A stretch of DNA of 64,000 nucleotides from positions 86,799 through 150,798 of the forward strand of contig MFOC01000007.1 of the NCBI GenBank assembly GCA_001782235.1. The letters run 5' to 3'. Shown one piece after another: positions 1 to 64,000 of the stretch. The DNA is from Candidatus Levybacteria bacterium RIFCSPHIGHO2_02_FULL_40_18 (GTDB taxonomy: Bacteria > Patescibacteriota > Microgenomatia > Levybacterales > GWA1-39-11). The notes beneath the pieces are model-generated. The model was not told the origin of the DNA and ran no database searches. It worked only from the letters and a program-made list of their open reading frames with translations. The translations under genes and the position numbers were made by a program. Positions within the stretch are counted from its first letter, which is position 1. Every line of letters begins with the position of its first letter.

Positions 1-1501
1 AAACCATCTTTCGGCCCAATTCTATAACTATCTTCTCCTCTCGCATCCTGCTGGAAAACGCGCTCTCAAATATTTAATAGACGAAAGAAAATTGTCCATT
101 CCTTTGATCAAAACTTTCAATTTAGGATATGCACCCGAAAAAGACGCGCTTGTTAGGTATCTGATCGGTAAAAAGAAATACAAAGAAGACGATTTGCTCG
201 TGTCTGGATTAGCGTATCGCACGGGCCGGAATGCCTCCGGCCCTGGAGGGCCTCCGGCCCGGGGGGTTTCGGATTTCTTCCGCGATCGAATTATCTTCCC
301 AATAATTGATCAGAGAGGGAATATAATAGCCTTCTCCGGTAGGTTGCTCGAACCTACCGGCCCTGAGCTTGTCGAACGGGCAGGTGGGAAATACGTTAAT
401 ACCCGTGAAACCCCGGTTTATATTAAAGGCGACACTGTCTATGGATTGAATTTAGCGCGCGACGGGATAAAAAAAGAAGGAAAAGTAATTATTGTTGAAG
501 GGGAATTTGATGTTATAACTGCGCATAAGCAAGGCATTCCAAATATTGTTGCGGTAAAAGGGACCGCACTGACAGAAAATCAGATTAAGCTTCTTAAAAG
601 ATTTGCTCCCAAATTCGCCCTTTGCTTTGATACAGACCCTGCGGGAACCGAGGCACAGAGAAGATCAATTAAAATGATTGAGCGAGAAGGCATTACGGCA
701 ACTGTTATCAGTCTCCAGGGGACTCGTGGTGAGTCTGTCAAACCAAAAGACCCGGACGAACTACTAAATGAAAATCCGATTGCATTTAAAAAGGCGCTTG
801 TAAACGATATTAATATTTATGATTTTATAATTGATACGGCGCTTGGCGAATCGGACTCAAAAACCGCTGAGGGCAAAAAGAGAATACTTGATAGAACCCT
901 TCCTTATTTATCGAATATAGAAAATGATGTGATAAAAGAACACTATCTTAAGAAACTAGCAAATGCCATTGACGCAACTTTGGAAGCAATAATGAAACAG
1001 GCTGATAAAGCTGTGAGGCCTCGATCCGAGACTCCCAAAGCTTCCCCTCGCACGCAGCTGCCGCGCGAGGAACTCGCAGAGATCTATCTTATTTCTTTGA
1101 TTTTCCAATCGGAAAATCCTAAGCAATCTTTAAATTTTGCAAGAACGCTATTGTCAGGGGTCAAACTTTCAACGCCATCAATAGAGAAGCTTCTTTCTTT
1201 TCTTGACACCTATGCTCAAACAGGTGACTTTAATGCGCAAGATTTCTCAAAGTATTTGCCGCACGAATTGCATCTGCCTTTTGATACTTCTTATCTTGCG
1301 TCTATTCCAGAGTTTTTGGACAAAGACCATTTTTATCGCGAACTTGAAAAAGCGGCAAAACAAGTAAGAATTTTGGCAATTAAAAAAACACTTTCAAAAT
1401 TAACAACGCTTATTTCCCAAGCAGAGCAGGAACAGAATAAGGAAAATCTAAAAACTTATCAGGAAAAATTCTCAGAACTCTCAAAACTCCTAGCATCTTG
1501 A
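1..1501 (+). CDS. dnaG: DNA primase DnaG, 5'-partial. The frame is open back to the window edge and the N-terminal zinc-finger region lies outside the window.
   Basis: TOPRIM motifs EGEFDVITAHKQG and NIVAVKGTALT. The N-terminal stretch ...LGYAP is typical of primase. rpoD lies immediately downstream, the classic dnaG-rpoD arrangement. Confidence 0.85.
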   Translation, partial: NHLSAQFYNYLLLSHPAGKRALKYLIDERKLSIPLIKTFNLGYAPEKDALVRYLIGKKKYKEDDLLVSGLAYRTGRNASGPGGPPARGVSDFFRDRIIFPIIDQRGNIIAFSGRLLEPTGPELVERAGGKYVNTRETPVYIKGDTVYGLNLARDGIKKEGKVIIVEGEFDVITAHKQGIPNIVAVKGTALTENQIKLLKRFAPKFALCFDTDPAGTEAQRRSIKMIEREGITATVISLQGTRGESVKPKDPDELLNENPIAFKKALVNDINIYDFIIDTALGESDSKTAEGKKRILDRTLPYLSNIENDVIKEHYLKKLANAIDATLEAIMKQADKAVRPRSETPKASPRTQLPREELAEIYLISLIFQSENPKQSLNFARTLLSGVKLSTPSIEKLLSFLDTYAQTGDFNAQDFSKYLPHELHLPFDTSYLASIPEFLDKDHFYRELEKAAKQVRILAIKKTLSKLTTLISQAEQEQNKENLKTYQEKFSELSKLLAS

Positions 1502-1609
1502 AGGGTATCACGGGGTGACGCGAAGCAACTTTCAACGTGCGGAAACTGCGGAGCGGCAGGATCCCATGTGGCTTGCGTTCAGGCAGGCTTGAGAGTAAAA
1601 TAATCTCAC

Positions 1610-2716
1610 ATGATAAAAGTTGTAAAATCTAAAAAAATAAAAGTGGCCGGCTCAAAAACTGAAGAAGTGATTGCGATGGCCAAAAAACGCGGCTATATTT
1701 CTCAGGATGAAATTTTGGCCGCATTTCCAAAACCAGAGGATCACATATTAGAGCTTGATCTTCTTTACGATCAGCTACTAAAAAAGGGTGTTGATATATT
1801 TGAGACGGTTGAGGAGGAGAAGGAATCGCAAAAATCAATTGAAGATTTAGAAAGAGAACTTGAGGCCCTCAATATTATTCAAGGCGGTGCAGTAACAGAT
1901 CCTGTAAGGATGTACCTCAAGGAAATAGGCCGCATTCCGCTATTAACTTTTCCTGAAGAGGTGGATCTTGCAAAAAGAATTGAGAAAGGAGATCAAAAAG
2001 CTCGCAAGAAACTAGTCGAATCTAATCTTCGATTGGTAGTTTCAATCGCCAAAAAATATGTAGGGCGTGGAATGACGCTCCTTGATTTAATTCAAGAAGG
2101 CAACCAAGGATTAATTCGCGCGGTTGAAAAGTATGACTGGAAAAAAGGATTTAAGTTCTCGACCTATGCTACTTGGTGGATTCGCCAGGCTATAACCCGG
2201 GCAATTGCCGATCAAGCCAGAACAATTAGAATTCCTGTTCACATGGTTGAAAACATCAATCGCTTTATGAGAGTTCAAAGAAAACTCATGCAGGAATTGG
2301 GGCGCCAGCCAACGCCTGAGGAGATCTCGGAAATTTTGGAAATCGAACCCGATAAGGCTCGTGAAATTATCAAAATTTCCCAACAGCCGGCATCTTTGGA
2401 TACGCCGGTTGGGGATGAGGAGGACTCATATCTTGGCGATTTTATATACGATATCACGGCGCCAACTTTGTTTGATACTGCCGGCAGAACCATGCTTAAA
2501 GACCAACTACATCAAGTTTTGACGACTTTATCGGATCGTGAGAAAAGGGTGCTTGAAGAAAGGTTTGGTCTCCGCGACGGGAAACCAAAAACACTTGAAG
2601 AAGTAGGCCGCATGTTTGCGGTAACCCGCGAAAGAATCCGCCAAATCGAAGCCAAAGCATTAAGAAAACTCCGCCACCCCTCACGAGGCAACAAACTCCG
2701 CGATTATTTAGAATGA
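1610..2716 (+). CDS. rpoD: RNA polymerase sigma-70 factor RpoD
   Basis: Region 2 motif [27 protein letters not shown]. Region 4 motif [30 protein letters not shown]. Confidence 0.9.
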
Positions 2717-2943
2717 ACCCTCCCCTTACTCCCTCTGTACGTAACGTCGCAGAAGTATTAAGTGGACTAGAGGGAAAAGAGGGATTAGAGGCAAGTGTAA
2801 ACTACATGATTGATCTCCTAACGCGCAGCGGCTATTTGCTTGATCGTCAGATGAACGCGGTTGAGGAAAAACATAGACGTGAAGGTGGATACAATGAAAA
2901 ATTACTCAAAAAGCGTTTAGATTATAAAAATTCTAGACACTAG
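2713..2943 (+). CDS. Small hypothetical protein. Its start overlaps the rpoD stop (ATGA), consistent with translational coupling.
   Basis: ORF only; no recognisable domain. Confidence 0.3.
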
Positions 2944-2946
2944 TCG

Positions 2947-2986
2947 GGTTGGGAGCATGATATAACAAATGTGGCTGATTTACAAG
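2947..2986 (-). promoter_or_regulatory. Conserved promoter-like motif, copy 1. Minus-strand reading: TTGTAA-17 nt-TATCAT-GCTCCCAA.
   Basis: Roughly 40-bp motif GGTTGGGAGCATGATATAACAAATGTGGCTGATTTACAAG. It is near-identical to copies at 4295-4334 and 4666-4703. Confidence 0.45.
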
Positions 2987-3004
2987 CGAAGTTTGCTTTC
3001 TGGG

Positions 3005-3628
3005 TTAGTCATTTGTCTTTGCAATTACCCTTACCGGAGCAGCGTCAGCTTGGAATTTTGCAGGAAGAGCTATCACTTCAAACTCCCCGGCATTTAATAA
3101 CTGATCAAGATTTGTTAAGTTTTCAAGAATGGTAATGTTATGTCCCAGCAGGATTTTATGAGTAAGCCAGGGCTTATCATAATCCGGCCCGAGCATATCC
3201 ATTCCAACCATTTTTACTTCTAACTCACCCATTCTCGTTGCAAAATCTTCTTTGAGTTCTGGGTAATCCTTAAAGTAATCGCTTGTTCGGTATTTGCTTC
3301 CAAAGCCTGTGAATAAAAGAACTACTGATCCCTTCTCAATTTCAATACCTTCTAATACTGACTCATCAATATTCATTTTCCCCCTAACATCAATTAGCAC
3401 GCCTTTGCCAAAAAAACGCTCTGGGGATATTTCGTCCATTTTCTTACCGCCTTCAATCATATGCAAAGGTGCGTCCATATGCGTCCCTACGTGCATTACG
3501 GAGGTAATTTTATGGTCGTTAAAGGTATCCTTCTCGATATGTGCGACTTGTTCAAGAGTTGCTTTGGGGTCTCCCGGATAAACCGGCATATCAGATGTGA
3601 ATGTGTGTGTAAGATCAATATACTTCAT
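3005..3628 (-). CDS. Putative cyclase family protein (kynurenine formamidase-like metal-dependent hydrolase)
   Basis: HxGTHxDAPxH signature: VMHVGTHMDAPLHMIEGG. Confidence 0.7.
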   Translation of the reverse strand: MKYIDLTHTFTSDMPVYPGDPKATLEQVAHIEKDTFNDHKITSVMHVGTHMDAPLHMIEGGKKMDEISPERFFGKGVLIDVRGKMNIDESVLEGIEIEKGSVVLLFTGFGSKYRTSDYFKDYPELKEDFATRMGELEVKMVGMDMLGPDYDKPWLTHKILLGHNITILENLTNLDQLLNAGEFEVIALPAKFQADAAPVRVIAKTND

Positions 3629-3662
3629 GGGGTAATTATATCAAAAGCAATTTATTTATAAG

Positions 3663-3971
3663 CTATAAGCTAATTTTCATTTTGCCTTCGGTGTAATTGT
3701 TAATAAGTAAATTTATGAGGGTTTGATATGGAATTTTGTTTCTCGCTGCTTTTGCTTTAAGTCTTATCAAGTCCTTTTTCTTAATTCTCAAAGTTATACT
3801 TTTACTATTTTCGAGATCAATGTGGCGTCTGGCTGCCTCTTCAAACATCTTTTTATTTTCCGCAAAATTCGGATCACTTACAAATTCGCCCCTTTCCAAA
3901 GCGTCTTCTATATCTTGCTCGTACTCATCAAGTACTAAATTTTCGAATGGATCAAATTTTTTCTTTTTCAT
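3663..3971 (-). CDS. brnA: BrnA-like antitoxin (ribbon-helix-helix type)
   Basis: C-terminal ...ITLRIKKKDLIRLKAKAARNKIPYQTLINLL pattern typical of BrnA. It overlaps the upstream brnT stop by 20 nt. Confidence 0.6.
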   Translation of the reverse strand: MKKKKFDPFENLVLDEYEQDIEDALERGEFVSDPNFAENKKMFEEAARRHIDLENSKSITLRIKKKDLIRLKAKAARNKIPYQTLINLLINNYTEGKMKISL

Positions 3972-4257
3972 AAGTTTTTAAATATTTCTTTGTAAGTTTT
4001 CTGCTCGGATAGAGCGTTTTTAAAAATAACACCTGTCTTTTGCGATCGATAATATATGGCACTACGTATAAATATGTTTTTATCTTTACAACAAGCAATT
4101 TTTGCCCGCGATATTTCTTTTGATTTGGATTCTTCTTATCTTCAATTAAATTCCCAGACTTAATTGCTTGTATGATATCTTCAAAATCAACACCTCTTAT
4201 TTGTCTTAAAATTTGATTCTTTTCGACAGAGAAATCAAATTTATACTTCACTGACAT
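3952..4257 (-). CDS. brnT: BrnT-like toxin (DUF497/COG2929 RNase)
   Basis: N-terminal FDFSVEKNQILRQIRGVDFEDIIQAI resembles the BrnT fold signature. It forms an operon with brnA. Confidence 0.6.
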   Translation of the reverse strand: MSVKYKFDFSVEKNQILRQIRGVDFEDIIQAIKSGNLIEDKKNPNQKKYRGQKLLVVKIKTYLYVVPYIIDRKRQVLFLKTLYPSRKLTKKYLKTYEKEKI

Positions 4258-4294
4258 ATTATACTACTTGTACATACTTTGTCAATACAATTTA

Positions 4295-4334
4295 GGTTGG
4301 GAGCATGATATAACAATTGAGGCTGATTTGCAAG
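4295..4334 (-). promoter_or_regulatory. Conserved promoter-like motif, copy 2 (TTGCAA-17-TATCAT-GCTCCCAA). It lies about 40 nt upstream of the brnT start.
   Basis: GGTTGGGAGCATGATATAACAATTGAGGCTGATTTGCAAG, with the same architecture as copies 1 and 3. Confidence 0.5.
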
Positions 4335-4335
4335 G

Positions 4336-4665
4336 TTATTGTTTTTCTGCTTCTTCTTGAGGAACTATTTCTGCTTCATCAAGACCAAATGTCAAAGAAG
4401 GCATACCCTCGGGCAGCGCAAGCCTAAACCATCCAGCAGCGACAGGAGAACTTTGCTCTAGGGCGTCAAGCGCTTCTTTTGTAGGGACAAGATATCCTCC
4501 TCTATTTTGAATTGGCCGACCAGAAACAAAATCAACTTCATTTATCCTAGGTGGCATTTTATAAGCTGAGAACTCTAATCCTACCCATGCATTCCTTACA
4601 TCTTCGGGGGCTGGTCCTTCAGGAGTTTTTGTAATTCTTATTCTAAATTGTTCGGGATTCGCCAT
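4336..4665 (-). CDS. Hypothetical protein
   Basis: ORF of 109 aa. A conserved promoter-like motif ends immediately 5' of its ATG. Confidence 0.5.
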   Translation of the reverse strand: MANPEQFRIRITKTPEGPAPEDVRNAWVGLEFSAYKMPPRINEVDFVSGRPIQNRGGYLVPTKEALDALEQSSPVAAGWFRLALPEGMPSLTFGLDEAEIVPQEEAEKQ

Positions 4666-4703
4666 TTGGGAGCATGATACACCCGCAGTAATTGATTTTC
4701 AAG
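4666..4703 (-). promoter_or_regulatory. Conserved promoter-like motif, copy 3 (TTGAAA-17-TATCAT-GCTCCCAA), directly abutting the ATG at 4665.
   Basis: TTGGGAGCATGATACACCCGCAGTAATTGATTTTCAAG. A near-leaderless transcript is implied. Confidence 0.5.
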
Positions 4704-5033
4704 TCAGAAGAGTTTTCCGCCAATGGGAACGTCTTTTTGGGGGACTACGAGGATTGCTTTCCCGTCCTCATCAGGAAAGCCAAGAGTTAGTGTTTCCGAA
4801 ACTTCCGAGCCCATCCGGAATAGAGGCAAATTAACAACTCCCGCCACTAACCTTCCTTCAAGTTCTTCCTTTTTATAATGTGTAAACTGACCAATTGATT
4901 GTTTAGCGCCAATTTCAGGCCCGAAATCTATTTTCATTTTGTAGGAAGGTTTGCGTGCTTCAGGATAATCCTCAACTTTAAGAATCTTGCCTACCCTGAT
5001 ATCAAGTTTGTGAAAATCATCAATTGTCGCCAT
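4704..5033 (-). CDS. tRNA-binding protein (CsaA/Trbp111, EMAP-like OB-fold)
   Basis: LDIRVGKILKVEDYPEARKPSYKMKIDFG...GRLVAGVVNL matches the MetG C-terminal-like tRNA-binding domain. Confidence 0.8.
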   Translation of the reverse strand: MATIDDFHKLDIRVGKILKVEDYPEARKPSYKMKIDFGPEIGAKQSIGQFTHYKKEELEGRLVAGVVNLPLFRMGSEVSETLTLGFPDEDGKAILVVPQKDVPIGGKLF

Positions 5034-5692
5034 TTGGCAATTATAATTGCAAAAGCACTAATATAAACATTAGTGCAAGACCCAAAAAAAATACGCCCAT
5101 TATTCTTAATAACCATACGTAGATTCTTGATCTATATATTGCTAAAACCCATTTCGTAATCACTCCAATGATAGGAAAGTTCCCAAAATATTTTACTTGC
5201 ACTTTTGAGACCTCGACCATATACCCTTGCCAAAATTTAGGTTTTGCTAGGAGGCTTAGACCTAAGGCGGTGAGAATCAGGATATTAATAATAAACGGAA
5301 TATATCTCGTATTAATTGTATTGTATCAAACTCTTTAGGATATTTTTCACGGACAGTTTTAAAAGGCCCCAATTCCCGGAATGTCGAGTGATTTTCCCAT
5401 GTAATGACATTATCTCAAAACTTTTACGGATACGCCGAATTACAAACCGGCTTAACTACTGCTTTTGGGATGTGGCTTGGATTTGTGATGCCGGTCCAGA
5501 CAACAGCAACCATCTTTGGCGATAAAAAATGGGGGTTATTGGGAATTGATACAGGGTATCAACTGGTTTCGTTATTAGTGATGGCCGTTGTTATTGCCCT
5601 TTTGTAACTTGATTGTCGATTATTTCTTGAAGTTTTGGGGGGATAGGCCGACAAGCACATTTTTGGGCATCACATTCTTGCGATGCCACTCT

Positions 5693-6067
5693 TCATTTAT
5701 CTTCATTGATGCGTCGGGATTTTAACAAGCCTACGGCGAGAGGGAGTATAAAAGTCAGACTGTAATAGAGATATATATCGAATTTGTAATATCCGTTTTC
5801 GGGATTAAATGCTTTAACAATAAAAAGATAGTCGCCGATTATAGCAACTAAGGTCCATGTAATTCCTATCAATAAATAATATTTTGGGGACGTGCTTTTA
5901 ATTTTTTTGATCAAAACAAAAAGAGTAATTGCTACGCCGATTGGCGTGACAAACCAGCCTATTTGCGAAGGCGGGACAAGAGTAAAAAGCATTATCCCAA
6001 GGCCGTAGCCGATCAACCAGAGTAAGAAACCCCATCCTAGTAAATCTATAAAGAGTTTTTTATTCAT
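5693..6067 (-). CDS. Hypothetical polytopic membrane protein
   Basis: Four hydrophobic helices; no domain recognised. Confidence 0.5.
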   Translation of the reverse strand: MNKKLFIDLLGWGFLLWLIGYGLGIMLFTLVPPSQIGWFVTPIGVAITLFVLIKKIKSTSPKYYLLIGITWTLVAIIGDYLFIVKAFNPENGYYKFDIYLYYSLTFILPLAVGLLKSRRINEDK

Positions 6068-6078
6068 ATAAGCGCCAA

Positions 6079-6384
6079 CTATCTGACGGCTCCTGAAAAA
6101 AGCAAAACAAGAATAATTGCTGTAATTATAGCGAAAGCAGCTATTGTCTTAAGAGCAAGATCTAGGGCTTGCTTTTTCTTTCCATCAAAATAAAGCTGGA
6201 AAGGTTCATAACCAAAGACATATGCCATCACGGCAGCGGAAAGAGTAAAAAGAGATATAGCGGCAATTGGGCCAATAATGGAATCGACAGGACCGGAAAT
6301 TTTTGTCCCGTAAAACATGACCGACGCAACAACCGCAATATACAATATTGCGCCAATAGCATTCAAAAACGGATTTTTAGTCAC
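6079..6384 (-). CDS. Hypothetical small membrane protein
   Basis: Three predicted TM helices. Confidence 0.5.
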   Translation of the reverse strand: MTKNPFLNAIGAILYIAVVASVMFYGTKISGPVDSIIGPIAAISLFTLSAAVMAYVFGYEPFQLYFDGKKKQALDLALKTIAAFAIITAIILVLLFSGAVR

Positions 6385-6387
6385 GCT

Positions 6388-6459
6388 GCTCCTCCGGGAG
6401 GATTCGAACCTCCGACCAATCGCTTAACAGGCGAGTGCTCTACCACTGAGCTACAGAGG
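6388..6459 (-). tRNA. tRNA-Asn (anticodon GUU), CCA not encoded
   Basis: Cloverleaf folded by hand. Acceptor UCCUCUG/CGGAGGA, D-arm GCUC-AGUGGUA-GAGC, anticodon loop CUGUUAA, T-arm GGAGG-UUCGAAU-CCUCC. The 5' and 3' ends match the E. coli tRNA-Asn pattern. Confidence 0.8.
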
Positions 6460-6544
6460 AATGTATGTGAATTATATAAAATGAGCCTCTACTTGTAAAC
6501 TCCCCCGCTTGTCCTGAGTCATATCGAAGGACTATAATTGCCTC

Positions 6545-7201
6545 ATGAAGTTGCTTTTGACCTCATCAGGGAAGACGAACAAGTCTATAGAGAATGCGCT
6601 GTTGGAGCTTCTTGGGAAACCTTTTGAGAAGGCGAACTTAACTTTTATTCCGACTGCCGCAAACGTAGATGAGGGAAATAAAGCTTGGTTAGTCGACGAC
6701 ATGAATAACTTTAGGAAATTGAACTTTGCACTTTTCGACAGCATCGATATTTCTGCTGTACCAAAAGGAATTTGGCTTCCAAGTTTTAAAAAAGCAGATG
6801 TTTTGGTTTTTGGAGGAGGAGATACTTATTATCTTTTGAATTGGATAAAGAACTCCGGATTGGCAAAAATTCTTCCTGAATTATTAAAGACAAAAGTTTA
6901 TGTCGGAATAAGCGCAGGAAGCATGGTTACCGCCAAAAACATATCTCTTGCGACAGCTGGTATTTTATATTATGAAAAATATGGAAAATTTAAAGATAGA
7001 AAGGGTCTTTCTTTGGTTGATTTTGAAGTACGACCTCACTTAAACTCGGAATGGTTCCCAAAAGTAAGGCTGCCATATCTTAAAAAACTTGCAGAAAAGA
7101 TCCCATACAGTTTTTATGCCATTGATGACAACACCGCTATAAAAGTCGTGGACAATAAGGTTACAGTAATATCCGAAGGCGAATGGAAAAAGTTTAACTA
7201 G
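6545..7201 (+). CDS. Peptidase S51 family (dipeptidase E-like)
   Basis: MKLLLTSSG N-terminus, GGGDTYYL motif and GISAGSM Ser-nucleophile motif. Confidence 0.7.
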   Translation: MKLLLTSSGKTNKSIENALLELLGKPFEKANLTFIPTAANVDEGNKAWLVDDMNNFRKLNFALFDSIDISAVPKGIWLPSFKKADVLVFGGGDTYYLLNWIKNSGLAKILPELLKTKVYVGISAGSMVTAKNISLATAGILYYEKYGKFKDRKGLSLVDFEVRPHLNSEWFPKVRLPYLKKLAEKIPYSFYAIDDNTAIKVVDNKVTVISEGEWKKFN

Positions 7202-7221
7202 GCCTCTGCTATAATTGCCGC

Positions 7222-7268
7222 TTGACAAAACCTCTATTTCTGTTACAATTTACGCATAGATTGTAACA
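7222..7268 (+). promoter_or_regulatory. Sigma-70-like promoter with a perfect 9-bp inverted-repeat operator. TTGACA at 7222-7227, 16-nt spacer, TACAAT at 7244-7249. Inverted repeat TGTTACAAT (7241-7249) and ATTGTAACA (7260-7268), 10-bp spacer.
   Basis: Read directly. The operator overlaps the -10 element and the +1 region of the downstream HTH gene, suggesting autoregulation. Confidence 0.5.
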
Positions 7269-7270
7269 AT

Positions 7271-7810
7271 ATGGATGCAAAAAGCCTTTTTACCGCACAG
7301 GAGCTTGAAGAGCTTTTGGGGAAAATGTACTTCTACAGACAGCGTATTTACAGAATGGCAGAGGACGGAAAAATATCCCCTTATCAAGTTGATGGCAAGT
7401 TTTATTTTTCAAAAGATGAGCTAATAATGGCAACCCTGAATCGATTATCCGCAAGGATAAGGCTAAGGTTCTCAAGGCTCGCCCCCTTTCTAAGGATAAG
7501 TTTTGATGAAAACAAAAATAAAGCCATAACTGTTTACGGATTCCCGGATAAAAGCATCATTACTGCAAATACTGAAAACGAAACAGAAGAAGAACTTTTA
7601 AAAAAAGTAGAAAACAAGGGGAGGGAGGTGAAAAACATGCCAGACATTCCTGTTGGACCAGGTAATCACGATCACGATCATCCACATCCACCTCACCACC
7701 CGCCACATCATCCGCCTCATGGGCATGATAATCCTCCACACGAAGAGATTTTGGAAGTTTTAAGACGGATAGAAGATAGGTTGGTAAGAATTGAGGAAAA
7801 ATTAGGATAG
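7271..7810 (+). CDS. DNA-binding protein with an excisionase/MerR-type HTH N-terminus and a His/Pro-rich low-complexity segment
   Basis: FTAQELEELLGK...ISPYQVDGKFYFSKDEL HTH region. HDHDHPHPPHHPPHHPPHGHDNPPH repeat at about 7675-7745. C-terminal coiled coil. Confidence 0.55.
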   Translation: MDAKSLFTAQELEELLGKMYFYRQRIYRMAEDGKISPYQVDGKFYFSKDELIMATLNRLSARIRLRFSRLAPFLRISFDENKNKAITVYGFPDKSIITANTENETEEELLKKVENKGREVKNMPDIPVGPGNHDHDHPHPPHHPPHHPPHGHDNPPHEEILEVLRRIEDRLVRIEEKLG

Positions 7811-7999
7811 GGTGGAAAATATATAGAATAGCAGTCGAGTCAAAATCGGCTGCTATTCCACGTTGGCTCAGTTTGTACTAGTTTACTCCGTTTTGTCCTA
7901 GTTGACTTTTGAATCCATTTTTACTATTCTATTTTGTTTTCTTCAAAAACTTGAAATTTAGATTTGGGAAGACATAAAAGGGAAAGGGGGTGAAGAGTT

Positions 8000-8233
8000 A
8001 TGACACGCGGTAAGAGTATTACGAATAAGATAAGTTCCTCGCACGTAAGATTCGGAAGACGTACTTATTTCTTTGACGTTAATGAGAAAAACGACAGGAA
8101 ATATTTAAAGATCACTGAATCAAGATTCAACGGAGAAGGAAAAGATCGAACCTACAATTCTTTGGTTCTTTTTCCGGAAGATCTTGAAGGATTCCAACAG
8201 AATCTTTCTGAAGTTGCAGGTTATCTTGCCTAG
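8000..8233 (+). CDS. Small DUF3276-like (Pur-alpha-like) protein
   Basis: RFGRRTYFFDVNEKNDRKYLKITESR pattern recalled from the DUF3276 family. Confidence 0.45.
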   Translation: MTRGKSITNKISSSHVRFGRRTYFFDVNEKNDRKYLKITESRFNGEGKDRTYNSLVLFPEDLEGFQQNLSEVAGYLA

Positions 8234-8267
8234 AGTAAGATACGAGATGCCGGGCCCGGCAACAAGA

Positions 8268-8543
8268 TTATCTTCCAAATAGTTTTCTAAGCTCCGCTTT
8301 TGCTTGTTCGAGAGTTTGTTTTCTCTCCCGTTTCAAGTTTTTCCCAGCGCGGTTAATATAAAAGTTAAGCATGGACATTGCCGACTGGAATGGGGCTGCT
8401 TTTCTTCTCGTACTTTCTTCGGCCGACCGCTTAAGACTTTCGGCGATCCTTTTGGGGTCGCGCCATGTGAATACTCCTTCCTCAAGGTCAAGCGCAATAC
8501 TGTGCTTTGTAACCTCCCCCGACCAGTACTTTTTTCTTGTCAC
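8268..8543 (-). CDS. DUF3175 family protein
   Basis: ALDLEEGVFTWRDPKRIAESLKRSAE...PFQSAMSMLNFYINRAGKNL matches the DUF3175 pattern. Confidence 0.6.
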   Translation of the reverse strand: MTRKKYWSGEVTKHSIALDLEEGVFTWRDPKRIAESLKRSAEESTRRKAAPFQSAMSMLNFYINRAGKNLKRERKQTLEQAKAELRKLFGR

Positions 8544-8761
8544 TATTTATTTTACTTCATTTTAAAAGTTTTCGAAGGGAACTATTTCAGTAACAATTTT
8601 ATTTTGATAGATATGCTCATCTTCCATTTTGTTTCGAATTTTCTCAGCGGTTTCTTTTTGGGCGGGCGAATGATAAAAAATAACCGTTCGACTCAGTCAA
8701 GCAATACTTGACTTCGGATAGGAGCAGGCTTAATACTTATTTATAAGGGGGTGAGAAAAAC

Positions 8762-8950
8762 TTGAAACAAAATGATTACATAAGAGTAACCGGAATAATA
8801 TTTCTTGTAATCGCGGTTCTTCATGTTTTAAGAATTTTTACAGGGTTTGATGTAGAAATTAATGATTACGAACTTCCGGTCTGGGTAAGCATTGTAGGCG
8901 CAGCTATTGCCGGATACCTAGCTTACAGCTCGCAAAAACTTAAAAAGTAA
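8762..8950 (+). CDS. Small two-TM membrane protein (TTG start predicted)
   Basis: ORF only. Confidence 0.3.
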   Translation: MKQNDYIRVTGIIFLVIAVLHVLRIFTGFDVEINDYELPVWVSIVGAAIAGYLAYSSQKLKK

Positions 8951-8961
8951 GTTTCATTAAA

Positions 8962-9999
8962 TTACAGAAGGTTTTGCTGATTTTGTTTTTTCGACAACCT
9001 CGAACCAAGATGTTTATACGCTTCTCCTGTTGCGACGCGGCCGCTTTTTGTCCTTTTGAGAAACCCGATCTGAAGTAGATATGGTTCGACAATCTCTTCA
9101 ATTGTGCCGACGTCTTCTGCTAAAGATGCTGCGATTGTTTCAACTCCAACCGGTCCTCCGCCGTGCTTTTCAATAATGCTTTTAAGATAGCGCTTATCAA
9201 GCGCATCTAATCCTCGCGAATCTACCTCAATTAGCCCAAGTGCTTTTTCGACAAGGTCCAAAGTGATCTCGCCTTTTCCGTGAACCTGCGCATAGTCGCG
9301 GGCGCGTTTTAAAAGTCGAAGAGCGATTCGAGGAGTTCCACGAGCTCTCTTTGCGATTTCAGAAATTGATTTTTTATCGATTTTAACTTTAAGTTTTTTT
9401 GCAGCTTTCACAATAATTTCCTCAAGATCGGAAGGATTATAAAAAACCATCCGATGTACAACACCAAAGCGATCGCGAAGTGGACCTGAGAGCATACCGG
9501 CGCGGGTTGTTGCGCCAACAATCGTGAAGCGTGGCAGATCAAGACGAACAGTCCGAGCTGATGGTCCCTTGCCAAGAACAATATCGAGCGCATATTCTTC
9601 CATCGCTGGATAGAGCGTTTCTTCAACAACTTTATTTAACCTGTGAATTTCGTCTATAAACAGGACGTCTCCGGACTCAAGGTTCGTTAATATAGAAGCA
9701 AGGTCCCCAGCGCGCTCAATTGCGGGGCCTGATGTCACGCGAATATTTGATCCCATTTCTTTTGCAATTAGGTGAGAGAGAGTAGTTTTCCCTAAACCGG
9801 GCGGCCCATATAGTAAAATATGTTCGAGCGCCTCATTTCTTTTTTGAGCAGCATTTATGGCAATTTGAATTGACTTTTTAACAGACTCCTGCCCCACAAA
9901 ATCTCGCCATTCAGAGACCCTAAGAGATGTAAAAATTATTTCTTCTTCAGGTGTTGTTTCTTTCTCAACAATCGAGCCCTTTTGTTTAGATTTGGCCAT
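8962..9999 (-). CDS. ruvB: Holliday junction branch-migration helicase RuvB
   Basis: Walker [27 protein letters not shown] motif, RuvB C-terminal winged helix. Confidence 0.9.
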
Positions 10000-10009
10000 A
10001 TTTAATAAG

Positions 10010-10135
10010 ATATTAGTTGTTAGAAATTAGAAAATGGTTATGGAAATTAGATGTTGGAAATTGGTTTTGGTTCAACTATTTTCCATTTCCCACTTTCTAT
10101 TACTATTTTCTATTCTCTAGTGGCTATTTTCCTAA
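10010..10135 (-). repeat. Word-repeat palindromic leader element, copy A, immediately 5' of ruvB
   Basis: TAGAAATTAG/GAAAATGG/GGAAATTAG words followed by CTATTTTC/CCATTTCC words. Its 3' part ATCTAATTTCCATAAC...TAATTTCTAACAACTAAT is nearly identical to the nrdR leader (copy G). Confidence 0.6.
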
Positions 10136-10693
10136 ATATTTAAGTGCTGCCTTTATTTGCTCTTCAACGCTTGTAGCGCGATCAGTATTCCTTATTGCTT
10201 CATTTATTTCTTTTGTAGTAAATCCAAATGCTTTAAGGGCAGATACGAGTTCGTTTCTTTCTCCATTTGAAACTCCTGCCAAATCAAGTTCTCTACCGCC
10301 CACTTTATTTTTAAGTTCGATTATTATTTTTTGTGCATTTTTTGTCCCGAGTCTTGGAATTCCTGAGAAGAAAGTAACGTCAGCATCTATTATTGCCTTA
10401 GTAATTTCATCGCCTGTACCATTTGAAAAAATTGCAATCGCGGTCCTTGGGCCAACTCCCGGAACAGTGATAATTAATTCGAACAATTTAAGATCTGAAT
10501 ATTTTGAAAACCCGTAAAGCTCCAAGACATCCTCTCGAACATGAGTATATATGAATAATTTCAAATTCGAACCAATCGAAATAGAGGAGAGAACATCCGA
10601 GGCCGCATGAGTTTTATATCCAACTCCATTAACATCAATTATTAAATATGGATCATCCCGAATTATTGCAGAACCAGAAAGGTAACCTATCAT
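10124..10693 (-). CDS. ruvA: Holliday junction DNA-binding protein RuvA
   Basis: MIGYLSG...VNGVGYKTHAA N-terminus; HhH motif LITVPGVGPRTAIAI. Confidence 0.85.
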   Translation of the reverse strand: MIGYLSGSAIIRDDPYLIIDVNGVGYKTHAASDVLSSISIGSNLKLFIYTHVREDVLELYGFSKYSDLKLFELIITVPGVGPRTAIAIFSNGTGDEITKAIIDADVTFFSGIPRLGTKNAQKIIIELKNKVGGRELDLAGVSNGERNELVSALKAFGFTTKEINEAIRNTDRATSVEEQIKAALKYLGK

Positions 10694-10729
10694 GAAGCAA
10701 CTCGATTATACCACAGGATTTTTGTATGT

Positions 10730-11215
10730 TTATGCTGAGCGAAGTCGAAGCGAAAATGCGCAGGTAATGGCGCAGGCGAGAGCATCGACTGTATCGTCTG
10801 GTTTTGGTATCGAAGGCAAATTCAAAAGCATTTTTACCATTTTCCCCATCTGATCTTTTTGCGCCCTACCATATCCTGTTATTGCTGTTTTTACCTGGAG
10901 CGGGGTATAGGAAAAAACTTCCAGTCCCAAATCGGCTGCCGTTACTATTACAACTCCTCTTGCTTGCCCAACGATTAATGCTGTCTTTGCGTTCGTATTA
11001 AAAAACAATTCCTCAACCGAAAGCGCTTGAGGTTTGTGTTCTTTGATAATTCGAACAAGCTCCTCGCGAATTATTTGCAAACGACGCTCAATAGGTAAAT
11101 CGGCTCTTGTCTCAATACAACCAAAGCTTTTGGCTGTTAGCTTTTGGCTGTTATCTTTTTCGACGATGCCCCATCCGGTACGGGCAATCCCCGGATCCAC
11201 CCCCAAAATTATCAT
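10730..11215 (-). CDS. ruvC: Crossover junction endodeoxyribonuclease RuvC
   Basis: MIILGVDPGIARTGWGIVE N-terminus with RNase H-like fold motifs. Order ruvC-ruvA-ruvB. Confidence 0.85.
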   Translation of the reverse strand: MIILGVDPGIARTGWGIVEKDNSQKLTAKSFGCIETRADLPIERRLQIIREELVRIIKEHKPQALSVEELFFNTNAKTALIVGQARGVVIVTAADLGLEVFSYTPLQVKTAITGYGRAQKDQMGKMVKMLLNLPSIPKPDDTVDALACAITCAFSLRLRSA

Positions 11216-11249
11216 ATTGGTTATAAGATTATATACGATTGTAGATTAT

Positions 11250-11714
11250 TTAAAGTGTGTTGATTGTAATTTTTCCGATTTTTTTAGGAAGCCGCCGATC
11301 TAGAGTGATAAAAATGCCCGCACCGGATTCAAGCGCTGAAGCAAGATGAATAGCATCAGGAGTTCGAACACTTGGAAAATTTGCTCTTATCCAGGCGGCT
11401 CGGCGAGCAACGTTTCTGTCAATATCTTTAACCGTGAATAATCCTCCCCCAGTAATAAATTCTTCATAATAACCAATATCTTTTGAAAAATCATCTTTAT
11501 AAAAGTAGACCAAAAATTCCTCAAAAACCAGCGCTGAGATAAAAACCTGGGGGCTTGCCTGCTTAATTTCTTCTAAAATTCTTTGCGCTTTTTCCCCCAG
11601 TGGATTAGGTTTGGTGTATGCGTTGAATGCGGAAATAAATATATTACTATCAAGTGCTAAAATTTGCGAGGGCAAAATTCGATTACTCATCCCATGAACT
11701 TCTTTCTTCTTCAA
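11250..11714 (-). CDS. PIN-domain toxin (VapC-like). The probable true start is the internal Met at about 11693.
   Basis: ILALDSNIFISAF acidic-residue PIN start; conserved D/E positions. Confidence 0.65.
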   Translation of the reverse strand: MKKKEVHGMSNRILPSQILALDSNIFISAFNAYTKPNPLGEKAQRILEEIKQASPQVFISALVFEEFLVYFYKDDFSKDIGYYEEFITGGGLFTVKDIDRNVARRAAWIRANFPSVRTPDAIHLASALESGAGIFITLDRRLPKKIGKITINTL

Positions 11715-11931
11715 GATATTTTAGAGGATCTACCCCTTTCCAGGGGTTTTTTAGCTTCTTATAGTAATCCTGGGGCCAGTTGAGTTTTTCTTCAAGGGTA
11801 GGGCGGGTTAATATAATCTGCTCTCCTGCCACGTGAACATTCATCTTCTGGCCGGGTTTAATATTGGCTTTCTTCCGTATCTCTTTTGGAATTACTATTT
11901 GATATTTTGTACTAACAAGTGTTTGATTCAT
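11683..11931 (-). CDS. AbrB/MazE/SpoVT-family antitoxin (VapB-like). Start chosen at the internal Met MNQTL.
   Basis: TKYQIVIPKEIRKKANIKPGQKMNV swapped-hairpin motif. Lies upstream of and overlapping the PIN gene. Confidence 0.6.
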   Translation of the reverse strand: MNQTLVSTKYQIVIPKEIRKKANIKPGQKMNVHVAGEQIILTRPTLEEKLNWPQDYYKKLKNPWKGVDPLKYLEEERSSWDE

Positions 11932-12002
11932 AATCGTATTACATTTTACATAATCGTAAAACAAAAGTCAACCCCAAAAATTATCATGCAGACTATTATC
12001 GC

Positions 12003-12029
12003 AACTAGTGACTAGACACTAGCTACTAG
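12003..12029. promoter_or_regulatory. CTAG-rich operator-like motif ACTAGTGACTAGACACTAGCTACTAG in a divergent promoter region
   Basis: Four CTAG tetramers in 27 bp; shares ACTAGTGACTAG with the motif at 17512-17547. Confidence 0.4.
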
Positions 12030-12261
12030 AATTTCTTACGGCCTAAAACCTTCGCCAATTGGAGCGGAGTGCATGAGAAATGAACGAGCGTAGAGGGGGA
12101 CCCCTCACGAACTTGATGAGGAGGGGGAATGGTATCCCCCGCTAGTGAGTGAAATTTCGAAAGCACGAGTACCACTGGCGAGAGCTTTTGGTTCTTTTGT
12201 CGGCACAAAAGAATAAGAGATAAATTGACACTAAAGTATGCTATTGTATAATACTGTATAA

Positions 12262-13359
12262 ATGGAAAGACCGATACTTACGATAGCTCAGGCAGCAAAA
12301 TTATTGCAAGTTGATCCGAATACTATTTATCGCTGGGCCAGAGCGGGTAAATTTCCGGCGTCAAAGATCGGAAAAGAGTGGCGAGTACTTCGCTCTGACG
12401 TTATCAAGTTTGTAGAAAGTAAAAAATCGCGAGATCAGTTCCTGACAGAAAATCAAGAGGCTGAGCTTATTACAGCCTTAGTAGGAAGACGCGAAATTCC
12501 ATTAAAGTTCGAATATCTAGGAGAAGGGGCAGATAAATATGTTGCCATATCAGCACCAGAAATTGGGGGAGGTTCTGAAACAGAAATAATTTCAAACTAC
12601 AAAGGCCGTTTTTCAGATTTTTTAAAGAGTAAAAAATTTAACTTAGTGGACATTGGTTCAGGAGACGGGAAAAAAGCAGCGTTTGTTATTTCTCATGTTG
12701 CTAAAACCGTTTCCTCATATTCAGGGCTTGATATTTCAAAGCGGATGCTTGATCTTGCAGGGCAAACGATGCAGATTTCACACCCCGACTTAATGTATGA
12801 GAGATTCATTGAGGATTTTGAACATGGTAGTATTTCTAATGCTACCTATTATCTCAATCGGAGATATCAGAATAATAATTTAATTCTATTCTTAGGTAAT
12901 ACTATTGGAAATGTCTCCGATGCGCATCGTATTCTCATTAATCTTAGAGACGGAATGAGCGATCAGGATCTTTTATTGGTTGGGTTAGCATTCTATAACC
13001 CTCGAAATATTCCGCTTTCGACATATAACAGGAAGGTTGTCATCGATATGTTTTGGACTATTCCTGAAAAAATAGGCATAGAACGGGGAGATGCAAAAAT
13101 ATCGTGGATTTATAATGAGCATTTAAGGCAGGTAGAGTGCCAGCTTGAATTTGTACGCGGTTGGAGCAAGATTTTCGGGGGAAATCTGATTCGGTTTGGT
13201 AAAGGACAAAAGATAAGACTCGCCATCTCAAGAAGATTTACTAAAGATAATATTTTTGAACTTTTTGCCAAAGCTGGTTTTAAAATTGAGATCTTTGTTC
13301 ATGATAAAGATAATGCTTTAGTTTTATGCCGACCTCATGACTGGGAGAAAAGAATCTAA
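12262..13359 (+). CDS. Fusion protein: excisionase-type HTH DNA-binding domain plus EgtD-like (Methyltransf_33) SAM-dependent methyltransferase fold
   Basis: N-terminal LTIAQAAKLLQVDPNTIYRWARAGKFPASKIGKEWRV. Then FEYLGEGADKYVAISAPEI...LVDIGSGDGKKA...YSGLDIS, resembling the EgtD family layout. Confidence 0.5.
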   Translation: MERPILTIAQAAKLLQVDPNTIYRWARAGKFPASKIGKEWRVLRSDVIKFVESKKSRDQFLTENQEAELITALVGRREIPLKFEYLGEGADKYVAISAPEIGGGSETEIISNYKGRFSDFLKSKKFNLVDIGSGDGKKAAFVISHVAKTVSSYSGLDISKRMLDLAGQTMQISHPDLMYERFIEDFEHGSISNATYYLNRRYQNNNLILFLGNTIGNVSDAHRILINLRDGMSDQDLLLVGLAFYNPRNIPLSTYNRKVVIDMFWTIPEKIGIERGDAKISWIYNEHLRQVECQLEFVRGWSKIFGGNLIRFGKGQKIRLAISRRFTKDNIFELFAKAGFKIEIFVHDKDNALVLCRPHDWEKRI

Positions 13360-13988
13360 TCTGTTAGTTCGGCGAGGGAGTGGATTGTTTTTATCTTAGG
13401 ATCTGATTCGTCTGATTTCCTATTGATCCAAATAACGTCTACGAATTTTTGAAGAACCTCTACAACATCGTGTTTGTTATCTATGAACGTTGCCTCGCGA
13501 GGCAACAGTTCTATTGCCTCATCCGAAAGTTTTCTTTTGTGTATAAAAATATATTCGGGAGAAAAGTAGTCTCGTAATTCTGCCGCGTCAAGCTTTCTAT
13601 TTTGCAAATCGCGATTTCCCTGAGAAAAAATTCCAAGAATTTTTTCTCCTTTTAGTTTTTCCAGAACTTCCCGAGCCTCAGGGTAGAGTGAATTTTTATA
13701 TATATCGGTATCCTCCCAAAAAACCCGATCAAGAGGCGCCACATCTTTTCCGAATCTATCTGAAAGGTAGGCTGTTATCCCACGCGGATCAAAGTCGGTT
13801 CTTTCTGAAAGTTTCGAATAATAATCCGCATTTGCACTAATTAATTCTTCTTCAGAAATCCCCAAGATTTTTACAAATTTTGTGCGAATTAGCTTGCCGA
13901 ATTTTTCAGGATCAAAAATGACGCCATCTATGTCAAACAAAATTAACCCCGTTACAAGTTCGTTCCTAGAAGCGTAGGAGCTATCCAT
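13356..13988 (-). CDS. HAD-superfamily hydrolase
   Basis: Motif I LILFDIDGVIFD; downstream HAD motifs. Confidence 0.7.
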   Translation of the reverse strand: MDSSYASRNELVTGLILFDIDGVIFDPEKFGKLIRTKFVKILGISEEELISANADYYSKLSERTDFDPRGITAYLSDRFGKDVAPLDRVFWEDTDIYKNSLYPEAREVLEKLKGEKILGIFSQGNRDLQNRKLDAAELRDYFSPEYIFIHKRKLSDEAIELLPREATFIDNKHDVVEVLQKFVDVIWINRKSDESDPKIKTIHSLAELTD

Positions 13989-14124
13989 GGCTATATACTA
14001 TTAAAATATATTACAAACAATAAGCATATTTGTAACGGGGTTAAATTATGCATCCGAATTCATTATACTATAAGGGGAGAAGATTGCTTTAAGACGGCAA
14101 ATTATTTATAATAAACACTATAAG

Positions 14125-15102
14125 ATGAAAAGTTCTGTACTTTCCTTTTTTACGCAGAATCAAATATTAACCGCGCTTCTTATTATAGGCATAGGATGGA
14201 TAATTATTGAAATTCGAGGAGTTTTAATAGCTCTCTTTGTTTCATATATTCTTATGGCAGCAATCGCCCCTTATTCTGAGGCTTTAAAGCGTGCGAAAGC
14301 CCCTAGCGCGCTTGCGGTAATTATTCCATATTTTGTAGCCGTTATCTTTCTTATCCTAATTTTGGTTTCTCTTGTTCCGTTCCTTGTTTCGCAAGTTCAG
14401 GTTTTGCTATCGCGCTTTCCATCTTATCTTAACTCTGACGTAAGAGTGCTCGGCGTTCCACTTGGAGCAATAAAATTAGATGAGATTGCTACAAAAGAAT
14501 TTAGCAATATTGGACAAAACGCCATAGCCTTCACAAGCCAGATTCTAGGTGGAATTATATCTGCTATCAGCATATTTGCTGTATCTTTTTATCTTCTCCT
14601 TTATAGAAATACAGTGAGAGAGAATTTTGTTTCACTTTTCTCAAAGTCTTCCCAGAATAAGGTGCGAAAAATTACTTTGCTAATTGAAGAGAGGCTAGGG
14701 GGGTGGCTCCGGGGGCAACTAGTTTTGTCAGGTTTTATTGGTGTTATAACTTGGGTTGTTTTGACAATTCTTGGAATTGAATTTGCATTACCTCTTGCTG
14801 TAATTGCGGGACTACTTGAGATTGTTCCTACAATTGGACCAATAATTGCAGCTATTCCTGCAATAATAGTTGCCTTAAACATCTCTTTTCCAATGGCTAT
14901 TGTCGTTGGCGTTGCTTACTTTTTAATACAGCTTTTAGAGAATAATATTTTGGTCCCAAGAATAATGCAAAGAGCAGTCGGACTTAATCCAATTGTTATA
15001 ATCATAGGAATTATAATTGGAGGAAAACTTCTTGGTATAGCGGGTGCTCTTCTTGCGATTCCCTTTATATCGCTTCTTGTCGTTGTTTATAGAAAAATCT
15101 AA
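14125..15102 (+). CDS. AI-2E family transporter (PerM/UPF0118)
   Basis: Eight-TM topology and ...ERLGGWLRGQL... motif. Confidence 0.7.
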   Translation: MKSSVLSFFTQNQILTALLIIGIGWIIIEIRGVLIALFVSYILMAAIAPYSEALKRAKAPSALAVIIPYFVAVIFLILILVSLVPFLVSQVQVLLSRFPSYLNSDVRVLGVPLGAIKLDEIATKEFSNIGQNAIAFTSQILGGIISAISIFAVSFYLLLYRNTVRENFVSLFSKSSQNKVRKITLLIEERLGGWLRGQLVLSGFIGVITWVVLTILGIEFALPLAVIAGLLEIVPTIGPIIAAIPAIIVALNISFPMAIVVGVAYFLIQLLENNILVPRIMQRAVGLNPIVIIIGIIIGGKLLGIAGALLAIPFISLLVVVYRKI

Positions 15103-17492
15103 CGAGGGGAGTTTGAAATTATAAATAGTAAGAAGATTGCTCCAAAAACAAAAGCCAGGGGCAAGAAAGCAAGACTCCCGGACATTTTTTCCGTTCTAAT
15201 TGTTGGAAAATTTAAAAATTTATCTTTATGAAGAAAAACTCTTGCAAAATAGGACGGGGCGTAGGTCAAAATTCCCAGTAGCAATCCATTTCTGTATCTC
15301 CTCCCTGAAACAAATACCAGAAAATTTATATCTACCAAAACCTTCCCGATCTCTCTTAATCTTTTTGCCAAGTCTATATCTTCACCTAGGGTTAGGGCAG
15401 TATTAAAACCTCCTATTTTTAAAAACGCAGATCTACGAACCGCCATATTAAAACCATTAAGATTCCATCCGCCCGAAAGAATTTTATCCAAAACCCAAAA
15501 TGCTTTAAAGAAGTATCTTCCTGCTGCTCGTGCCGTAACCGGTCCTGAATAGAGATTAGATAATCCACCAAACGCAGTAAGAGATTTATCGCGATCAAAT
15601 TCGGAGACTATTCTTGCAAGCCAATTCTCGGGAACTATTGTGTCTGAATCCGTTGATGCAATAATTTCTCCTTTTGCCTCAAAAAAGCCTGCTTGTCTTG
15701 CCTGTGCTACTCCCTTTTGTTTTTCAAGTATCACACGAGCTCCATATTTTTGTGCAATCTCAGAGGTTTTATCTTGCGAATTATTATCAACAACTATCAG
15801 TTCAAAATTCTTGTATGTTTGATTAACAAGACTCTTAAGAGTTGCGGGAATAAATTGCTCTTCATTGTATGCCGGAATAACAACAGTAACGCGAGGATTT
15901 GAAGGATTTATATGTTTCTGTTCCCTAAGACCTATATAAAATTGGGGAGGAATTTTCTTTTGAAATCTTGTAAATAAATAAGACATAAAGCCAAAAAGGG
16001 CGAGGAGCAATATGAGATTTGGCAGTGACCAATAGTCTTTTATATTAAGGTGCGAAGTGTTAATAAGAGCCCATGCCTCATCTACTATCCACCCAATCCC
16101 TGCTCCTACCAATACTACAGAGGCAAGTCCGATTCTTTTACTTTTAATAAACCCTGAAAGGACGAGGAGGAGGAAAGCAAGAGCAACTTGCGAATGATAA
16201 AACTCAATGCCTCCTATCATAAACTTGGGATAAAGGGATGAAGGGAACAAAAAAATTAAAAGTCTTGTTAAGAGAATGGTTATCAAAAACGACAGAAAAC
16301 CAACATAAAGTTGTTCTCCTCGTTCATTACGGCTCATTATTCTAAAAATGCTCTCCTTGTTATATTTATCTAAAAGACCGTAGTAAATAGACTCAAGTGC
16401 GTCAACGGTTTTGCCTACAGAAAAGCTTTCGGATAATTCTACAGCTTTCTCTGAAAGGCTCTTTCTAAGTTCTTTGTTTTCAAGAATTGATAAAATTTTA
16501 AGAGCAAATTCCCGTTTATCTTTGGGGACTAAAAATCCATTTTCGCCGTTTTTAATACACTCAAAAGCAGGATCATCAATTGCTACTACGGGGACTCCGG
16601 ATGCCAAAGCCTCAGGGACCACCATACCTTGGGTCTCGGTAGTTGAAGAGAATACAAAAACATCAGCGTCTTTATAAACATTTGGCATCTCGTCATTTTT
16701 TACTTCTCCTAAAAAATGTGTTTTTTTAGATACCCCAAGTCTTCTTGAGAGAGACTCCAATTTCCTTTTCTCCGGCCCGTCTCCTATTATGACAAGCTGG
16801 GATGCGCGGTTATCTTTGAGCACAAGCGCGAAGCTTCTGATTATAAAATCAACCGATTTTTCTTTCCCAAGCCTTCCGACAAAAAGAAGAATAGGATCTT
16901 TTTTAATTCCTGTGATCTTTCTTAATAAACCGCTTTTGGCATTGTAGAATTTTTCTACATCAATACCACTTGGAATAACGGTTATTGGTTTTTTAACCCC
17001 ATATGATTTAAGTTCTGCAAGAACTCGCTCTGCCGGAGCAATTAAATGATCAATCCTATTCCCAAATATTTTTGTAGCGCGTTCAATCATTTTGGGCGTG
17101 ACTTTCCCTTTCAAAAAGTAGTGAGTATATCTATTCCAAAGAGTATGATAAGTAACAACAAAGGGAATGCCTTTGAGTCTTGCTGTTTCCCATCCAATGA
17201 GCGTTATCGTTCCTCCTCCATGACCATGGATAATATCAAAGTCCATTCCAAGAACTCTCCTTAAAGATTTGTCAGGAAGATGAAGCGCCATCCGAATTTC
17301 CGGCCGTGAAAGAACTTTGAGCGAAGTGAGTCTAACAACATTGAGATCAGAATCTACATACCCCGGGTATTTTGGCGCAACAATAATAACTTCGTGCCCG
17401 CGCCGCTCAAGTTCTTTTGCTGACTCAAAAACGCTCGTCGCAACACCATTAGGCTGTGGCAAAAATCCGTCAGTAAAGAAGCCAATCCTCAT
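15099..17492 (-). CDS. Bifunctional glycosyltransferase: N-terminal GT4, central TM segments, C-terminal GT2
   Basis: GT4 motifs MRIGFFTDGFLPQPNGVATSV and ETQGMVVPEALASGVPVV. GT2 motifs VTVVIPAYNEEQFI...LIVVDNNSQD and DSD. Confidence 0.8.
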   Translation of the reverse strand: MRIGFFTDGFLPQPNGVATSVFESAKELERRGHEVIIVAPKYPGYVDSDLNVVRLTSLKVLSRPEIRMALHLPDKSLRRVLGMDFDIIHGHGGGTITLIGWETARLKGIPFVVTYHTLWNRYTHYFLKGKVTPKMIERATKIFGNRIDHLIAPAERVLAELKSYGVKKPITVIPSGIDVEKFYNAKSGLLRKITGIKKDPILLFVGRLGKEKSVDFIIRSFALVLKDNRASQLVIIGDGPEKRKLESLSRRLGVSKKTHFLGEVKNDEMPNVYKDADVFVFSSTTETQGMVVPEALASGVPVVAIDDPAFECIKNGENGFLVPKDKREFALKILSILENKELRKSLSEKAVELSESFSVGKTVDALESIYYGLLDKYNKESIFRIMSRNERGEQLYVGFLSFLITILLTRLLIFLFPSSLYPKFMIGGIEFYHSQVALAFLLLVLSGFIKSKRIGLASVVLVGAGIGWIVDEAWALINTSHLNIKDYWSLPNLILLLALFGFMSYLFTRFQKKIPPQFYIGLREQKHINPSNPRVTVVIPAYNEEQFIPATLKSLVNQTYKNFELIVVDNNSQDKTSEIAQKYGARVILEKQKGVAQARQAGFFEAKGEIIASTDSDTIVPENWLARIVSEFDRDKSLTAFGGLSNLYSGPVTARAAGRYFFKAFWVLDKILSGGWNLNGFNMAVRRSAFLKIGGFNTALTLGEDIDLAKRLREIGKVLVDINFLVFVSGRRYRNGLLLGILTYAPSYFARVFLHKDKFLNFPTIRTEKMSGSLAFLPLAFVFGAIFLLFIISNSPR

Positions 17493-17511
17493 ATGATTGT
17501 ATTATAGACAA

Positions 17512-17547
17512 CCTAGTGACTAGTTACTAGCCACTAGTGACTAGTTT
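17512..17547. promoter_or_regulatory. CTAG-rich motif CTAGTGACTAGTTACTAGCCACTAGTGACTAGTT between the divergent glycosyltransferase gene and dnaA
   Basis: Five CTAG tetramers; two copies of ACTAGTGACTAGT. The sequence carries stops in all six frames. Confidence 0.45.
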
Positions 17548-17553
17548 GATGTC

Positions 17554-17583
17554 TTGACAAAAAGTTATCCACATCTTTATACT
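17554..17583 (+). promoter_or_regulatory. dnaA promoter. TTGACA at 17554-17559, 18-nt spacer, TATACT at 17578-17583. A perfect DnaA box TTATCCACA sits at 17565-17573.
   Basis: Read directly. A DnaA box inside the promoter spacer indicates dnaA autoregulation. Confidence 0.65.
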
Positions 17584-17631
17584 CAAACCCCGCGAGAATT
17601 ATTTCGCATCTTTGGGGCAACCCTATTTTTT

Positions 17632-18966
17632 ATGGAAAAGCTCTGGAAGCAAGTTTTAGAAGAAATAGAACTCGAAGTATCAAAACCAATATTTCTCACT
17701 TTTTTCAAACCTACCGTTCTTGTTTCGCTTGAAAACTCCGTAGCAACCATTAATTCTCCAACACATATAACAGCGGAGTACATTGAAAAAAGATATTATT
17801 CTTTAATAAAAAAAGCTCTAGATAAAAAAACAGGACAAAATATAAGTATTATCTTTGCTGCAGGCGGATCCTCTCAGATAAATTTTAAAAGCAATAAGGG
17901 AGTAGGCCCTCTTTTTGTTAGCGACATAGAAAAAGATTCTAAAAAAATGCGGCCTGCAAGAATTAGGCCGGATTATACTTTTGAATCTCTGGCAGTATCA
18001 GACAGCAACCAGCTCGCCTATACGGCGGCTATGACTGTTGCCTCGTCTCCTGGAACAAAATACAATCCTCTTTTTCTTTATGGAACTGTCGGAGTGGGTA
18101 AAACTCATCTTATGAATGCTATAGCGAATAAAATTTTTGACGATAAAAAGAGCTTTAAACCCCTCTATTTAACGACGGAGGAATTCACGAACGAGGTTGT
18201 AGAGGCAATAAGAGATAAAACTACGGCAAATTTGAGAAGAAAATTTAGAAATGTTGATATACTTCTTTTGGATGATATCCAGTTTCTTGCCGGAAAAGAA
18301 AAAGTACAGGAAGAACTTTTTCATACATTTAACACTCTTATTGATAAGGGAAATCAAGTAGTTTTATCTTCCGATAGCCCCCCCCAAGAGCTTAAAAAAA
18401 TAGAAAAAAGATTAGCCTCCCGGTTTGAAGGAGGGCTCTTGGTTGACATAGAACCTCCTGACTTTGAGCTAAGATGCGCTATTTTATTAATAAAAAGCAG
18501 AAAATACGGCTTAAACCTAAGTCTTGAAGCTGCAAAAATTATTGCTGAGAAAATTGAGGACACGCGCGCACTCGAGGGGTTTTTGCTAAGACTTTCCTCT
18601 GTTTCTCAAGAAACTGACGATATCGATTTTGACCATGTTCTCTCTATTCTTAAGAAGAATAAAACATCCCCAGTTGTCTTTCATCCAGACACGATTGTTT
18701 CTACCGTCTGTTCTTTTTATAATATAAAACCAACACAGTTAAAAGGGGCAAAAAGAGATTCTTTTTTGGTAAGGCCAAGACATATTTGCATGTATCTTCT
18801 TAAAGAGGAGGCGGGCCTCACTTATGTTGAGATTGGAAATCTTCTTGGGGGTCGCGACCATTCAACCGTAATACATGCTGTGGAAAAGATTGGGAAACTT
18901 GCCTCTTCGTCTGATAAGACCCGTGAGGAAATTATGTTTATAAAAGGAAAAATAAAAGAATTTTAA
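17632..18966 (+). CDS. dnaA: Chromosomal replication initiator DnaA. The TTG start at 17554 in the ORF track is the promoter -35, not a start codon.
   Basis: MEKLWKQVLEEIE N-terminus, Walker A LFLYGTVGVGKTHL, Walker B ILLLDDIQFL, C-terminal DnaA-box-binding HTH. Confidence 0.9.
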   Translation: MEKLWKQVLEEIELEVSKPIFLTFFKPTVLVSLENSVATINSPTHITAEYIEKRYYSLIKKALDKKTGQNISIIFAAGGSSQINFKSNKGVGPLFVSDIEKDSKKMRPARIRPDYTFESLAVSDSNQLAYTAAMTVASSPGTKYNPLFLYGTVGVGKTHLMNAIANKIFDDKKSFKPLYLTTEEFTNEVVEAIRDKTTANLRRKFRNVDILLLDDIQFLAGKEKVQEELFHTFNTLIDKGNQVVLSSDSPPQELKKIEKRLASRFEGGLLVDIEPPDFELRCAILLIKSRKYGLNLSLEAAKIIAEKIEDTRALEGFLLRLSSVSQETDDIDFDHVLSILKKNKTSPVVFHPDTIVSTVCSFYNIKPTQLKGAKRDSFLVRPRHICMYLLKEEAGLTYVEIGNLLGGRDHSTVIHAVEKIGKLASSSDKTREEIMFIKGKIKEF

Positions 18967-19151
18967 TTTTATTAACAAAACATGCACATGTTTATCTACA
19001 AAATATGCACAAAAAAATACGCATTGCCTTGTGGTTTTTTCCAGATATCAACACCCCCTACTACTAATACTAATATAATTATATTGCTGCATTGTTCAAT
19101 TGTTTTTATTGTTATACATATATTAATAAAGCCGTATAATAATATAATTTT
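18967..19151. other. Candidate oriC: AT-rich dnaA-dnaN intergenic region with DnaA-box-like 9-mers and a DNA-unwinding element
   Basis: TTATCTACA (one mismatch to TTATCCACA), TGTGGTTTT, and the AT-only stretch TAATATAATTATATTG...TTATACATATATTAATAAA. Confidence 0.5.
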
Positions 19152-20249
19152 ATGAAAGTCGAATTTTTAATAGAAAATATTGAAAAATTTTTACCCCTAG
19201 TTTCTAAAATTATTCCTATTCATTCACAAATTCCTATTCTTTCAAATATTCTTCTTGAGGCAACAAAGCAAGGATTTTATATAAGCGTTACAAACCTAGA
19301 AATAGGAGCAAGAATTAAAATACCGGCAAAAATTGAAGAGATGGGAGCAACAACAGTTCCAGGAAGACAGTTCGTTGAAACACTCTCATCATTACCGAAA
19401 GACAAAGCATTATTGTTTCTAGAAAAAGATGCTTTAAAAATAAAATGCAGAGGCAATAATATTACTTTTCAAACAATTACAAGAGACGAGTTCCCAAATG
19501 TTCTTGATGAGAAGGGAGAAAAAAAACGTACCTTTTCAGAAGAAGAGATGAGGAGTATATTTGAAAAGTTAATAATAGCAGTCTCGCAAGATGACTCAAG
19601 GCCAGAGCTTACGGGAATATTGTTTTCTCAAAGAGATGGAAAAACAGATTTTGTTGCAACTGACGGATTTCGTCTCTCGTTAAAGAAGATGAAGAAAGAG
19701 AAAATGCTTTTAGGTCAGGAGTCAATAATTCTCCCCGCAAGATTAATTCTGGAGGCTATGGGCCTTCCTGGAGAAACATCTTTATATATTTACAAAAAAG
19801 GCAACCAGGTAGTTTTGGAAAACGATGAAACCCTTCTTATCGGGAGACTAATAAATGGCGAGTTCCCAAACTATGAAAGGGTAATTCCAACGTCTTTTAA
19901 AACAAGTATAACTTTAGATGTCCAAGAGCTTTTGCAAAAGTTAAGACTCGCATCCGTTTTTGCAAGAGACGCGGCAAATATTATCAGGTTAATAATATCA
20001 GAGGGTAAAGTGAAAATAACAGCCCGGGCAAGTGGTATAGGTGAGGGCGAGGCAATTATTGAGGGAGAACAGGAAGGAGAAGATAATGAAATAGCCTTTA
20101 ATATAAAGTTTTTAATAGATCTTTTGAAAAACACTCAGGAAAAGACATTGGTGATGGAACTTTCAAGCCCTGTTGAGCCGGCGACATTCAAGATCCCCGA
20201 GGACCCCGACTTTTTGCACATTATAATGCCCGTGCGTGTCCAAGAATAA
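19152..20249 (+). CDS. dnaN: DNA polymerase III beta sliding clamp
   Basis: MKVEFLIENIEKFLPLVSKII N-terminus; three-domain size; located downstream of dnaA. Confidence 0.85.
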   Translation: MKVEFLIENIEKFLPLVSKIIPIHSQIPILSNILLEATKQGFYISVTNLEIGARIKIPAKIEEMGATTVPGRQFVETLSSLPKDKALLFLEKDALKIKCRGNNITFQTITRDEFPNVLDEKGEKKRTFSEEEMRSIFEKLIIAVSQDDSRPELTGILFSQRDGKTDFVATDGFRLSLKKMKKEKMLLGQESIILPARLILEAMGLPGETSLYIYKKGNQVVLENDETLLIGRLINGEFPNYERVIPTSFKTSITLDVQELLQKLRLASVFARDAANIIRLIISEGKVKITARASGIGEGEAIIEGEQEGEDNEIAFNIKFLIDLLKNTQEKTLVMELSSPVEPATFKIPEDPDFLHIIMPVRVQE

Positions 20250-20251
20250 AT

Positions 20252-20755
20252 TTAATAAGTTTCCCCCTCTTCAGCGTCAGGAATAGGGGGGGAAGATGTA
20301 TTAAGCTCATAAATAAATGGAGGATATAGGGCTGATCCTTCTGTTGATTTTGTTTCTTGCGTAACTGTGATTTTTGTCCTTCCTTCCGCCCAAGAGATAG
20401 CAGGGGTGATTATCAATGAGTTTGGAACAGTGCCTTGCCGGACAGATGTTTTAACAAAAGGTTCAACAGTGTACTTTAAGTTTTCTGGGATTACAACACC
20501 ACTAAACAAAAATTCTACTGGTTGAAAAGTTAAGTAGAAAAGATCAGAGGATTGACGAGGTGAAGATCTAATAACTTGAAAAGTTTTTACCTGCGGCCCA
20601 AGTGTTGGGGAAGAGGTTATTTCTCTGGTTGGTTCGGGTGTGGTTTCGGTCCGGGGCACATAGGGTCTCAAAATTAAAGACAAAAGCAGGAAAAAAACGG
20701 GTATTACGATAATAAATAAAACAATGAATAAGTATATGGTTTTTATTTTTTTCAT
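20252..20755 (-). CDS. N-terminally membrane-anchored hypothetical protein, last gene of the T4SS-like operon
   Basis: One N-terminal TM helix followed by a Pro/Thr-rich linker. Confidence 0.45.
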   Translation of the reverse strand: MKKIKTIYLFIVLFIIVIPVFFLLLSLILRPYVPRTETTPEPTREITSSPTLGPQVKTFQVIRSSPRQSSDLFYLTFQPVEFLFSGVVIPENLKYTVEPFVKTSVRQGTVPNSLIITPAISWAEGRTKITVTQETKSTEGSALYPPFIYELNTSSPPIPDAEEGETY

Positions 20756-20764
20756 TTTATAAAT

Positions 20765-22981
20765 TTATAAACAAAAATTTGCCGCAGTATCAATAGGTTT
20801 TCTTCCTCCTGTTCCGAGAGAGGCAAACTCAAAATGAACATGATTACAATTGGGATTGTTTGTACAAATTTTGGCCCCAACATCCCCTGATTTTCCCTCT
20901 GAAGTGCCGCTTCCCTGGTCTACATGATGGAATCTAAGCCAGTAGAGCTTACTGGAAGGGCTTGTTCCTCTATACTCTATTATATAACCGACGCCGCTAT
21001 TAGTCCTATCTTCGGAAAGTAGTATCCAGTCAAGAATCTCCCCATCAATTTTTGGAAAATACACATTTTGCCCAGGAGGGCCGGGTATGTCTTCTGCGTA
21101 GTGTATATCTTCATATATGCATAGTTCGGGCGCAGGATAGTTGAGGCCGCAATGCCCGCATTCGCTTCTTGGTGTGAACTCGCTTCCGCAGGAAACAGTA
21201 GATGCAGTTGCTCCCGGAATCGGGCATGTAGCTGAAAACAATGGCCCTGAGGGTGGTGCAACTTCGATCAGCGCGCCATAAGACCCTGCCGGAACAAGTT
21301 TTTCATACCAAAATCTTATATTCGGAGGGAAGTTTGGATTTTGTGCGAATGTACAAGGCGCATCATGCCCGTCACTGTACCTACACATAAAATCAGCAAA
21401 TCTATCATTTGATAAAAAACCGAAACTAATAAAAACACAAGCGAGGCTTTTATTAATATCATCATTTTGCTGACCCGGTGCGCACCCAAGTGGGTCTGCG
21501 GCAGGCACCCCTTGCGCCCCCGACTCCTCAATCCATAGAGCAAGAAGAAACGCAGGATTCCATCCGTTTGCAACTGCCTGCGACACAATGGTATCCCAAT
21601 TGCCAATCTTTGCATCGGGCCAGTTAGCAGTGATTTGTCCGCGAATATCTTGCGGGATTACGTTTGGGTCACGAAAGGGTATAGAGTAGTTAAGTCCTGC
21701 CGCCTGTTGTCCTCCATCTCCAGGGCCGGTCCCCTGACCCCCTCCTCCCCCGCCTCCAAGACCAAGGCTGGGAGCAAAATTGCCTGGGTTAAATATAATA
21801 ATGAATAATGCAAGAGCAAAAATTACAAGAAGACCAATTCCTGCCCATCCGATAGGCGTGAGTTTTGCGAAAAAGCCAAGCGGCTGTGTTGCTGTTTGTT
21901 CAACTATTCGTCCCGCTGTTTGGACATTGCTTAACAAAGATGGGAGTTTGTTAATCCGATCCACTAAGCCCCTTCCAAGCCTTGATCCCGGAGCGCTTCT
22001 TATAGGCGTAGTGCCTATAGGTTTCTCAAGCGGAATATATAATTTATGGGGAGGGACAGCAGGTTTTATGGCTTCAAGTCTTTTTGTTGCTTCCGAAACC
22101 GATATTTTTGGAGCCTCGCGCTTAGCCTTTTCTACGTACTTTATTTCTTTCCCCGTGCTCTCTTGGAAAGACCGAAGACTTCTTTGAATACTCTCTCTTT
22201 CGACGGTTCTCCGTATATCATTATTGCTTGCTTGGTAAGCGCTAGATTTAGTAGGGTATTGCTTTGCAAACCTATCCCACTCCCGACTCTTGATCTTCTT
22301 TTCAATCTCGTCCCAATTCTCTTCGAGCTTTCCCGCTTCAAAAAGAGCTTTTCTTGCCTTAATGTGCTCGTCTATATTGCTCTTCGCTCGATTAACAGCG
22401 GGATCTTCATCAAGGGTTTTATAAATCTTTTTTGCGCGCTCGTCATAATATGCTGCCCGGCTTTTGTTTTTTTCGCGAAATTGTCTCTCGGCATCGCTAC
22501 GAAGCGTTGGAGCATCTGGGTTGTCCAAATTGCCATAGCGATAATCTAACCATTCGTGGCTCTCAGAGGTCTTCCCGGGATTATTTTTCTGCCACTCTTT
22601 TGCTAAATTCTCCTCTATTTTTTTAAACTTAGGGTCATCCTCCAATAGATCTGGCCGCCGCCGGATAAAGAAAAGAGGAGACGCTAGAAGTCCTGCAAAA
22701 TTTGCAAAACCCCCCTGCCCTCGAGCGGTTTCTTGTGGAGCTTCAGGTTCTTGCGTGGGTATTGTTGAAATAGCCTCAAGGATTTGACTTCCTATCCAAA
22801 TACGTTCTAGTTTGTTTGGATCAACGCTCAGGTCATTTGCGCGAAGATATGCCGCCAGTTCTGCGCGAGTTTTAAAAGGAGGTACGCGGTTTTCTTTTAG
22901 ATACTCATTTGTTTCTATTGCATAGCTTTGAGCGCGCTCACGGTTATTCTTTATAAATTTTGAAATATTGTCCATTGGCAA
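20765..22981 (-). CDS. Membrane-anchored bifunctional peptidoglycan hydrolase: lytic transglycosylase (SLT) plus M23 peptidase. Functional analogue of VirB1/CwlT/PrgK.
   Basis: TM helix, Gly-rich linker, SLT catalytic ALWIEESGAQG. M23 signature SGDVGAKICTNNPNCNHVHFEFASLGTGGRKPIDTAANF. Confidence 0.75.
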   Translation of the reverse strand: MPMDNISKFIKNNRERAQSYAIETNEYLKENRVPPFKTRAELAAYLRANDLSVDPNKLERIWIGSQILEAISTIPTQEPEAPQETARGQGGFANFAGLLASPLFFIRRRPDLLEDDPKFKKIEENLAKEWQKNNPGKTSESHEWLDYRYGNLDNPDAPTLRSDAERQFREKNKSRAAYYDERAKKIYKTLDEDPAVNRAKSNIDEHIKARKALFEAGKLEENWDEIEKKIKSREWDRFAKQYPTKSSAYQASNNDIRRTVERESIQRSLRSFQESTGKEIKYVEKAKREAPKISVSEATKRLEAIKPAVPPHKLYIPLEKPIGTTPIRSAPGSRLGRGLVDRINKLPSLLSNVQTAGRIVEQTATQPLGFFAKLTPIGWAGIGLLVIFALALFIIIFNPGNFAPSLGLGGGGGGGQGTGPGDGGQQAAGLNYSIPFRDPNVIPQDIRGQITANWPDAKIGNWDTIVSQAVANGWNPAFLLALWIEESGAQGVPAADPLGCAPGQQNDDINKSLACVFISFGFLSNDRFADFMCRYSDGHDAPCTFAQNPNFPPNIRFWYEKLVPAGSYGALIEVAPPSGPLFSATCPIPGATASTVSCGSEFTPRSECGHCGLNYPAPELCIYEDIHYAEDIPGPPGQNVYFPKIDGEILDWILLSEDRTNSGVGYIIEYRGTSPSSKLYWLRFHHVDQGSGTSEGKSGDVGAKICTNNPNCNHVHFEFASLGTGGRKPIDTAANFCL

Positions 22982-22991
22982 GACAAGCTAT

Positions 22992-25049
22992 CTATGAAGA
23001 AACTATTTTTATTCCTTGAGAGCTTTCATCTAGGTTGGCTTGCGAAATTTTTTCTTGCTCTTGAACGGGAGACGTGTTAGCAGGGGGGGCTGTCATATCT
23101 TGCGCCTGTGTCTCTGGTTGCTCTCCGGGAGCGGATTGAGCGTCAGCGATGGAGGCATCCTCGCTGACAGGCGTGGGCGACGTAGCGGTGGCTGCCTCTT
23201 CTTCATGGGCAAGAATATCTTGAGGTTTTGAGGTGATCAGATCATATTCATATTGTGACGCTATGAACTGCGCGGTTACATGGTTTTGTCCTGCAAAAAG
23301 AAGTCCTTCCCCAACCTGGGCGGTTACTAAAAATTGTTTCTCTCCTTCTGATAAAAATAACGTTTTTGCCAAAACTTCAACTTCTGACGAGTTCTGTTTC
23401 AAGAGAATTTGGACTGAGGAGTTTGAAAGAATAGACTTTCCATAGTCGCTTGACAGGAAATCTTCAATATCCTGAGTAAGGGTTGTCACGCCAAGAAAAT
23501 ATTTTCTTGCGCGCTTTGCTATCCCTTGCAAAAAGGAGGCAGAATCAGGATGCTTCATAAGATACCATGCCTCATCAACCACCAAAATTCTTTTCTTAAG
23601 TTTTGTTCTGACGCGATTCCAAATAAAATCTAAAACCACGTGCATTGCAATTGGACGCAAAACATCCTCGAGCTGTTTAAGAGAAAAGACGGTTAATTGA
23701 TTTTTTATGTTGTAATTCGTCTGCTGATTAAATAGCCCAGAGAATCCACCTTTTACATATTTTTCAAGACGGAAAGAGAGATCCCTTGCCTCCGGCTCCT
23801 CCATATTAAGTAAGGTTTTATAAAGGTCCTCCAAGATCGGCGGCTCGTTTTTGTAGGTTGCAGGATCCGGCGTTATTCCCTTTTGCTTGTAACAAAGAAC
23901 AATCGCTCTATCTAAAATTGCCTCTTGTGTTGGAGACATCTCCCCAAGCATTGTTTTTAGGAGTCCGTGAAGAGATAATATTTTTATTCCAAGCTGGGCA
24001 TCTGTCATGTCTTCTTGGAGAAGGGCAAACGGGTTAATTTTTACCTCAGAACTTTTTGAGAAGTTTATATATTCGCCATCCAAAGCATGACATAAGGTTT
24101 TGTATTCATCTTCGGGATCTATTATTAAAATCTCGGCGTCAAACATCATTTGCCGCAAAATTTCAAGCTTTACCAAAAAAGATTTTCCGGCGCCCGATTT
24201 TCCAAAGACCACTTCATTTGCATTCTCAAAAGAAAAGCGGTCAACAATCGCAAGCGAATTATTTATGGTATTCACGCCATATAGAATTCCGTTTGGATGG
24301 GAAATTTCATAAGACGTAAATGGAAAAGTTGAAGCCAAAGACGTTGTGTCCATATTGCGGGTTATAAATAGCTTGTCGATTCCTGCTGGAAGACAGGTTT
24401 TGAATCCGTCTTCCATCTGAAGCGTTGCGGGTTTTACAACCAAAAGGTTTGAGGAAAGCAAAGACTGAAGTTCTTTGGTTTTTATATCTAAATTCTCAAC
24501 TGAATCTGCTGCCAGGGTTATATATAGACCAAATTGGAAAAACCGTTCAAGACCTCGCGCTAGCTCTTCTCGGAGCGCTATAGCATCTTCAAGCCCCGCC
24601 TGAATTTTAGGATCCGGCTCAAGCCCCTGTTCCGCATCTGACTGAAGTGTTGCCTCCATCTCGGAGATTTTCCTTCGCAGGTTTCCCAAAACATCCTTGC
24701 TTTCAACCGGATATACAAACATTGATATGTTCATTGTTTCTTTATAGTCAATAAGAATTGAGAGCCAGTTTGGAGAAACCTGACGAGGGTAATCTACAAC
24801 AAAAAACGTTCTGAAAAACTTATCGCCAACTCTTATATTTTTAAAATCTACCTCAACTGAGGAGGGGGATATAAGGTCAACAACAGAAACCGAGCCTGAC
24901 TTGAGAGCATTATATCCTTGCGAGGAGGCGCGTTTTTGAGCAGGCCCCGCACCGTCCCGGTGCGGGGCAGGGACTTTCTGGATCTGAGCGTTAGCGGCGG
25001 TTGGATCCGATATAGCCTGTGTCTGTTGTTTTTTATCTTCATCAAACAT
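22992..25049 (-). CDS. VirB4/TrbE/CagE-family T4SS ATPase, central and C-terminal ATPase portion
   Basis: LISPSSVEVDFKNIRVGDKFFRTFFVVDYP region; Walker A VFGKSGAGKSF; Walker B ILVVDEAWYLM. Confidence 0.85.
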   Translation of the reverse strand: MFDEDKKQQTQAISDPTAANAQIQKVPAPHRDGAGPAQKRASSQGYNALKSGSVSVVDLISPSSVEVDFKNIRVGDKFFRTFFVVDYPRQVSPNWLSILIDYKETMNISMFVYPVESKDVLGNLRRKISEMEATLQSDAEQGLEPDPKIQAGLEDAIALREELARGLERFFQFGLYITLAADSVENLDIKTKELQSLLSSNLLVVKPATLQMEDGFKTCLPAGIDKLFITRNMDTTSLASTFPFTSYEISHPNGILYGVNTINNSLAIVDRFSFENANEVVFGKSGAGKSFLVKLEILRQMMFDAEILIIDPEDEYKTLCHALDGEYINFSKSSEVKINPFALLQEDMTDAQLGIKILSLHGLLKTMLGEMSPTQEAILDRAIVLCYKQKGITPDPATYKNEPPILEDLYKTLLNMEEPEARDLSFRLEKYVKGGFSGLFNQQTNYNIKNQLTVFSLKQLEDVLRPIAMHVVLDFIWNRVRTKLKKRILVVDEAWYLMKHPDSASFLQGIAKRARKYFLGVTTLTQDIEDFLSSDYGKSILSNSSVQILLKQNSSEVEVLAKTLFLSEGEKQFLVTAQVGEGLLFAGQNHVTAQFIASQYEYDLITSKPQDILAHEEEAATATSPTPVSEDASIADAQSAPGEQPETQAQDMTAPPANTSPVQEQEKISQANLDESSQGIKIVSS

Positions 25050-25057
25050 AATTTATT

Positions 25058-25170
25058 TAATTCAAAACTCAAAAGTCAAAAGTTAAAAATTAAAGTTAAA
25101 ATTTAAAAGTGTTTTTAATACTTTTTACTTTTGAATTGCAATTTTGAATTTTGCATTTTGACTTTTAACT
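25058..25170. repeat. AT-rich mirror/inverted word repeat: AAAAGTCAAAAGTTAAAA words, then after about 25112 their complements ACTTTTGA/TTTTGACTTTTAAC
   Basis: Read directly. Potential long imperfect hairpin between the two VirB4 ORFs. Confidence 0.55.
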
Positions 25171-25845
25171 TTACAATATTACATTCTTAATATCATTCGA
25201 ATCAAAATCCAAAGTAATAAACTCCTGATTGAATAGTTCATAGTAAAGCTTTATAAGCTCATTAGTTGAAAGTGGTCGAGCAGAGAGTCCCATTCTCTCA
25301 ACTTGCGTAGTAACATTGTTTCTTTTTGAAATAAGCGCTGATTTTACCCTCTCATTTAATGCCAGGTTTTTTTTGTCCGTTGTTTTCGCTTGTGCAGCAG
25401 AGGCTACCCCAAGCTCCAGTTGAGAAAACGGGATTACAATATAAATCTTTTTGTCTAAAAGTCCCTCACCCTTTATCAGATCTTTTATAAAATCTCTATA
25501 TAATGTTAATTGTTCCTTGACCTTAGGGTTTTGGATTCCTGCTATTTTATCCTCGATTAGTTTTATGTAACTGACAAGATCTACGCGCCGTGAGACAATC
25601 AATATTTGAATAGATGAAGAGAGAGAATTAAGAAGAGACATGTAGCCATAGATTCTTGCGTTTTGTTCATCTTGTGAGAGAAGGAAAAAATTAACGGACG
25701 AAACTTCCATAATCATACAAGCATTGCCGCCTTTTAAGAAGACAATATCGTCCTGGATGTCAACAATCTCAGTAAAATCTTGCGTGCTTGAGTGAATCTT
25801 TGACTTAGCCATAATCGATATAGAAATTGGTTGTAGGATTTCCAT
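25171..25845 (-). CDS. VirB4 N-terminal domain (CagE_TrbE_VirB N-terminal region) encoded as a separate ORF
   Basis: STQDFTEIVDIQDDIVFLKGGNACMIMEVSSVNFFLLSQDEQNARIYGYMSLLNSL...IQILIVSRRVDL resembles the N-terminus of TcpF/PrgJ-type VirB4. Confidence 0.6.
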   Translation of the reverse strand: MEILQPISISIMAKSKIHSSTQDFTEIVDIQDDIVFLKGGNACMIMEVSSVNFFLLSQDEQNARIYGYMSLLNSLSSSIQILIVSRRVDLVSYIKLIEDKIAGIQNPKVKEQLTLYRDFIKDLIKGEGLLDKKIYIVIPFSQLELGVASAAQAKTTDKKNLALNERVKSALISKRNNVTTQVERMGLSARPLSTNELIKLYYELFNQEFITLDFDSNDIKNVIL

Positions 25846-25880
25846 TACTAATTTCCATTTTCCAATAACTATTTTCTAGT

Positions 25881-26954
25881 CTATGCTGTTGCTTGGACTC
25901 CGCCGAATAGTTCGCGTCTTAGTTTCTCACGTGCGTCGATTGACGTAGTTTCTAGTGGATTAAAAATCTCGCCGTTCAAAGTAATTTCCGTTGCTTCAAA
26001 TTCATGATTTTTCTGTGGGTCCTCAAAATAGATTTTATAGGTGCCGTTTTGAAGCTGAGTAGCAGAGGCAAATTGTCCAAGAGCATTTGTTTTAAAGGCC
26101 CTAACCGGAATGCCGTTTGAGTCAATTACCTCAACTAAAATATTAGGCAAGGTTTTACCTCGTGCATCACGGATAATTCCAAGCACTACATTGGGGACAT
26201 CGGGTAGAGTTGGAAAGCCTCCGGTAAGGCTTGGATTTGCACGCACAGGGGTTGGCTGTGGCAGAGTTGTTTCTTTTGGAATTTCATGCCGAGTTTCCTT
26301 CATTGAAAATTCAGCGTCCCCAGCCTCTTTTTTGGGGACAGGCGGGGGGCGTTGAGCTTCCTTTGCGATTTCATCAAGTCTTTTTTTGTTCAGCTCCGAA
26401 GCCGTGTTTTCTTGATTTACCACCATAGGACTTCCTAAAACCGGCGGAGTAGAGACCGCACTTGATCCGTTTGTAAAATAGCTATTGATGGTGTCCAATA
26501 TGCGAGTTTCTGATTGATCCGGACGGAAAGGAGAATTTCTGAGTCTGCTTAATAAAACTGCTCTTTTTTCATCTTGTGGATTCGCAACCTTTGCTATCCC
26601 GCCTTGGCGGGGGGCACCTTGCTTTTTGGGAAGCTCGCCAAACACTTGAAACGTTGCCAGATTTGCACCCCTTTTTCTATATAGATAGCGATTTTCAGAA
26701 GGAATTGCTTTTGCAAAGTTGACGAGCATTACATCCATTGGTCTTCCTTCAATTGGAACAAATGCAAGAGCAACTCCTACAAGCGCAAAAGCCGCCATAG
26801 TTGGAGCTTTAATTAAAATATTGATTGGAAGTACAAAAGCAACAGTTGTTAAAATTCCAAATCCGAGAAGATATAAAAATTGCTTTACAGTAATGCTTCC
26901 AATGAGTTTAAACTTGAAACCCGTAACATCTTGCGGAATAGGGTGATTTTCCAT
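25881..26954 (-). CDS. PrgI/VirB3-like membrane protein with a long C-terminal extension ending in a carboxypeptidase-regulatory-like beta-sandwich
   Basis: N-terminal IPQDVTGFKFKLIGSITVKQFLYLLGFGIL plus a second TM. C-terminal VVLGIIRDARGKTLPNILVEVIDSNGIPVRAFKTNALGQF. Confidence 0.5.
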   Translation of the reverse strand: MENHPIPQDVTGFKFKLIGSITVKQFLYLLGFGILTTVAFVLPINILIKAPTMAAFALVGVALAFVPIEGRPMDVMLVNFAKAIPSENRYLYRKRGANLATFQVFGELPKKQGAPRQGGIAKVANPQDEKRAVLLSRLRNSPFRPDQSETRILDTINSYFTNGSSAVSTPPVLGSPMVVNQENTASELNKKRLDEIAKEAQRPPPVPKKEAGDAEFSMKETRHEIPKETTLPQPTPVRANPSLTGGFPTLPDVPNVVLGIIRDARGKTLPNILVEVIDSNGIPVRAFKTNALGQFASATQLQNGTYKIYFEDPQKNHEFEATEITLNGEIFNPLETTSIDAREKLRRELFGGVQATA

Positions 26955-27195
26955 AATAACGATTTTCGCTGATTTTTTAGCTGATTTACGCCGATCTGCG
27001 GCAATCCGCCATTAATCCGCGAGAATCCTATAGCTGATAGATCAAAATGACCAATAGGTCTATCTATTAGTTATTAAGACTCTTCCGTATAAACAGGTTA
27101 CTATGTGAAAATTCTGAATGCAAGATTATCAAAATATGTCAGAACCGCGTCAGACGCGGTCAGACTAGAGGAAAATTAAAGCTTTCTCGTGAAAA

Positions 27196-28539
27196 CTATT
27201 TCTGAGAGGCCATGTCCATACCCATATCCGCCACAGCCATAAGAAGAAACAGAAGACCTAGCAGTCCTATCCCGCCAATTGTTTTTGCCTTTTTGATGGC
27301 GGCTTCTCTCTTTAATTTTTTTTCAGCTTTTTGTTCCGGAGAATCTTTAGGATCATCCTGCAATTCATGAAAAATAGCATTTACAGCTGTTTCAAGATTA
27401 CCGCTTTTTAATGCATTTTTTACTTCTCTTGCGGTTTTAGTGTCTACTTGTGCAGTGCGGACCTTTTCAAGATAAATTTGCATGCCCTGGTCCTGCCTTA
27501 GGTAGTCTGAAGCTTTTTCATAAAAAGATACATATTCTCTTTCCAATGCAAGCTCTCGTTCTAACTGTTTTCTCGTTTCTCCATCAAGATTTCCACTATT
27601 TAAGCTCTTCTGAATTTCTTGTACTCTACTTGAAGCTCTTGTAGAGAGCGTATCAAGATCCAAGTTCTGCATAATTTTTGCAGCGGTTTCTGGGTCAAGC
27701 AAATTTCTACCTGCGAGCGAATCTAAAAACTCTTGTTTTTGAGCTGGATCTTCAATAGTGCGTTCAGCAAACCCCCGCATGTCTTCTGTGGTTATAATTT
27801 CTGTTTCATCCGCAGCTTTTTTGCTGAGAGCATTTATATTATTTGAGTCTTTTCCTTCAAGCGCTTGTTCTCCTCCTTGGAGCACATCTATATGCAACTG
27901 GAGTAGCTCCCTTTGCCCGGGGGGCATGCGTGCCATTATTACAGAAGCAGCATCCGGGTTAGAAGTTAAAATTGATTGTTGGATTTGCTCTCGCGTTAAA
28001 GTTTCTGGGACTTGTACATTTTCATTTTCAGGATCCTGCAAGAAACAGGAAAATTTTCCATCTGCAGTTACCTCAAGGCTTTTTACAGTCATTACCTTAC
28101 CGTCTTTTGTATATTTCAAAGGGTCACTGGATTTAAATGTTAGTGCCTCACCTGTATGAGTGCCATCGCTCAAGGTTTCTATTTGCCACATTCCAAAGAG
28201 TAGATTTTTACCCTTATCAGTTTCGAGCAAATTGATTCTTTCCTGCTCTGTCAAGCCCTCGACTTCTTGAGCTGCTTGCCTCATTTCCCTGTAGACCGAG
28301 CGGCTTCCCACAGTCCCTATCTCTCTTATTTGAGTTTGCCTGGAGACTTCTCTTTCTGAAGTTCTTGATTCCTCTTGTTCAAGAGATGAGTCCTGGCGAG
28401 AAGGAGTATCTCGCTGCACTGGTGGCGGCACTACAGCTGTTGCTTCAGGGGTCGCACCTTCTATTGCGTCTGGTCCCATAAACTTATCATACTTGAAAAA
28501 ACAAGCTGCTTCAAGTAATAATAGTGATATATGGTTCAA
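27196..28539 (-). CDS. Hypothetical coiled-coil protein with a C-terminal TM anchor, first gene of the T4SS-like operon. The probable real start is Met-21 (about 28479).
   Basis: C-terminal IGGIGLLGLLFLLMAVA TM helix; no recognised domain. Confidence 0.45.
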   Translation of the reverse strand: MNHISLLLLEAACFFKYDKFMGPDAIEGATPEATAVVPPPVQRDTPSRQDSSLEQEESRTSEREVSRQTQIREIGTVGSRSVYREMRQAAQEVEGLTEQERINLLETDKGKNLLFGMWQIETLSDGTHTGEALTFKSSDPLKYTKDGKVMTVKSLEVTADGKFSCFLQDPENENVQVPETLTREQIQQSILTSNPDAASVIMARMPPGQRELLQLHIDVLQGGEQALEGKDSNNINALSKKAADETEIITTEDMRGFAERTIEDPAQKQEFLDSLAGRNLLDPETAAKIMQNLDLDTLSTRASSRVQEIQKSLNSGNLDGETRKQLERELALEREYVSFYEKASDYLRQDQGMQIYLEKVRTAQVDTKTAREVKNALKSGNLETAVNAIFHELQDDPKDSPEQKAEKKLKREAAIKKAKTIGGIGLLGLLFLLMAVADMGMDMASQK

Positions 28540-31500
28540 TTCAATTCACATGAATTGGCAGTAGCAGGTCCTGCCACAAGACAACCGCGACAAGGGCGGA
28601 AAGAAGAGCAAGCACCCCCAGGATCGGAAACTGTTTTAAAAGTTCGGAAAAGCGCATTCTTAAGAGAAGAAACATCAGGTACTCGTGTAAGAAGCATTAG
28701 AGGACGAGAACGCGGAATCCAGTCAGAGTGGGTTTCTTTAGATGAACATATAAAAGAAGAGTATCGAATTTTTCTAAAAGACCATGCTGAAGGTTTATTA
28801 AGGCTTTACAACAACCACCAAGAAATCCTCCAAAGCGAACCTCACAGACACGATGAGGAATTATTCAACATGTTTACATCTGAGAGAAGAAACGCAGACG
28901 GTACCATTAAGAAAATAATAGATGAACAAAAAATTGAGGGCTTCTTAAAAAAACCGGAAGGATGGATGGTAACAACGCAATTACTTGAGCATCAAACCGC
29001 AATGCAATTGTTTGCGTTAGGGTTGCACGCAGCTGCTAATCCTCAGGGAGAAAGAAATGCTTTGGGTGGTAAGGTAACTATTCCACTTGGAATAGATCAG
29101 GGTATTTTAAACAGGCTTGGGAGGGAAGTGGTAGAAGGTTTAAGACTTAATGAGTTTGCTGCTACCTTTGGAGGAAGAAGAGGGGAGGCAAGAATTTTGG
29201 GCTTAATTAGGGCTCCCTGGGCAGATAATTTAAGGCGATGGCATGTAGCAGGAATAACGGGCGGTGCATCCGCTTTGGGAATAGCAGGCACCGCAATGCT
29301 TGGACCGGAGGCAATGATTGGAGCAGGTATTGCCCCATGGGCATTTCAATGGCTCCAAGCCTCAATTGGCACTGGTGTTCAGGTTGACATGAGGCAGTGT
29401 AGCGCAGCTTTTCAGGCAATAAGAACGAATCCCACAGAGGTTGAATATGTAAAAGAAGTTTTTGGAGTAGATATGCGAGATTTTGTCGATCTTGGCTATA
29501 ATCAAATCGGCCTAGCACCACATAGAGCGGTGGGAGGCAATCTTGAAACCTATACAGACGTAAACAATCTGAGAAATAATGCCGTAGGAAATATAATTAC
29601 GCGCATGGAATTCTACACCAAAATTGGTGTTCCGCTTGAGAAGCTTGATGCCTTACCCGAGCAATTTCTATATTTATATACTAACCAACAGGAGCAAACC
29701 GGAACCGAATGGCAGAGAAGAATTCAAGAAGTCTTCCTTCCGAATGCCGGAGGCATCAGAGACATAAATGGTAATAACATTGAAACTGCTCCCGGAGTTC
29801 CCAATCCGGCTTTTGACGCCAACAATTTGGATTTTGCCGGAAACATCTCAAGATACATGGATGCAAGAAGACAGATAATGGTAGGAATGGTACGGGATAT
29901 GATTCAAGAAGAAAGAAGTGCGGCGGCTTCTTTAGATCAATCAAAGCAAGCAATTACCCAAATGATAACAGAGAGAAGATCTGAAGGTTATAGACAAAGA
30001 AGAACAGAAAGACTGGGTCAAGAAAGAACAAGACTCGAAGCCTATAGAAATATTTTAGATGGGCAGACAGGTGCATTCACTATATATAACCAAACAATAA
30101 CGGAGCTTAATGAAGAGAGAACAAATCTTGCGACCGAACTTTCAAGGACTTTTGCAGGAGCATTTGGAGGAGATGTTGATGCTGCTTTAACCTCGGCCAG
30201 AAGTATTTTATCGACGCCTGGAACTACCATAACTATTAATGGAAATGTAATTGCTTCTACTCGTCAGAGATTTACAGATCTTGATGCCTGGAGGTCAACA
30301 GAGATAGCCGATATAAAAAATCACAGACCAGCACATTTAGACCCGACAGACGATGAGTATCCAGTATGGGTTCAATCAGAGAGAGAAAGAATACTTAGCG
30401 ATTATCAGAACCAGAAAGCTGATATTCAAGCAGATGTAAATATAATCAACCAGCAGATTGAAAATCTTGAGGGGTTTAGAACTAGAGTTACAGTAGCTGA
30501 AAGGCGGCTTGAGAACAACGAAGAGGGACAGCCATCAAGGATTCTCATTCAACAACTCGAGGGTTGGGAGAGGGATCGCGCTCAAATTACTGGTTGGGGC
30601 ACGCCTGCTAATGTTTTGGATAATGCGTTTTTAGCTAGCGGCGATATAGATGCGATTATGGCAAGAATTAACACTGCTAATGCTGCTACTCCCGCAAACG
30701 GTTGGCCGGAGGCAAGAAATAATGATCCGGCTTATAGAACTCGAGTTTTTCAAGCAGTTCTTGAGTCAAGAGCTCAAGTAGCAGAAGCAGCTGACACAAC
30801 AAGAGCAGCAAGACTTCCTGATTATGTCATTATAACTAACCCTGCAGTATGGAATATTAGTCAGAATGAGTTAAGACACATGACTCCTGCCGATTTAACA
30901 GCCGCACTAACAGCAAGGGCCCCGGCATTAGGGGGAATACCAATTCCAAATCCAGCTCAAATTGAAAACGCTATTCGTGAAGCACAAAATAGAATTCAAG
31001 TTAGATTAGGAGCTATCACAGAGCAAACAAGAATTACTGACGAAGCGATAGAAAACAGAAGGTTCCAAATAGAAGGCGTTAACTTTGATGATGAGATCAG
31101 ACAACTTGAAACAGCATTAACTTTGCTTAATCGACAGCCGGATATTATTGCAGGACGCCCGACTCGTGAGAATCGTGCTACATTTACCGACAGGACTGTT
31201 ATGGCAGGAGATACAACATATTCACAATCTGAAAGAGACGTAGGTTCTGTCAGGGGCTATTATGAATTTATGAATCTCCTCTTTAATTATAGAGAAAGAG
31301 GCGTAGTTGAGGGAGTGGACCGCGACGAATATTTTAGAAGAATTTCTCAAGTTTTACCACCAGCAAGATTAGGGCAATTACTAAATGAAGCTTTGGGATT
31401 GGGAGGTTCCGGAATAAATCTCAATACTGTCTTAGCAAGACTTGATGCAAGACTTGCCTCAGGACAAATAAACGACAGAGATATGGTAAGGGTTTTATTC

Positions 31501-31545
31501 AATGTAATAGAAAGAAATAGACTTGAGGCTCTTGCCCTAAGTTAA
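28531..31545 (+). CDS. Large (about 1000 aa) hypothetical protein, divergent from the T4SS operon. It is R/E/Q-rich and alpha-helical with one hydrophobic hairpin.
   Basis: Long uninterrupted ORF with no recognisable domain. GITGGASALGIAGTAMLGPEAMIGAGIAPWAF is a putative membrane segment. Its GC content appears higher than that of neighbouring genes. Confidence 0.55.
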   Translation: MVQFNSHELAVAGPATRQPRQGRKEEQAPPGSETVLKVRKSAFLREETSGTRVRSIRGRERGIQSEWVSLDEHIKEEYRIFLKDHAEGLLRLYNNHQEILQSEPHRHDEELFNMFTSERRNADGTIKKIIDEQKIEGFLKKPEGWMVTTQLLEHQTAMQLFALGLHAAANPQGERNALGGKVTIPLGIDQGILNRLGREVVEGLRLNEFAATFGGRRGEARILGLIRAPWADNLRRWHVAGITGGASALGIAGTAMLGPEAMIGAGIAPWAFQWLQASIGTGVQVDMRQCSAAFQAIRTNPTEVEYVKEVFGVDMRDFVDLGYNQIGLAPHRAVGGNLETYTDVNNLRNNAVGNIITRMEFYTKIGVPLEKLDALPEQFLYLYTNQQEQTGTEWQRRIQEVFLPNAGGIRDINGNNIETAPGVPNPAFDANNLDFAGNISRYMDARRQIMVGMVRDMIQEERSAAASLDQSKQAITQMITERRSEGYRQRRTERLGQERTRLEAYRNILDGQTGAFTIYNQTITELNEERTNLATELSRTFAGAFGGDVDAALTSARSILSTPGTTITINGNVIASTRQRFTDLDAWRSTEIADIKNHRPAHLDPTDDEYPVWVQSERERILSDYQNQKADIQADVNIINQQIENLEGFRTRVTVAERRLENNEEGQPSRILIQQLEGWERDRAQITGWGTPANVLDNAFLASGDIDAIMARINTANAATPANGWPEARNNDPAYRTRVFQAVLESRAQVAEAADTTRAARLPDYVIITNPAVWNISQNELRHMTPADLTAALTARAPALGGIPIPNPAQIENAIREAQNRIQVRLGAITEQTRITDEAIENRRFQIEGVNFDDEIRQLETALTLLNRQPDIIAGRPTRENRATFTDRTVMAGDTTYSQSERDVGSVRGYYEFMNLLFNYRERGVVEGVDRDEYFRRISQVLPPARLGQLLNEALGLGGSGINLNTVLARLDARLASGQINDRDMVRVLFNVIERNRLEALALS

Positions 31546-31553
31546 AGTATTAT

Positions 31554-31901
31554 ATGAGTCTACAGACTAAAGATTTAATAAAAATATTACCCTTTGACGA
31601 GGCTTTTAAGAAAGAGCTTGGTGATTCCTTCGATAGCTTAGACACTGACAAAAGAAATAGTATTGAAAAGCTGCTTTGGGGAACATATTTTGCTCTTTAT
31701 GACTTTAAATTAAATGAGAACCTTTCAATTGCTCTTGCGGAAGCAAAAAAAAACAGAGAAAAGCTAGATGAGAATTTTTATTGGAGAGTGAAAGAATTGA
31801 CGGATCGGGAGATAGAACATGTAAGCGCTGAAGATATAAAAACAGCCGATTTAGAAGAAGCAAGAGATAAACTCGCAGAAATTGTAAGCCCTGATAAATG
31901 A
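31554..31901 (+). CDS. Hypothetical protein. Its stop directly abuts the stop of the convergent pilin-like gene.
   Basis: ORF only. Confidence 0.4.
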   Translation: MSLQTKDLIKILPFDEAFKKELGDSFDSLDTDKRNSIEKLLWGTYFALYDFKLNENLSIALAEAKKNREKLDENFYWRVKELTDREIEHVSAEDIKTADLEEARDKLAEIVSPDK

Positions 31902-32210
31902 CTATCTTGGGGCGAGCTGCCCTACGCCCGTGATTTGGGATATGGCGTTAAGGAAGAAAAATGAGAGAAAGATAAATATCAGACCAGCAAGCGCATAGAC
32001 TAAAGTTTTCCTAGCGCTTGATATCTTTTCAGGATCCCCTTCTGACATAACATATTTATATCCTGCATAAATTATCATAAAAACCGATACAATACCCGCA
32101 ATTACAATAAGGGCATTGATGATATTTTGAAGAACCACAGGGATACACGAAAGAGTTGCGACGCCCTCAGGGCTAACACAACTTCCCCAATCAGAAATAA
32201 TATCAAACAT
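31902..32210 (-). CDS. T4SS pilin-like protein (VirB2/TrbC-like, two TM helices), paralog 1
   Basis: TM...SEGDPEKISSARK...TM shares the loop motif [ST][SG]GD[KP][EQ]K...AR with three neighbouring genes. Confidence 0.6.
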   Translation of the reverse strand: MFDIISDWGSCVSPEGVATLSCIPVVLQNIINALIVIAGIVSVFMIIYAGYKYVMSEGDPEKISSARKTLVYALAGLIFIFLSFFFLNAISQITGVGQLAPR

Positions 32211-32260
32211 ATATATATTTTATAGATAACCTAATCTTAAAATCAATAAAGAAGGTTTTG

Positions 32261-32659
32261 TTATTTGAATTCAGGGAGGGTGAGGATCTTGAGATTTCTT
32301 AGGTCTCCAAGTCCAAGAGCCTGAAGCACAACATTTATAATGACAAAAGAAAGAGCTATTATAATAAGACCTATTACTGCGGCAATTATATGATTTCTTG
32401 CATCTGCAACTTTTTGTTTGTCTCCGCCTGATGTGATCCACTGAAATGCCCCAATGACTATAAAAAGAAGTGCCGCCAAAAAGGCTATAACTATTATAAA
32501 GGCAACCAAAAACCCTACCACTTGGCCAATGGTTGTTTCAGGAGGAATAACAGTTGCGCCCGCGGGAGTTTTGACTCCGGCATCTATCGCGGCAAAAGCA
32601 GGTGCGGCAAGTGAGGAATAAGAAATTAGAGCGAAGGCACCTGATAATATCTTTCTCAT
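32261..32659 (-). CDS. T4SS pilin-like protein with signal peptide, paralog 2
   Basis: Signal peptide ...LAAPAFAA, then TM-SGGDKQKVADAR-TM. Confidence 0.65.
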   Translation of the reverse strand: MRKILSGAFALISYSSLAAPAFAAIDAGVKTPAGATVIPPETTIGQVVGFLVAFIIVIAFLAALLFIVIGAFQWITSGGDKQKVADARNHIIAAVIGLIIIALSFVIINVVLQALGLGDLRNLKILTLPEFK

Positions 32660-32698
32660 AAATTAATTAGAGCATGTTTCAAACCCTTTGTCAATAGT

Positions 32699-33034
32699 CT
32701 ATGGATTAACAACTGTTTTAACACCAAACGCGCCTGCTACGAGATTTACAAAGACAAGCGCCAATGACATAACTATTAATCCAAATATCGCATAGATAAC
32801 TATTCTTCTTGCTTTATCCCATTTTTGCTTGTCCCCGGACGCTTGTAGCCAATAAAAACCCCCATAAACAATATAGAATAGAGAAAGAAAAATTCCAATA
32901 ATTAGCGCTAGTTGAATGAAAAAAGATGCAATATTGCCTATTGTAAATTGAGGTCCGGTAGGAATACCGGGAGGCGCCTCAATATCAACTTGGCCTCCGC
33001 CTGAACCCGGTACTTTTAATGATAAATATCTCAT
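32699..33034 (-). CDS. T4SS pilin-like protein, paralog 3
   Basis: TM-ASGDKQKWDKAR-TM. Confidence 0.65.
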   Translation of the reverse strand: MRYLSLKVPGSGGGQVDIEAPPGIPTGPQFTIGNIASFFIQLALIIGIFLSLFYIVYGGFYWLQASGDKQKWDKARRIVIYAIFGLIVMSLALVFVNLVAGAFGVKTVVNP

Positions 33035-33171
33035 ATTAGAAATTGGTTATTAATAATTAGAAAATAGTTCAGAAATTAGAAATTAGAAATTGGTTCTTGA
33101 TTTTTAACTATTTTCTATTCTCTATTTTCCATTACCATTTTCCATTCTCCTATAACTATTTTCTAATATAT
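33035..33171 (-). repeat. Word-repeat palindromic leader element, copy B, 5' of the pilin paralog-3 gene
   Basis: ATTAGAAATTGGTTATTAATAATTAGAAAATAGTT... then CTATTTTCTATTCTCTATTTTCCATTACCATTTTCC. It contains a 29-bp segment (33084-33112) that is a perfect inverted copy of 34648-34676. Confidence 0.6.
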
Positions 33172-34569
33172 TTAGCGGGTGATTCCTGGTATTTTCAAAA
33201 TATCAACTCCTATTATCTCAAGTATAACAATTGAGAAAATGATGAACAACAATCCTACGACTGCAGAAGTTATCGTTTCCCTTGCTCCTGCGATTTTCTC
33301 TTTATCCCCTCCTGACGTTATTAATATATAGCCTGAGTAGATTATTATTATGATTGCCCCAAATCCCGCAATTGTTAATATAAATCTAAAAATTGTCTCA
33401 ATGAATCCTTTTGGAGTGACATTAATTGGTCCGATTGCCGAATTTATGGTTTTACAGTCACCAGGGCGAAGATTAATATCACCTTCCCCACTTCCACAAG
33501 GCAGTATTGCACCGGGAGCAACCTTATTTAACGCCGCAAGGTCTTTAAGAAAGGTACGATACTCCTCGCCTTTGGGATCTTGTCTATAATGCAGGGGATC
33601 ATCACATGTTCCACCTTCCTTATTATTAGCTGATGTGATTATGCATGTTGCTTCATAATATGTAAATCCACCTTTACAACCAGGTGGGTTTGGAACTGAA
33701 GGAAATACGCTGACGCTTACCCAAGCCCATGCGGTTGGGTTATCATCATCAACCTGTTCTCTTACAGTTATTGTGTATTTTCCAGCGGAAAGTTTTTGAA
33801 ACTCAATTCTTTTTCCACTCTCATTCTCGCTCGTAAAGGCAAGACATCCTCCCTGTCGGTAACCATTGTTTCCAATCATCAAAATTTGGTAGTTATTCCT
33901 TCTCCACCCTCCAGGCCTGAACGAATTATTAATGGCATTGCCTAGATTTACGGTGATTGTTGCGCCAGGTCTCAAGTCTGTACCAGGATAGATTGATAGA
34001 GAAGGATAAGTTCTATGAACATAAAAACCTCCTATTTTAATTGGTTTGTAATAGGCATCTTTTATTAGGGTTCCGATACTCAGCGCATAGACATTCCCAC
34101 CATGAAAATAGACAGTGCCACCACAGTCAGTTTTGACCTTGCTACTTCCTGCTCCGCATACCCCCTTAACAGTTACATTGCCTTTGCTATCTGATTTTAG
34201 CCCTAAGATAAAATTGTCCAATATATCTGGGCCGTTTATCCCAGGTACAAATCCTTCTTCTCTAAGACATGCGCTGTCTCCCGTACAAATTATATAACCA
34301 GACTTATCACTCTCAAGTCCATAAAAAGTAATATCAATTATTTTATCTGCTTCATCAAGACATTCAGGTCGCTCGCTTGTTGAAAATTCAACGTCTGTTC
34401 CCTCAAGAATTGTCTCAGTGGGAGAAGGACTTGTCTGACATGGATCAAGCTGGGCAAAAGCAGGAGTTTTGAAAAGTAAAAATATCGCGGCGAAGAGGAA
34501 GGACGCGGTTAATATAAGAAGCTTCTTCATATATTTATGATAGGCAGAAGGAGTAGGGGAAGTCAACAT
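33172..34569 (-). CDS. Large pilin-domain protein: signal peptide, Cys-rich extracellular domain (about 380 aa), C-terminal pilin-like two-TM module
   Basis: C-terminus ...IIIIIYSGYILITSGGDKEKIAGARETITSAVVGLLFIIF matches the paralog motif. At least 14 Cys in the ectodomain. Confidence 0.6.
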   Translation of the reverse strand: MLTSPTPSAYHKYMKKLLILTASFLFAAIFLLFKTPAFAQLDPCQTSPSPTETILEGTDVEFSTSERPECLDEADKIIDITFYGLESDKSGYIICTGDSACLREEGFVPGINGPDILDNFILGLKSDSKGNVTVKGVCGAGSSKVKTDCGGTVYFHGGNVYALSIGTLIKDAYYKPIKIGGFYVHRTYPSLSIYPGTDLRPGATITVNLGNAINNSFRPGGWRRNNYQILMIGNNGYRQGGCLAFTSENESGKRIEFQKLSAGKYTITVREQVDDDNPTAWAWVSVSVFPSVPNPPGCKGGFTYYEATCIITSANNKEGGTCDDPLHYRQDPKGEEYRTFLKDLAALNKVAPGAILPCGSGEGDINLRPGDCKTINSAIGPINVTPKGFIETIFRFILTIAGFGAIIIIIYSGYILITSGGDKEKIAGARETITSAVVGLLFIIFSIVILEIIGVDILKIPGITR

Positions 34570-34723
34570 CCGCTAGAAATTAGTTATTAATAATTAGAAA
34601 ATAGTTGTTGGAAAATGGAAATTAGTAATGGAAAATAGAGAATAGAAAATAGTTAAAAATCAAGAACCAATTTCTAGTTTCTAATTTCCGAACCATTCTC
34701 TAATTTCCCATAACTACTTTCTG
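34570..34723 (-). repeat. Word-repeat palindromic leader element, copy C, 5' of the large pilin-domain gene
   Basis: GCTAGAAATTAGTTATTAATAATTAGAAAATAGTT... (30-mer near-identical to the start of copy B), then GGAAAATGG/GAAAATAG words, then CTAATTTC words. Confidence 0.6.
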
Positions 34724-36040
34724 CTACTCTGTGAGTTTGTAGCCGCGGCCTTTTATGGTTTGGATAGAATTAGGATTATTGGGATCATCTTCTATTTTCT
34801 TTCGTAAGCGATAAATTATTTGATCAAGGGCTTGGTCTGTTACACCTTCTTGAGTTTTAGTGTCTTTCCAGACATTTGAGATTATTTCGTCTTTTTCACA
34901 TACCCGCCCTTGGTTTTGAAGCAAAAATCTAAGTAGTCTAAACTCCTGCGGAGAAAGAATTTCGGTTAAGTTTTGATCTCCCTTGAGGATCTCATTGCGC
35001 TCCTGATCATAAGACAATCTTGGGGAGGTGGGGGTTAAAGTTTTTAGGTATGTGTCGAACAATGGAATAACGAGTTTGCCATCACGGGTTAGTCCTGCCT
35101 TTTCTAAAAATTCATTTTTATTATTTGCTTTTATATCCTTCTTTTCTTCCGGTGTCAGGAAATTCCATATCTCTGAAAGCGCGCTCCTAACCTGTGGTTT
35201 TAACAGTAAGACTTCGGATAATCGGCTGTTGGCTGTTGGCTGTTGGCTATTGGCCAGGGTAGCTTCATAACAAATTCGTGCGAGTTTTCCGTGGCCGCCG
35301 GTCAGTTTTATAATTTCACTTTTAATTCTTTCATCAGCCGACTTTCCCGAAATTTCTTCAAGATGCTTGAATCGAAATTCTAGTCCCACCTTATCATAAA
35401 GCGAAAGATATACTATGTTACCGATTAAAAACTCAGAGAATTCGGCATAAATAGAAGATTCTAAAACCTCCTCGATTGGACGCGTTATGCCAAAAACAGC
35501 AGTAAATCTATACTTTGCGCGGTTTCGAAGAATCTTTAAGTTAAGAAAAAAGGAAGAGTCAATATTTTGTACATATTCCTCAAAACGGTCCAGCAGAAAA
35601 ACAATATTTAATTCGCATTCATTTGCAAGATAGTCTATAGCTTTTTTTAAGTTTTGAGAAAAGACCATCTCATCGGAGAATTTAAGAGCGTCTGAGAGAA
35701 ATTTATTAACAACCGACTCTTCTTCTTTTAATCTTCTTTCGCCAAAAGAGGAAGCAATAGAGATTAAGATAAATTTTAATATGTCGGAAAGGGACCTTTT
35801 GGCTACTTCTGAGAAGTCCATATAAACAAAATGATAAGAAGATTCCCTTTTACCTAAGTGGAGCTCCCGGACCGTTCTATTATAAGGAAGTAAACGAAGC
35901 GCGTTGCTTTTCCCTGTGCCCGGTAGCCCAATTACCTGACAGGATTTGCCCGATGATACGAATTCGATAATTTTGGCGATCTCAGCCTTTCTTGTTTCTT
36001 TTGGGTATAGGCTCTCAAAATGAGAAGGCTCGATAATCAT
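34724..36040 (-). CDS. AAA+ ATPase fused to a C-terminal OmpR/PhoB-type winged-helix DNA-binding domain. Putative regulator of the locus.
   Basis: Walker A VIGLPGTGKSNAL, Walker B IVFLLDRFEE. C-terminal LSPQEFRLLRFLLQNQGRVCEKDEIISNVW...ALDQIIYRLRKKIEDDP...IQTIKGRGYKL (trans_reg_C). Confidence 0.7.
   Translation of the reverse strand: MIIEPSHFESLYPKETRKAEIAKIIEFVSSGKSCQVIGLPGTGKSNALRLLPYNRTVRELHLGKRESSYHFVYMDFSEVAKRSLSDILKFILISIASSFGERRLKEEESVVNKFLSDALKFSDEMVFSQNLKKAIDYLANECELNIVFLLDRFEEYVQNIDSSFFLNLKILRNRAKYRFTAVFGITRPIEEVLESSIYAEFSEFLIGNIVYLSLYDKVGLEFRFKHLEEISGKSADERIKSEIIKLTGGHGKLARICYEATLANSQQPTANSRLSEVLLLKPQVRSALSEIWNFLTPEEKKDIKANNKNEFLEKAGLTRDGKLVIPLFDTYLKTLTPTSPRLSYDQERNEILKGDQNLTEILSPQEFRLLRFLLQNQGRVCEKDEIISNVWKDTKTQEGVTDQALDQIIYRLRKKIEDDPNNPNSIQTIKGRGYKLTE
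35224..35251. repeat. Heptanucleotide tandem repeat (GGCTGTT)x3 plus GGCTATT inside the AAA+-wHTH coding sequence
   Basis: Read directly: GGCTGTTGGCTGTTGGCTGTTGGCTATT. Encodes ANSQQPTANS on the minus strand. Confidence 0.8.
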
Positions 36041-36103
36041 AGAAAATAGAAAATAGTTATTAGAAAATAGACAATGGTTCGGAAATTAGAAAATAGAAAT
36101 TGG
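36041..36103 (-). repeat. Word-repeat leader element, copy D, 5' of the AAA+-wHTH gene
   Basis: AGAAAATAGAAAATAGTTATTAGAAAATAGACAATGGTTCGGAAATTAGAAAATAGAAATTGG. Confidence 0.55.
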
Positions 36104-36532
36104 TTAACGATCATGGTAATTCTTCCAAGATTTCTTAAGATTCGTTAGTTGCTTACAGGAGATTATATATAAATTTATGACTTCGTTGCAAAGTTTAGGA
36201 TCGACGTATTTACTATAAACATCTATGCATACTGATAAATGATTTATCATTTCGTAACATTCACCTATCGTATCATCTATATATTTACTCCATGCTTTTT
36301 TCTGATATCTTTTGGCAAACCCCTCAGCAAGTATGGCTGGTCCTGCTTTGCAACTACGTCTCATTTGATCAACAAGATCAAACTTCTCTTCCTTCGGTAG
36401 ATTAGTAATTATTTCCTTCAATACTGTGACCATTGCCTTATATAAATTTTGGTACACCTCAAGATCTTGAAAAGTTCTGATTGGCTTTTTCTTTCTATTT
36501 TCCATTTTCAAATATCTATTACCATTTTCCAC
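36104..36532 (-). CDS. Four-helix-bundle protein (23S rRNA intervening-sequence protein family). The probable true start is near 36505, because the first codons are built from leader-repeat words.
   Basis: FQDLEVYQNLYKAMVTVLKEIITNLPKEEKFDLVDQMRRSCKAGPAILAEGFAKRYQKKAWSKYIDDTIGECYEM matches the family pattern. Confidence 0.65.
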   Translation of the reverse strand: MENGNRYLKMENRKKKPIRTFQDLEVYQNLYKAMVTVLKEIITNLPKEEKFDLVDQMRRSCKAGPAILAEGFAKRYQKKAWSKYIDDTIGECYEMINHLSVCIDVYSKYVDPKLCNEVINLYIISCKQLTNLKKSWKNYHDR

Positions 36533-36560
36533 TTTCCTACAACCATTTACAATTATCAGA
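36488..36560 (-). repeat. Word-repeat leader element, copy E (CTATTTTCCATTTTC... on the plus strand), overlapping the annotated 5' end of the four-helix-bundle gene
   Basis: TTCTATTTTCCATTTTCAAATATCTATTACCATTTTCCACTTTCC. Confidence 0.5.
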
Positions 36561-36627
36561 CTTCTGTTACGCTGCTGTTAGGTTAATATCAAGTATCCTA
36601 AGCTATATTCTTGTAAACTTGCGCCAT

Positions 36628-39600
36628 ATGACACACGAAAATTTGACACCAAGAGACGCTATCAACTATTCTATAAATAGAATGCCAGAACCCATAATAG
36701 ATGGCCTACGAGGCGGCTCTGCCTCAAGTCGTTCAGTTCCGGGATATGATTCTTCCAGAACCGTAGATGAAATACAGGCTCAAAGAATTGTTGATGAGGT
36801 CAAATCCAAATCTTATTCTGCTAAAAGCAAATGGAGCAAAGAACAGGTTGATAAAAATGCCGGGCTTTCTGATGAGGAACGTCTTAGTCAAGCAGCTAAA
36901 ATTTTAAATCGGGAGCTTTCTCAAGAACAAAAAGACGCAGTCATTGGAACACATAAAATTAGCGAAGGCGAGATGGGAAAAGATGATAAACCTGTCAAAA
37001 TAGGAGAATACACACAGGCTCAAATTAAAAGAAAAGCCAATTCATTGAAAAAAGCAGGGTTTAATCTTGAAGAAAGGCGTGCTTTGCTTGAAAGCGGCAT
37101 TGCCGGCCTTCCTCTGGAAAGATTCGCCGCTATTAATCCTGACACATATACAGATCCTGAGATTAAAAATAAAACGGGGTTTGTAAAAACTATGGGGACA
37201 GAAGGAAACGCTGATTCGGAATTCTTACAGAATCAACTCTTTGAACTCAACTCTAGAATCGATAGGGGAACTGGGGACCTCAGAGAAGCAAGAACATTTC
37301 GGGATCAAATACAAGATCTTTTGACAGAGGCTCGTAGGCAAGAAACTGCAGAATTAGAAGAGAGAAGGCGTGCCGCGGAGGCAAGGTCTCCTACAGAGAG
37401 AAGGGGAGGCTATGAGCATCTTGAACGAACAGAGGAACAATTAAGAGCTATGACTCCTGAGGAACGTCAGAATTGGAGGGATCAAATTAAGCAGGCAATC
37501 AGAGAAGCGCCAGCCATCGATGCCTCTCGCTTCCCTGAACAACTTTTAGTAATAGCATTGAGCGATAAGGAACTTCGTGAGATGCTTCTCAATAGAATTC
37601 TTTTTAAACCCTATGAAGATACAACTGAGGCAAATATGTATAGGCTTAACTTTTACGCTGAGGGGAATCGCGACGATATTCTTGGGAAATTAGCCGAAAT
37701 AACTGATGGGAAATATGATTATTTTAAAAAACTTCAGACCGCGGTAGAGTTATTTCATGCAATGAATGTATCAACTGTCTCAGGAGACATAGAGCATTTA
37801 CTTGACTATGCTCGGCGAATAAATTTTGAACATTTTTCCTTAATGCAAGAGCTTCCAGGTCTCCCAGATGTCATGAGGCTTTATGAAGAGAAATACCAGG
37901 AGATTTTAGCAAGAGAAGGTAGAATAGCAACAGAGGGTTACAAAACATTAAAAAAAGAAGTAGAGAGAGCCTTCAATGAGATGAATGAAAAAGGGATTGT
38001 CAGAAGCGAATATGAAACGGAAAGGACTGGTGACAGGCCATGGATAATGGAAGACTGGGAAAGAACTAGGGCTATTAATGCGGGAAGAGCATTTTTTAAT
38101 ATTACCATTCGCGCAGCAGAACATATAGCAAATGGACAACTTGAGTCTGGAGGTAGAAAATGGACAGGATTTCCTCAGGAAGACGCTGTAAGACTTATGA
38201 ACTGGCCAAAATGGCTCGTTGAGAGATTTGAGGTTGCTATCCCTCGTGGAGGGCGTGCGTTTCTTGACAGAACAAGTAGAAACTACTTTGAATTTCTTGT
38301 TGAGCGCAAGCGAAAACTGGGGATAAATAGAATAGCCCAGCTTGGAGGAATGAGGGTTGATGAGCTTGAACTTGGGGCAATGTTTGGCGTAAGCGGAGTT
38401 TATAGCTCCTGGAGACTTGAGGCAATGCTATTTCCAAAGATCAAACTTGCCAATGGCCAGACACTTAGAGACTGGCTTGATGAGGAAGTCGGATATATAT
38501 CGCCGGACGGCAAGACAATTATGGCAAGAGGGAAAGACAGGCAGAGTCACTGGGTTGATAAAGGTATCTCCTTGCAGAAGCGGGCTGACTGGTTAGACCA
38601 GATTCAAGGAGATATTAAAAGCCAAGACCAGTTGCTCAAGTTTTTATCTCCTGTCATAGAAAATACAGACATTGCACTTGGTGTATTACTTAAGCAAGGT
38701 CTTACCTCAGGAGAGGTAGGATATAAGGTGAGAGAGAGAATTTGGCAAAGAGTTGCTGAAACAAATCTGCCTCTGATGATAAATTATCTTTCAAGCATTA
38801 GTGAAATGGATGATCCAATAGAGGTTGGTATAGGAGAACCTTTAAAAGGCGCACCAAAAGCTCAAAATCGCATAAGGCCAGATGACTGGACGTGCGGCGA
38901 AGAAGGGAGCGAGGAACGAAAGGAGGGAGATAGGAAGTGGAATGAGTTTAAAGAAAATGTTTTACTGCATCATGCCTGGGAAGTTAAACGCGCGGCGGGA
39001 GCAAATGTGTCAGAGGAGTCGCCTGTCCGTGATTATATTCGTGATCACCAAGATTTGATAGATAAAATTAAGCAAGAGGGGAGAGCACTTGCACCGCAAC
39101 TTGCAGATATTGTTTTTCCTTACGTTCCTTTTATGAATGACGTGCCATTTGAACTTATCGATTATGCAGGCCCGGGAGAAACATTCTACAAGAGGAGATT
39201 AGGCTCTGACCTTCCGAGCTTTAGCGCTGCAGAGCGCGCGTTTACAACCATTGTTAATAATCCGGGTGGGATAGGAGCAGAGAATGCACTTAAGGCATTT
39301 GATGAGATTGTAAAAGGAATTGAGAGTCCACAAGGGACACCGGATGCGCAGGAAAGGGTCTATCCAATGCTTTCTGCCTGGGGAGAATTTGTCCTGGCGC
39401 GTCCCGGGCATAGACAGATGATAATAAAGGCAGTTACAGAGATACTAAGAAAACCCACTTCCATTGCTCAGGAGTTTGCAGGAATGGATGCGGAATCTCT
39501 CGATGAAAATCAAATGCTGGCTGTTTTAGGAAATGCTACGAAAGCTGGAATTATAAGCCATGACCTTTACAATGAGATGAAGAAAAAAAAGCATCTGGGC

Positions 39601-39702
39601 ATTCTTTTTATCTTGTGGGCGCTTTTCCGTGATATTATTATAATGGCTCCGGCAATCGCAGCTTGGGAGATGGGTAAAGATACGATGAAGAAAGCGGCAT
39701 GA
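36628..39702 (+). CDS. Large (about 1020 aa) hypothetical protein with a C-terminal TM anchor, on the opposite strand inside the T4SS-like locus. Start chosen at ATG 36628.
   Basis: Long ORF; C-terminal HLGILFILWALFRDIIIMAPAIAAW hydrophobic helix. R/E-rich with no recognised domain. Confidence 0.55.
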   Translation: MTHENLTPRDAINYSINRMPEPIIDGLRGGSASSRSVPGYDSSRTVDEIQAQRIVDEVKSKSYSAKSKWSKEQVDKNAGLSDEERLSQAAKILNRELSQEQKDAVIGTHKISEGEMGKDDKPVKIGEYTQAQIKRKANSLKKAGFNLEERRALLESGIAGLPLERFAAINPDTYTDPEIKNKTGFVKTMGTEGNADSEFLQNQLFELNSRIDRGTGDLREARTFRDQIQDLLTEARRQETAELEERRRAAEARSPTERRGGYEHLERTEEQLRAMTPEERQNWRDQIKQAIREAPAIDASRFPEQLLVIALSDKELREMLLNRILFKPYEDTTEANMYRLNFYAEGNRDDILGKLAEITDGKYDYFKKLQTAVELFHAMNVSTVSGDIEHLLDYARRINFEHFSLMQELPGLPDVMRLYEEKYQEILAREGRIATEGYKTLKKEVERAFNEMNEKGIVRSEYETERTGDRPWIMEDWERTRAINAGRAFFNITIRAAEHIANGQLESGGRKWTGFPQEDAVRLMNWPKWLVERFEVAIPRGGRAFLDRTSRNYFEFLVERKRKLGINRIAQLGGMRVDELELGAMFGVSGVYSSWRLEAMLFPKIKLANGQTLRDWLDEEVGYISPDGKTIMARGKDRQSHWVDKGISLQKRADWLDQIQGDIKSQDQLLKFLSPVIENTDIALGVLLKQGLTSGEVGYKVRERIWQRVAETNLPLMINYLSSISEMDDPIEVGIGEPLKGAPKAQNRIRPDDWTCGEEGSEERKEGDRKWNEFKENVLLHHAWEVKRAAGANVSEESPVRDYIRDHQDLIDKIKQEGRALAPQLADIVFPYVPFMNDVPFELIDYAGPGETFYKRRLGSDLPSFSAAERAFTTIVNNPGGIGAENALKAFDEIVKGIESPQGTPDAQERVYPMLSAWGEFVLARPGHRQMIIKAVTEILRKPTSIAQEFAGMDAESLDENQMLAVLGNATKAGIISHDLYNEMKKKKHLGILFILWALFRDIIIMAPAIAAWEMGKDTMKKAA

Positions 39703-39721
39703 AGCTTTTCTTGCTGTTCTT

Positions 39722-41335
39722 TTATCTAAAGACCCGTCTGAGAACAGCAGTAAGCCCTTTCTCACCCGCCAGTGGCATAGCGCCTTTTAGAGCTGCAAAA
39801 CCACCTCCAGCAGTTCCCCTAACAGTTCCTGTTATGACACCCAGTCCTCCTGCAACCGATCTTCCTATTGCTGCGGTGTACTTAAATTCGGGCGCTTTTA
39901 GAGCGTCCCTGACAATATTGACAACTTCAGGGGTCAAGAGAATTATTCCAAGACCAATTATTGACGCAAAGTTTGCTGGATCCAAAAAGTCTCCGGTAAG
40001 TGGTGGAACAAAAGGCGTTGTGCTTGGATCTTGTTTAGTAAAGCCACTCATAAAAGCCTTTCCAAAAAGAAACATGGCAATTGTTACCGGAAATACCGAG
40101 AGGTTTGATAATATTGATCTTATCCACGTTCCAAAACCAGATCTTCCCGGGATTAGCCCCGAGGCAATATAAAAGGGGGCAAGGACTACATTTATGAGGA
40201 CGTAGATATAGGATTTAATAAGTTGAAACCAAAGACGCAGGAGCGCTGCAAAAATTGCGATTATTATAATAAGGTACGTAACTGCACCTGCAAAAAATCC
40301 CAGAATTCTATTTCCAGACAGTTCATTCACCCCAAAACCTATTGCAAAACCTGCTACCGCCCCAGGGATCCCTCCGAAACTGCCAGCAGCCTTAGCTACT
40401 TTACCTAGCACTGAAGGTAGTCCACCTCCTGCGCCGCCCAACACGGTTCCAAAGATTCCGCCGACAATTCCTGCTAAAACATTCCCAAGAGTACCATCAA
40501 ATATAGATCGCACAATCCCTGAGATACTTTTAGCAACGCCTTCTGCAATTCCAGATATCCCCATGTCCTTTCCGGTGAGCGGGGCGCTGCCAAATCCTCC
40601 GGCTGCCGCAAAGGGGTTACTTGCCAACATACTTGTTGGGTCAATTCCTTGCTCGGCGAATATTGTCATAATTAAGTAGATTGAGACATACATAAGGTCC
40701 ACTAAAAACCCTGCGATTGCATAAGAGAAGGTAATCAAAACTAGAGCAATCACAATTTTTGGAATTTGATTTTGCATTGTCATAACGGTTCTGGGGTCAA
40801 TTTTTATTCTAAACATTATTCCAAGACCCACAATTATAAAAACAATTACAAAGAGAAGATAAGTCAAATTTCTAAAAGCCTGCCAGAGCTTAAGAGTGGG
40901 CGTAAGGGAATTAAAACCTAGGCTTCCCTCAGGTCCTTGCGCATATGTTTTTTTAACTATGCCAAAATTTGAAGCAACATAGCTTCCGTAATCATGAGTT
41001 GAGACAGGAATGTAAAAAGTTGCCGACATAAGATTTCCCAACATTCCAAGCGCTCCGCCTCCTCCCTCAACAAATCCTATTTTTCCAGTATTTGGATCTA
41101 TTCCAAGACACTTATTACCAGGATTGGCGGGATCAATTCCTGAGAGTTGACAAGAAGTTGCGGCGATAATTTCAATAAAGACGCTTTGGGTGTATGTATG
41201 GAAATTCTGCGGGACGTCCGGATTTGTGTTGAGGTAATTTGCATTAGGGTTTGGGAATTGAGCATTCGCGTTTGGTACAAAAATAAGGAACAATGAATAA
41301 AGAATAACGAATAAAGAGAGCAGTTTAAATATCAT
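39722..41335 (-). CDS. VirB6/TrbL-like polytopic inner-membrane T4SS component, with signal peptide and Gly-rich segments
   Basis: Signal peptide ...VPNANAQ, at least 7 TM helices, Gly-rich loops GGIFGTVLGGAGGGLPSVLG. Position and size typical of TcpH/PrgH/VirB6 analogues. Confidence 0.55.
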   Translation of the reverse strand: MIFKLLSLFVILYSLFLIFVPNANAQFPNPNANYLNTNPDVPQNFHTYTQSVFIEIIAATSCQLSGIDPANPGNKCLGIDPNTGKIGFVEGGGGALGMLGNLMSATFYIPVSTHDYGSYVASNFGIVKKTYAQGPEGSLGFNSLTPTLKLWQAFRNLTYLLFVIVFIIVGLGIMFRIKIDPRTVMTMQNQIPKIVIALVLITFSYAIAGFLVDLMYVSIYLIMTIFAEQGIDPTSMLASNPFAAAGGFGSAPLTGKDMGISGIAEGVAKSISGIVRSIFDGTLGNVLAGIVGGIFGTVLGGAGGGLPSVLGKVAKAAGSFGGIPGAVAGFAIGFGVNELSGNRILGFFAGAVTYLIIIIAIFAALLRLWFQLIKSYIYVLINVVLAPFYIASGLIPGRSGFGTWIRSILSNLSVFPVTIAMFLFGKAFMSGFTKQDPSTTPFVPPLTGDFLDPANFASIIGLGIILLTPEVVNIVRDALKAPEFKYTAAIGRSVAGGLGVITGTVRGTAGGGFAALKGAMPLAGEKGLTAVLRRVFR

Positions 41336-41344
41336 AATTGATTT

Positions 41345-41480
41345 TAGTATTTAGAAATTGGTTTTTGGACAATAGAAATTAGTAATAGAAAATAGAGAAT
41401 AGAAAATAGAAACAAATACTATTCTCCAAGTTCAAATTTCCATAACCATTTTCCAATTTCTTACAACTATTTTCTAATAA
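41345..41480 (-). repeat. Word-repeat palindromic leader element, copy F, 5' of the VirB6-like gene
   Basis: TAGAAATTGGTTTTTGGACAATAGAAATTAGTAATAGAAAATAGAGAATAGAAAATAG ... CCATAACCATTTTCCAATTTCTTACAACTATTTTCTAAT. Confidence 0.6.
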
Positions 41481-41719
41481 GTCTATTTTTAGTATGGGCT
41501 AAAAATATCGTAAATGTCAAATAGTTGGCTTGACCCCGCTAATCTTACCGTTCGCCTTTTTCCCGCCGATATTTTTCGGTCGGGATCCCGCACGAATGTA
41601 ATTCGTCGGGACAGTACTATTCGTACACGGCTCACGGAGCGATTTTAGAGGTGTCTTCTGTCGCTACGCTTCTTGACAATTGGTGTGGTTGGGGTTATTA
41701 TTATCAAAATCTTCATTAA

Positions 41720-42334
41720 ATGAAAAAAGTTGTCTTGGGATTACTGCTCCTGGCCCTCTTTTATTTAAGTACTCCTTCAAAAACACTTGCCCAAACTAAG
41801 CCTATACTTTCTCCTTCGCCCACGGAAGCCCTCATGTCAGAAGATAAACAAATGGAGAAAGAAAAAGAAGCCACGCAAAGTTCGCAGCCTGAGATAGATG
41901 AGTACCCGTTGCCCTATCCTGGAATCTTACCTGACAATCCGTTGCATTTTCTAAAGGCTCTCCGAGACAGGATAATTTTAATGCTAATGTCAGATCCTGT
42001 AAAAGAAGCGGAGTTTAATCTTTTAACATCGGACAAAAGAATTTATGCGGCACAACTTTTAGCAGACAAGGGAAAAGGACAACTTTCAATTTCAACTCTT
42101 TCAAAAAGCAATAACTATTTCCATAATGCAGTATCAAGCGCCGGGGAAGCCAAAAAGATGGGGAAAGATATTGATACAGTTTTACATAATATGAAAAAGT
42201 CTATTGTTAAACACCAACTGGTGCTGCCTATGATGGAGAATGTGCTCTCAAAAGACTTTGCAAGCCAGCTTCGGGCAGAGGGTGCGAGAATGGTAGAATT
42301 TGAAAGATCCGTAGATAGCCTTATCCTGCAGTAA
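41720..42334 (+). CDS. Secreted hypothetical protein (signal peptide)
   Basis: MKKVVLGLLLLALFYLSTPSKTLAQ signal peptide. The sequence TTGACA-17 nt-TATTAT at 41676-41704 upstream is a possible promoter. Confidence 0.5.
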   Translation: MKKVVLGLLLLALFYLSTPSKTLAQTKPILSPSPTEALMSEDKQMEKEKEATQSSQPEIDEYPLPYPGILPDNPLHFLKALRDRIILMLMSDPVKEAEFNLLTSDKRIYAAQLLADKGKGQLSISTLSKSNNYFHNAVSSAGEAKKMGKDIDTVLHNMKKSIVKHQLVLPMMENVLSKDFASQLRAEGARMVEFERSVDSLILQ

Positions 42335-42482
42335 CAATCTAATTCCCTAGTTAGATCATTTTTTTTACACACAAAAACAAAGTGCCCAACTAATTTTTTC
42401 GTCCCATCCGCCAACCGGCGGACTATTACCGCAAAACGAGGCTAAAACATCGATTGCCATAGTTTGATATACAACTTGATAG

Positions 42483-42537
42483 TTGACACGGCTGATATAG
42501 TGTTCTACTATTTTAGTTGACACTATATCTAGTAGTT
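42483..42537 (+). promoter_or_regulatory. Putative nrdR/nrdJ promoter with two NrdR-box-like palindromes. TTGACA at 42483-42488, TACTAT at 42506-42511. Boxes at about 42494-42507 and 42520-42533.
   Basis: TGATATAGTGTTCT and ACACTATATCTAGT resemble the NrdR box consensus acaCwAtATaTwGtgt. Centre-to-centre spacing is about 27 bp. Confidence 0.45.
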
Positions 42538-42564
42538 TGCACCTTGAACAACCAGCCCAATTAA

Positions 42565-42690
42565 GCAGAAAATAGTTAATAGATAATAGAAAATAGTAAT
42601 GGAAGTTGGAAAATAGAAAATAGATTAAATACCAATTTCTAATATCTAATTTCCATAACTAATATCTAATTTCTAACAACTAATTTCTGT
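42565..42690 (+). repeat. Word-repeat palindromic leader element, copy G, 5' of nrdR
   Basis: CAGAAAATAGTTAATAGATAATAGAAAATAGTAATGGAAGTTGGAAAATAGAAAATAG ... ATCTAATTTCCATAACTAATATCTAATTTCTAACAACTAATTTCTG. Confidence 0.6.
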
Positions 42691-42706
42691 AATTTAGAAT
42701 TTAATT

Positions 42707-43156
42707 ATGCAGTGTCCTTATTGTAAAAGTGAAGATTCTGAAGTTGTTGAAACAAGGGTCTCGGATGATGGAACAAATATAAGGCGCAGAAGAAATTGCC
42801 TTTCATGCGGCAAGCGTTATACAACTTACGAGCGGATAGAAAACATCACTCTTATTGTCAAGAAAAAGGACGGAAGGCGCGAGCAATTTGATCGAGAGAA
42901 ACTTCGGCAAGGACTCATGAAAGCCTGCGAGAAGACAACGGTGTCACTTGATGCGATTAATAATATAGTAGACGAGGTTGAAAGAGAGTTAATATCTGGC
43001 GAGTCGGTTGAAATAGAAGCAAAGAAAATTGGTCAGATGGTTGCTCAAAAACTTAAGAAGCTTGACAAAGTAGCATACATAAGGTTTTCAAGCGTCTTCA
43101 AGAGATTCGTAGATCTTGAGGACTTTGAGAAAGAATTAAAAAAACTTATCAAATAA
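42707..43156 (+). CDS. nrdR: Transcriptional repressor NrdR
   Basis: Zinc ribbon MQCPYCKSEDSEVVETR...RRRNCLSCGKRYTTYERIE and ATP-cone domain. Confidence 0.9.
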   Translation: MQCPYCKSEDSEVVETRVSDDGTNIRRRRNCLSCGKRYTTYERIENITLIVKKKDGRREQFDREKLRQGLMKACEKTTVSLDAINNIVDEVERELISGESVEIEAKKIGQMVAQKLKKLDKVAYIRFSSVFKRFVDLEDFEKELKKLIK

Positions 43157-43168
43157 CCAAATTCTATT

Positions 43169-45673
43169 ATGAAATTACAAGGACTTTCGCAAAAAGTATT
43201 TTTGGATCGCTATTCTTTAAAAGATAAGAAGGGGAAGGCTCTCGAAAAAACCCCTGACCGCATGTGGAGGAGAGTGGCCGCGGCTGTTGCCGGTGTTGAG
43301 ACAACTTCCCAAAATAAGAAGCGCTGGGAAAAGGAATTTTATTCTGCGATGCAGGATTTTAAATATGTTCCCGGAGGAAGAATTTTGGCAGGCGCTGGGA
43401 CCGGTTTTGAAGTTACCTACTATAATTGCTTTGTAATTCCATCCCCCAAAGACTCACGTGAAGGGATTCTTGAAACCCTCAAGCAAATGGTAGAGATTAT
43501 GGCTCGCGGTGGGGGAGTCGGAATAAATCTTTCTTCCTTGCGACCGCGCGGGTTTCGCGTTGAAAAAGTAAACGGCTTCTCTTCAGGTCCCTGCAATTGG
43601 GCAGAACTTTTCTCCGTTGCAACAAAAGACATTATTCAACAGGGAGGTAGTCGCCGAGGGGCATTAATGCTTATGCTCTGGGATTGGCATCCTGATATTG
43701 AAGAATTTATTACTGTTAAACAAGATCTTTCCCGTATAAATGGCGCAAACCTTTCTGTCTGTGTTTCAGATTCTTTCATGGAGCAGGTTGAGCGCGATGG
43801 AGATTGGGACCTTGTCTTTCCGGACAGAAGAGATCCCGAGTATGATACAAAATGGGACGGAGATATATACACATGGCGTGCAATGGGCAAAAAGGTTGTA
43901 AAACATAAGACTATCAAAGCGCGCTACATGTGGGATCTAATTGCCGAGGCCGCCTGGAGATCTGCAGAGCCGGGAGTTGTCTTCATGGAACGATACAATA
44001 AACTGCACAATAATTGGTATTGGAACCGAATTAACTGCGTAAATCCATGCGGAGAGGAGGGCTTGCCGCCGTGGGGAGTTTGCAATCTTGGATCAATTAA
44101 TCTTTCAGCTCTTGTTCACGGCGATAATATTGACAAGAAGGGAAAGTTTGATTTTTCTCTACTTAAGAAAGTCACTCGGGCCGCTGTCCGATTTCAAGAC
44201 AATGTTATTGAAATGGATCCTTATATTTTTGATGGGATCAAAAAGACCCAATATGAAGGAGAAAGAAGAATAGGTCTTGGGACAATGGGTCTTGGAGATG
44301 CTTTGATTAAGCTTCATTTAAGATATGGGTCACCTGAATCCCTTCAGTTTATCGATCGCGTTTATAGAATTATAAGAGACGAGGCGTATAGGACCTCAGT
44401 TGAAATTGGCGCTGAGAAAGGATCTTTTGGAAAGTTTGACAAAAAACTTTATCCTCAGGGCAAGTTCATACAACTGTTGCCTGCTGATATTCAGAATGGA
44501 ATTAAGAAAAAAGGCATTAGAAATTCCATACTTCTTATGCAAGCGCCAACCGGGTCAACATCTCTTCTTGTTAATACAACCTCTGGAATTGAGCCGGTTT
44601 TTGAATTCGAATTTGTGAGGCGCGATAGAATAGGCGAGCATGTTGTCCGCCACTACTTATATGAACAATGGTATAAAAAACACGGCAAGGATATTGAGGC
44701 AGGCAAAATTGAGCGGCCCGATTTCTTTGTGTCGGCGAATGATCTGACGCCAGAAGATCATGTCAGGGCTCAGGCAATAATTCAAAAATATGTTGATGCA
44801 TCTATTTCAAAAACAGTTAATGCGCCTAATGCCCACACAGTTGAAGAAGTAAAAAAGCTTTACAACATGGCATACAAACTTGGTTGCAAAGGCGTTACAT
44901 ATATGAGAGAAGGATCCCGCGCAGGGGTCTTGGAACGCATAGATGATAAGAAGAAGGAAGAAGCTCCAAAGGTTGAAGTAAAAGCCCCACCGGTTACAAA
45001 GAGGCCGCCTGTTATGTATGGCTTGACTTACAAAACCCAAACGCCACTTGGAGACGCATTCATTACTATCAATAAAGATGAAGGAGGAAATCCCTTTGAA
45101 GCCTTTATAACCATTGGCAAATCAGGTTCTGATGTTGCTGCCATGACTGATGCTTTGGGCCGAATGATTTCCCTGACTCTTCGCCTTCAGAGTCCTATAC
45201 CGGCACGAGAACGCGTCAGACAGATTGTCGCACAGCTTTCGGGAATCGGCGGCATGAGAACAATCGGATTTGGAGAAAACAGGGTTCGGTCTGTGCCTGA
45301 TGCTGTAGCAAAAGTTTTAGCAGAGGAATTTGGATTTTCAGTCAACGGGATAGTTCGTGATCTAAAGACTTCGGAAAATACCGTAACAAACGGCCAGGTA
45401 GTTTCGGTATCGAATGGCGCAAACGGAAACGGAATTGTGGCAAAAACAAATGGCATCGTCACAAGTGCCAATGGTATAGCAAGTCCTGCGACTGCGCTAA
45501 ATGAATCGCAAAGCGAGGCGGCAGAGCAGACAGTTGTTATGGAACAATTAAGTATTGGGAGTGAGACCTCGACGCATAGCGCATTTGATTTTTGTCCCTC
45601 ATGCGGAGCAGCAACGCTCGCGCATGAAGAGGGATGCAAAAAATGCTATAGCTGCGGCTATAGTGAATGTTAA
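43169..45673 (+). CDS. nrdJ: Class II (adenosylcobalamin-dependent) ribonucleotide reductase
   Basis: Length and motifs: ...VPGGRILAGAGT..., catalytic NPCGEEGLPPWGVCNLGSINL, C-terminal Cys cluster CKKCYSCGYSEC. Confidence 0.85.
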   Translation: MKLQGLSQKVFLDRYSLKDKKGKALEKTPDRMWRRVAAAVAGVETTSQNKKRWEKEFYSAMQDFKYVPGGRILAGAGTGFEVTYYNCFVIPSPKDSREGILETLKQMVEIMARGGGVGINLSSLRPRGFRVEKVNGFSSGPCNWAELFSVATKDIIQQGGSRRGALMLMLWDWHPDIEEFITVKQDLSRINGANLSVCVSDSFMEQVERDGDWDLVFPDRRDPEYDTKWDGDIYTWRAMGKKVVKHKTIKARYMWDLIAEAAWRSAEPGVVFMERYNKLHNNWYWNRINCVNPCGEEGLPPWGVCNLGSINLSALVHGDNIDKKGKFDFSLLKKVTRAAVRFQDNVIEMDPYIFDGIKKTQYEGERRIGLGTMGLGDALIKLHLRYGSPESLQFIDRVYRIIRDEAYRTSVEIGAEKGSFGKFDKKLYPQGKFIQLLPADIQNGIKKKGIRNSILLMQAPTGSTSLLVNTTSGIEPVFEFEFVRRDRIGEHVVRHYLYEQWYKKHGKDIEAGKIERPDFFVSANDLTPEDHVRAQAIIQKYVDASISKTVNAPNAHTVEEVKKLYNMAYKLGCKGVTYMREGSRAGVLERIDDKKKEEAPKVEVKAPPVTKRPPVMYGLTYKTQTPLGDAFITINKDEGGNPFEAFITIGKSGSDVAAMTDALGRMISLTLRLQSPIPARERVRQIVAQLSGIGGMRTIGFGENRVRSVPDAVAKVLAEEFGFSVNGIVRDLKTSENTVTNGQVVSVSNGANGNGIVAKTNGIVTSANGIASPATALNESQSEAAEQTVVMEQLSIGSETSTHSAFDFCPSCGAATLAHEEGCKKCYSCGYSEC

Positions 45674-45856
45674 GTTAGCAATTAGCAATTAGTTTCAAAT
45701 AAGAGTATATATTTGGTAATCGCCGTGAAAGTCGGCGGAACTGCCGGTACTGTAATATCCAGAAAACAATATATACTTTCATCCCCGAGCAGGGTTAAGC
45801 GAAGAAGAATTCCTCTCGGGTTATCGAGAGGTTTTTTTGTGAGCAATAGTTGAACT
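45674..45856 (+). promoter_or_regulatory. Structured 5' leader upstream of the adenosyltransferase gene: hairpin CGCCGUGAAAGUCGGCG (45721-45737), then an intrinsic terminator immediately before the start codon
   Basis: Terminator stem CCUCUCG-GGUUAU-CGAGAGG followed by UUUUUUU. Architecture typical of a riboswitch or attenuator; class not identified. Confidence 0.4.
45812..45839 (+). terminator. Rho-independent terminator (7-bp GC-rich stem plus T7) about 18 nt upstream of the adenosyltransferase start codon
   Basis: cctctcgggttatcgagaggttttttt read directly. Confidence 0.6.
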
Positions 45857-46408
45857 ATGCCTATATATACAAAGACAGGGGATCGCGGAAAAACATCGCT
45901 CTTTTCAGGAAAAAGAGTCTGGAAGCATGATCTCCGTGTCGAAGCATACGGAACCGTTGACGAGCTAAATACTATTTTGGGGCTAGCGCTTGCAGCGCTT
46001 CCTCACAAGAAAAATAAACAAATAGCATATCTTCGTGACTTAATTTTAGAGGTCCAAAAATCCCTTTTTTACATTGGTTCTTATTTTGCCGACCTTCCTG
46101 ACACTCTCGAAGAGATAGATTTGATAGGTAAAACTAATCGGTTCGAAAAAGAAATCGATCTAATGACGAACAAGATGCCAAAGCTTGCGAACTTTATTTT
46201 TCTTGATGGCGGATTGGCCGGGAGTTTTCTCCAGAATGCCCGGGCAATTGCCAGACGGGCAGAAAGGCAAATTGTGAAACTTTCTAAAAAAGAGAAGATA
46301 GATGTGAGACTACTTAAATATATAAACAGGCTCTCCGATTTGTTTTTCACTATGGCGCGTTACGCAAATCATATTGAAGGGAAAAAAGAAAGGATTTGGG
46401 AAAGATAA
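45857..46408 (+). CDS. ATP:cob(I)alamin adenosyltransferase, PduO/MMAB type
   Basis: MPIYTKTGDRGKTSLFSGKRVWKHDLRVEAYGTVDELNTILG N-terminal signature. Confidence 0.8.
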   Translation: MPIYTKTGDRGKTSLFSGKRVWKHDLRVEAYGTVDELNTILGLALAALPHKKNKQIAYLRDLILEVQKSLFYIGSYFADLPDTLEEIDLIGKTNRFEKEIDLMTNKMPKLANFIFLDGGLAGSFLQNARAIARRAERQIVKLSKKEKIDVRLLKYINRLSDLFFTMARYANHIEGKKERIWER

Positions 46409-46409
46409 T

Positions 46410-47471
46410 ATGCCAGCAGTTGCCGAAAGAGAAAGGTACGAAATAGTTGGATCTAATGCTTTTAATTTAGAGTACCAAGAAGGTTTACATTCAGAGTCCT
46501 CGATTAAAGAAGATATAATTTCATACTTAGGTGAATATCGTTTTGAAATTCCTAAATACGAATATAGCTTGTTTTTCTCAAGGAATCATAGTGGGACTTC
46601 AATCTTCACCTCTGATGGCGAGACGATGCTTGAAAAATCTCGCAGGGCAATAGCAAAGAAAAAATTACGGCAAGACCCAACGCATCGGGAAGAAAACGAA
46701 ACATTAGGATTAGTAAACCTTGAGAGTCAATTAAAACAGGCAAAAGAAGGCGATACTATTTTCTGGGGGAGTCCGCCTGGGCCAGAAGATGAGGGATATG
46801 GAAACTATGGATTTATTTATAAAGGAAGAATACAGAGTGGGAAAATTCTGATGGCGGCATTGAGAGTCGATAATCCAACAATAGAACAATATAATCGGGC
46901 AATGACCACTTTGACCGGAGCAAGATTTGATCTTCAACATGCCGATGATTTTTTAAGATCCCCGCGCGTTGTAAATAGAGAAGTCTCTGATTCATATATA
47001 GAGCACGTTCTAAAGCAAGGGTTCTCTTATTCTCCAAATCCTGAAAAACAGAAGGATTTTGAGGGGGCCATAAGAATACTTGGGCCTCTTATTGATCGTA
47101 CTATTTTTGCAATACAAAATGGAACCCGCGAAGAAAAACAAAGAACTTTTTATGCTCTTGAAAATTCTGCAATAGAGCTTTGCAACAGTGGTCATGGAAC
47201 TCTTCTTCGCGGGGGATTAGATTATATTATTTTAACACGCAGTTTCGAGCCACCAGTAGCCCGGGGTAGCTGCGGTTCAACCGCAAGTAACATGCTCTTT
47301 TCAGGAGAATCGAGTATAAACGGTATATTAATGCCTGATAAATATGGAGATCGCGAGTTTGAATGTCCTAATTGTCACCAGATAAATGTTCGTCCTATGG
47401 ATCAGCTTCTTGAAAAGTGCCAGCATTGTGGGAGCAGCGCAGTTAGCTGTGAGAGCGATGAATCTTCTTGA
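46410..47471 (+). CDS. Hypothetical protein with a C-terminal zinc ribbon
   Basis: CPNCHQINV...CQHCGSS Cys4 motif. Start chosen at the ATG directly after the preceding stop. Confidence 0.45.
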   Translation: MPAVAERERYEIVGSNAFNLEYQEGLHSESSIKEDIISYLGEYRFEIPKYEYSLFFSRNHSGTSIFTSDGETMLEKSRRAIAKKKLRQDPTHREENETLGLVNLESQLKQAKEGDTIFWGSPPGPEDEGYGNYGFIYKGRIQSGKILMAALRVDNPTIEQYNRAMTTLTGARFDLQHADDFLRSPRVVNREVSDSYIEHVLKQGFSYSPNPEKQKDFEGAIRILGPLIDRTIFAIQNGTREEKQRTFYALENSAIELCNSGHGTLLRGGLDYIILTRSFEPPVARGSCGSTASNMLFSGESSINGILMPDKYGDREFECPNCHQINVRPMDQLLEKCQHCGSSAVSCESDESS

Positions 47472-48141
47472 TATTCTTTTTCCTAAGAAATGTATAAATT
47501 GTAAAAAATTTGGGGATTTTTTGTGTGCGGACTGTTTTGCCAAGATTAAATACAATGAATCATTTGAGCCAGTTTCAGGCGAATTAGATGGTGTGATATC
47601 GGCAGTTATTTATAATTCGATAATTCGAAAGTTAATCCGCCAATTCAAGTATAAACCGTACGTCTCAAAGCTTGCAGAAATAATTTCCGAGATTATGAAT
47701 GAGGGACTAGCACAAAATGAAGCTTTTTATAATTTCATCGAACAATTCGAGTCGGTTATTATCCCGATTCCATTAAGCCCAAGGCGCCTGCGCGAGCGCG
47801 GGTATAATCATGCGGAAATCCTAGCATCTTTTGTCGCAAAGTATTTCGATTTAAAAATAGAGCCTAAGATTTTAGTTCGCATTAAAGAAACAAAACCTCA
47901 GTTTAGATTAAATAAAGAGGAACGGAAGAAAAACGTCGAAGATGCGTTCTCGGTTCGCAAAGATCCTAAAACCCCCCTTCTGGGCCAGAGGCCCACCGGT
48001 CCGGCGGCAAACATCCCTAAAGCCGTAGTAATCATAGACGATCTTGCAACAAGTCTTGCGACTCTCAAAGAAGCCGCAAAAGTATTAAAAAGCGCAGGGG
48101 CAAAAAAAGTCCTCGGTGTCACCTTCGCGAGAGAGGTTTAA
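47457..48141 (+). CDS. ComF-family protein (phosphoribosyltransferase-like competence protein)
   Basis: N-terminal zinc finger CINCKKFGDFLCADC; C-terminal PRTase motif VVIIDDLATSLATL. Confidence 0.7.
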
Positions 48142-48461
48142 AGCATCGATAATGTCCTTTTTAAAGCTTCTTTAAATTGTCTTCTTCCAAAGCCGCTTTT
48201 GAGAAATTCTTCGCGGGCTTTAGCATCCTCTTCATTTATAAAATATTCGTAATAAATGAGCTTTACAGGTAGCCTGAATTTTGTAGCTTTAATTTCTCCT
48301 CTTGCATGTTTTGTTAATCTATTCTTTAGACTTGTCGTAAAGCCAATATATAAACCTTTATCTTTAAGGCTATGGAGGATATATACGTAGTATCTTTTTG
48401 AAACGTCAAACGTTTCTGACATAAAAATATATCTTTTGAGTGTCGCGTCCAACGCGATCAC
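48138..48461 (-). CDS. GIY-YIG nuclease family protein (UPF0213-like). The probable start is the internal Met near 48422.
   Basis: YYVYILHSLKDKGLYIGFTTSLKNRLTKH is the GIY-YIG signature. Confidence 0.7.
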   Translation of the reverse strand: MIALDATLKRYIFMSETFDVSKRYYVYILHSLKDKGLYIGFTTSLKNRLTKHARGEIKATKFRLPVKLIYYEYFINEEDAKAREEFLKSGFGRRQFKEALKRTLSML

Positions 48462-48499
48462 CTTACAAACGCTGCTTCGTGCGAAGCCGCGTTTGACGC

Positions 48500-48854
48500 G
48501 GTGGAGATGGGGGGCTTTGAGCCCCCGTCCAAAAAAGCATCTATAAAAACATCTACAAGCTTATTCAATTATTTATTGTCATCATGCAAACTCCAATTGA
48601 AAGGATTGAACATGACTAAGATTTAAATTGTTCGAACAAAATCTAAATCGGAACTTTGTCTATATCCAAACTTTGTTTATGCCCATATCTGATCGTTTGG
48701 AAAAATCTAGATATGAACACCAGTTTAAGCTACTGCGTAGCTGTAGGCCGGACTAACATTTCTGTTAGCATTTATTTTTGATACATTTTTACGATTAGTA
48801 TCATTATCGGCTTGCAGTTTTTAAAGAGCAATTCTGTCGATGCAATGCATCCCC
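48500..48854 (-). ncRNA. ssrA: tmRNA (ssrA), about 355 nt, CCA not fully encoded
   Basis: Acceptor stem GGGGAUG pairs with CAUCUCC. tRNA-like T-arm GGGGG-CUCAAAG-CCCCC at the 3' end. Internal tag ORF GCU AAC AGA AAU GUU AGU CCG GCC UAC AGC UAC GCA GUA GCU UAA gives ANRNVSPAYSYAVA then stop. Located immediately downstream of smpB. Confidence 0.65.
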
Positions 48855-48874
48855 AATGAGGCTATTATAGCACA

Positions 48875-49315
48875 CTAGAGGATGGTTTTCAACTCGCGCT
48901 CCTGTTCGCGCTCGATGGCCTCTCGACGCTTGTCGCGGCGCTTCTCGCGCTTGTTTTTGCTCTCAACTAAGGCCAGTTCAAGCTTAAAATTGCCGTCCTT
49001 AAGATATATTGACAAAGGAACAATCGTGAATTTTCCCTGGTCGAGCTTTGATTTTAAGGCCAGAATTTCCTTTTTGTGAAGCAAAAGTTTTCGTGTTCGG
49101 TCTTCTTGATAACCTTCAATCCGAGAAAATTCATAAGGGAAAATTTTTGCATTGATTAAGTTTGCTTCGCTTCCTGAAATTCGAACATAAGCCCCAGTGA
49201 TGTCGGCATGGCTAGCGCGAAGTGCTTTTACTTCGCTCCCGAGCAAAACAATCCCAGCCTCAATCTTTTCAAGAGGTTTATATGATTTTATAAAACGATT
49301 AACAATTCTCATCAA
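48875..49315 (-). CDS. smpB: SsrA-binding protein SmpB
   Basis: NRFIKSYKPLEKIEAGIVLLGSEVKALR...LLLHKKEILAL pattern; basic C-terminal tail. Confidence 0.9.
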   Translation of the reverse strand: MMRIVNRFIKSYKPLEKIEAGIVLLGSEVKALRASHADITGAYVRISGSEANLINAKIFPYEFSRIEGYQEDRTRKLLLHKKEILALKSKLDQGKFTIVPLSIYLKDGNFKLELALVESKNKREKRRDKRREAIEREQERELKTIL

Positions 49316-49525
49316 TCCATTATATCATCGGGTCCTGCCGCTTCGTGATTTTCGCACGTTGAAAGTGACGCTCAGCTTCCTTTAGTTGAAATATTCCATA
49401 TCGTTATCTCGTTCTTCGCTATGTGAACGCAAGTATATGTAAGTTTTATGTAGTTCGAAAATATATTTAAACTTGCATTCGAATCACTTTCAAGTGAAAA
49501 ATCACTTCGCGTCACCCAATGGAGT

Positions 49526-51295
49526 TTATAAATCGAAGGAGTAAAGCTTGTTTCCGGTCACGACGTAGGCTGTTTCGCTCTCCTCATCAATTGCAAGAGA
49601 GGAGGCTTTCGACAGATCTTTCCATGAATACTGATTTTTGAGTTCGCCAGTCTTTGAAATAGAAATAATTCTTGCGTTTGTGCGATCCAGAATATAAATA
49701 TTGTCATAATCAACGTCTGTAAAGATCAGCGAATCGGACGATAGATTTTTTGCCAGGCCCGAAATTGTAAACGTGTCTTCCTTTCCTCTTGTGAACTTTC
49801 TTACCTTGCCGCCATCGATAATCCAAATAGAAGCATCAATACTCATGCTTGCGGGATTGCTAAGCGTTATGTCTTCGGTAAAATAATCCGATCTTGCAAA
49901 AGAGGACCCGGAATATTTATCTACAGTTTTGTTAGATGTGCTAAGCCCATACAGGCTTGATCCAAATGTATCAAGGGCAACTGTTGTATCAGGATCTTCT
50001 ACAATTGTTTGAGTTTGTCCCGAGCTTTTTGTTGTTCTTGTAATGCCTTCTGTCCCAAGCAAAAATACAGAATCTTTATTGGCGGCAATTGCCTTAACAT
50101 CTTTATTCTCAGAGTCGATTTCTTTCTCCGATTCCCCATCTTTTGAAAGAAGAGCAATTTTGCCATCTTCGCGAGTTGCAACAAGAGCGCCATCGCGAAC
50201 TATTACCAAATCAACATTTTCAAAAACTACTTTCTGATTAGCAATTGTTGCGCCCGCTCCTAGTTCGCCTATTTTACTTTCTACCTTTCCTATAAACTCA
50301 TCAAGTTTCTTTCTCTCAGAAGTGTTGGACGCAAATTTGTCCCGCGATTCTTCTAGAGTGGTTTTTAATGTGTCAAATTCTTCAAGCGCAAGCCCTTTAT
50401 TTAAACTGATTAGAGCCTCTGCTTCGTCAAATTTTTCTTGCGCGGGTGTCAAAATCTCGGCTAGAAGCTCTCGCCGGCTTGCACTTTCTTGCCTTTGTCT
50501 TTCAAACAAAACGCTTACTATCAACAACAAGCTTAGGAGAATTATTCCCAGTATTATTAATCTTTTTTTACCCACATTGAAAAGATCCAAGCTTATTGTT
50601 GGAATTTTGATTTGGGGAAGCCTGATTTTCCCGCCTTCGCGTTCATGTCCAAGTTCTTCAATGGATTCGTCTTCTTGCGGCGCAGGACCCTGCGTTTCGC
50701 GAGAGGCAGGTTCCTCAATGCCTTTGTACGTAAGAACAATTGCCGCTTCTGACCCTTCCGATTTTTCATGAATTAGGGGGGCCAGGTGTTCTGAGATTTC
50801 CGAGACTTCCCGGTCATCCAAAATACCTGATAATTTGTTAAGAGGGACCTTTTTTGAAAATCCTCCTGTCTCAAGCACAACAATATCATCAGATTTTATA
50901 TTCCCAGAGTAGGCTACAATATTGTCCGCATCACCCCTTGCGATCACGCCAATTTTCCCGTCTCTTTTAAGAATTATCTCTCCCTCGTTTGCAATAACAA
51001 GATAAAGAACATTATCCTTCACTGTTGCAAGGACAATAGAGATAGAATTTTTGTTAATACCTTCAAGTGATTTGTCTAATGCCCCTTTTATATTTGTGAT
51101 GTTTTTGTCATCAAGCGAGAAATATTCTCGCTGAATTTTTTCAAGCAATTCTTTACCTGACGTTACTATGCCAGCCTCGGCATCTTCGGACCTTATGGAA
51201 AGAACTATGTAGAGATTTAAGGTGGAATAAGCCTGAGCCCATGTTGTATCAGTAGGATTTGCAACGACTTTTGATAAGAGAATATTTTGATCCAT
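49526..51295 (-). CDS. Hypothetical single-pass membrane protein: cytoplasmic N-terminal domain, TM, large extracellular Ser/Thr-rich C-terminal domain
   Basis: TM helix RLIILGIILLSLLLIVSVLF; no confident domain. Confidence 0.45.
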   Translation of the reverse strand: MDQNILLSKVVANPTDTTWAQAYSTLNLYIVLSIRSEDAEAGIVTSGKELLEKIQREYFSLDDKNITNIKGALDKSLEGINKNSISIVLATVKDNVLYLVIANEGEIILKRDGKIGVIARGDADNIVAYSGNIKSDDIVVLETGGFSKKVPLNKLSGILDDREVSEISEHLAPLIHEKSEGSEAAIVLTYKGIEEPASRETQGPAPQEDESIEELGHEREGGKIRLPQIKIPTISLDLFNVGKKRLIILGIILLSLLLIVSVLFERQRQESASRRELLAEILTPAQEKFDEAEALISLNKGLALEEFDTLKTTLEESRDKFASNTSERKKLDEFIGKVESKIGELGAGATIANQKVVFENVDLVIVRDGALVATREDGKIALLSKDGESEKEIDSENKDVKAIAANKDSVFLLGTEGITRTTKSSGQTQTIVEDPDTTVALDTFGSSLYGLSTSNKTVDKYSGSSFARSDYFTEDITLSNPASMSIDASIWIIDGGKVRKFTRGKEDTFTISGLAKNLSSDSLIFTDVDYDNIYILDRTNARIISISKTGELKNQYSWKDLSKASSLAIDEESETAYVVTGNKLYSFDL

Positions 51296-51298
51296 GCT

Positions 51299-51535
51299 CT
51301 ATAAGAATAGCACCGCAAAGAATAATAACGCAACTGTTGCCAGAAGATGTACGAGCGTAAAAACAATAAAGATGGGTGAGAATGTTATTTGATTTATAAT
51401 TCTGTTTAAATTCCTAATCTGTAAAAAAAGAATTAGTGCAAAAAGGCCGTATATAGAGATCAATATAATCAGAATGATTCTGAAAAGAGCATCCTGATTG
51501 GAAAAGATCTTAAGAAAAAAATTAAATATTTCCAT
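51299..51535 (-). CDS. Small two-TM membrane protein downstream of the bPH_2 gene
   Basis: ORF only; paired arrangement mirrored at 58923-59938. Confidence 0.3.
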   Translation of the reverse strand: MEIFNFFLKIFSNQDALFRIILIILISIYGLFALILFLQIRNLNRIINQITFSPIFIVFTLVHLLATVALLFFAVLFL

Positions 51536-51581
51536 AAATTAGAGATCCCGATTTTCATCGGGGTGATCTCATTTCGCCCGG

Positions 51582-52217
51582 TTACTTTAGTGGCTTTCTT
51601 CCTATCATCTCGGCAATAATTTGAACAATTCTGGCCGGTTCCGGCGCGCGGTCAAACTCAAAGTTTGCTTGAGTCGCCGCGGTTTGTACTAACACGTCCC
51701 CATAATTAAATACTGATCTTACAGCTCCGACTTGTGAGTAAGAAACGTCCTCGATAAGATTAATTTTTGTTTCACTGGCGTGCTTAAAAAGAATACCTGA
51801 AACATCAAGATCAATGATTCTTTTGTTAGTTACAAGACCTACATTAAAATACCAAATAGTAAACTCAACCAAAATGAATCCGGCCACAACAAGATAATAA
51901 AAAAGGACCGAAACTACTTGAGTTTGTATGGCAATCTGGAAAAAGGGAGAAAACAAATCGTTGAAAAGAAAAAGGAGCGGAGGAATAAAGATTAATATCA
52001 GAGCGGTAAGAATCCAAGGGACATTGGTTATGAGATCTCGTCTTACGAGAAGCATTATTTCTTCATCTCCCTCCTGATTTTCAAACACTACATTATCGGG
52101 ATTGATTCCAAGCGAGGAATAAAAGTGGACGGATTTTTTGTGGGAAGGTTCTGGTGTACCTTGCGGTATCCGTTCTGAAATAACGAATTCACCACTAAGA
52201 CCATTTTCCCCTGGCAT
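51582..52217 (-). CDS. Bacterial PH-domain (bPH_2/YdbS-like) membrane protein
   Basis: Two TM helices, then GLVTNKRIIDLDVSGILFKHASETKINLIEDVSYSQ...NYGDVLV. Confidence 0.6.
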   Translation of the reverse strand: MPGENGLSGEFVISERIPQGTPEPSHKKSVHFYSSLGINPDNVVFENQEGDEEIMLLVRRDLITNVPWILTALILIFIPPLLFLFNDLFSPFFQIAIQTQVVSVLFYYLVVAGFILVEFTIWYFNVGLVTNKRIIDLDVSGILFKHASETKINLIEDVSYSQVGAVRSVFNYGDVLVQTAATQANFEFDRAPEPARIVQIIAEMIGRKPLK

Positions 52218-52224
52218 AATGAGA

Positions 52225-52325
52225 TTATTATATCAGAAATAGAATAGCTAAATGGCTATAATGGTTAAAATAGTTCTGGCTCGAAAAACTATTCTAGCTT
52301 ATTCTAACTATTCAACTATTTGATC
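52225..52325 (-). repeat. Variant word-repeat palindromic leader, copy H, 5' of the bPH_2 gene
   Basis: GAAATAGAATAGCTAAATGGCTATAATGG...CTATTCTAGCTTATTCTAACTATTC. Confidence 0.4.
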
Positions 52326-52328
52326 TTT

Positions 52329-54053
52329 TTATTGGCGTTCTACATTGAATAGTGGACCGACGATTTGAATATTTGCCGGGGCTCTGAGATTAAACCAGTT
52401 TTTAAATTCATCACCTGAAAAACTTTGTGATCCGCCGTCCCCCAAGATACCTACAGAAGTTGTTCGGCCAGCCGAAAAATCTGCTCCAATAGAAACGTCT
52501 GAGATATTTGAAAAAGGAGTTACTCCTCGATTTGAGAGCTCTTGCCGAACGCGAGCTTCATCCCATGTATCGGTACCCGCAGGATTTGGCTTATCAGTTT
52601 GATAAAGATGCTCTCCAGCGGATGAGTCAGCTTTTGCAAGCAAGATCACATTCATAATGTCTGCTACTTCAGAAGATTTAAGCCAGGCGGTTTTATTATA
52701 CTCTGATCGAGACCCCCAATCGCAATAAAACCACGGAGATTCGCGATCATAGGCATTTGAAAAAAGATCAGAGAATCCCGAGGCCGCGCCTGTTGTTGTA
52801 TCTATTGCATGTTTTGTCCAAGAGGTCGCGCTCCAGCCTGGAAGTTCTGACGTCGATAAAATATATCCGCCGTGAGTTGAAGAGTACCAAGCCTTAATTG
52901 GCGATCCGCCCTGAACCATGACCCAGCCGCGCGTGCTGTTCACTGCCTCTTCCCATGCGCCGCCTTTAGGTTCGGGTTTAAAGACCTGACAGGATTGAGT
53001 GGTGCAAATAGATCCCGCTCCATTGTTTGTATAAGAAAGAGCATAGGAGCGAGCGGCCACAGCCTGAGCTTTTAAGGCTTCCATTGCAAATGATGAAGGC
53101 ATTTCATAAATTCTTTTTACGTACTCCTCGATATTATAAGAGCCGTATCCCTCAACATTAATATTTATATCTTGGGAGTAATCTTTTTTCAGTTCGTAAT
53201 TTACATAATATGCTTCAAGGATTTGTTCTGCAGACTGTCCGGCGCGGGCTCTTCCGTCCGCTCCATATTGATTAAGACCGGTTCTGTTTGGGACGCCGTA
53301 GGTGAAGAAGGCGATTCTGGGAGAAAATCCCGGATCGCGGGTTCTATCATCAACACAGGCAGGAGCCGCGGTCGCGGCAGATCTTGGAATGTTTAATGCG
53401 GCAAGCCTTTGACCTAAAATTTCTTTTTGGCGGGCAGATAACTTTGCAATTTCACTTGACAATGTTGCTTGATATGCTTTTGCGCCCTTTACAACTTTTT
53501 CGATTTCTCCCTTTTCCTGTGCAAGCCTTTCTTTAATGCTCGCAAATTTTATTTCTTCCTCTTCAAGTTTTGCTTTTCGCGTTTCAAGATCAACAATCTT
53601 TAATGCAATGGAGGTTATCGTTTCTTTATCGCGGTCAGCATCTCTTTTTTGATAAATAATGATTCGAGTCATTTCAGCAGCATCTGCCTGGGAAATAAAG
53701 ACGAGAAGAGGGGAGAGAAAATAGCTTTTTATGTAGTAGTCGCGGACGGTTTTATTAAAAATAATTTTACTCTCTTCAAGCTCTTGATAGCCTTGTTCAA
53801 TGAATTTCTTCTTTTCTGCCAAATCGCGCTCAATTGCGGCAACCTGATTTTCTATACCTGTAAGTTGTTTTTGCAAGCTATTAAGTTGTGATTCAAGGGG
53901 TGCCGTTGCTTTTTGAGAGGCAGAAAGCGCTGCCTGAAGTTCGGTCAGTTTTTTATTGATATCGTCAAGCTCATCAGAGAAAACTTGAGGAACAACAAAA
54001 AGTTTGAACGCGAACAAAATACCCACAAGGAGGAGCAAGAAAAATCTTCCCAT
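52329..54053 (-). CDS. SpoIID/LytB-domain protein with N-terminal TM and coiled coil (peptidoglycan remodelling)
   Basis: EEYVKRIYEMPSSFAMEALKAQAVAARSYAL matches the SpoIID signature. Confidence 0.7.
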   Translation of the reverse strand: MGRFFLLLLVGILFAFKLFVVPQVFSDELDDINKKLTELQAALSASQKATAPLESQLNSLQKQLTGIENQVAAIERDLAEKKKFIEQGYQELEESKIIFNKTVRDYYIKSYFLSPLLVFISQADAAEMTRIIIYQKRDADRDKETITSIALKIVDLETRKAKLEEEEIKFASIKERLAQEKGEIEKVVKGAKAYQATLSSEIAKLSARQKEILGQRLAALNIPRSAATAAPACVDDRTRDPGFSPRIAFFTYGVPNRTGLNQYGADGRARAGQSAEQILEAYYVNYELKKDYSQDININVEGYGSYNIEEYVKRIYEMPSSFAMEALKAQAVAARSYALSYTNNGAGSICTTQSCQVFKPEPKGGAWEEAVNSTRGWVMVQGGSPIKAWYSSTHGGYILSTSELPGWSATSWTKHAIDTTTGAASGFSDLFSNAYDRESPWFYCDWGSRSEYNKTAWLKSSEVADIMNVILLAKADSSAGEHLYQTDKPNPAGTDTWDEARVRQELSNRGVTPFSNISDVSIGADFSAGRTTSVGILGDGGSQSFSGDEFKNWFNLRAPANIQIVGPLFNVERQ

Positions 54054-54198
54054 CGGAAATTCTATTATAGCAGATGTTATAGGTGCGAGAGAATTATGGG
54101 TGCGCTTGGATTCGAACCCCGTACAAAACTTACTTGTTCCCGAGGCTTACAGCCTCGCGTCACAAGAGCGTTTCTACGGGGCAAGCCAAAGACATCTG

Positions 54199-54269
54199 TA
54201 GGCCCGGAAGGAGTCGGACCTTCGTGTCGACTTTATAAGAGTCGTGTCCTACCGTTGAACGACGGGCCT
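54199..54269 (-). tRNA. tRNA with anticodon UAU (formally Ile, decoding AUA), 71 nt, CCA not encoded. T-loop UCCGACU is non-canonical (C at position 55).
   Basis: Hand-folded cloverleaf with perfect stems. Acceptor AGGCCCG/CGGGCCU, D GUUC-AACGGUA-GGAC, anticodon CGACU-CUUAUAA-AGUCG, T GAAGG-UCCGACU-CCUUC. Confidence 0.55.
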
Positions 54270-54371
54270 AAAAATTTCTAAAACGCTTGCTTATTATACC
54301 AATACTGGGGTTAAACTTGAAGCCGACAAGTGGTTATACCTTAATACTTTATACTTGATACTGAATACTTA

Positions 54372-56789
54372 CTAAATGGAGCCGCCAGGTCCGAGCCTTC
54401 CTTCTGGGCCTTTGTCAACGCTTGATTGAATATCGCCAAGCACTTCGTATAATCGCGATCTCTTAGCAATTTCTGCCTCAACCAATTCTTTTTGTTTTCC
54501 GTATTTGAGTCTTGATAATTCTCTAATTAATTCTGCGACTCTTGGATTTTCAAGCTTTTTCTCGGCAACCAAATCTCGAGTTAAGTCCAATGAAAATGGC
54601 GTGGTAGGCTCAGAATTAATCAGAGTTTTTACGTATGCATGGAATCTTTCAACATTAATTAAATCCGCTTCGTTAAACACCGGTTGAAATTCATGTTGCA
54701 GGTAATTTGCATCAGAAACTCCTACCCGAAATGAAATTAATGTTCCGACATTTCCAAAGATTGCGTTTTTAACATCCTCCTCAATTTGACCGATAAACTG
54801 GTTCGCAACCGTTAGGTTTAATCTATATTTTCGGGCCTCTGACAAAATTTGTCCAAAATCGGGAGTCGCAAAATTCTGAAACTCATCAACGTAAAGATAG
54901 AAATCCCTACGTTGGTCTTGCGGCACATCTTGCCTTGACATTGCTGCGGCAAGAATTTTTGGAACCAAAATTAAACCCAAGAAGGAGGAATTATCTTCTC
55001 CAATTTTTCCTTTGGCAAGAGAGATAAGTAAAATCTTTCCCTGGTCCATAACTTCTCGCAGTGAAAATGCGCTTTTTGATTGCCCTATGATATTTCTCAT
55101 CATGCGGTTTGTGACAAAGCGGCCGAATTTTGAAACTATATAATCCAACACCTCAGACTTATGAAAATCTGAGGTTTGCGCAATCTGATCAGTCCAGTAG
55201 CGGCGAACAATTGGATCTTGAACTTTCGGCAAGAGCTCCTGCACAAAGGAAGAATCGGTTAGGACTCGGACAACCTCAACAAAAGTATTCCCCGGCTCTG
55301 ACATAACAGTGTACATGGCATTTCTTATAGCATGCTCAAAACGCGGTCCAATAATGCCAGTTTTATTAGGATCATATAATTTGTACATAAGTCCTATTAT
55401 TGACGTAATTATTAGGTCTTTTTGCTCTTCGGTTTGAACGTCCAACATGTTTAGTCCCATTGGGCGTTCCGTGTCTCCCGGATCAAAAAGAATTACGTCT
55501 TCTGCGCGCTCCGGAGGAATGAGAGGCAAGAGCATATCGATTGTGTCATGAGGATCAATAAAACAAACTCCATATCCAGCGCGAATGTCTTGTAAGATCA
55601 TGTCTTTTAAAAATTCTGATTTTCCTACGCCTGTCTTACCTATAATATACATATGACGGCGTCTGTCATCCTCCCCGATATAAACAGGCCGCGAGATCCC
55701 GCGATAAATGCTTTTCCCAGTGTATAATCCGGCGGAAGGAATATTTGCGGGTGCAGGCGCGACTCGGGCACCTAGCCAATGGATAGCAGGTGTCTCAACC
55801 GTTTTATTTGGAAAATGAAAAATTGTTGCAAGTTCATCTGTTGTTAAAACTCCGGGGTTGTTTGGCACAAGCGGAAGTTGACGATAGATAAAATCAATCA
55901 TTGCCATTCCCTTAAACAATCTATGCTTCACTTTTTCAAAGGAGTTAAAAGAAGAGAACTGTGAGAATGAGCCCACAATATTTGTAAGATGTGCTTCTGC
56001 GGATTCCTTTGTTGAAGAAGCAGTAAGGATTCTAACATGCGTTTCAAATCCGGGCTTTGTAATCTTTTGCTCAATTGCCTCAAGTTCTTTTTGATCAACC
56101 GAGTATTTTGCAGTTTCAGGATTCGCCTCTCTCTTTTTAGTGGTTGTAATGTATGATCGGCCGCTTTTTTTCCAAGCGTCGCCGGTAAGGGTTATCAAAA
56201 TTTGTAAAGCCGCAGCTTCTCCTTCCTGCATTTTTCCTAATGTGCTTGTAATTGATGAAAGAGGATCAACCGGAAGATCCTTATAGGTTTTTATTGGAAG
56301 ATAATGAGCTTTTGAGAGCTTTAGTTGTGCGTAGGCGATTTTACCTGGATTTTCAAAAAGATTATATTCTTCAACCTGAAGAATCTGCGCGTCTGGATAG
56401 CTTCCATGAATCTGCTTTTCAACCATGTCGCGAAGCCTATTTGGCACGCCAACATAAAATCTTATATCTTGAGGTTTTGCGACTATTTCAAAAGATATAA
56501 TGTCGGGAACTTTAAGAAATCCAAAAATTCCCTTAGTTCCTGCGATTGAAGTAAGACCTGAGAATAATTGATCTGCAGCGTCTATTTTTATCTCGTTTTC
56601 GCGTGGGAGTGATACCTCAAGAAGAGATGAGTCAAGAGCCTTCTCGTGTCTTTCTTGGGATTTTCGCCAAAACCCTAATGCCAAAAAAATCCCTAACAGG
56701 CACGCAATAACTACGGATGCCATTAAAAAGGCTAGGAGAAAAACAAAGACTAGATTAATAATGGCTTGCGAAAAAGCATCAAGCTGCAC
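54372..56789 (-). CDS. VirD4/TraG-family type IV coupling-protein-like ATPase, with N-terminal TM helices and a roughly 350-aa pre-ATPase domain
   Basis: Walker A YIIGKTGVGKSEF followed by GVCFIDPHDTID (T4CP-like xIDPxGD). Walker B FYLYVDEFQNF. Confidence 0.6.
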   Translation of the reverse strand: MQLDAFSQAIINLVFVFLLAFLMASVVIACLLGIFLALGFWRKSQERHEKALDSSLLEVSLPRENEIKIDAADQLFSGLTSIAGTKGIFGFLKVPDIISFEIVAKPQDIRFYVGVPNRLRDMVEKQIHGSYPDAQILQVEEYNLFENPGKIAYAQLKLSKAHYLPIKTYKDLPVDPLSSITSTLGKMQEGEAAALQILITLTGDAWKKSGRSYITTTKKREANPETAKYSVDQKELEAIEQKITKPGFETHVRILTASSTKESAEAHLTNIVGSFSQFSSFNSFEKVKHRLFKGMAMIDFIYRQLPLVPNNPGVLTTDELATIFHFPNKTVETPAIHWLGARVAPAPANIPSAGLYTGKSIYRGISRPVYIGEDDRRRHMYIIGKTGVGKSEFLKDMILQDIRAGYGVCFIDPHDTIDMLLPLIPPERAEDVILFDPGDTERPMGLNMLDVQTEEQKDLIITSIIGLMYKLYDPNKTGIIGPRFEHAIRNAMYTVMSEPGNTFVEVVRVLTDSSFVQELLPKVQDPIVRRYWTDQIAQTSDFHKSEVLDYIVSKFGRFVTNRMMRNIIGQSKSAFSLREVMDQGKILLISLAKGKIGEDNSSFLGLILVPKILAAAMSRQDVPQDQRRDFYLYVDEFQNFATPDFGQILSEARKYRLNLTVANQFIGQIEEDVKNAIFGNVGTLISFRVGVSDANYLQHEFQPVFNEADLINVERFHAYVKTLINSEPTTPFSLDLTRDLVAEKKLENPRVAELIRELSRLKYGKQKELVEAEIAKRSRLYEVLGDIQSSVDKGPEGRLGPGGSI

Positions 56790-57114
56790 GTTCTCTCCTT
56801 TCCTGTTGTTTTCTCATAAATATTGAGCCCCAAAAAGAAGGATCATCAAATTTCCCAGGTCCCTGTGCTCTAGGGGGTTTAACTGTAGCCTCTGATTTTA
56901 TTTCGAACTGTGAGGAATCAAGAGCTTGAGGCTCTGTTGAAACTTGCGTAAGTTCTCCCCTTGTCTCCACACCGTGCGATGAAAGCTCTGAATGAATTCT
57001 TGCTAAATGTTCCATATCGCTTACTGTTTCGACATGAGGCGAAACTTCAGGAGGAACAAAAGGCGTAACCGCTTCAGCGCTTGGTTTTACAATTTCTTTT
57101 GTGCTGTCTGGCAT
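56779..57114 (-). CDS. Small hypothetical protein immediately upstream of the coupling-protein gene. Start trimmed to an internal Met to avoid the tRNA.
   Basis: ORF only. The longer ORF-track version overlaps tRNA-Ser. Confidence 0.3.
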   Translation of the reverse strand: MPDSTKEIVKPSAEAVTPFVPPEVSPHVETVSDMEHLARIHSELSSHGVETRGELTQVSTEPQALDSSQFEIKSEATVKPPRAQGPGKFDDPSFWGSIFMRKQQERRERAA

Positions 57115-57197
57115 GGATACATGATAGCACAAGAGCCGTTCGGCGGCAACCAAACCAGCCTCATAAAAAGGTAACAAAAAGGCAACAAAAATGAGGG

Positions 57198-57281
57198 CGG
57201 AGGGTGTGGGAGTCGAACCCACTAGCCCCTTGCGGGGCGTGGTTTAGCAAACCACTCTCGTGACCGTCTGAGTCACCCTCC
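57198..57281 (-). tRNA. tRNA-Ser (anticodon GCU), type II with long variable arm, CCA not encoded
   Basis: Acceptor GGAGGGU/ACCCUCC, anticodon arm GUGGU-UUGCUAA-ACCAC, variable hairpin GCCCC-GCAA-GGGGC, T GUGGG-UUCGACU-CCCAC. Confidence 0.75.
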
Positions 57282-57300
57282 AAAACTAGAACGGAGTGTG

Positions 57301-57385
57301 CGGAGGGTACAGGATTCGAACCTGTGAAGGGATTGCTCCCTCGAGTTTTCAAGACTCGCGCAATTGGCCTCTATGCGAACCCTCC
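57301..57385 (-). tRNA. tRNA-Ser (anticodon UGA), type II, CCA not encoded
   Basis: Acceptor GGAGGGU/ACCCUCC, anticodon arm CGAGU-CUUGAAA-ACUCG, variable hairpin GGGA-GCAA-UCCC, T ACAGG-UUCGAAU-CCUGU. Confidence 0.75.
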
Positions 57386-57398
57386 ATTTGACCTCAAT

Positions 57399-57427
57399 AT
57401 TATATCCGATTACGCTCTACCGAACAA
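57399..57427 (-). promoter_or_regulatory. Promoter for the tRNA-Ser pair: TTGTTC, 17-nt spacer, TATAAT. The TATAAT lies 13 nt upstream of the tRNA 5' end.
   Basis: Minus-strand reading TTGTTCGGTAGAGCGTAATCGGATATAAT. Confidence 0.5.
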
Positions 57428-57473
57428 GCTCGCGGGGCTTGACCAAGAATTAATATATTGATACGATGACTTT

Positions 57474-57956
57474 ATGGACGTATTCGGTTTTCTTTTAAGT
57501 AAGCCTGTTTTAATAGGTCTTCATCTTGGGTTTGCGATTGTTGGAATTGATGCATTTTTATGGCTTTTTGGTGAGCTGAAAAACAGAACTTGGAACACAA
57601 GACACATTCGCATAACCGCAGTTATCGGCGTTGTGGGATTTGTTTTAAGTTGGATCTTTGGAGGATACTACTATGTGGCATATTACGGCTCTTTGGTTAA
57701 GCCTGTGATTAAAAGCGGTCTTGCGCCTTGGGCACACAACATCATTATGGAAACAAAAGAGCATATCTTCCTCTTCATCGTACCCCTTGCTATAACTGCT
57801 ATTACAATTGCTTTTCTTAATCAGGATGAATTTCAAAAGTTAAATATTCGTCGTTCAACATTCTTATTGGTAGGTTTTGTTGCCGTTTTGGGACTTACAG
57901 TCGGTCTTATGGGCTTTATTATCTCATCGGCCGCACGCTGGGGAGCGCTGCAATAA
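57474..57956 (+). CDS. Hypothetical four-TM membrane protein
   Basis: ORF with four hydrophobic helices. Confidence 0.45.
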   Translation: MDVFGFLLSKPVLIGLHLGFAIVGIDAFLWLFGELKNRTWNTRHIRITAVIGVVGFVLSWIFGGYYYVAYYGSLVKPVIKSGLAPWAHNIIMETKEHIFLFIVPLAITAITIAFLNQDEFQKLNIRRSTFLLVGFVAVLGLTVGLMGFIISSAARWGALQ

Positions 57957-57958
57957 AA

Positions 57959-58279
57959 ATGAAAAAATCTCGTGTTATTTATGCTTCATCAATTGCTGCT
58001 TTTATAAATGCTGTTTTTGTGACGGCAATTACCATATCTGCAGAGCTTAGCGTGGCATTTAAGAGTTGGCTACAAGAGATATCGGGCCATCACTGGGTCT
58101 CAAAAAGCATACTCGCGATGGCGCTTTACACAATAATATTGCTTCTCGTATATACGATTTCCCAAGATGTAAGTTCAAAAAAAGTAAGAAATGCAGTATA
58201 TTTTGCTACCTGGTCAGCCTTCGCCGGGGCAATTGTGATTTTTGCCTTCTTCGCTGGTCATCACCTCAAGTTGTATTAA
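57959..58279 (+). CDS. Hypothetical three-TM membrane protein
   Basis: ORF; hydrophobic. Confidence 0.4.
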   Translation: MKKSRVIYASSIAAFINAVFVTAITISAELSVAFKSWLQEISGHHWVSKSILAMALYTIILLLVYTISQDVSSKKVRNAVYFATWSAFAGAIVIFAFFAGHHLKLY

Positions 58280-58290
58280 AAATATTACGG

Positions 58291-58851
58291 TTAGAGTTTT
58301 ATGAATCGAGAGGCCAGGAGTACAAGAATTACACCTGAGACATTTAGAATAAATGAAAGAAGTAAAAAGGTTCTGGTCTTCATTTTTGAGATTCCCATGA
58401 GCGTCACGCCCACCTCATCGGGAAGTGGCGATGCAATCACTATTGCCCCAAAAACCGGAAACATCCAGCGGAAATGTTTTGTATGAAGAAGTTTTATTAA
58501 GTGGTGGTTGTGATCCATGCTGTCATAAATAGGTTTTATTTCAGTGACGAGCCTATCCTTAACAAATCGAAATAGCATAAAATCTCCAAAAACTCCACCG
58601 GCGCCTGCAATTATTCCTATCAGTGGAAGACTCAATTTTTCTGCTAAAATCAAAAGAGTTACGACACCCGTAGAAAAACCAAAAGTTGACACAAAGAGCA
58701 TTCCGGCAAAGAAGGCTCCTGCATATCCGTAATTGCCTAGATTTAGGAGAAGTTGATGGAACGGTTCAAATCTTCCTAAGAAAAAGGCAAAGGTTAGAGA
58801 AACAAAAAGAAAAGTAAGGTTTTTATATTTCCAGGATTGCCAAAAGCTCAT
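58291..58851 (-). CDS. Polytopic membrane protein (DedA/VTT-like, uncertain)
   Basis: Multi-TM with Gly-rich IGIIAGAGGVFGDFMLF segment. Confidence 0.4.
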   Translation of the reverse strand: MSFWQSWKYKNLTFLFVSLTFAFFLGRFEPFHQLLLNLGNYGYAGAFFAGMLFVSTFGFSTGVVTLLILAEKLSLPLIGIIAGAGGVFGDFMLFRFVKDRLVTEIKPIYDSMDHNHHLIKLLHTKHFRWMFPVFGAIVIASPLPDEVGVTLMGISKMKTRTFLLLSFILNVSGVILVLLASRFIKL

Positions 58852-58922
58852 TTTATTCTTAAGTATAACAAAAAGGAAGTATAGTCAATTTGTCTTTCGA
58901 CAAATTAACCAAACGAAGACGA

Positions 58923-59165
58923 TTACAGGATGGCCGGAATTCTTATAGATGCAAGCGTATTTGCGAGCACTAGCGCTATTATGACCGCTACGGTAAATGC
59001 AATTAATACATTTATTTCAAGCGCTCTTTTTAAAAATCGAGGCATGCTAAATCCCAGCCTGTAATTTGCGCTGTATATCCTAAAAGAATAGAGAACATTA
59101 AACATTACCAAGAATACGGCAGTCGCAAAAAACAGAGAATACACGATAAGTTTCACAAATTCCAA
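58923..59165 (-). CDS. Small two-TM membrane protein downstream of and overlapping the second bPH_2 gene
   Basis: ORF only. Confidence 0.3.
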   Translation of the reverse strand: MEFVKLIVYSLFFATAVFLVMFNVLYSFRIYSANYRLGFSMPRFLKRALEINVLIAFTVAVIIALVLANTLASIRIPAIL

Positions 59166-59938
59166 ATTGTTTCACCTCCCTCCGGGCCAGAGGTCCTCAA
59201 GGGCGGGTGGCTTTTCTGTCCGTTAAAACCCTGATTCTTAATTTCTTCTACGTATTTCCATTTCCCCTCTTGATCCTTATCTTTTAAATACCAAGCATTA
59301 GCATCTTTTACCTGGCTATTTACATAAGGGTTAGTGGGGCTCAAAGTTCTATGTAGATGGGATTCTATTTTTTTGGGATTGGGAATAGAGGTAAAGACGA
59401 ATTCCACTTGGTGGGTGGGTCTATCGAAAGTTATTATTACGTCTCCAACGTCCAATAACTCATTAATAATCCCCTCAATCCTCGTATCAATTTCCGTGCA
59501 TCTGACTTGGTCAAGAAGGACCTCATTAACATGGCGAGCCGAAAGAGGCCTGTAGGCTACCTCGGTGATTTTTCTGTTTGTTACAATATACAAATTGAAG
59601 TACCAATCTACTATGGATTTGAGCACCATGGTGAATGTAAATATGAATATCAATGAGAACGCGATGATAATAAGCGGCAGAAGACTTGGGAAAAAGGGAT
59701 ATAGAACAAGGAATATAATGAAGGAAAGAAGTACAATAGCAACTGCGAATAGGGAGGGGAATACAAATATTGACCAATGCTTTCTCTGGACAAGAATGAG
59801 TTCTTCTCCTGGGAGGGTAAGGAATTTTGATTTAATCGCTCTGGCAGCGCGAATTTCTTTTTCAGGCATATCTTTCCTCCTTTCTTTCGAAATGCCTATT
59901 CTAGTTGTTATCCTCCGTCCATAAGTTTGAAAAAGCAC
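59153..59938 (-). CDS. Bacterial PH-domain (bPH_2) membrane protein, paralog of the gene at 51582-52217
   Basis: VTNRKITEVAYRPLSARHVNEVLLDQVRCTEID...LDVGDVIITF. Confidence 0.55.
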   Translation of the reverse strand: MLFQTYGRRITTRIGISKERRKDMPEKEIRAARAIKSKFLTLPGEELILVQRKHWSIFVFPSLFAVAIVLLSFIIFLVLYPFFPSLLPLIIIAFSLIFIFTFTMVLKSIVDWYFNLYIVTNRKITEVAYRPLSARHVNEVLLDQVRCTEIDTRIEGIINELLDVGDVIITFDRPTHQVEFVFTSIPNPKKIESHLHRTLSPTNPYVNSQVKDANAWYLKDKDQEGKWKYVEEIKNQGFNGQKSHPPLRTSGPEGGETIWNL

Positions 59939-60034
59939 CTTGTTTATACTCTATGAAAAATATTCATTCAGTAAACAACATTACCCATAAATTGTAATCT
60001 TACTTACATTTTAGGCATGTGATATAATTGCTTT

Positions 60035-60688
60035 ATGGAAGAAGGGGAACAAAAGCTTTTAAAGTTTTTTTCAAAATTTCGGAAGCTCGATTATAAAAAA
60101 CATGAGGTTATTATTCGCGCAGACGAAATCCCACAAGGAGTTTACTATCTTAAAAAAGGATATGTAAGATTATACTCTATATCAGAAGCTGGCCAAGAAT
60201 TAACCCTCATCATATTTAAACCTAATGATGTGTTCCCAATAAGATGGGCGATAACAGACGCCTCTCCATACTATTTTGATACTTTGACGCCCATTGAGGT
60301 GATGAGAGCTCCAAGAGAACAATTTTTAGAGTTCCTTCAGCAAGATCCTGAGGTGCTATATAAAGTGTTAAGTAATATTTTAATAAGACTTGGAGGTCTT
60401 CTTGAGCGAATGGAGTATCTTATTTTTGGGGATGCGCATCAGAAAGTTGCCTCAATTCTTGTAATATGCGCAGAAAGATTTGGCATAACAAGCATTAGAG
60501 GAATTATTATTAGAGTCCCTCTAACTCATAAAGACATAGCAAATCTGATAGGACTAACGCGGGAGACTACAAGCATTGAAATTAAGAAGCTTGAGAAACT
60601 CAGGGTTCTTAAGAAAGAAAGCGGAAGATTTTTGATTAAAAATGTCACGAAATTAAAACAAGAGGCAAACTGGTACAAATTCGGATAA
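60035..60688 (+). CDS. Crp/Fnr-family transcriptional regulator
   Basis: cNMP-binding beta-barrel (GQELTLIIFKPNDVFP); C-terminal HTH THKDIANLIGLTRETTSIEIKKLEK. Confidence 0.8.
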   Translation: MEEGEQKLLKFFSKFRKLDYKKHEVIIRADEIPQGVYYLKKGYVRLYSISEAGQELTLIIFKPNDVFPIRWAITDASPYYFDTLTPIEVMRAPREQFLEFLQQDPEVLYKVLSNILIRLGGLLERMEYLIFGDAHQKVASILVICAERFGITSIRGIIIRVPLTHKDIANLIGLTRETTSIEIKKLEKLRVLKKESGRFLIKNVTKLKQEANWYKFG

Positions 60689-60750
60689 GTTATTGACAAA
60701 CATCAAGTCGCCTGCTAGTATTACCTTGCTTCTGCCCGAACAATAATCAT

Positions 60751-62283
60751 ATGTCGTTCCGAGGCATTGAAGGAGATCCGCGACAAAGAGGAGCACAGGA
60801 ACCCCAACGCCCCCAGATTGGCACTGAGTTTGATTTCGGAGGCGTAAAAGAGAGCGTTGTTACACGTGATGATTTTCCCCTCGAACAGGCAAGACAGGTT
60901 TTAGGGAAGGAAACGATAGCAGTTGTTGGCTATGGAGTACAGGGGCCGGCCCAAAGCTTAAATCTCCGCGATAATGGTTTCAATGTTATAATTGGACAAA
61001 GGGAAGGTAGGACATATGACAAGGCGCTAGAAGACGGATGGATCCCTGGAGTTAGTCTTTTTTCGATTGAAGAAGCAATAAAACGGTCTACGCAACCGGA
61101 AAGGCCGTTAAAACCCGGACAGATACAGTATTTACTTTCAGATGCTGGACAAAAAGACCAATGGCCAAATATAAGAGACCTACTTTCATCTGGTGCTAGC
61201 CTTTATTTTTCTCACGGATTTGGATTCACTTTTCGAGAACAAACAGGGATTAACCCTCCGGAAGAAATTGACGTTATACTAGTTGCTCCAAAAGGAGCAG
61301 GGAGAAGTGTCCGCGAACATTTCCAAGCAGGGCGCGGAATAAATTCAAGCTATGCCGTTGGGCAAGACGCAACAGGCAGGGCACTTGAGAGAACTCTTGC
61401 AACGGGAATGGCAATCGGCTCTGGATTTTTATTCGAGACGACTTTTGAAGATGAAGTATTTTCTGACTTAACAGGAGAACGGGGGGTATTACTCGGAGCT
61501 GTCTATGGGCTTTGGCAGGGCGCCTACAATGTTTTGCGCCAAAACAATTTATCACCTCACGATGCAGTGCTTCATACGGTCGAGATTTCTACTCAAACAA
61601 TATCGAAAATTATCGGAGAAAAAGGCGGAGACGGTTTATTAAAAGATTTGCCGCCCAATTTAGTTCCTTACTTTTTAGGCGGGCTTAGAAGTGCGTTTGA
61701 AAGAAGCAGGTCGGTCTTTGAAGATCTATATGGAAAAGTCGCGACAGGAGTTGAGGTAACAAGAGTGCTTGAAGCAAACAGCAAGCCTGATTACCGTGAG
61801 ACATTAAATAGAGAGCTTGCCGAAATAGCCGGCTCAGAATTCGGACGCGCTGCAACAAACATAAGAGAAAGAAGAAAGGATGGCCCTACTGTTGCGGAGA
61901 AAATTGAAAACAGATTCGACGCGGTTATGGCAGGAGCACTTATTGGAATAATGCACGCGCAGTATGACCTTTTTAGGGAAAAAGGTCATAAACCAAGCGA
62001 AGCATTTAATGAGACGGTTGAAGAGGCAACGCAAAGTTTGTACCCTTTGGTTGACAGAAACGGAATTGACTGGATGTATGCGAACTGCTCAACTACAGCG
62101 CAACGAGGCGCGCTTGACTGGAACGGCCGCTTTAGAAGTGTTCTTGAGAGAGGATTTGTTGATGCATATCAAGAGCGCGTTGTATCTCAAAGTCTTCTGG
62201 ATTATATTATGGATTCTGAAATGTGGAAGGCCGGAGAAACCGTCCGCTATCTTAGGCCTGAGAACCAGAGACTTGTTCGTTGA
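60751..62283 (+). CDS. ilvC: Ketol-acid reductoisomerase, long (class II) form
   Basis: NADPH-binding IAVVGYGVQGPAQSLNLRDNGFNVIIGQREG; length about 510 aa. Confidence 0.8.
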   Translation: MSFRGIEGDPRQRGAQEPQRPQIGTEFDFGGVKESVVTRDDFPLEQARQVLGKETIAVVGYGVQGPAQSLNLRDNGFNVIIGQREGRTYDKALEDGWIPGVSLFSIEEAIKRSTQPERPLKPGQIQYLLSDAGQKDQWPNIRDLLSSGASLYFSHGFGFTFREQTGINPPEEIDVILVAPKGAGRSVREHFQAGRGINSSYAVGQDATGRALERTLATGMAIGSGFLFETTFEDEVFSDLTGERGVLLGAVYGLWQGAYNVLRQNNLSPHDAVLHTVEISTQTISKIIGEKGGDGLLKDLPPNLVPYFLGGLRSAFERSRSVFEDLYGKVATGVEVTRVLEANSKPDYRETLNRELAEIAGSEFGRAATNIRERRKDGPTVAEKIENRFDAVMAGALIGIMHAQYDLFREKGHKPSEAFNETVEEATQSLYPLVDRNGIDWMYANCSTTAQRGALDWNGRFRSVLERGFVDAYQERVVSQSLLDYIMDSEMWKAGETVRYLRPENQRLVR

Positions 62284-62683
62284 CCTCTTCGATTTCGTCG
62301 TATCCTGTAAAGCCGGGAATCATTCTTGATGTTAAAAACAAAGGTCTCAAGCCATGATTTTTGATACCAAAAACTTCATAAGGCTCGATTGTAATAGTTA
62401 AAAGTTCGTTTAAAATCCTCTGCGAATTATTCGCTCGTAAAATTTCAAAATCTCCTGGTTCTTGAAAATTTATTTGTTCCCGCCATTCGGGTTCTCTCTT
62501 GTGGAGGTGTCTTGGAATTTGAGAATTCGGATTTACTTTTAACGCAAAGACGGAGAAAAAGGGCATATCAGGGTTTTCTGGATTAATTTCCTCAGCCAGC
62601 TTAAAAAGAAAAACTCCCGGGTATGGAGTTTCCTTCCAGTCAAGTTCCTCCCAATCAGGCACCCCAACCGCTTCCTGTTTCAT
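62252..62683 (-). CDS. Hypothetical protein, possibly cupin-like. Its 3' end overlaps ilvC convergently.
   Basis: HLHKREPEW...INF...GDFEIL, weak cupin-like motifs. Confidence 0.4.
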   Translation of the reverse strand: MKQEAVGVPDWEELDWKETPYPGVFLFKLAEEINPENPDMPFFSVFALKVNPNSQIPRHLHKREPEWREQINFQEPGDFEILRANNSQRILNELLTITIEPYEVFGIKNHGLRPLFLTSRMIPGFTGYDEIEEVNEQVSGSQA

Positions 62684-62822
62684 ACACCGCGAGTATACTA
62701 CTTCCTCGCCACAATCACAATATTACTCCCTCTTCCACCTAAGCTTTTGCTATACTGGAAATATAGAACCAACAACTCGAGAAAATATAACAAGCACACC
62801 TTCTTCTGAGATTCAGTCTCAA

Positions 62823-63512
62823 ATGCCACCTCAGCCCGAAAAGCCAGCTTTTAATAAGCGAATAGTTGTTGTCTCTATAGCAGTTATCGCGCTTGTCATA
62901 ATCGCCGGAATTATAGGTTATATTTTCAAGGATTATCTTTTGGGAAATGCAGAACGAGAGAATCCGACCACAACAGTAGTTAACTTAGCTACGCCAACAC
63001 CAACCCCAGCGGATAATTTACCTAAGTCGACATTGTACAAAAATGAACAATTTCAATATGAATTGGAATATCCCACAAACTGGGAGGTTACTGAGGCTAA
63101 ACCGAGAATAGGAAATAAAGTAGAATGGGCAGGGGATATTCTTCTAGAGGGAGAGTTGCAAAAAGTAACATTTACAGAGGAGGAGAAAAAAGATTGGCCA
63201 GGAGAATTTCAAATTAGAGTTATGGAAAATTCCAATAATGACACAGTTGAAACCTGGATCGAAAATAATAAACCAAAGGCGGCTGGTGGGGCCAATTTAT
63301 TAAGAGGTACAGTTGATACGGTTTTAGACAACTCGGAAGCGAAAAGGCTGTCTATTTTTGGATTCGATAGGGAGATTACTGAACTAGTGGCTCTAAAAAA
63401 TGGCTACATTTATAAATTGATTTTTGATGGAGAGAATCCAAATGATCCTGATCGCGAGAAACATCAGAAGATTTATGAAAAAATGGTATCAAGCTTTAAA
63501 TTTACAAAATAG
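62823..63512 (+). CDS. N-terminally anchored hypothetical secreted or membrane protein
   Basis: One TM helix followed by a hydrophilic domain. Confidence 0.45.
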   Translation: MPPQPEKPAFNKRIVVVSIAVIALVIIAGIIGYIFKDYLLGNAERENPTTTVVNLATPTPTPADNLPKSTLYKNEQFQYELEYPTNWEVTEAKPRIGNKVEWAGDILLEGELQKVTFTEEEKKDWPGEFQIRVMENSNNDTVETWIENNKPKAAGGANLLRGTVDTVLDNSEAKRLSIFGFDREITELVALKNGYIYKLIFDGENPNDPDREKHQKIYEKMVSSFKFTK

Positions 63513-63514
63513 AC

Positions 63515-64000
63515 CTAGGCTTTCACAGCCTTAATCACGATGTTGTTTGGCTTCCACCTTCCTCCCCACAACAAAGATATCACCCTTTTTATTCGATAGA
63601 AATTTTTAAATGCAAAAAAACATCTCTTTTCAAGCACTCTGAATCCTGAAAGTTTAAGTTCTGTAAAGACTATCGACTCAGTATATTCTCGTACATGTGA
63701 ACTCGGATTTTCTTTCATAAATTTTAGCCCCTCATTTAAAGGAGTAGATAAAATGAATATACCAGTTGGTTTTAAGAGGCTTCGAATATCTTTATAAAGT
63801 TTAAAAATCTTTCGAGGAGATATGTGTTCAATTAATTCTATTGCAACAACTGCATCGAAATAATTTTTTTTATAATAATTTCTAATTTGTAAAACGTTAC
63901 CTATATTAAATTTGCCCCTGATCCTTTTCTTTAATCGGGCGATCGATCTCTTCGATACGTCTATTCCATAAAGTTCATAATTTTTCCCAAGTTCTTGTAA
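63515..64000 (-). CDS. Class I SAM-dependent methyltransferase, 5'-partial. The frame is open to the window end; the 67-aa ORF in the track is its 3' end.
   Basis: Continuous frame from 64000: ...YGIDVSKRSIARLKKRIRGKFNIGNVLQIR...FDAVVAIELIEHISP (post-I and motif II/III). Confidence 0.6.
   Translation of the reverse strand, partial: LQELGKNYELYGIDVSKRSIARLKKRIRGKFNIGNVLQIRNYYKKNYFDAVVAIELIEHISPRKIFKLYKDIRSLLKPTGIFILSTPLNEGLKFMKENPSSHVREYTESIVFTELKLSGFRVLEKRCFFAFKNFYRIKRVISLLWGGRWKPNNIVIKAVKA

What the first reader, a model, noticed from the sequence alone, without database searches (positions are those of the whole stretch)
31902..34723. Tandem array of four pilin-domain paralogs, one fused to a 380-aa Cys-rich ectodomain and bracketed by a perfect 29-bp inverted repeat
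Four consecutive genes share the two-TM module with loop motif [ST][SG]GD[KP][EQ]K..A[RK] (SEGDPEKISSARK, SGGDKQKVADAR, ASGDKQKWDKAR, TSGGDKEKIAGARE). The fourth (33172-34569) carries this module at the C-terminus of a secreted Cys-rich domain, making it a candidate pilus tip or adhesin subunit. Its flanking leaders contain TAGAAATTGGTTCTTGATTTTTAACTATT at 33084-33112 and the exact reverse complement at 34648-34676. The gene therefore sits between 29-bp perfect inverted repeats about 1.5 kb apart, a geometry that permits DNA inversion. Inversion here would swap the upstream regions of adjacent pilin genes. That offers a shufflon-like or promoter-flip mechanism for switching which pilin or adhesin is expressed.
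Basis: partly seen in the sequence, partly recalled or inferred. Interest (0 to 1): 0.7.

Follow-up and report, generated by a model that had tools for sequence, protein, structure and literature searches.

The report
Pilin operon flanked by dispersed hairpin repeats
The four genes are a conserved secretion-system pilin operon of a Candidatus Levybacteria genome, and the "perfect inverted repeat" around one gene is two oppositely oriented copies of a roughly 135-base hairpin repeat scattered across this genome, with no sign that it is a DNA-inversion switch.

Summary
Four minus-strand genes carry the VirB2-like T4SS_pilin module, and the fourth fuses it to a secreted ectodomain predicted as two beta-sandwich domains. 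A perfect 29-bp inverted repeat brackets that gene, and it is the core of a 130-nt, 88% inverted repeat.

The inversion-switch reading is not supported.
- Each arm is a whole intergenic region and a copy of a roughly 135-nt palindromic element built from degenerate 7-nt repeats.
- At least five full copies and one half copy lie in the window, including ruvA/ruvB and upstream of nrdR.
- A seventh copy has a four-helix-bundle (23S-rRNA-IVS-protein) gene in its loop.
- No recombinase domain is annotated anywhere in the 64 kb.
- Three assemblies of the strain are identical and colinear.
- About 17 other Levybacteria genomes keep regulator, fusion pilin and three pilins on one strand; in the three relatives whose junctions I read, the spacers lack this hairpin.
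- The fusion gene's own conserved promoter lies inside the would-be invertible segment, so a flip would not uncouple it.

The interesting by-product: four-helix-bundle genes in CPR bacteria and in three of four cyanobacterial plasmids examined sit inside long stems of inverted heptamer arrays, like rRNA intervening sequences. The hairpins here look like ORF-less derivatives.

The parts
31902..32210 (-). pil1, a VirB2-like T4SS pilin of 102 aa
   Evidence: It hits PF18895 at E 1.7e-10 and TrbC weakly. Orthologues at 42-78% identity hold the same position in relatives.
32261..32659 (-). pil2, a T4SS pilin of 132 aa with a signal peptide
   Evidence: It hits PF18895 at E 4.4e-9. Orthologues at 40-83% identity are syntenic.
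32660..32698 (-). pil3-pil2 spacer holding a TTGACA-N17-TCTAAT promoter 6 nt before the pil2 ATG; this is an 'empty' site
   Evidence: The sequence is shown. The same promoter is conserved in L009, where a copy of the hairpin element is inserted just upstream of it.
32699..33034 (-). pil3, a T4SS pilin of 111 aa
   Evidence: It hits PF18895 at E 5.3e-8. Orthologues at 37-72% identity are syntenic.
33035..33171 (.). Hairpin element copy e33 in orientation class 1; it fills the whole stop-to-ATG spacer between the fusion gene and pil3 and contains the 29-bp core 33084-33112
   Evidence: It folds at -30.5 to -31 kcal/mol with z -4.5 to -5.0. It is a family member in alignment A2. In L008 and L011 the same junction is only 3 and 1 nt long.
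33172..34530 (-). Fusion pilin of 452 aa from the corrected start: signal peptide, two beta-sandwich domains, 12 Cys, and a C-terminal T4SS_pilin helical hairpin
   Evidence: It hits PF18895 at 24.7 bits. About 50 full-length homologues exist at 28-46% identity. The AlphaFold2 model has pLDDT 81.5. Foldseek finds tandem FN3-like folds at E about 1e-6 with low TM-scores.
34537..34566 (-). The fusion gene's own promoter, TTGACT-N18-TATCAT, 6 nt before ATG 34530
   Evidence: Found in the promoter scan. The same box is conserved in L008, L009, L011, L012 and L014.
34570..34723 (.). Hairpin element copy e34 in orientation class 2 (34607-34723), plus a 33-nt partial arm (34574-34606) that directly repeats 33037-33069; it contains the core 34648-34676
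   Evidence: It folds at -39 kcal/mol with z -5.75. It matches e33 in inverted orientation at 118/133 positions. The direct repeat is family D1. In relatives this junction is 34-53 nt.
34724..36040 (-). Regulator with an AAA/STAND-like N-terminus and an OmpR-type winged helix; a conserved upstream partner of the pilin genes
   Evidence: It hits PF00486 at E 9.5e-23. It is syntenic in the relatives whose loci extend that far.
36041..36560 (-). Four-helix-bundle (23S_rRNA_IVP) gene cassette: the gene at 36104-36505/36532 lies in the loop of a long stem formed by arms 36484-36560 and 36041-36103, which belong to the same repeat family
   Evidence: The gene hits PF05635 at E 3e-15 and TIGR02436 at 48.5 bits. 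The arms are 79-89% identical to the ORF-less copies. The whole-cassette MFE pairs the two arms, at -121.8 kcal/mol with z -3.8.
10000..10123 (.). Hairpin element copy between ruvA and ruvB
   Evidence: with gene names.
25846..25880 (.). Half copy of the element between the PrgI-like and TraC-like genes
41336..41490 (.). Hairpin element copy abutting the start of the 537-aa gene
42556..42706 (.). Hairpin element copy directly upstream of nrdR
   Evidence: (z -6.8 to -7.5), with gene names.

Best explanation
**The genes (shown).** Positions 31902-34569 hold the conserved VirB2-like pilin gene set of the Patescibacterial, monoderm-type type IV secretion system in a Candidatus Levybacteria chromosome. 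It has three short pilins plus one pilin fused to a secreted ectodomain predicted as two beta-sandwich domains, and it sits near virB4, a T4 coupling protein and dnaA. The four genes are old, one-to-one conserved orthologues with fixed order and strand.

**The repeat (shown).** The inverted repeat around the fusion gene is two oppositely oriented sister copies of a dispersed hairpin-forming intergenic element of about 135 nt. Its two arms are degenerate arrays of 7-nt units: TAGAAAA, TGGAAAA and TAGAAAT on one arm, and their complement on the other.

**Origin of the element (inferred from comparison).**
- The same arms enclose a four-helix-bundle (23S-rRNA-IVS-protein) gene 1.3 kb away.
- Close homologues of that gene in other CPR classes carry the same type of arms in unrelated genomic contexts.
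- So the ORF-less hairpins are best read as miniature, MITE-like derivatives of an IVS-like gene cassette. They have inserted between stop codons and the next gene's promoter or start codon.

**Mechanism (inferred, not shown).**
- The copies act, if at all, at the RNA level as long AU-rich stem-loops between transcription units of a genome that seems to use mostly leaderless mRNAs.
- Possible roles are RNase III processing sites, 3'-end protectors or insulators.
- Because e33 and e34 are inverted copies, a read-through transcript could also pair them with each other into a duplex of about 130 bp at -155 kcal/mol, with the fusion-gene mRNA in the loop. That is the same topology as the four-helix-bundle cassette.

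They are not sites of a programmed DNA inversion.
For: **Pilin genes**
- All four proteins hit the pilin family.
- The locus context includes VirB4, TraC-like, PrgI-like and T4CP genes, and dnaA/dnaN.
- Pilin arrays near virB4 and dnaA are already described for Patescibacteria (PMC12102498).
- Synteny and strand are conserved in about 17 other genomes.
- The fusion architecture is conserved in about 50 homologues.
- The structure model is confident, with pLDDT 81.5.

**Repeat family**
- k-mer mapping places the motifs at 10.0, 25.8, 33.0, 34.6, 36.0/36.5, 41.4 and 42.6 kb.
- Every copy folds as a long hairpin, with z from -2.7 to -7.5.
- Autocorrelation at lag 7 is 0.44-0.67 against about 0.3 at other lags.
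- Full-length copies are 80-89% identical and fall into two orientation classes. The e33/e34 pair is the closest and shares a loop that the other copies lack.
- A copy in another species (L009) is 86-87% identical, although the orthologous proteins are only 37-83% identical.

**Insertion polymorphism**
- The fusion-pil3 junction is 137 nt here, but 3 nt in L008 and 1 nt in L011.
- The regulator-fusion junction is 154 nt here, but 34-53 nt in relatives.
- The pil3-pil2 junction is empty here and filled in L009.

**Against a switch**
- No recombinase domain is annotated in the window.
- Three assemblies are identical and colinear.
- The fusion gene's promoter lies inside the repeat-bounded segment.

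**Cassette link**
- The arms of 36041-36560 belong to the same family and pair across the gene.
- Six further Microgenomates cassettes have 356-394-nt loops that encode four-helix-bundle proteins.
- Homologues at 68-71% identity lie in unrelated contexts with the same arm type, while a different protein subfamily carries CTAGCGT-type arms.
- Three of four cyanobacterial plasmid genes examined have purine-rich and complementary pyrimidine-rich flanks.
- The IVS precedent is a stem enclosing an S23p ORF that RNase III cleaves in the stem (PMC4990558).
- 23S_rRNA_IVP ORFs and short ORF-less insertions occur in CPR rRNA genes (PMC11270868).

**Inter-element pairing**
- The e34-e33 RNA duplex is -155.5 kcal/mol, against -39 and -31 for the two self-folds.
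Against: - No transcript, RNase III or mobility data exist for this organism, so the RNA-level role is inference.
- Covariation in the stem is weak: only 2 of 41 pairs change on both sides, among six sequences. The conserved pairing could therefore simply reflect sequence conservation.
- Orientation relative to transcription is not uniform. Three co-directional copies and the cassette read B arm first, and e34 reads the other way.
- No target-site duplication was seen, and the four-helix-bundle protein is not a known transposase, so a mobility mechanism is missing.
- The hairpins lack a following U-tract, so they are not classical intrinsic terminators.
- Read-level data for an inverted isoform could not be examined.
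Confidence: 0.8

Rival explanations
1. This is a programmed, recombinase-driven inversion of 33113-34647, shufflon-like or a promoter flip, that switches which pilin or adhesin is expressed.
For: - A long, partly perfect inverted repeat brackets a surface-protein gene.
- Pilin and adhesin genes are classic targets of phase variation (general knowledge).
- The e33/e34 pair is the most similar in the family and shares a loop, as expected if the two copies exchange sequence.
Against: - The repeat is a dispersed element present at housekeeping loci.
- No recombinase domain is annotated in 64 kb.
- Three assemblies are identical and colinear.
- About 17 related genomes show no inversion, and the three relatives examined lack a bracketing repeat.
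- The segment carries a complete gene with its own promoter, so a flip changes neither the coding sequence nor the promoter linkage.
Confidence: 0.04
2. Occasional, unprogrammed homologous recombination between the two inverted copies flips the fusion gene in a minority of cells or strains. The effect is mild: pil3 loses read-through transcription, and the fusion gene becomes convergent with the regulator.
For: - The repeat offers 130 nt at 88% identity with a 29-bp perfect core. By general knowledge of RecA minimal processing segments, that is near the shortest homology RecA uses.
- ruvABC is present in the window.
- The shared loop hints at gene conversion between the copies.
Against: - No isoform is seen in any assembly, nor across species.
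- The homology is short and mismatched.
- Assemblies report only the majority arrangement, so this is weakly tested.
Confidence: 0.1
3. The heptamer arrays are binding sites for the four-helix-bundle protein, a relative of the nucleic-acid-binding DGR protein Avd. The hairpins would then form a regulon-like network that controls transcription or translation of neighbouring genes, including the pilin genes.
For: - Protein subfamily and arm heptamer type travel together across distant genomes.
- The arms overlap the four-helix-bundle start codon and abut the start codons or promoters of downstream genes.
- There is a weak NCBIfam hit to Avd.
- Heptamer repeats next to start codons have been proposed as translational regulators in Beggiatoaceae and cyanobacteria (PMC4679880).
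Against: - No binding data exist.
- Co-travel is equally explained by simple inheritance of a cassette.
- Arm sequences differ within one protein clade at moderate divergence.
Confidence: 0.15

Closest known systems
VirB2-like pilin arrays of the Patescibacteria T4SS (PMC12102498, 2025)
   Same: Tandem PF18895/PF04956 pilin genes lie near virB4 and close to dnaA, and the paralogues share low identity. That paper reports 441 arrays of 2-11 genes, especially in Microgenomatia. This locus fits that description.
   Different: In the passages I read, the paper does not describe a member fused to a beta-sandwich ectodomain, and it does not mention the flanking hairpin repeats. Here the four genes are fixed orthologues across species rather than recent amplifications.
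23S rRNA intervening sequences carrying an S23p / four-helix-bundle ORF (Coxiella, Leptospira; PMC4990558)
   Same: Terminal complementary sequences form a long stem that encloses a PF05635 ORF. IVS elements are sporadically distributed and thought to be transferred horizontally, and ORF-less short versions exist in rRNA genes. The cassette at 36041-36560 has this topology.
   Different: The elements here lie between protein-coding genes, not in 23S rRNA helices 9, 25 or 45. The arms are about 60-75 nt of degenerate heptamer arrays rather than a 28-bp stem. RNase III cleavage is untested.
MITEs and REP/BIME intergenic palindromes (general knowledge)
   Same: They are short, ORF-less, multi-copy, hairpin-forming and intergenic, with presence or absence differing between relatives. 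REPs can stabilise upstream mRNA.
   Different: No transposase, RAYT or target-site duplication was found. The whole element is one AT-rich palindrome of heptamer repeats, and the putative parent carries a four-helix-bundle gene rather than a transposase.
R64 shufflon and invertible promoter switches such as fimS and hin (general knowledge)
   Same: Inverted repeats flank DNA next to a pilus or adhesin gene.
   Different: Those systems need a dedicated tyrosine or serine recombinase and locus-specific sites. They either exchange C-terminal coding segments or flip a promoter. None of these features is present here.
Intergenic heptamer direct repeats (TAACTGA and others) of Beggiatoaceae, cyanobacteria and Bacteroidetes (PMC4679880)
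   Same: Arrays of 7-nt units lie in intergenic regions, close to start codons that lack Shine-Dalgarno sequences.
   Different: Those are described as direct arrays with no hairpin partner and no link to four-helix-bundle genes. Here the arrays come as inverted pairs.

Membership tests
Shufflon / invertible DNA switch | A dedicated site-specific recombinase is encoded nearby. | tested here: not met
   No integrase, resolvase, invertase or transposase Pfam hit appears on any called gene across the whole window. Several unannotated proteins remain, but they are syntenic in relatives that lack the repeat.
Shufflon / invertible DNA switch | The inverted repeats are specific to the switch locus. 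| tested here: not met
   The same element occurs at ruvA/ruvB, at nrdR, next to the DUF5667 gene and around the four-helix-bundle gene.
Shufflon / invertible DNA switch | Both orientations are observed. | tested here: inconclusive
   Only one orientation appears in three assemblies and in about 17 related genomes. Raw reads were not available, and the metagenome collection does not hold this organism.
Shufflon / invertible DNA switch | The invertible segment carries a promoter, or alternative coding ends, whose orientation changes expression. | tested here: not met
   The segment carries the complete fusion gene together with its own conserved promoter, and the repeats are wholly intergenic.
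T4SS pilin (VirB2/TrbC-like, PF18895) | The sequence matches the family model. | tested here: met
   Three genes score above the gathering cut-off. The fusion scores 24.7 against 26.6 bits, and many of its homologues carry precomputed PF18895 hits.
T4SS pilin (VirB2/TrbC-like, PF18895) | Two hydrophobic helices form a hairpin with a short polar loop, preceded by a signal sequence. | tested here: met
   The AF2 model has helices 386-418 and 423-458 and an N-terminal helix 8-32. The loop motif is conserved.
T4SS pilin (VirB2/TrbC-like, PF18895) | The genes lie in a T4SS gene neighbourhood. | tested here: met
   VirB4, TraC-like, PrgI-like and a T4 coupling protein are in the window.
T4SS pilin (VirB2/TrbC-like, PF18895) | The protein assembles into a pilus. 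| not testable with these tools
   This needs microscopy or biochemistry.
23S rRNA IVS element | Terminal complementary sequences form a stem that encloses a PF05635 ORF. | tested here: met
   This holds for 36041-36560. The ORF-less copies keep only the stem.
23S rRNA IVS element | The element is inserted in a 23S rRNA helix. | tested here: not met
   All copies lie between protein-coding genes, and Rfam finds no rRNA in the window.
23S rRNA IVS element | RNase III excises the element. | not testable with these tools
   This needs RACE or in vitro cleavage.
MITE | Multiple ORF-less copies with terminal inverted repeats, present at some sites and absent at the same sites in relatives. | tested here: met
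   There are five full copies at 80-89% identity. Three junctions are filled in one genome and empty in another.
MITE | Target-site duplication and a cognate transposase-encoding parent. | tested here: not met
   No duplication is visible at the junctions. The related ORF-carrying copy encodes a four-helix-bundle protein, not a known transposase.
REP/BIME | A short (20-40 nt) GC-rich palindrome associated with a RAYT transposase. | tested here: not met
   The elements are about 135 nt and AT-rich, and no Y1 transposase is in the window.

The most novel reading that the evidence does not exclude
Four-helix-bundle (23S-rRNA-IVS-protein, TIGR02436) genes are the cargo of a widespread, previously unrecognised class of cassette. 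The gene sits in the loop of a long stem made of inverted heptamer arrays. The cassette moves between intergenic sites, and between genomes of CPR bacteria and perhaps cyanobacteria. It spawns ORF-less miniature hairpins that land between stop codons and the next promoter or start codon. There the hairpins shape mRNA processing or expression, and here they bracket an adhesin-like pilin gene. The protein may recognise its own arrays.
Probability: 0.3. Interest if true: 0.7.

Novelty: new variant of a known kind. Interest (0 to 1): 0.4.

Why it matters
For the finding as written, the result is a caution. A long "perfect" inverted repeat around a surface-protein gene is not evidence of phase variation when the repeat is a genome-wide palindromic element. 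The pilin operon itself is an ordinary, conserved member of the Patescibacterial T4SS pilin arrays already in the literature. The conserved fusion to a predicted double beta-sandwich ectodomain is still a concrete candidate for the host-contact subunit.

What could matter more is the repeat. rRNA intervening sequences and their four-helix-bundle ORFs have lacked a function or a mobility mechanism since the early 1990s. The same stem-plus-ORF topology now appears between ordinary genes, with ORF-less derivatives, and with protein type and arm sequence travelling together across phyla. That gives a tractable comparative and biochemical handle on the old question.

Tried and rejected
- **Metagenome scans.** Two scans, one with a 35-nt anchor at the pil3 start and one with the 29-bp core, gave no hits. 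That collection does not hold this organism, so the planned look for inverted-isoform contigs failed.
- **Viral contigs.** A scan with a degenerate arm consensus gave no hits.
- **Rfam.** Nothing matched at gathering thresholds, and only chance-level hits (E 0.17-0.4) fell on the hairpin region.
- **Promoter and terminator scan.** Counts were not above the shuffled controls (20 against 16 +/- 4.4 promoters; 2 against 3.9 terminators). I used it only where comparative conservation backed a site. The hairpins are not classical intrinsic terminators.
- **Covariation.** Six copies gave only 2 compensatory pairs, so this test was not decisive.
- **Self-BLAST for palindromes.** It missed the short-loop hairpins because the arms are too imperfect, although it did recover six cassettes with roughly 370-nt loops.
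- **PDB sequence search.** The fusion-family profile found nothing meaningful.
- **Composite transposon idea.** I considered that the two copies had moved the fusion gene as a composite transposon. I rejected it because the gene is syntenic in all relatives.
- **Independent slippage idea.** I considered that the heptamer arrays arose independently by slippage. I rejected it because the copies align over their full length at 80-89% identity.

Full report
**1. The observation**

The 29-mer TAGAAATTGGTTCTTGATTTTTAACTATT is at 33084-33112, and its exact reverse complement is at 34648-34676. With up to three mismatches there is no other copy in the window, and none of 100 shuffles produced one. It is the centre of a much longer inverted repeat, 33038-33167 against 34593-34722, 130 nt at 88%.

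The four minus-strand ORFs at 31902-32210, 32261-32659, 32699-33034 and 33172-34569 all match Pfam PF18895 (T4SS_pilin). The first also matches TrbC/VirB2 weakly. The fourth scores 24.7 bits against a 26.6-bit cut-off, and many of its full-length homologues carry the precomputed domain. These are VirB2-type secretion-system pilins, not type IV pilins.

**2. The genes and their setting**

The window is a chromosomal stretch of a CPR bacterium. The same strain is in GCA_001782635.1, GCA_001782715.1 and an ENA assembly. Homologues are named Candidatus Levybacteria.

The window carries these genes:
- dnaA/dnaN, ruvCAB and nrdR plus ribonucleotide reductase;
- tmRNA;
- a monoderm-type T4SS gene set: VirB4, TraC-like, PrgI-like and a coupling protein.

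Tandem VirB2-like pilin arrays near virB4 and dnaA, especially in Microgenomatia, were described in 2025 (PMC12102498).

In about 17 other Levybacteria genomes, the order regulator, fusion pilin, pil3, pil2, pil1 is kept on a single strand. Each gene finds its own orthologue: pil3 at 37-72% identity, pil2 at 40-83% and pil1 at 42-78%. The four genes are therefore old, distinct subunits and not a recently amplified or shuffled family.

The fusion protein has about 50 full-length homologues at 28-46% identity. They share conserved cysteines and the motifs RNNYQ and CxGGFTY, and the C-terminal pilin module is far more conserved than the rest. An AlphaFold2 model has mean pLDDT 81.5. It shows an N-terminal signal helix, two beta-sandwich domains and a C-terminal helical hairpin. 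Foldseek finds tandem FN3-like folds at E about 1e-6 but with low TM-scores. A pilus-associated adhesin role is plausible but untested.

**3. A corrected start and a promoter**

This genome has almost no Shine-Dalgarno motifs. About a third of the 48 genes I checked have a TATAAT-like box ending 7-13 nt before the ATG, which suggests largely leaderless mRNAs.

The first 39 nt of the long fusion ORF contain TTGACT-N18-TATCAT followed by 6 nt and ATG 34530 (MKKLL...). The same box precedes the fusion gene in L008, L009, L011, L012 and L014, where the -35 box overlaps the regulator's stop codon. Homologues also start at the MKK position.

The fusion gene therefore most likely starts at 34530 and has its own promoter at 34566-34537. 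That promoter lies inside the segment bounded by the repeat cores.

**4. What the repeat arms are**

Each arm is an entire intergenic region, and each folds on its own into a long imperfect hairpin. Energies are -30 to -39 kcal/mol and z-scores are -4.5 to -5.8.

The same sequence motifs recur at 10000-10123 (ruvA/ruvB), 25846-25880 (a half copy), 36041-36103 with 36484-36560, 41336-41490, and 42556-42706 (upstream of nrdR). The arms are degenerate arrays of 7-nt units, with lag-7 autocorrelation of 0.44-0.67.

The copies align over their full length at 80-89% identity, giving a consensus of about 135 nt. They fall into two orientation classes: e10k and e33 in one, and e34, e41 and e42 in the other. 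That is why e33 and e34 form an inverted repeat while e41 and e42 form a direct one. e33 and e34 are the closest pair (118/133) and share a loop sequence that the others lack, so they are sister copies.

A perfect 29-nt run is not unusual inside a 130-nt alignment at 88% identity (my estimate, P about 0.4).

A copy in another species (L009 8622-8819) is 86-87% identical to the window copies, although the orthologous proteins are only 37-83% identical.

**5. The hairpins are insertions**

The junctions compare as follows:

| Junction | This window | Relatives |
|---|---|---|
| fusion-pil3 | 137 nt | 3 nt (L008), 1 nt (L011); 116 nt in L009, a hairpin of a different sequence family |
| regulator-fusion | 154 nt | 34-53 nt |
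| pil3-pil2 | 39 nt, just a conserved promoter | in L009 the same promoter is preceded by a copy of the element |

No inverted repeat brackets the fusion gene in the three relatives examined.

**6. Test of the inversion-switch idea**

- The repeat is not locus-specific (section 4).
- No recombinase or transposase domain is annotated on any called gene of the 64 kb.
- Three assemblies are 100% identical and colinear over 6 kb around the locus.
- None of about 17 related genomes has the gene flipped.
- The would-be invertible segment carries the whole gene with its promoter (section 3). A flip would neither exchange coding ends nor separate gene from promoter. At most it would remove read-through into pil3.

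I could not examine reads, and the metagenome collection searched here lacks the organism. Rare RecA-type inversion between the 130-nt copies therefore remains possible, but nothing points to a programmed switch.

**7. Where the hairpins come from**

At 36041-36560, arms of the same family flank a four-helix-bundle gene (PF05635 23S_rRNA_IVP; TIGR02436). The arms are 79-89% identical to the ORF-less copies. The predicted fold of the whole 531-nt RNA pairs the two arms across the gene, at -121.8 kcal/mol with z -3.8.

That is the topology of the Coxiella and Leptospira 23S rRNA intervening sequences, where a stem encloses an S23p ORF and RNase III cuts in the stem (PMC4990558). 23S_rRNA_IVP ORFs and short ORF-less insertions are also reported in CPR rRNA genes (PMC11270868).

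In the other loci fetched here the pattern repeats:
- Four-helix-bundle genes are common: about 21 further loci had tblastn matches.
- Most of the 14 I examined have a purine-rich array of roughly 7-nt repeats over the start codon and the complementary array after the stop. The repeat unit differs from one cassette to another.
- Six more were found purely as inverted repeats with 356-394-nt loops, and every loop encodes such a protein.

The window's protein has 545 homologues at E below 1e-10, and most of the 120 best are 65-75% identical, spread across CPR lineages. Three of these (68-71% identical) lie in unrelated contexts, yet carry the same TAGAAAA/TGGAAAA-type arms:
- inside another pilin array (L096);
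- between a PfkB kinase and a 2-hydroxyacid dehydrogenase gene, in an assembly whose protein is named Candidatus Saccharimonadales (L097);
- between a glycosyltransferase and a carbamoyltransferase gene (L099).

A different protein subfamily carries CTAGCGT-type arms. Three of four cyanobacterial plasmid genes examined have GGGAGCA- or GGGAAAA-type arrays upstream and the complement downstream.

Protein and arms therefore behave as one cassette, and the ORF-less hairpins in this window look like its miniature derivatives. Five of the seven copies lie within 10 kb around the ORF-carrying copy.

Only six papers in the searchable library mention this protein family at all. None of those I opened describes the flanking arrays, but I did not read them all. 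I mark this as apparently undescribed, not as proven new.

**8. How it most likely works**

Shown:
- a dispersed, hairpin-forming, heptamer-based repeat family;
- insertion polymorphism between species;
- a shared family with the arms of a four-helix-bundle cassette;
- no sign of programmed inversion.

Inferred:
- The copies act, if at all, as RNA stem-loops between transcription units, as RNase III sites, 3'-end protectors or insulators.
- They lack a U-tract, so they are not classical terminators.
- Because e33 and e34 are inverted copies, a transcript reading through from the regulator could pair them with each other. That duplex is -155.5 kcal/mol, against -39 and -31 for the self-folds. 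It would place the fusion mRNA in a giant loop, as in the cassette.

Open:
- what moves the elements (no transposase, no target duplication);
- whether the four-helix-bundle protein binds the arrays;
- why stem covariation is so weak.

**9. Verdict**

The pilin operon is a conserved member of a known kind. The inverted repeat is real but is a by-product of a dispersed palindromic repeat, and the inversion-switch interpretation is not supported. The repeat family, and its link to IVS-type four-helix-bundle cassettes outside rRNA genes, is the part worth following up.

Noticed in passing
window 36041-36560; L023 8613-9055; L044 6283-6777; L045 2911-3378; L048 2169-2636; L073 6333-6818; L084 3240-3680; L092, L093, L095: Four-helix-bundle (PF05635/TIGR02436) genes generally sit between a 5' purine-rich array of roughly 7-nt repeats and a 3' complementary array. 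This holds in CPR genomes and in three of four cyanobacterial plasmids examined. The repeat unit differs between cassettes, and protein subfamily and arm type travel together.
   Followed up: partly
whole window (48 gene starts): The genome shows almost no Shine-Dalgarno motifs. About a third of the genes have a TATAAT-like box ending 7-13 nt before the ATG, which suggests mostly leaderless mRNAs.
   Followed up: partly
window 34531-34569 and 36481-36639: The longest ORFs over-extend two genes. The fusion pilin most likely starts at 34530, because its promoter lies in the first 39 nt of the ORF. The 1073-aa ORF starts inside the right arm of the four-helix-bundle cassette, whereas public gene calls give 1006-1024 aa.
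   Followed up: yes
L009 8167-8282: In a related Levybacteria genome, the fusion-pil3 junction holds a 116-nt hairpin of a different sequence family (GGTTAAAGGGTATGGGT...ACCCAAACTTAAACC). It resembles the arms around the four-helix-bundle gene in L026. The same junction was therefore hit independently by another hairpin family.
   Followed up: no
window 33037-33069 and 34574-34606: A 33-nt direct repeat, identical at 32 of 33 positions, sits just before the pil3 ATG and just upstream of the -35 box of the fusion gene. It is the outer arm of e33 and an extra partial arm at e34. Its meaning is unknown: it could be the remnant of a nested insertion or an AT-rich upstream element.
   Followed up: no
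window 33035-42706: Five of the seven element copies cluster within about 10 kb around the ORF-carrying copy. e41 and e42 flank the DUF5667 gene (41720-42334) as direct repeats.
   Followed up: no
L096 665-1033 and 2501-2905: In another Microgenomates genome, two four-helix-bundle cassettes of different subfamilies are inserted within and just after a T4SS pilin array.
   Followed up: no
window 45704-45777 and 48499-48854: An AdoCbl-II riboswitch lies between the ribonucleotide reductase gene and a Cob_adeno_trans gene. A tmRNA gene lies next to smpB and a small GIY-YIG gene (48138-48461).
   Followed up: no
L002 17616-18688 versus L001 17616-18689: The PrgI-like gene is intact (357 aa) in the ENA assembly and in GCA_001782715.1, but split into 217 + 140 aa in GCA_001782635.1. 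The locus differs by one base in length, so this is a frameshift or an assembly error in an otherwise identical locus.
   Followed up: no
window 11250-11964: A MazE-like antitoxin and a PIN-domain toxin pair lie directly upstream of ruvC.
   Followed up: no

Follow-up and report, generated by a model that had tools for sequence, protein, structure and literature searches.

A four-unit heptanucleotide array in the hinge loop of a candidate regulator leading a Levybacteria T4SS pilin operon

T4SS genes and pilin arrays are widespread in Patescibacteria, and cultivated Saccharibacteria are reported to be unable to grow as epibionts without them. Members of the MalT/LAL family are STAND AAA_16 NTPases with a C-terminal DNA-binding domain, and the pho box consists of two 7-bp repeats at an 11-bp phase. 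A recent survey of Patescibacteria T4SS/pilin systems names no regulator (PMC12102498). In E. coli K1, neuO of the CUS-3 prophage undergoes phase variation by means of a coding heptanucleotide repeat, (AAGACTC)n; the number of units ranges from 3 to 53, 20 being the commonest, and 65.6% of genomes are OFF (PMC13001214). Among the long simple-sequence repeats of prokaryotes heptamers are the commonest class, and the same report makes no mention of an array recurring at a single coding site within one gene family (PMC4679880).

Here we describe a gene, designated REG, within a 64,000-nucleotide stretch of contig MFOC01000007.1 of Candidatus Levybacteria bacterium RIFCSPHIGHO2_02_FULL_40_18 (the window). 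REG is a conserved, operon-leading candidate regulator of unusual architecture, a STAND/ORC-like NTPase with an OmpR winged helix, and a heptanucleotide array lies inside its coding sequence. The features of the gene are:

34724..36040, minus strand: REG, 438-aa STAND/ORC-like P-loop NTPase with an OmpR/PhoB-type winged helix (ORF, Pfam, AF2 model, Foldseek, homologues)
35906..35929, minus strand: Walker A motif GLPGTGKS, residues 38-45 (alignment A1, AF2 model)
35579..35602, minus strand: Walker B motif VFLLDRFE, residues 147-154 (alignment A1, AF2 model)
35276..35299, minus strand: lid motif GGHGKLAR, residues 248-255, just upstream of the heptamer array
35224..35254, minus strand: heptanucleotide array, (AACAGCC)x4.4 on the coding strand (TRF, shuffle control)
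34727..35017, minus strand: OmpR/PhoB-type winged-helix DNA-binding domain, residues ~342-438 (Pfam, NCBIfam, PDB profile matches)

A sequence-only reading of this DNA had given the domain order as an N-terminal P-loop ATPase followed by a C-terminal Trans_reg_C winged helix, and both Pfam and the fold showed this to be correct. Pfam placed PF00486 (Trans_reg_C) on residues 362-436 with an E value of 9.5e-23, and the PDB profile matches of the winged helix were RegX3, PhoB, CovR and WalR. Matches to P-loop families over residues 17-158 (NPHP3_N, AAA_22 and AAA_16) were weak and fell under the curated cut-offs; AAA_16 was found in 22 of 30 REG orthologues, always under its curated cut-off (best E 2.6e-4). 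PDB sequence matches were absent for the N-terminal part. Using the AF2 model (pLDDT 89.5), we found by Foldseek that the N-terminal fold matches ORC4, Cdc6/Orc1, 2qen and CED-4 and the C-terminal fold PhoB, RstA and YycF. No Response_reg domain was detected by Pfam, the N-terminus being a P-loop NTPase instead, and BTAD, NB-ARC and TPR gave no matches among 30 family members. More than 1000 full-length homologues occur in Patescibacteria. A role of REG in defence was dropped, since PADLOC returned no defence-system match for REG or its large neighbours.

The motifs expected of such a protein are well conserved in alignment A1. Within the Walker A motif P40, G41 and G43 are invariant and G38, K44 and S45 at least 90% conserved; in the model a helix (44-53) comes after a strand (34-37). 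The Walker B motif has invariant D151 and F153 and a strand at 145-151. In the lid motif G249 is invariant, and H250, G251, K252 and L253 are at least 90% conserved; judging from the ORC/Cdc6 fold match, GGHGKLAR may occupy a sensor-2-like position. The putative recognition helix of the winged helix, DQALDQIIYRLRKKIE, is invariant or nearly so, with columns D402-R413 invariant in A1.

The neighbourhood of REG contains the following features:

22992..26954, minus strand: three further genes in this T4SS cluster, PrgI-like, 224-aa and VirB4-like ATPase (Pfam)
31902..34569, minus strand: 465-aa pilin-domain protein and three VirB2-like T4SS pilins, downstream of REG (PF18895 matches)
34573..34722, no strand assigned: palindromic intergenic element of ~130-150 nt separating REG from the first pilin gene and built of GAAAATA-type heptamers (TRF)
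36104..36505, minus strand: 23S-rRNA-IVP/Avd-like four-helix-bundle gene, between promoter and REG (PF05635, E 3e-15)
36558..36593, minus strand: conserved candidate promoter/operator CTTGATATTAACCTAACAGCAGCGTAACAGAAGTCT, upstream of REG (PWM)

The T4SS context of the window comprises VirB4-like, PrgI and four PF18895 T4SS_pilin genes. At ~35 Levybacteria loci of 47-78% identity, REG is followed co-directionally by the large pilin-domain protein, the VirB2-like pilins, PrgI and VirB4, and in three of the loci (L010, L013 and L036) the PrgI-like, 224-aa and VirB4-like genes come directly after the pilins. The candidate promoter has a -35 element TTGATA, a 17-nt spacer and a -10-like TAACAG, together with two 7-bp direct repeats of the TAACAG type at 11 bp spacing. 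Its PWM score was 39.2, with one match only in the window, and the homologous motif gave a single same-strand match upstream of REG in 40 of 46 loci. The earlier proposal that REG regulates the pilus/T4SS locus is strengthened by this synteny and by the conserved promoter/operator. We infer that REG binds the candidate operator at 36558..36593. It had also been suggested that the winged helix binds the GAAAATAG leader repeats. This is unlikely because the repeat units differ between species while the recognition helix is invariant; the conserved direct-repeat promoter site appears to be the better candidate target and, as a specific candidate operator, is open to tests that need no culture of the organism.

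The IVP/Avd-like gene is flanked by a palindrome built of heptamers, with the left arm at 36039-36105 and the right arm at 36492-36545. It is also present in L051, L063, L064 and L067 and missing from most orthologous loci. This Avd-like gene raised a link to diversity-generating retroelements, and the subset of ORFs scanned contained no reverse transcriptase. The element at 34573-34722 has a 130-nt, 88% match to an element at 33038-33167, and its RNA hairpin has a predicted energy of -39 kcal/mol (z -5.75). Inverted repeats of 58 nt and 90% identity bracket REG exactly (34665-34722 and 36048-36105). An invertible segment was nevertheless rejected, because these repeats are no more than ordinary arms, one right and one left, of a repetitive palindromic element in which any arm pairs with any other. 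A search of Rfam for a known RNA over 31000-43000 with E up to 0.1 gave no match.

TRF confirmed the 7-bp tandem repeat that the sequence-only reading had noticed within the coding sequence, at the same place and far beyond chance (35224-35254, period 7, 4.4 copies, 95% matches, score 55, unit GGCTGTT). On the forward strand three perfect GGCTGTT units are followed by GGCTATT and GGC, so that the coding strand reads AATAGCC(AACAGCC)x3. Throughout the 64 kb, the only near-perfect tandem runs of period 4-15 were this array and one 14-bp array (11125-11159), and 30 Markov shuffles yielded no comparable run. The array encodes LANSQQPTANSRL at residues 263-273. In the AF2 model these residues form a loop, NSQQPTANSR, between helices 251-263 and 274-280, at the domain junction, where the pLDDT dips to 71; the loop is a hypervariable block and the most indel-rich of alignment A1. 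When gain or loss of one or two units was simulated, translation stopped at residues 278-287 and the winged helix downstream was lost. A change of three units kept the reading frame. The expectation that a single-unit change would frameshift the gene was thus borne out.

Arrays of this period predominate in these genomes. In 450 kb we counted 27 period-7 and 15 period-14 arrays, while period 6 had 1 and period 8 had 7. A stricter scan of 521 kb gave 37 period-7 arrays against at most 5 for each other period, the harmonic period 14 giving 14. Most heptamer arrays were intergenic; one, an 85%-identical array at 11125-11159, lies inside RuvC.

About 30% of the REG family has a heptamer-derived linker at this same loop, almost always with ~4 copies, and the units are different across the family (AGCCAAC, AACGACG, AGCAACT, CAAATCT and GAAATTY). 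The arrays and their remnants in relatives are:

L052: REG linker array, AACGACG x4.4
L063: REG linker array, AGCAACT x4
L064: REG linker array, CAAATCT x5
L059: REG linker array, GAAATTY x5
L062, L033 and L067: REG linker arrays at the same site
L051, L053, L065 and L066: decayed REG linker arrays

The array of L059 was new from a second metagenome scan, which was made with the REG protein as query and recovered 6 loci only. At the protein level, 53 of 185 proteins had identity runs of at least two at a lag of 7 aa in the linker, compared with 5-19 at other lags; for runs of at least three the figures were 30 and at most 2. Linker lengths form clusters at 37, 42-44, 50 and 53-58 aa without clean quantisation, and the lag-7 signal goes with the 42-44 aa class. 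The window and P0003, with 75% identity, both have homogeneous arrays made of different units. P0073 and P0091 (86% identity) have a common linker. P0066 and P0279 both have (AGCAACT)x4, in which the third codon positions are identical despite a protein identity of 64%; this preservation suggests ongoing homogenisation or selection. In the unselected set L004-L040, no REG passed the strict array threshold. We do not claim an enrichment of coding arrays in REG over other genes, because the array-bearing loci were chosen for that feature.

We consider it probable that REG is a nucleotide-switch regulator heading the T4SS pilin operon, and that its array is a slow, slippage-born coding microsatellite in a tolerant hinge loop and not a fast contingency switch. 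REG would then be a transcription factor in which an NTPase core, a lid and a small helical domain precede the OmpR/PhoB winged helix, with a presumed dependence on ATP; its gene stands first in the T4SS pilin operon of Levybacteria. Its most likely binding site is the pair of 11-bp-phased direct repeats overlapping its own promoter, and binding there would place both REG and the pilin genes behind it under its control. The array may have arisen by replication slippage from the last codons of the lid helix (...L-A-x), and it would persist because the encoded surface hinge loop tolerates almost any sequence. Heptamer slippage appears to be the dominant tandem-repeat mode of these genomes. If, inside genes, only arrays with a frame-keeping net length survive, this would lead to the recurrent ~4 units at the loop in ~30% of the family. 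The REG array would thus be an example of a lineage-wide slippage bias shaping a protein hinge. Several observations are awkward for pure neutrality. Four homogeneous coding units need either frameshifted intermediates or rare 21-bp steps, and sister lineages still have homogeneous arrays of differing units; the identical third codon positions of (AGCAACT)x4 are a further such observation.

The sequence-only reading had taken the array for a phase-variation switch. As a contingency locus, it would change by slipped-strand mispairing; REG would be ON with 4 units (or 1, 7 or 10) and truncated with any other number, and pilin/T4SS expression would become stochastic. The unit length, which is not a multiple of three, and the stops at residues 278-287 fit this idea, as do the position of REG at the head of a surface-structure operon and the homogeneous, lineage-specific units at one site. 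In one clade the linker classes are ~37, 43-44, 50 and 57-58 aa, which is suggestive of three-unit steps, and the array is long enough for the permissive PhasomeIt threshold, three or more copies for 6-9-nt units (PMC5953494). Against these points stands the constancy of the array. The identical 4-unit allele was present in at least 25 independent assemblies of this organism, all of them consensus sequences in which minority alleles are invisible. The 24 contigs read all encoded the identical protein, which is indexed in 59 blocks, and the array was identical in L001-L003. The products of six slipped alleles (gain or loss of 1, 2 or 3 units) were not recorded among ~15 billion proteins. JGI metagenome contigs were also scanned for the two flanks separated by 12-42 nt, and not even the reference allele was matched; this collection therefore lacks the organism and the scan is uninformative on alleles.

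Orthologues gave the same picture. Since the orthologue searches were mostly protein-based, they are biased to intact (ON) genes. In 37 loci collected regardless of reading frame there was no frameshift at the linker, and among ~50 orthologue DNA loci, of which the array-bearing sample is small and ON-biased, no linker frameshift or OFF allele was found. The sole frameshifted orthologue, L038, is broken near residue 130, away from the linker, and was rejected as an OFF allele. Two truncated representatives ending at the linker, P0207 and P0208, were uninformative, having ~25% identity and no stop-codon context. Close relatives retain one linker (P0073 and P0091; P0066 and P0279), the copy number of ~4 is held across species that are 14-36% diverged, and the three perfect units of REG contrast with the 3-53 units of neuO. 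A contingency locus is thus rather unlikely. Fixed at 4 units and in frame in this organism, the array is not behaving like a switch that flips ON and OFF at high frequency. Wherever a test was possible the switch is unsupported, with a constant repeat number and no slipped or OFF alleles, and it should not enter the annotation as things stand. Comparison of repeat numbers cut both ways: the number was identical in all strains sampled, which speaks against a switch, while heptamer arrays are not absent from orthologues. If length heterogeneity existed at the read level, the array would be a stochastic switch for the CPR host-contact apparatus.

A slower version of the same idea, which we regard as unlikely, is that the hinge loop has long kept a microsatellite whose units turn over between lineages and which returns to in-frame numbers of 1, 4, 7 or 10 units, as a slow contingency or tuning locus. 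If this were true, occasional slippage would silence the regulator or alter its setting, and with it the pilus of an episymbiotic CPR bacterium, and a phase-variation-like mechanism would be described for the first time in the Candidate Phyla Radiation. Doubtful, too, is a tuning of hinge length alone, in which in-frame 21-bp (7-aa) steps set the length of the hinge from lid to helical domain, and with it the activity of the NTPase switch, while the gene stays on. Changes of three units do keep the frame, linker lengths do fall into clusters, the loop does sit at a domain junction, and the repeat length of neuO is reported to alter catalytic activity (PMC13001214). However, alleles differing by three units are unrecorded for this organism and for P0003, and the length classes are imperfectly quantised.

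A role of the array in cis, as a DNA or RNA element such as a set of internal decoy sites for the winged helix, is very improbable. The unit CAACAGC does equal the operator half-site TAACAGC at 6 of 7 positions, and synonymous positions of the array DNA are conserved between P0066 and P0279. On the other side, the units are wholly different between lineages (AACGACG, CAAATCT, GAAATTY) while the recognition helix is invariant, the 7-bp spacing is unlike the 10-11-bp phasing of OmpR-family sites, the array was left unscored by an operator-only PWM, and Rfam gave no match. Chance resemblance or an assembly artefact is extremely improbable, given the shuffles, the identical sequence in independent NCBI, ENA and Logan assemblies, and the homologous arrays in other species.

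Compared with described repeats, the REG array shares with neuO a 7-bp unit within an ORF, of which every third copy number is in frame and whose in-frame length may affect activity (PMC13001214). In neuO the repeat is at the 5′ end and polymorphic between and within strains, whereas REG has ~4 units in mid-gene with no polymorphism or OFF allele seen; its three perfect units are just as many as screens for 6-9-mers require (at least three; PMC5953494) and far fewer than the commonest 20 of neuO. The TAACTGA repeats of Beggiatoaceae (PMC4679880) resemble the heptamers here in being over-represented, mostly intergenic, located just upstream of start codons and few in ORFs. Unlike them, the units here are lineage-specific and AT-rich, and inverted arrays form long hairpins.

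The protein can be compared with several families. Orc1/Cdc6 and ORC4 AAA+ initiators and the Pyrococcus Walker ATPase 2qen are the best fold matches to the first ~335 residues (E 5e-7 to 1e-4; TM 0.45/0.53 for 2qen). The identity is 12-17%, however, neither REG nor the family members scanned had a Pfam Cdc6/ORC match, and the C-terminal DNA-binding domain is of another type. AfsR/SARP proteins likewise contain both a STAND-type NTPase and a winged helix of the OmpR type, in reversed order, with the winged helix and BTAD N-terminal, then NB-ARC, then TPR. MalT/LAL proteins begin with an AAA_16-like P-loop NTPase, continue with helical domains and end in a DNA-binding effector domain; REG appears to have this layout too, and on this basis it is predicted to be a nucleotide-dependent transcription activator. 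In contrast to the LuxR/GerE HTH of MalT/LAL, its effector is an OmpR/PhoB winged helix, and with 438 aa it is much smaller and has no TPR/SUPR sensor repeats. The candidate operator, like the pho box, has two 7-bp repeats at an 11-bp phase, but these overlap the spacer and -10 region and do not replace the -35 element. With OmpR/PhoB response regulators REG shares a bona fide C-terminal Trans_reg_C domain; it differs from them in having no receiver domain, so that its control would be by nucleotide binding and not by phosphorylation.

REG, the candidate regulator gene at the head of the pilin operon, and a second gene with a related repeat lie as follows.

34724-36040, minus strand: REG, an open reading frame of 438 aa
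10730-11215, minus strand: RuvC, a housekeeping resolvase
11125-11159, inside RuvC: RuvC array, 14-bp (AACAGCC AAAAGCT)x2.5, encoding DNSQKLTAKS

A 7-bp repeat had been noted inside REG, and TRF confirmed it at 35224-35254 (period 7, 4.4 copies, 95% matches, unit GGCTGTT). Among periods 4-15, the window has just one other near-perfect tandem run, the 14-bp RuvC array, and no comparable run arose across 30 Markov shuffles. The coding strand reads AATAGCC(AACAGCC)x3 and encodes NSQQPTANSR (residues 263-273), a loop between a lid helix (251-263) and a helix at 274-280 in the AlphaFold2 model. Model confidence drops markedly at two places in the structured part, of which this loop is one (block mean 71); it is also the most indel-rich block of the REG alignment. 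The suggested frameshift upon a change in unit number would work mechanically: in simulation, gain or loss of one or two units led to stops at residues 278-287 and deleted the winged helix, and a change of three units stayed in frame.

A phase-variation switch at this array, as put forward in the sequence-only reading, is mechanically possible and unsupported by all population and comparative data reached, which are consensus assemblies and blind to minority alleles. The identical 438-aa protein is indexed in 59 assembly blocks and carried by all 24 contigs read; three NCBI/ENA loci are identical over 7.3 kb save one SNP outside the array. Variation in repeat number among related strains was not found in this organism, which has four units in every assembly read. 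The predicted products of six slipped alleles (-3 to +3 units), and likewise of four slipped alleles of the orthologue P0003, were absent among ~15 billion proteins, and the top matches held no truncated protein of >78% identity. Of 37 orthologous loci retrieved with frame-independent peptide patterns, only L038 was frameshifted, with the break near residue 130. The proven heptamer switch neuO spans 3 to 53 units, and 65.6% of genomes have it OFF (PMC13001214). The permissive cut-off of PhasomeIt for 6-9-nt units is just reached by three perfect units (PMC5953494). We consider a biologically meaningful switch or hinge tuning, taken together, to be unlikely.

Orthologous REG genes were not devoid of repeats; in many of them arrays recur at the same loop, built from other units.

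Heptamer arrays at the same loop in orthologous loci (L) and homologous REG proteins (P)
L052/P0003 (75% identity): AACGACG x4.4
L063/P0066 and L067/P0279: AGCAACT x4
L064/P0073: CAAATCT x5
L059: GAAATTY x5
L062/P0020 and L033: AGCRTCT x3-4
L051, L053, L065 and L066: decayed period-7 stretches

These arrays begin at the conserved L-A codons closing the lid helix. When 50 REG genes were compared at lags 4 to 15, seven windows had at least 17/21 matches at lag 7, at just two positions: the linker loop and a second variable loop, around residue 305. Each of the remaining lags gave at most one match, the harmonic 14 excepted. At least two consecutive identities at lag 7 aa were found in the linker of 53 of 185 homologues, versus 5-19 at other lags, and runs of at least three numbered 30 versus at most 2. 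The signal is confined to linkers of 42-44 aa (36/59) as against 39-40 aa (4/86); rarer length classes are 37, 46, 50 and 53-58 aa. The motif AT[SG]xxxLAT, which is the translation of four AGCAACT-type units, occurs in 14 of the listed sequence clusters (consensus LATSNWQLAT[SR]). P0066 and P0279, 64% identical, have a common array down to third codon positions, and the linkers of P0073 and P0091 (86% identical) are the same. The array is old, homogeneous and stable at about four units, which argues against hypermutability. There are hints that slippage or conversion occasionally homogenises units within a lineage.

The second variable loop, which follows EIWNxLTPEE, likewise has heptamer arrays in some orthologues (L052 5317-5347, L063 2287-2324 and L033 6900-6930); their units are AAGAATT x4, GAATTAG x3 and A-rich AAAACnn x4. 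The REG of the window has no array there.

Among the tandem repeats of these genomes, those of period 7 predominate. In 450 kb of orthologous loci, period 7 accounts for 27 arrays and period 14 for 15, versus one for period 6 and seven for period 8. Stricter criteria, applied to 521 kb, gave 37 period-7 arrays versus at most 5 of any other period, the harmonic 14 excepted (14), and 24 of the 37 lie outside long ORFs, in 13% of the sequence. The RuvC array has 85% DNA identity to the REG array, in the same frame (NSQQPTANS) and with the AACAGCC heptamer common to both. Intergenic inverted heptamer arrays in the window fold into long hairpins (z -5.6 to -7.7). An excess of heptanucleotides has been described for many prokaryotes and ascribed to polymerase slippage (summarised in PMC4679880). 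The simplest reading is that a lineage-wide heptamer slippage bias accounts for the REG array. Such a bias would make heptamer arrays, which coding DNA would keep only where a loop tolerates them and their length is in frame.

A palindromic intergenic family (~130-150 nt) was observed at 33038-33167, 34573-34722, 41340-41480 and 42560-42700, and also at 25062-25166; it has no Rfam match. Its members, 88% alike, consist of a left array and an inverted right array of GAAAATA/AGAAATT-type heptamers. They part pilin-operon genes and flank nrdR, and their predicted RNA hairpins (-34 to -39 kcal/mol, z -5.6 to -7.7) may serve in processing, stabilisation or attenuation. A gene for a 23S-rRNA-IVP/Avd-like four-helix bundle (36104-36505) lies, as if in a hairpin loop, between palindrome arms at 36039-36105 (left) and 36492-36545 (right). 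This unit (36039-36545) is an insertion that parts REG from the conserved promoter, and kindred IVP genes occur here and there in orthologous loci (L051, L063 twice, L064, L067 and L009), suggesting a mobile hairpin-plus-ORF unit.

The source is Candidatus Levybacteria (CPR/Patescibacteria), and REG is 100% identical to MAG proteins including OGH15949.1. The description of REG as an ATPase with an OmpR winged helix, in the reverse of the SARP order, proved right. Pfam matched Trans_reg_C strongly at residues 362-436 (E 9.5e-23) and P-loop families weakly at 17-158 (NPHP3_N, AAA_22, AAA_16); AAA_16 was weakly matched in 22 of 30 orthologues, and nSTAND1 or nSTAND3 in a few. With NCBIfam, residues 342-436 align with the DNA-binding halves of RpaB, PhoB, CadC and others. 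Receiver domain, BTAD, TPR and LuxR HTH are all absent from REG. The AlphaFold2 model, built with 30 orthologues as input, is confident (mean pLDDT 89.5, pTM 0.77). In Foldseek searches of the PDB, its first ~335 residues resemble ORC4, archaeal Cdc6/Orc1 and CED-4, as well as the Pyrococcus Walker ATPase 2qen (TM 0.45/0.53), and the C-terminus resembles the DNA-binding domains of RstA, YycF, CovR and PhoB. The alignment shows little or no variation in Walker A (GLPGxGKS), Walker B (hhhhDRFE), the lid motif GGHGKLxR and the presumed recognition helix DQALDQIIYRLRKKIE. With clustering at 50% identity, the N-terminal module is found in 610 clusters; among the 150 with the best scores, most proteins measure 430-470 aa, which points to a fixed architecture. 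The homologues found, over 1000 in number, all come from Patescibacteria, and no name given to them is more specific than "winged helix-turn-helix domain-containing protein".

Co-directional with REG and downstream of it are a 465-aa pilin-domain protein, three PF18895 T4SS pilins and, past a variable insert, PrgI, a 224-aa protein (p224) and a VirB4-like ATPase. When window proteins were compared by tblastn with ~40 orthologous loci (REG identity 47-78%), the order REG, large pilin protein, 3-4 pilins, PrgI, p224, VirB4 was kept in essentially all long-enough loci, and the gap from REG to the pilin gene was often just 20-90 bp. Conserved upstream neighbours are a divergent 1000-aa protein, a 537-aa protein, DUF5667 and NrdR. 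By this conserved order, REG forms the 5' edge of the pilin operon; it had been put in the middle of the T4SS locus. The proposed regulator role is strengthened and sharpened, since REG leads the operon and a candidate operator is predicted; the central placement falls. The REG-pilin junction is tolerant of insertions. Toxin-antitoxin-like or abortive-infection genes were seen inserted beside REG in L067 (2911-3794) and L065 (764-1381), encoding DUF6922-AbiEii and Gp49-HTH.

The divergent ORF 36481-39702 (plus strand), listed as 1073 aa, has its most likely start codon in the ATG at 36628 (MTHENLTPRD...), which gives 1024 aa, the length called in other assemblies. Its transcription diverges from the REG promoter region; it is a conserved neighbour of REG in many loci, and neither Pfam nor PADLOC gave a match. 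An 805-aa protein at 54372-56789 (minus strand) weakly matches TraG-D_C, TrwB and DUF87, and could be a VirD4-like coupling ATPase ~20 kb from the other T4SS genes.

A survey of Patescibacteria T4SS describes Microgenomatia VirB2 arrays and closeness to dnaA, and mentions no regulator of the REG kind (PMC12102498). The replication genes lie here as follows.

17554-18966: dnaA
19152-20249: dnaN

Their distance of 3-15 kb from the T4SS cluster is in line with reports on Patescibacteria. Between dnaA and dnaN lies a 23-bp repeat with a DnaA-box-like TTATCAACA (18968-19011), a heptamer array CTAGTGA x4.7 lies immediately upstream of dnaA (17513-17545), and the cumulative GC skew has its minimum near 16-18 kb of the window.

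Upstream of REG is a 36-nt motif, CTTGATAT-nnn-CCTnACAA-nAnn-CTnACAAT. In 40 of 46 loci (from L004-L066) it is the single best PWM match, located 40-600 nt upstream of REG and sharing its strand; it occurs once in the window, at 36558-36593 (minus strand). Judged by its sequence, it reads as a -35 TTGAYA, a 17-nt spacer, a -10-like hexamer and two 7-bp direct repeats 11 bp apart. In three loci (L021, L023 and L037), PrgI has a weaker copy ~170 nt upstream of it. We infer that the motif is the putative target of the REG winged helix. The GAAAATAG repeats, suggested earlier for that part, are a poor candidate because their units are species-specific while the recognition helix is unchanged.

An 11-bp tandem AAAAAGGCAAC x2.5 at 57159-57195 adjoins tRNA-Ser and precedes the ORF at 57474 by ~280 nt. 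It scored 22 when the REG promoter PWM was cut down to its operator (GGTAACAAAAAGGCAACAAA), and may be a chance match or another binding site.

The REG microsatellite can be explained as a variant, though an unusual one, of a known phenomenon. The architecture of REG and its operon-leading role appear to be undescribed. The pho box has a layout of 7 conserved plus 4 variable, and the two direct repeats of the REG promoter motif match it. The closest functional analogue of REG is a MalT/LAL-type STAND regulator, from which it differs in the DNA-binding effector domain.

Follow-up and report, generated by a model that had tools for sequence, protein, structure and literature searches.

A tRNA-Ile(UAU) gene followed by the remnant of a former resident allele in a Levybacteria genome, and nested tRNA-Ile(UAU) genes at related loci

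Results

Organization of the tRNA-Ile locus

The analysed stretch of DNA (hereafter the window) comprises 64,000 nucleotides of a Candidatus Levybacteria genome. On its minus strand, a gene encoding a VirD4-like type IV coupling protein is followed, in order, by a promoter-like block, a 71-nt tRNA gene, a single C, a stretch of about 100 nt and a gene with a SpoIID domain. Two types of tRNA-Ile(UAU) allele, termed class A and class B, are distinguished below. The features of the locus, in the direction of the minus strand, are the following.

57198..57385 (-): a pair of tRNA-Ser genes upstream of the VirD4-like gene, from Rfam
54372..56789 (-): the VirD4-like type IV coupling protein gene, with the Pfam domains TraG-D_C and TrwB_AAD_bind
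54293..54321 (-): the predicted promoter of the tRNA-Ile locus, from conservation, with a -35-like TTCAAG (54316-54321), a 17-nt spacer and an extended -10 TGGTATAAT (54293-54301)
54270..54284 (-): a lineage-specific 15-nt leader, GTTTTAGAAATTTTT, without a counterpart in L168 and L172, which would have arrived with the incoming allele
54199..54269 (-): a tRNA-Ile(UAU) of class B, probably functional, from ARAGORN, Rfam and three identical assemblies
54186..54197 (-): remnant part 1, AGATGTCTTTGG, the anticodon-stem end, variable loop and T-stem 5' strand of class A, with 11/12 positions matching
54117..54185 (-): a quasi-palindromic 69-nt insertion, which splits the remnant between positions 53 (T-stem) and 54 (T-loop) and whose removal restores the T-arm
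54097..54116 (-): remnant part 2, TTCGAATCCAAGCGCACCCA, the T-loop, T-stem 3' strand, 3' acceptor strand and discriminator A of class A, from nhmmer
54051..54072 (-): the conserved native downstream flank, with an extended -10 TGCTATAAT (54064-54072) and the ATG of the SpoIID-domain gene (54051-54053)
52329-54053 (-): the SpoIID-domain gene

GTDB species-representative genomes encode at least 597 relatives of the VirD4-like protein, the best of them (up to 75% identity) in assemblies of Candidatus Levyibacteriota and other Patescibacteria/CPR, and 5537 proteins match it at E <= 1e-100. A gene for a VirB4/TraG-type P-loop ATPase (22992-25049, minus strand) lies about 30 kb from the VirD4-like gene, indicating that the type IV secretion components are dispersed. 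VirD4 homologues have been reported from thousands of CPR genomes, usually apart from virB4 (bioRxiv 10.1101/2025.01.22.634366).

The two serine tRNA genes of the initial annotation are real, as Rfam scored Ser(UGA) at 57301-57385 (minus strand) with 53.1 bits and Ser(GCU) at 57198-57281 (minus strand) with 39.1 bits. Ser(GCU) was missed by both ARAGORN and the whole-window Rfam scan, and reached its score (threshold 29) when the region was scanned alone. The same pair is present at the related loci L001-L003, L113, L166, L174 and L175, in varying orientation.

The promoter block CTTCAAGTTTAACCCCA..TTGGTATAATA upstream of the tRNA also occurs in L168 and L172, is present as diverged copies in L173 and L175, and is kept, inverted along with the tRNA, in L082, L164 and L165. 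This conservation suggests that 54293..54321 serves as a promoter, which the consensus scan missed because the -35 is weak. Homology with L168 and L172 ends a few bases past the -10 box. At the opposite end, the arrangement of TG(C/T)TATAAT, 7-10 nt and ATG is common to L082, L168, L172, L173 and L175, and this flank at 54051..54072 marks the end of the original tRNA locus. The extended -10 of the SpoIID-domain gene lies only about 10 nt from its ATG, which implies a leaderless or nearly leaderless mRNA.

Several other features of the window were also recorded. A tmRNA gene (48499-48854, minus strand) scored 130 bits in Rfam; it was not called by ARAGORN in the window, though that of L003 is, and smpB lies beside it at 48875-49315 (minus strand). 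A match to the AdoCbl-II riboswitch at 45704-45777 (plus strand), just over threshold (39.8 versus 36.5 bits), lies directly after the gene at 43169-45673, which encodes a ribonucleotide reductase with a TSCPD domain, and before an open reading frame at 45857-46408. In addition, the window contains dnaA (17554-18966, plus strand), so the replication origin is probably near.

The class-B tRNA-Ile(UAU)

ARAGORN called 54198-54269 (minus strand) as tRNA-Ile(tat), and the Rfam model RF00005 matched 54199-54269 (minus strand) over its complete length (model positions 1-71) with 57.7 bits, compared to a gathering score of 29. The 71-mer is thus a genuine tRNA with a UAU anticodon, as first read from the sequence. 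It has the acceptor stem AGGCCCG/CGGGCCU, the discriminator A73 and a variable loop of 4 nt, and its T-loop UCCGACU carries the C at position 55 that had been noticed earlier. The cloverleaf itself stands, whereas its stems are not all Watson-Crick paired as had been described, since the D-stem contains one U12-G23 wobble. The pair U12-A23 is part of the isoleucine identity rules of E. coli, in place of which the window tRNA has U12-G23. The anticodon loop is CUUAUAA, with the UAU anticodon accompanied by A37 and A73, and C4-G69 is present. The spacer sequence is identical across three independent assemblies (ENA, NCBI and JGI) of the same population, which rules out an assembly artefact.

The C at position 55, in place of the near-universal U, is found not only in the window (54215) but recurs in L004, L006, L024 and L172, as well as in the tRNA-Met of L023, L035 and L068. 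Since several independent tRNA alleles share this C, those CPR genomes can apparently do without pseudouridine-55.

Decoding of AUA codons

Among the 41 long open reading frames of the window, AUA makes up 451 of 1358 isoleucine codons (33%), or 27.3 per 1000 codons, a frequency that ranks as 'high' on the scale of PMC12514573. In a codon alignment of the VirD4-like gene with eight orthologues, the ATA codons of the window are aligned with ATT 50 times, ATA 43 times, ATC 13 times, a valine codon 6 times and ATG never; isoleucine codons thus occupy 106 of the 112 aligned positions. As ATA aligns with isoleucine codons and never with ATG, AUA is read as isoleucine here. At 48 of the 80 loci of related species, moreover, ARAGORN placed a tRNA-Ile(tat) no more than a few kb from the VirD4-like gene, mostly directly after it. 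The presence of the tRNA at this place is thus shared across the lineage, which marks it as syntenic rather than as cargo. Together, the synteny, the heavy use of AUA and the alignment to isoleucine indicate a routine AUA decoder of the lineage that is not borne by an element, and nothing points to the suggested roles in suppression or misacylation.

No open reading frame with a PP-loop motif (SGGxDS), a possible TilS, was found in the 64-kb window. Three open reading frames contain the motif in the 1.6 Mb of related loci, and the clearest of them is MnmA-like by motif. The CAU tRNAs of the related loci are of only two types, one initiator-like and one elongator type. In this sample of partial genomic sequence, the window and the 1.6 Mb of related loci, neither tilS nor a tRNA-Ile(CAU) was seen. 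In UAU decoding of the Mycoplasma mobile type, isoleucyl-tRNA synthetase is adapted to U34, either by Arg in place of the Trp at E. coli position W905 or as an enzyme of eukaryotic type. Isoleucyl-tRNA synthetase was not among the 20 window open reading frames scanned with Pfam, including two of about 1000 amino acids.

Decoding of AUA by a tRNA-Ile2(UAU), independent of TilS, has been described in Mycoplasma mobile (Taniguchi et al. 2013, PMC3575796). Similar to the present case, a genomic UAU-bearing tRNA-Ile of M. mobile reads AUA as isoleucine, and the codon is frequent. That study listed nine species in three clades and 371 distinct metagenomic tDNA-Ile(TAT) sequences, and UAU decoders were termed 'rare cases' in a 2026 preprint. 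Compared to those nine species, the UAU tRNA described here is spread across Levy-, Gottesman-, Woese-, Curtiss- and Daviesbacteria and other CPR lineages. Literature searches that joined CPR or Patescibacteria with lysidine or TilS returned nothing relevant. Across a large uncultured radiation, a UAU tRNA thus adjoins the same gene, and AUA is heavily used in this genome. Should these genomes lack TilS as well, the CPR would form the largest natural group, by a wide margin, in which AUA is told apart from AUG without lysidine.

A 32-nt remnant of a class-A tRNA gene

The stretch 54097-54198 (minus strand) that follows the live tRNA terminates in GGTTCGAATCCAAGCGCACCCA, a 22-mer that is unique in the window and of which no copy is expected by chance. 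The partner strand GGGTGCG was not found upstream on the right strand, in agreement with the first description of this stretch as a T-loop plus acceptor 3' strand that lacks a matching 5' half. A profile built from the 3' halves of tRNA-Ile(UAU) genes detected the tail (nhmmer, E = 0.0012), whereas RF00005 gave no match to 54097-54198 even at E <= 10. In a permissive Rfam scan of 53800-54500 the tRNA alone scored, and no known RNA family matched the fragment. A search for further copies of the 22-mer tail or of the hairpin in the window and 175 related loci returned only chance matches of 15-17 nt.

Further comparison resolved the stretch into two parts of a tRNA gene, separated by an insertion. 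Remnant part 1 matches AGATGTCCTTGG, as present in the intact genes of L168, L172, L090, L008, L003, L004 and L015, at 11 of 12 positions. Joined together, parts 1 and 2 are identical to the class-A 3' part of L168, L011 and L008 at 28 of 32 positions, compared to 15 of 32 for the adjoining live tRNA. With the 69 nt removed, the remnant and a class-A 5' half combine into a valid cloverleaf. Following the new 15-nt leader and the class-B tRNA, the order in the window is C, AGATGTC TTTGG, the 69 nt, and TTCGAAT CCAAG CGCACCC A, with the live tRNA and the remnant in the same orientation and that single C as the only nucleotide between them.

The fragment is the last 32 nt, from the variable loop to the discriminator, of a former resident class-A tRNA-Ile(UAU), in its native position. 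Among the options raised initially, that of a tRNA remnant was therefore the right one, given the 28/32 identity to class-A genes that are intact at the same site in sister genomes. The remnant is probably non-functional debris, and its length of only 32 nt makes estimates of its age weak.

Deletion of the 69-nt insertion restores the T-arm TTTGG TTCGAAT CCAAG. The approximately 100-nt stretch 54097-54198 folds into a long hairpin (-42.9 kcal/mol, z = -4.3), most of which is formed by the insertion. In place of the GCUUG/CAAGC stem first proposed, the minimum-energy fold pairs UUUGG with CCAAG. The insertion is single-copy in the window and the 175 related loci. Several origins for it were considered and set aside. 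Homology to the leader hairpins of L173 and L175 or to the insertions of L048 gave marginal local matches, with 8 to 100 of 500 shuffled sequences scoring as well. A tRNA-Tyr-like anticodon arm or a reduced tRNA was rejected on inspection, the hairpin having no D or T arms. A tRNA intron, either of the bulge-helix-bulge type or of group I, was rejected as well, given that the 5' exon is absent, the ends of the insert pair with each other and not with the exon, and no Rfam intron matches. Scans of viral contigs and blastn against phage records gave no match to the window tRNA or the class-A anticodon arm, which speaks against a phage or provirus origin, and the related loci, viral contigs and phage records yielded no donor sequence for either the live allele or the 69-nt insertion.

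The same site in relatives

At the corresponding site of L168-L171 (VirD4-like protein 86% identical) and L172 (87%), the same promoter is followed, after a few bases, by an intact class-A tRNA (...AGTAGATGTCCTTGGTTCGAATCCAAGCATGCCCA) and then by the same SpoIID promoter, and the fragment is absent. The class-A 3' part in these sister genomes reads ...AGTAG ATGTC CTTGG TTCGAAT CCAAG CATGCCC A, followed after about 15-25 nt by TG(C/T)TATAAT..ATG. The remnant thus occupies the native position of a class-A homologue, between a conserved promoter and a conserved downstream flank. Class B differs from class A in the acceptor stem, the D-arm, the T-arm and the 4-nt variable loop. The alleles of the close relatives are all of class A, and none resembles the live allele of the window. 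Its nearest alleles were found in distant lineages, namely L028 (Curtissbacteria; 89% over 57 nt), L063 and L025.

Among genomes with a VirD4-like protein 83-91% identical to that of the window, the site has five arrangements. In addition to the forward class-A gene of L168-L172, the whole promoter and tRNA cassette is inverted with respect to the VirD4-like gene in L082 (2700-2772), L164 and L165, a group to which the closest relatives (90-91%) belong. In L166 the tRNA is flanked by an HTH gene and a MazEF module, in L174 it has been relocated beside the tRNA-Ser pair, and in L173 and L175 the tRNA genes have leaders of 45-60 nt. The tRNA-Ile locus is plainly unstable among close relatives.

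A tRNA-Ile(UAU) on the opposite strand was also seen in L003, L005, L015 and L029. Beside an inverted tRNA-Ile(UAU) in L136 (2350-2470), a 37-nt unit, made up of the first 9 nt of the tRNA and upstream sequence, is repeated three times in tandem.

Probable replacement of the resident allele

We consider it likely, from these sequence comparisons, that the class-A resident gave way to a complete, foreign-type tRNA-Ile(UAU) allele, leaving behind the 32-nt remnant now split by 69 nt. The incoming allele would have been placed inside or over the resident gene, destroying it, and would have taken over its native promoter. The cell would have survived this replacement because the incoming DNA brought the same essential tRNA. 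The live allele looks foreign, as it is unlike those of all close relatives and has its nearest counterparts in distant lineages. We infer its foreign origin, the order of events and the mechanism of insertion from the arrangement of the locus and its relatives. With the same good confidence, which applies to the explanation as a whole, the class-B tRNA would be the working AUA decoder of this Levybacteria-like CPR bacterium, transcribed from the conserved promoter of the locus. One point counts against the replacement: the junction in the window lies at about position 42 of the old gene, compared to the centre of the anticodon loop at the nested loci described below, and the old 5' half is wholly gone, so that extra deletions must be assumed.

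An improbable alternative is that no foreign DNA was involved, and that the ancestor carried ancient tandem paralogues, class B followed by class A, of which the sister genomes lost class B and the lineage of the window lost the 5' part of class A. The remnant adjoins the live gene on its downstream side and is co-oriented with it, which fits such a pair, and so does the occurrence of both allele types across the Microgenomates, the CPR subgroup that includes the Levybacteria, with L028 as an intermediate. However, neither a class-B gene nor a tandem pair is present in the close relatives examined (VirD4-like protein 83-91% identical, five configurations), and the remnant, still 28/32 identical to orthologous genes, argues for a recent inactivation. 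These two observations, a site without class B in close relatives and a well-preserved remnant, disfavour the tandem pair, and the 15-nt leader of the live gene is likewise without a counterpart in the sisters.

The fragment had also been read as the attachment-site scar of an integrated element, and the VirD4-like gene as an island bracketed by tRNA loci. Fragments of tRNA 3' ends are classic markers of island ends, where their duplication as att repeats at tRNA or tmRNA genes marks the ends of integrated elements. The present fragment resembles these in being a partial tRNA 3' end downstream of an intact tRNA in the same orientation. The locus is clearly recombination-prone, and tyrosine recombinase genes adjoin tRNA-Ile(UAU) in L012, L027, L035 and L038. 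Nevertheless, it is very improbable that an element integrated here at the tRNA 3' end, with the fragment as the displaced att repeat and the VirD4-like gene as cargo. The fragment comes from the other allele and matches the 3' end of the live tRNA at only 15 of 32 positions without a direct repeat, only 1 nt separates the two, which leaves no cargo or element between them, and the neighbouring window open reading frames contain no integrase domain. The recombinases elsewhere are XerC/D-like, with divIC next to them in L012 and L038, which suggests housekeeping enzymes rather than element integrases. Furthermore, duplication of an att site yields no upstream 5' halves, and the related loci have such 5' halves. 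As for the bracketing itself, the VirD4-like gene, present in at least 597 genomes, is conserved over many species together with the tRNAs that flank it, the upstream tRNA-Ser and downstream tRNA-Ile(UAU) recur in relatives with varying orientation and position, and the G+C content is flat and not anomalous.

Least probable of all is a functional structured RNA, in which the hairpin and the T-loop/acceptor tail would form a tRNA-like element that might, for example, signal 3' processing or termination of the tRNA, or act as a decoy for enzymes that bind tRNA. In favour of this reading, the fold is stable, the T-loop sequence is intact and the leader and trailer around the live tRNA have the capacity to pair (82% over 17 nt, a stretch that includes the acceptor stem). 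Against it, no relative examined has the fragment, even where the neighbouring sequence is 86-91% identical, and the fragment matches nothing in Rfam, has neither a U-tract nor a terminator call, contains a hairpin of single copy, and has pieces that are explained base for base as the remnant of a tRNA gene.

For the window itself, these results mostly tidy up the picture, with a normal tRNA and a pseudogene fragment in place of an island border or a new RNA. Of wider interest are the decoding of a heavily used codon, AUA, by a UAU tRNA throughout the lineage, and the pattern of nested-gene replacement at related loci.

Nested tRNA-Ile(UAU) genes at related loci

Searches with profiles of the 5' and 3' half-genes revealed five related loci, all on the minus strand, at which co-oriented half-genes of another allele flank an intact tRNA-Ile(UAU).

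L013:9808-10007 (-): nested tRNA-Ile(UAU) locus
L020:8321-8484 (-): nested tRNA-Ile(UAU) locus
L027:7843-8070 (-): nested tRNA-Ile(UAU) locus
L028:8683-8852 (-): nested tRNA-Ile(UAU) locus
L048:2500-2950 (-): nested tRNA-Ile(UAU) locus

Both halves remain at three of the five loci, where the intact gene lies inside the anticodon loop of the other allele. The inner tRNA has a leader of 11-17 nt and a trailer of 28-40 nt, which are complementary to each other. Over the five loci, the 5' halves stop at ...CTTA in six of seven cases and the 3' halves start at TAA... in four of four, so that the break TTA|TAA divides the palindrome TTATAA of U33-A38 exactly in the middle. The outer halves of L013 have fully complementary stems and join into a perfect tRNA-Ile(UAU) cloverleaf; the 201-nt region of this locus adopts a tRNA-within-tRNA fold, with the leader-trailer helix in addition (-72.7 kcal/mol, z = -4.7). 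The outer shells of L027, L028 and L048 are stacked two deep, decayed or without 3' halves. In Rfam, the inner genes alone score at the nested loci (65-77 bits), and the intron mode of ARAGORN did not call the outer genes. The decay of the outer copies in L027, L028 and L048 indicates that they are not maintained as spliced genes. The genes that neighbour the nested loci are housekeeping genes.

Split tRNAs (in Nanoarchaeum) and non-canonical tRNA introns are known from archaea. The nested loci resemble such split or intron-containing genes in being interrupted in the anticodon loop, with complementary leader and trailer flanking the interruption, and the window remnant is likewise interrupted, at 53/54. 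By contrast, the interruption at the nested loci is a whole second tRNA gene, the break lies at 35/36 instead of 37/38, and no bulge-helix-bulge is evident.

The five nested loci suggest a recurrent process of self-replacement, of which the remnant in the window may be a decayed case. We tentatively propose, as a scheme that could well turn out otherwise, that a compact site-specific cassette, consisting of a tRNA-Ile(UAU) with its complementary leader and trailer, repeatedly replaces the tRNA-Ile(UAU) of CPR bacteria (Microgenomates). The cassette would insert at TTA|TAA, the centre of the anticodon loop of the resident gene, and capture its promoter, whereas the old gene would remain as two half-gene shells that subsequently decay. 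The window would then represent a late, eroded stage, in which nothing was left of the 5' shell, and the 3' shell had been cut back to position 42 and disrupted again. An insertion into a presumably essential single-copy tRNA gene should survive only when a working copy is supplied, which would explain why every insert carries one. A restriction-type cut was also considered; TTATAA is not under-represented genome-wide (observed/expected 1.0), which makes a simple hexamer-specific nuclease unlikely. A tRNA gene inside the anticodon loop of its own copy hints at the targeted swapping of an essential single-copy tRNA gene, a process that would be relevant to the movement and replacement of tRNA genes between lineages.

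In addition to the tRNA-Ile(UAU) loci, the intron mode of ARAGORN reported a tRNA-Met, a tRNA-Leu(CAA) and a tRNA-Arg(UCU) with insertions of about 184-194 nt in the anticodon loop (L008:7045-7307, L055:9259-9513 and L076:5027-5316), which are candidate introns or nested or disrupted genes.
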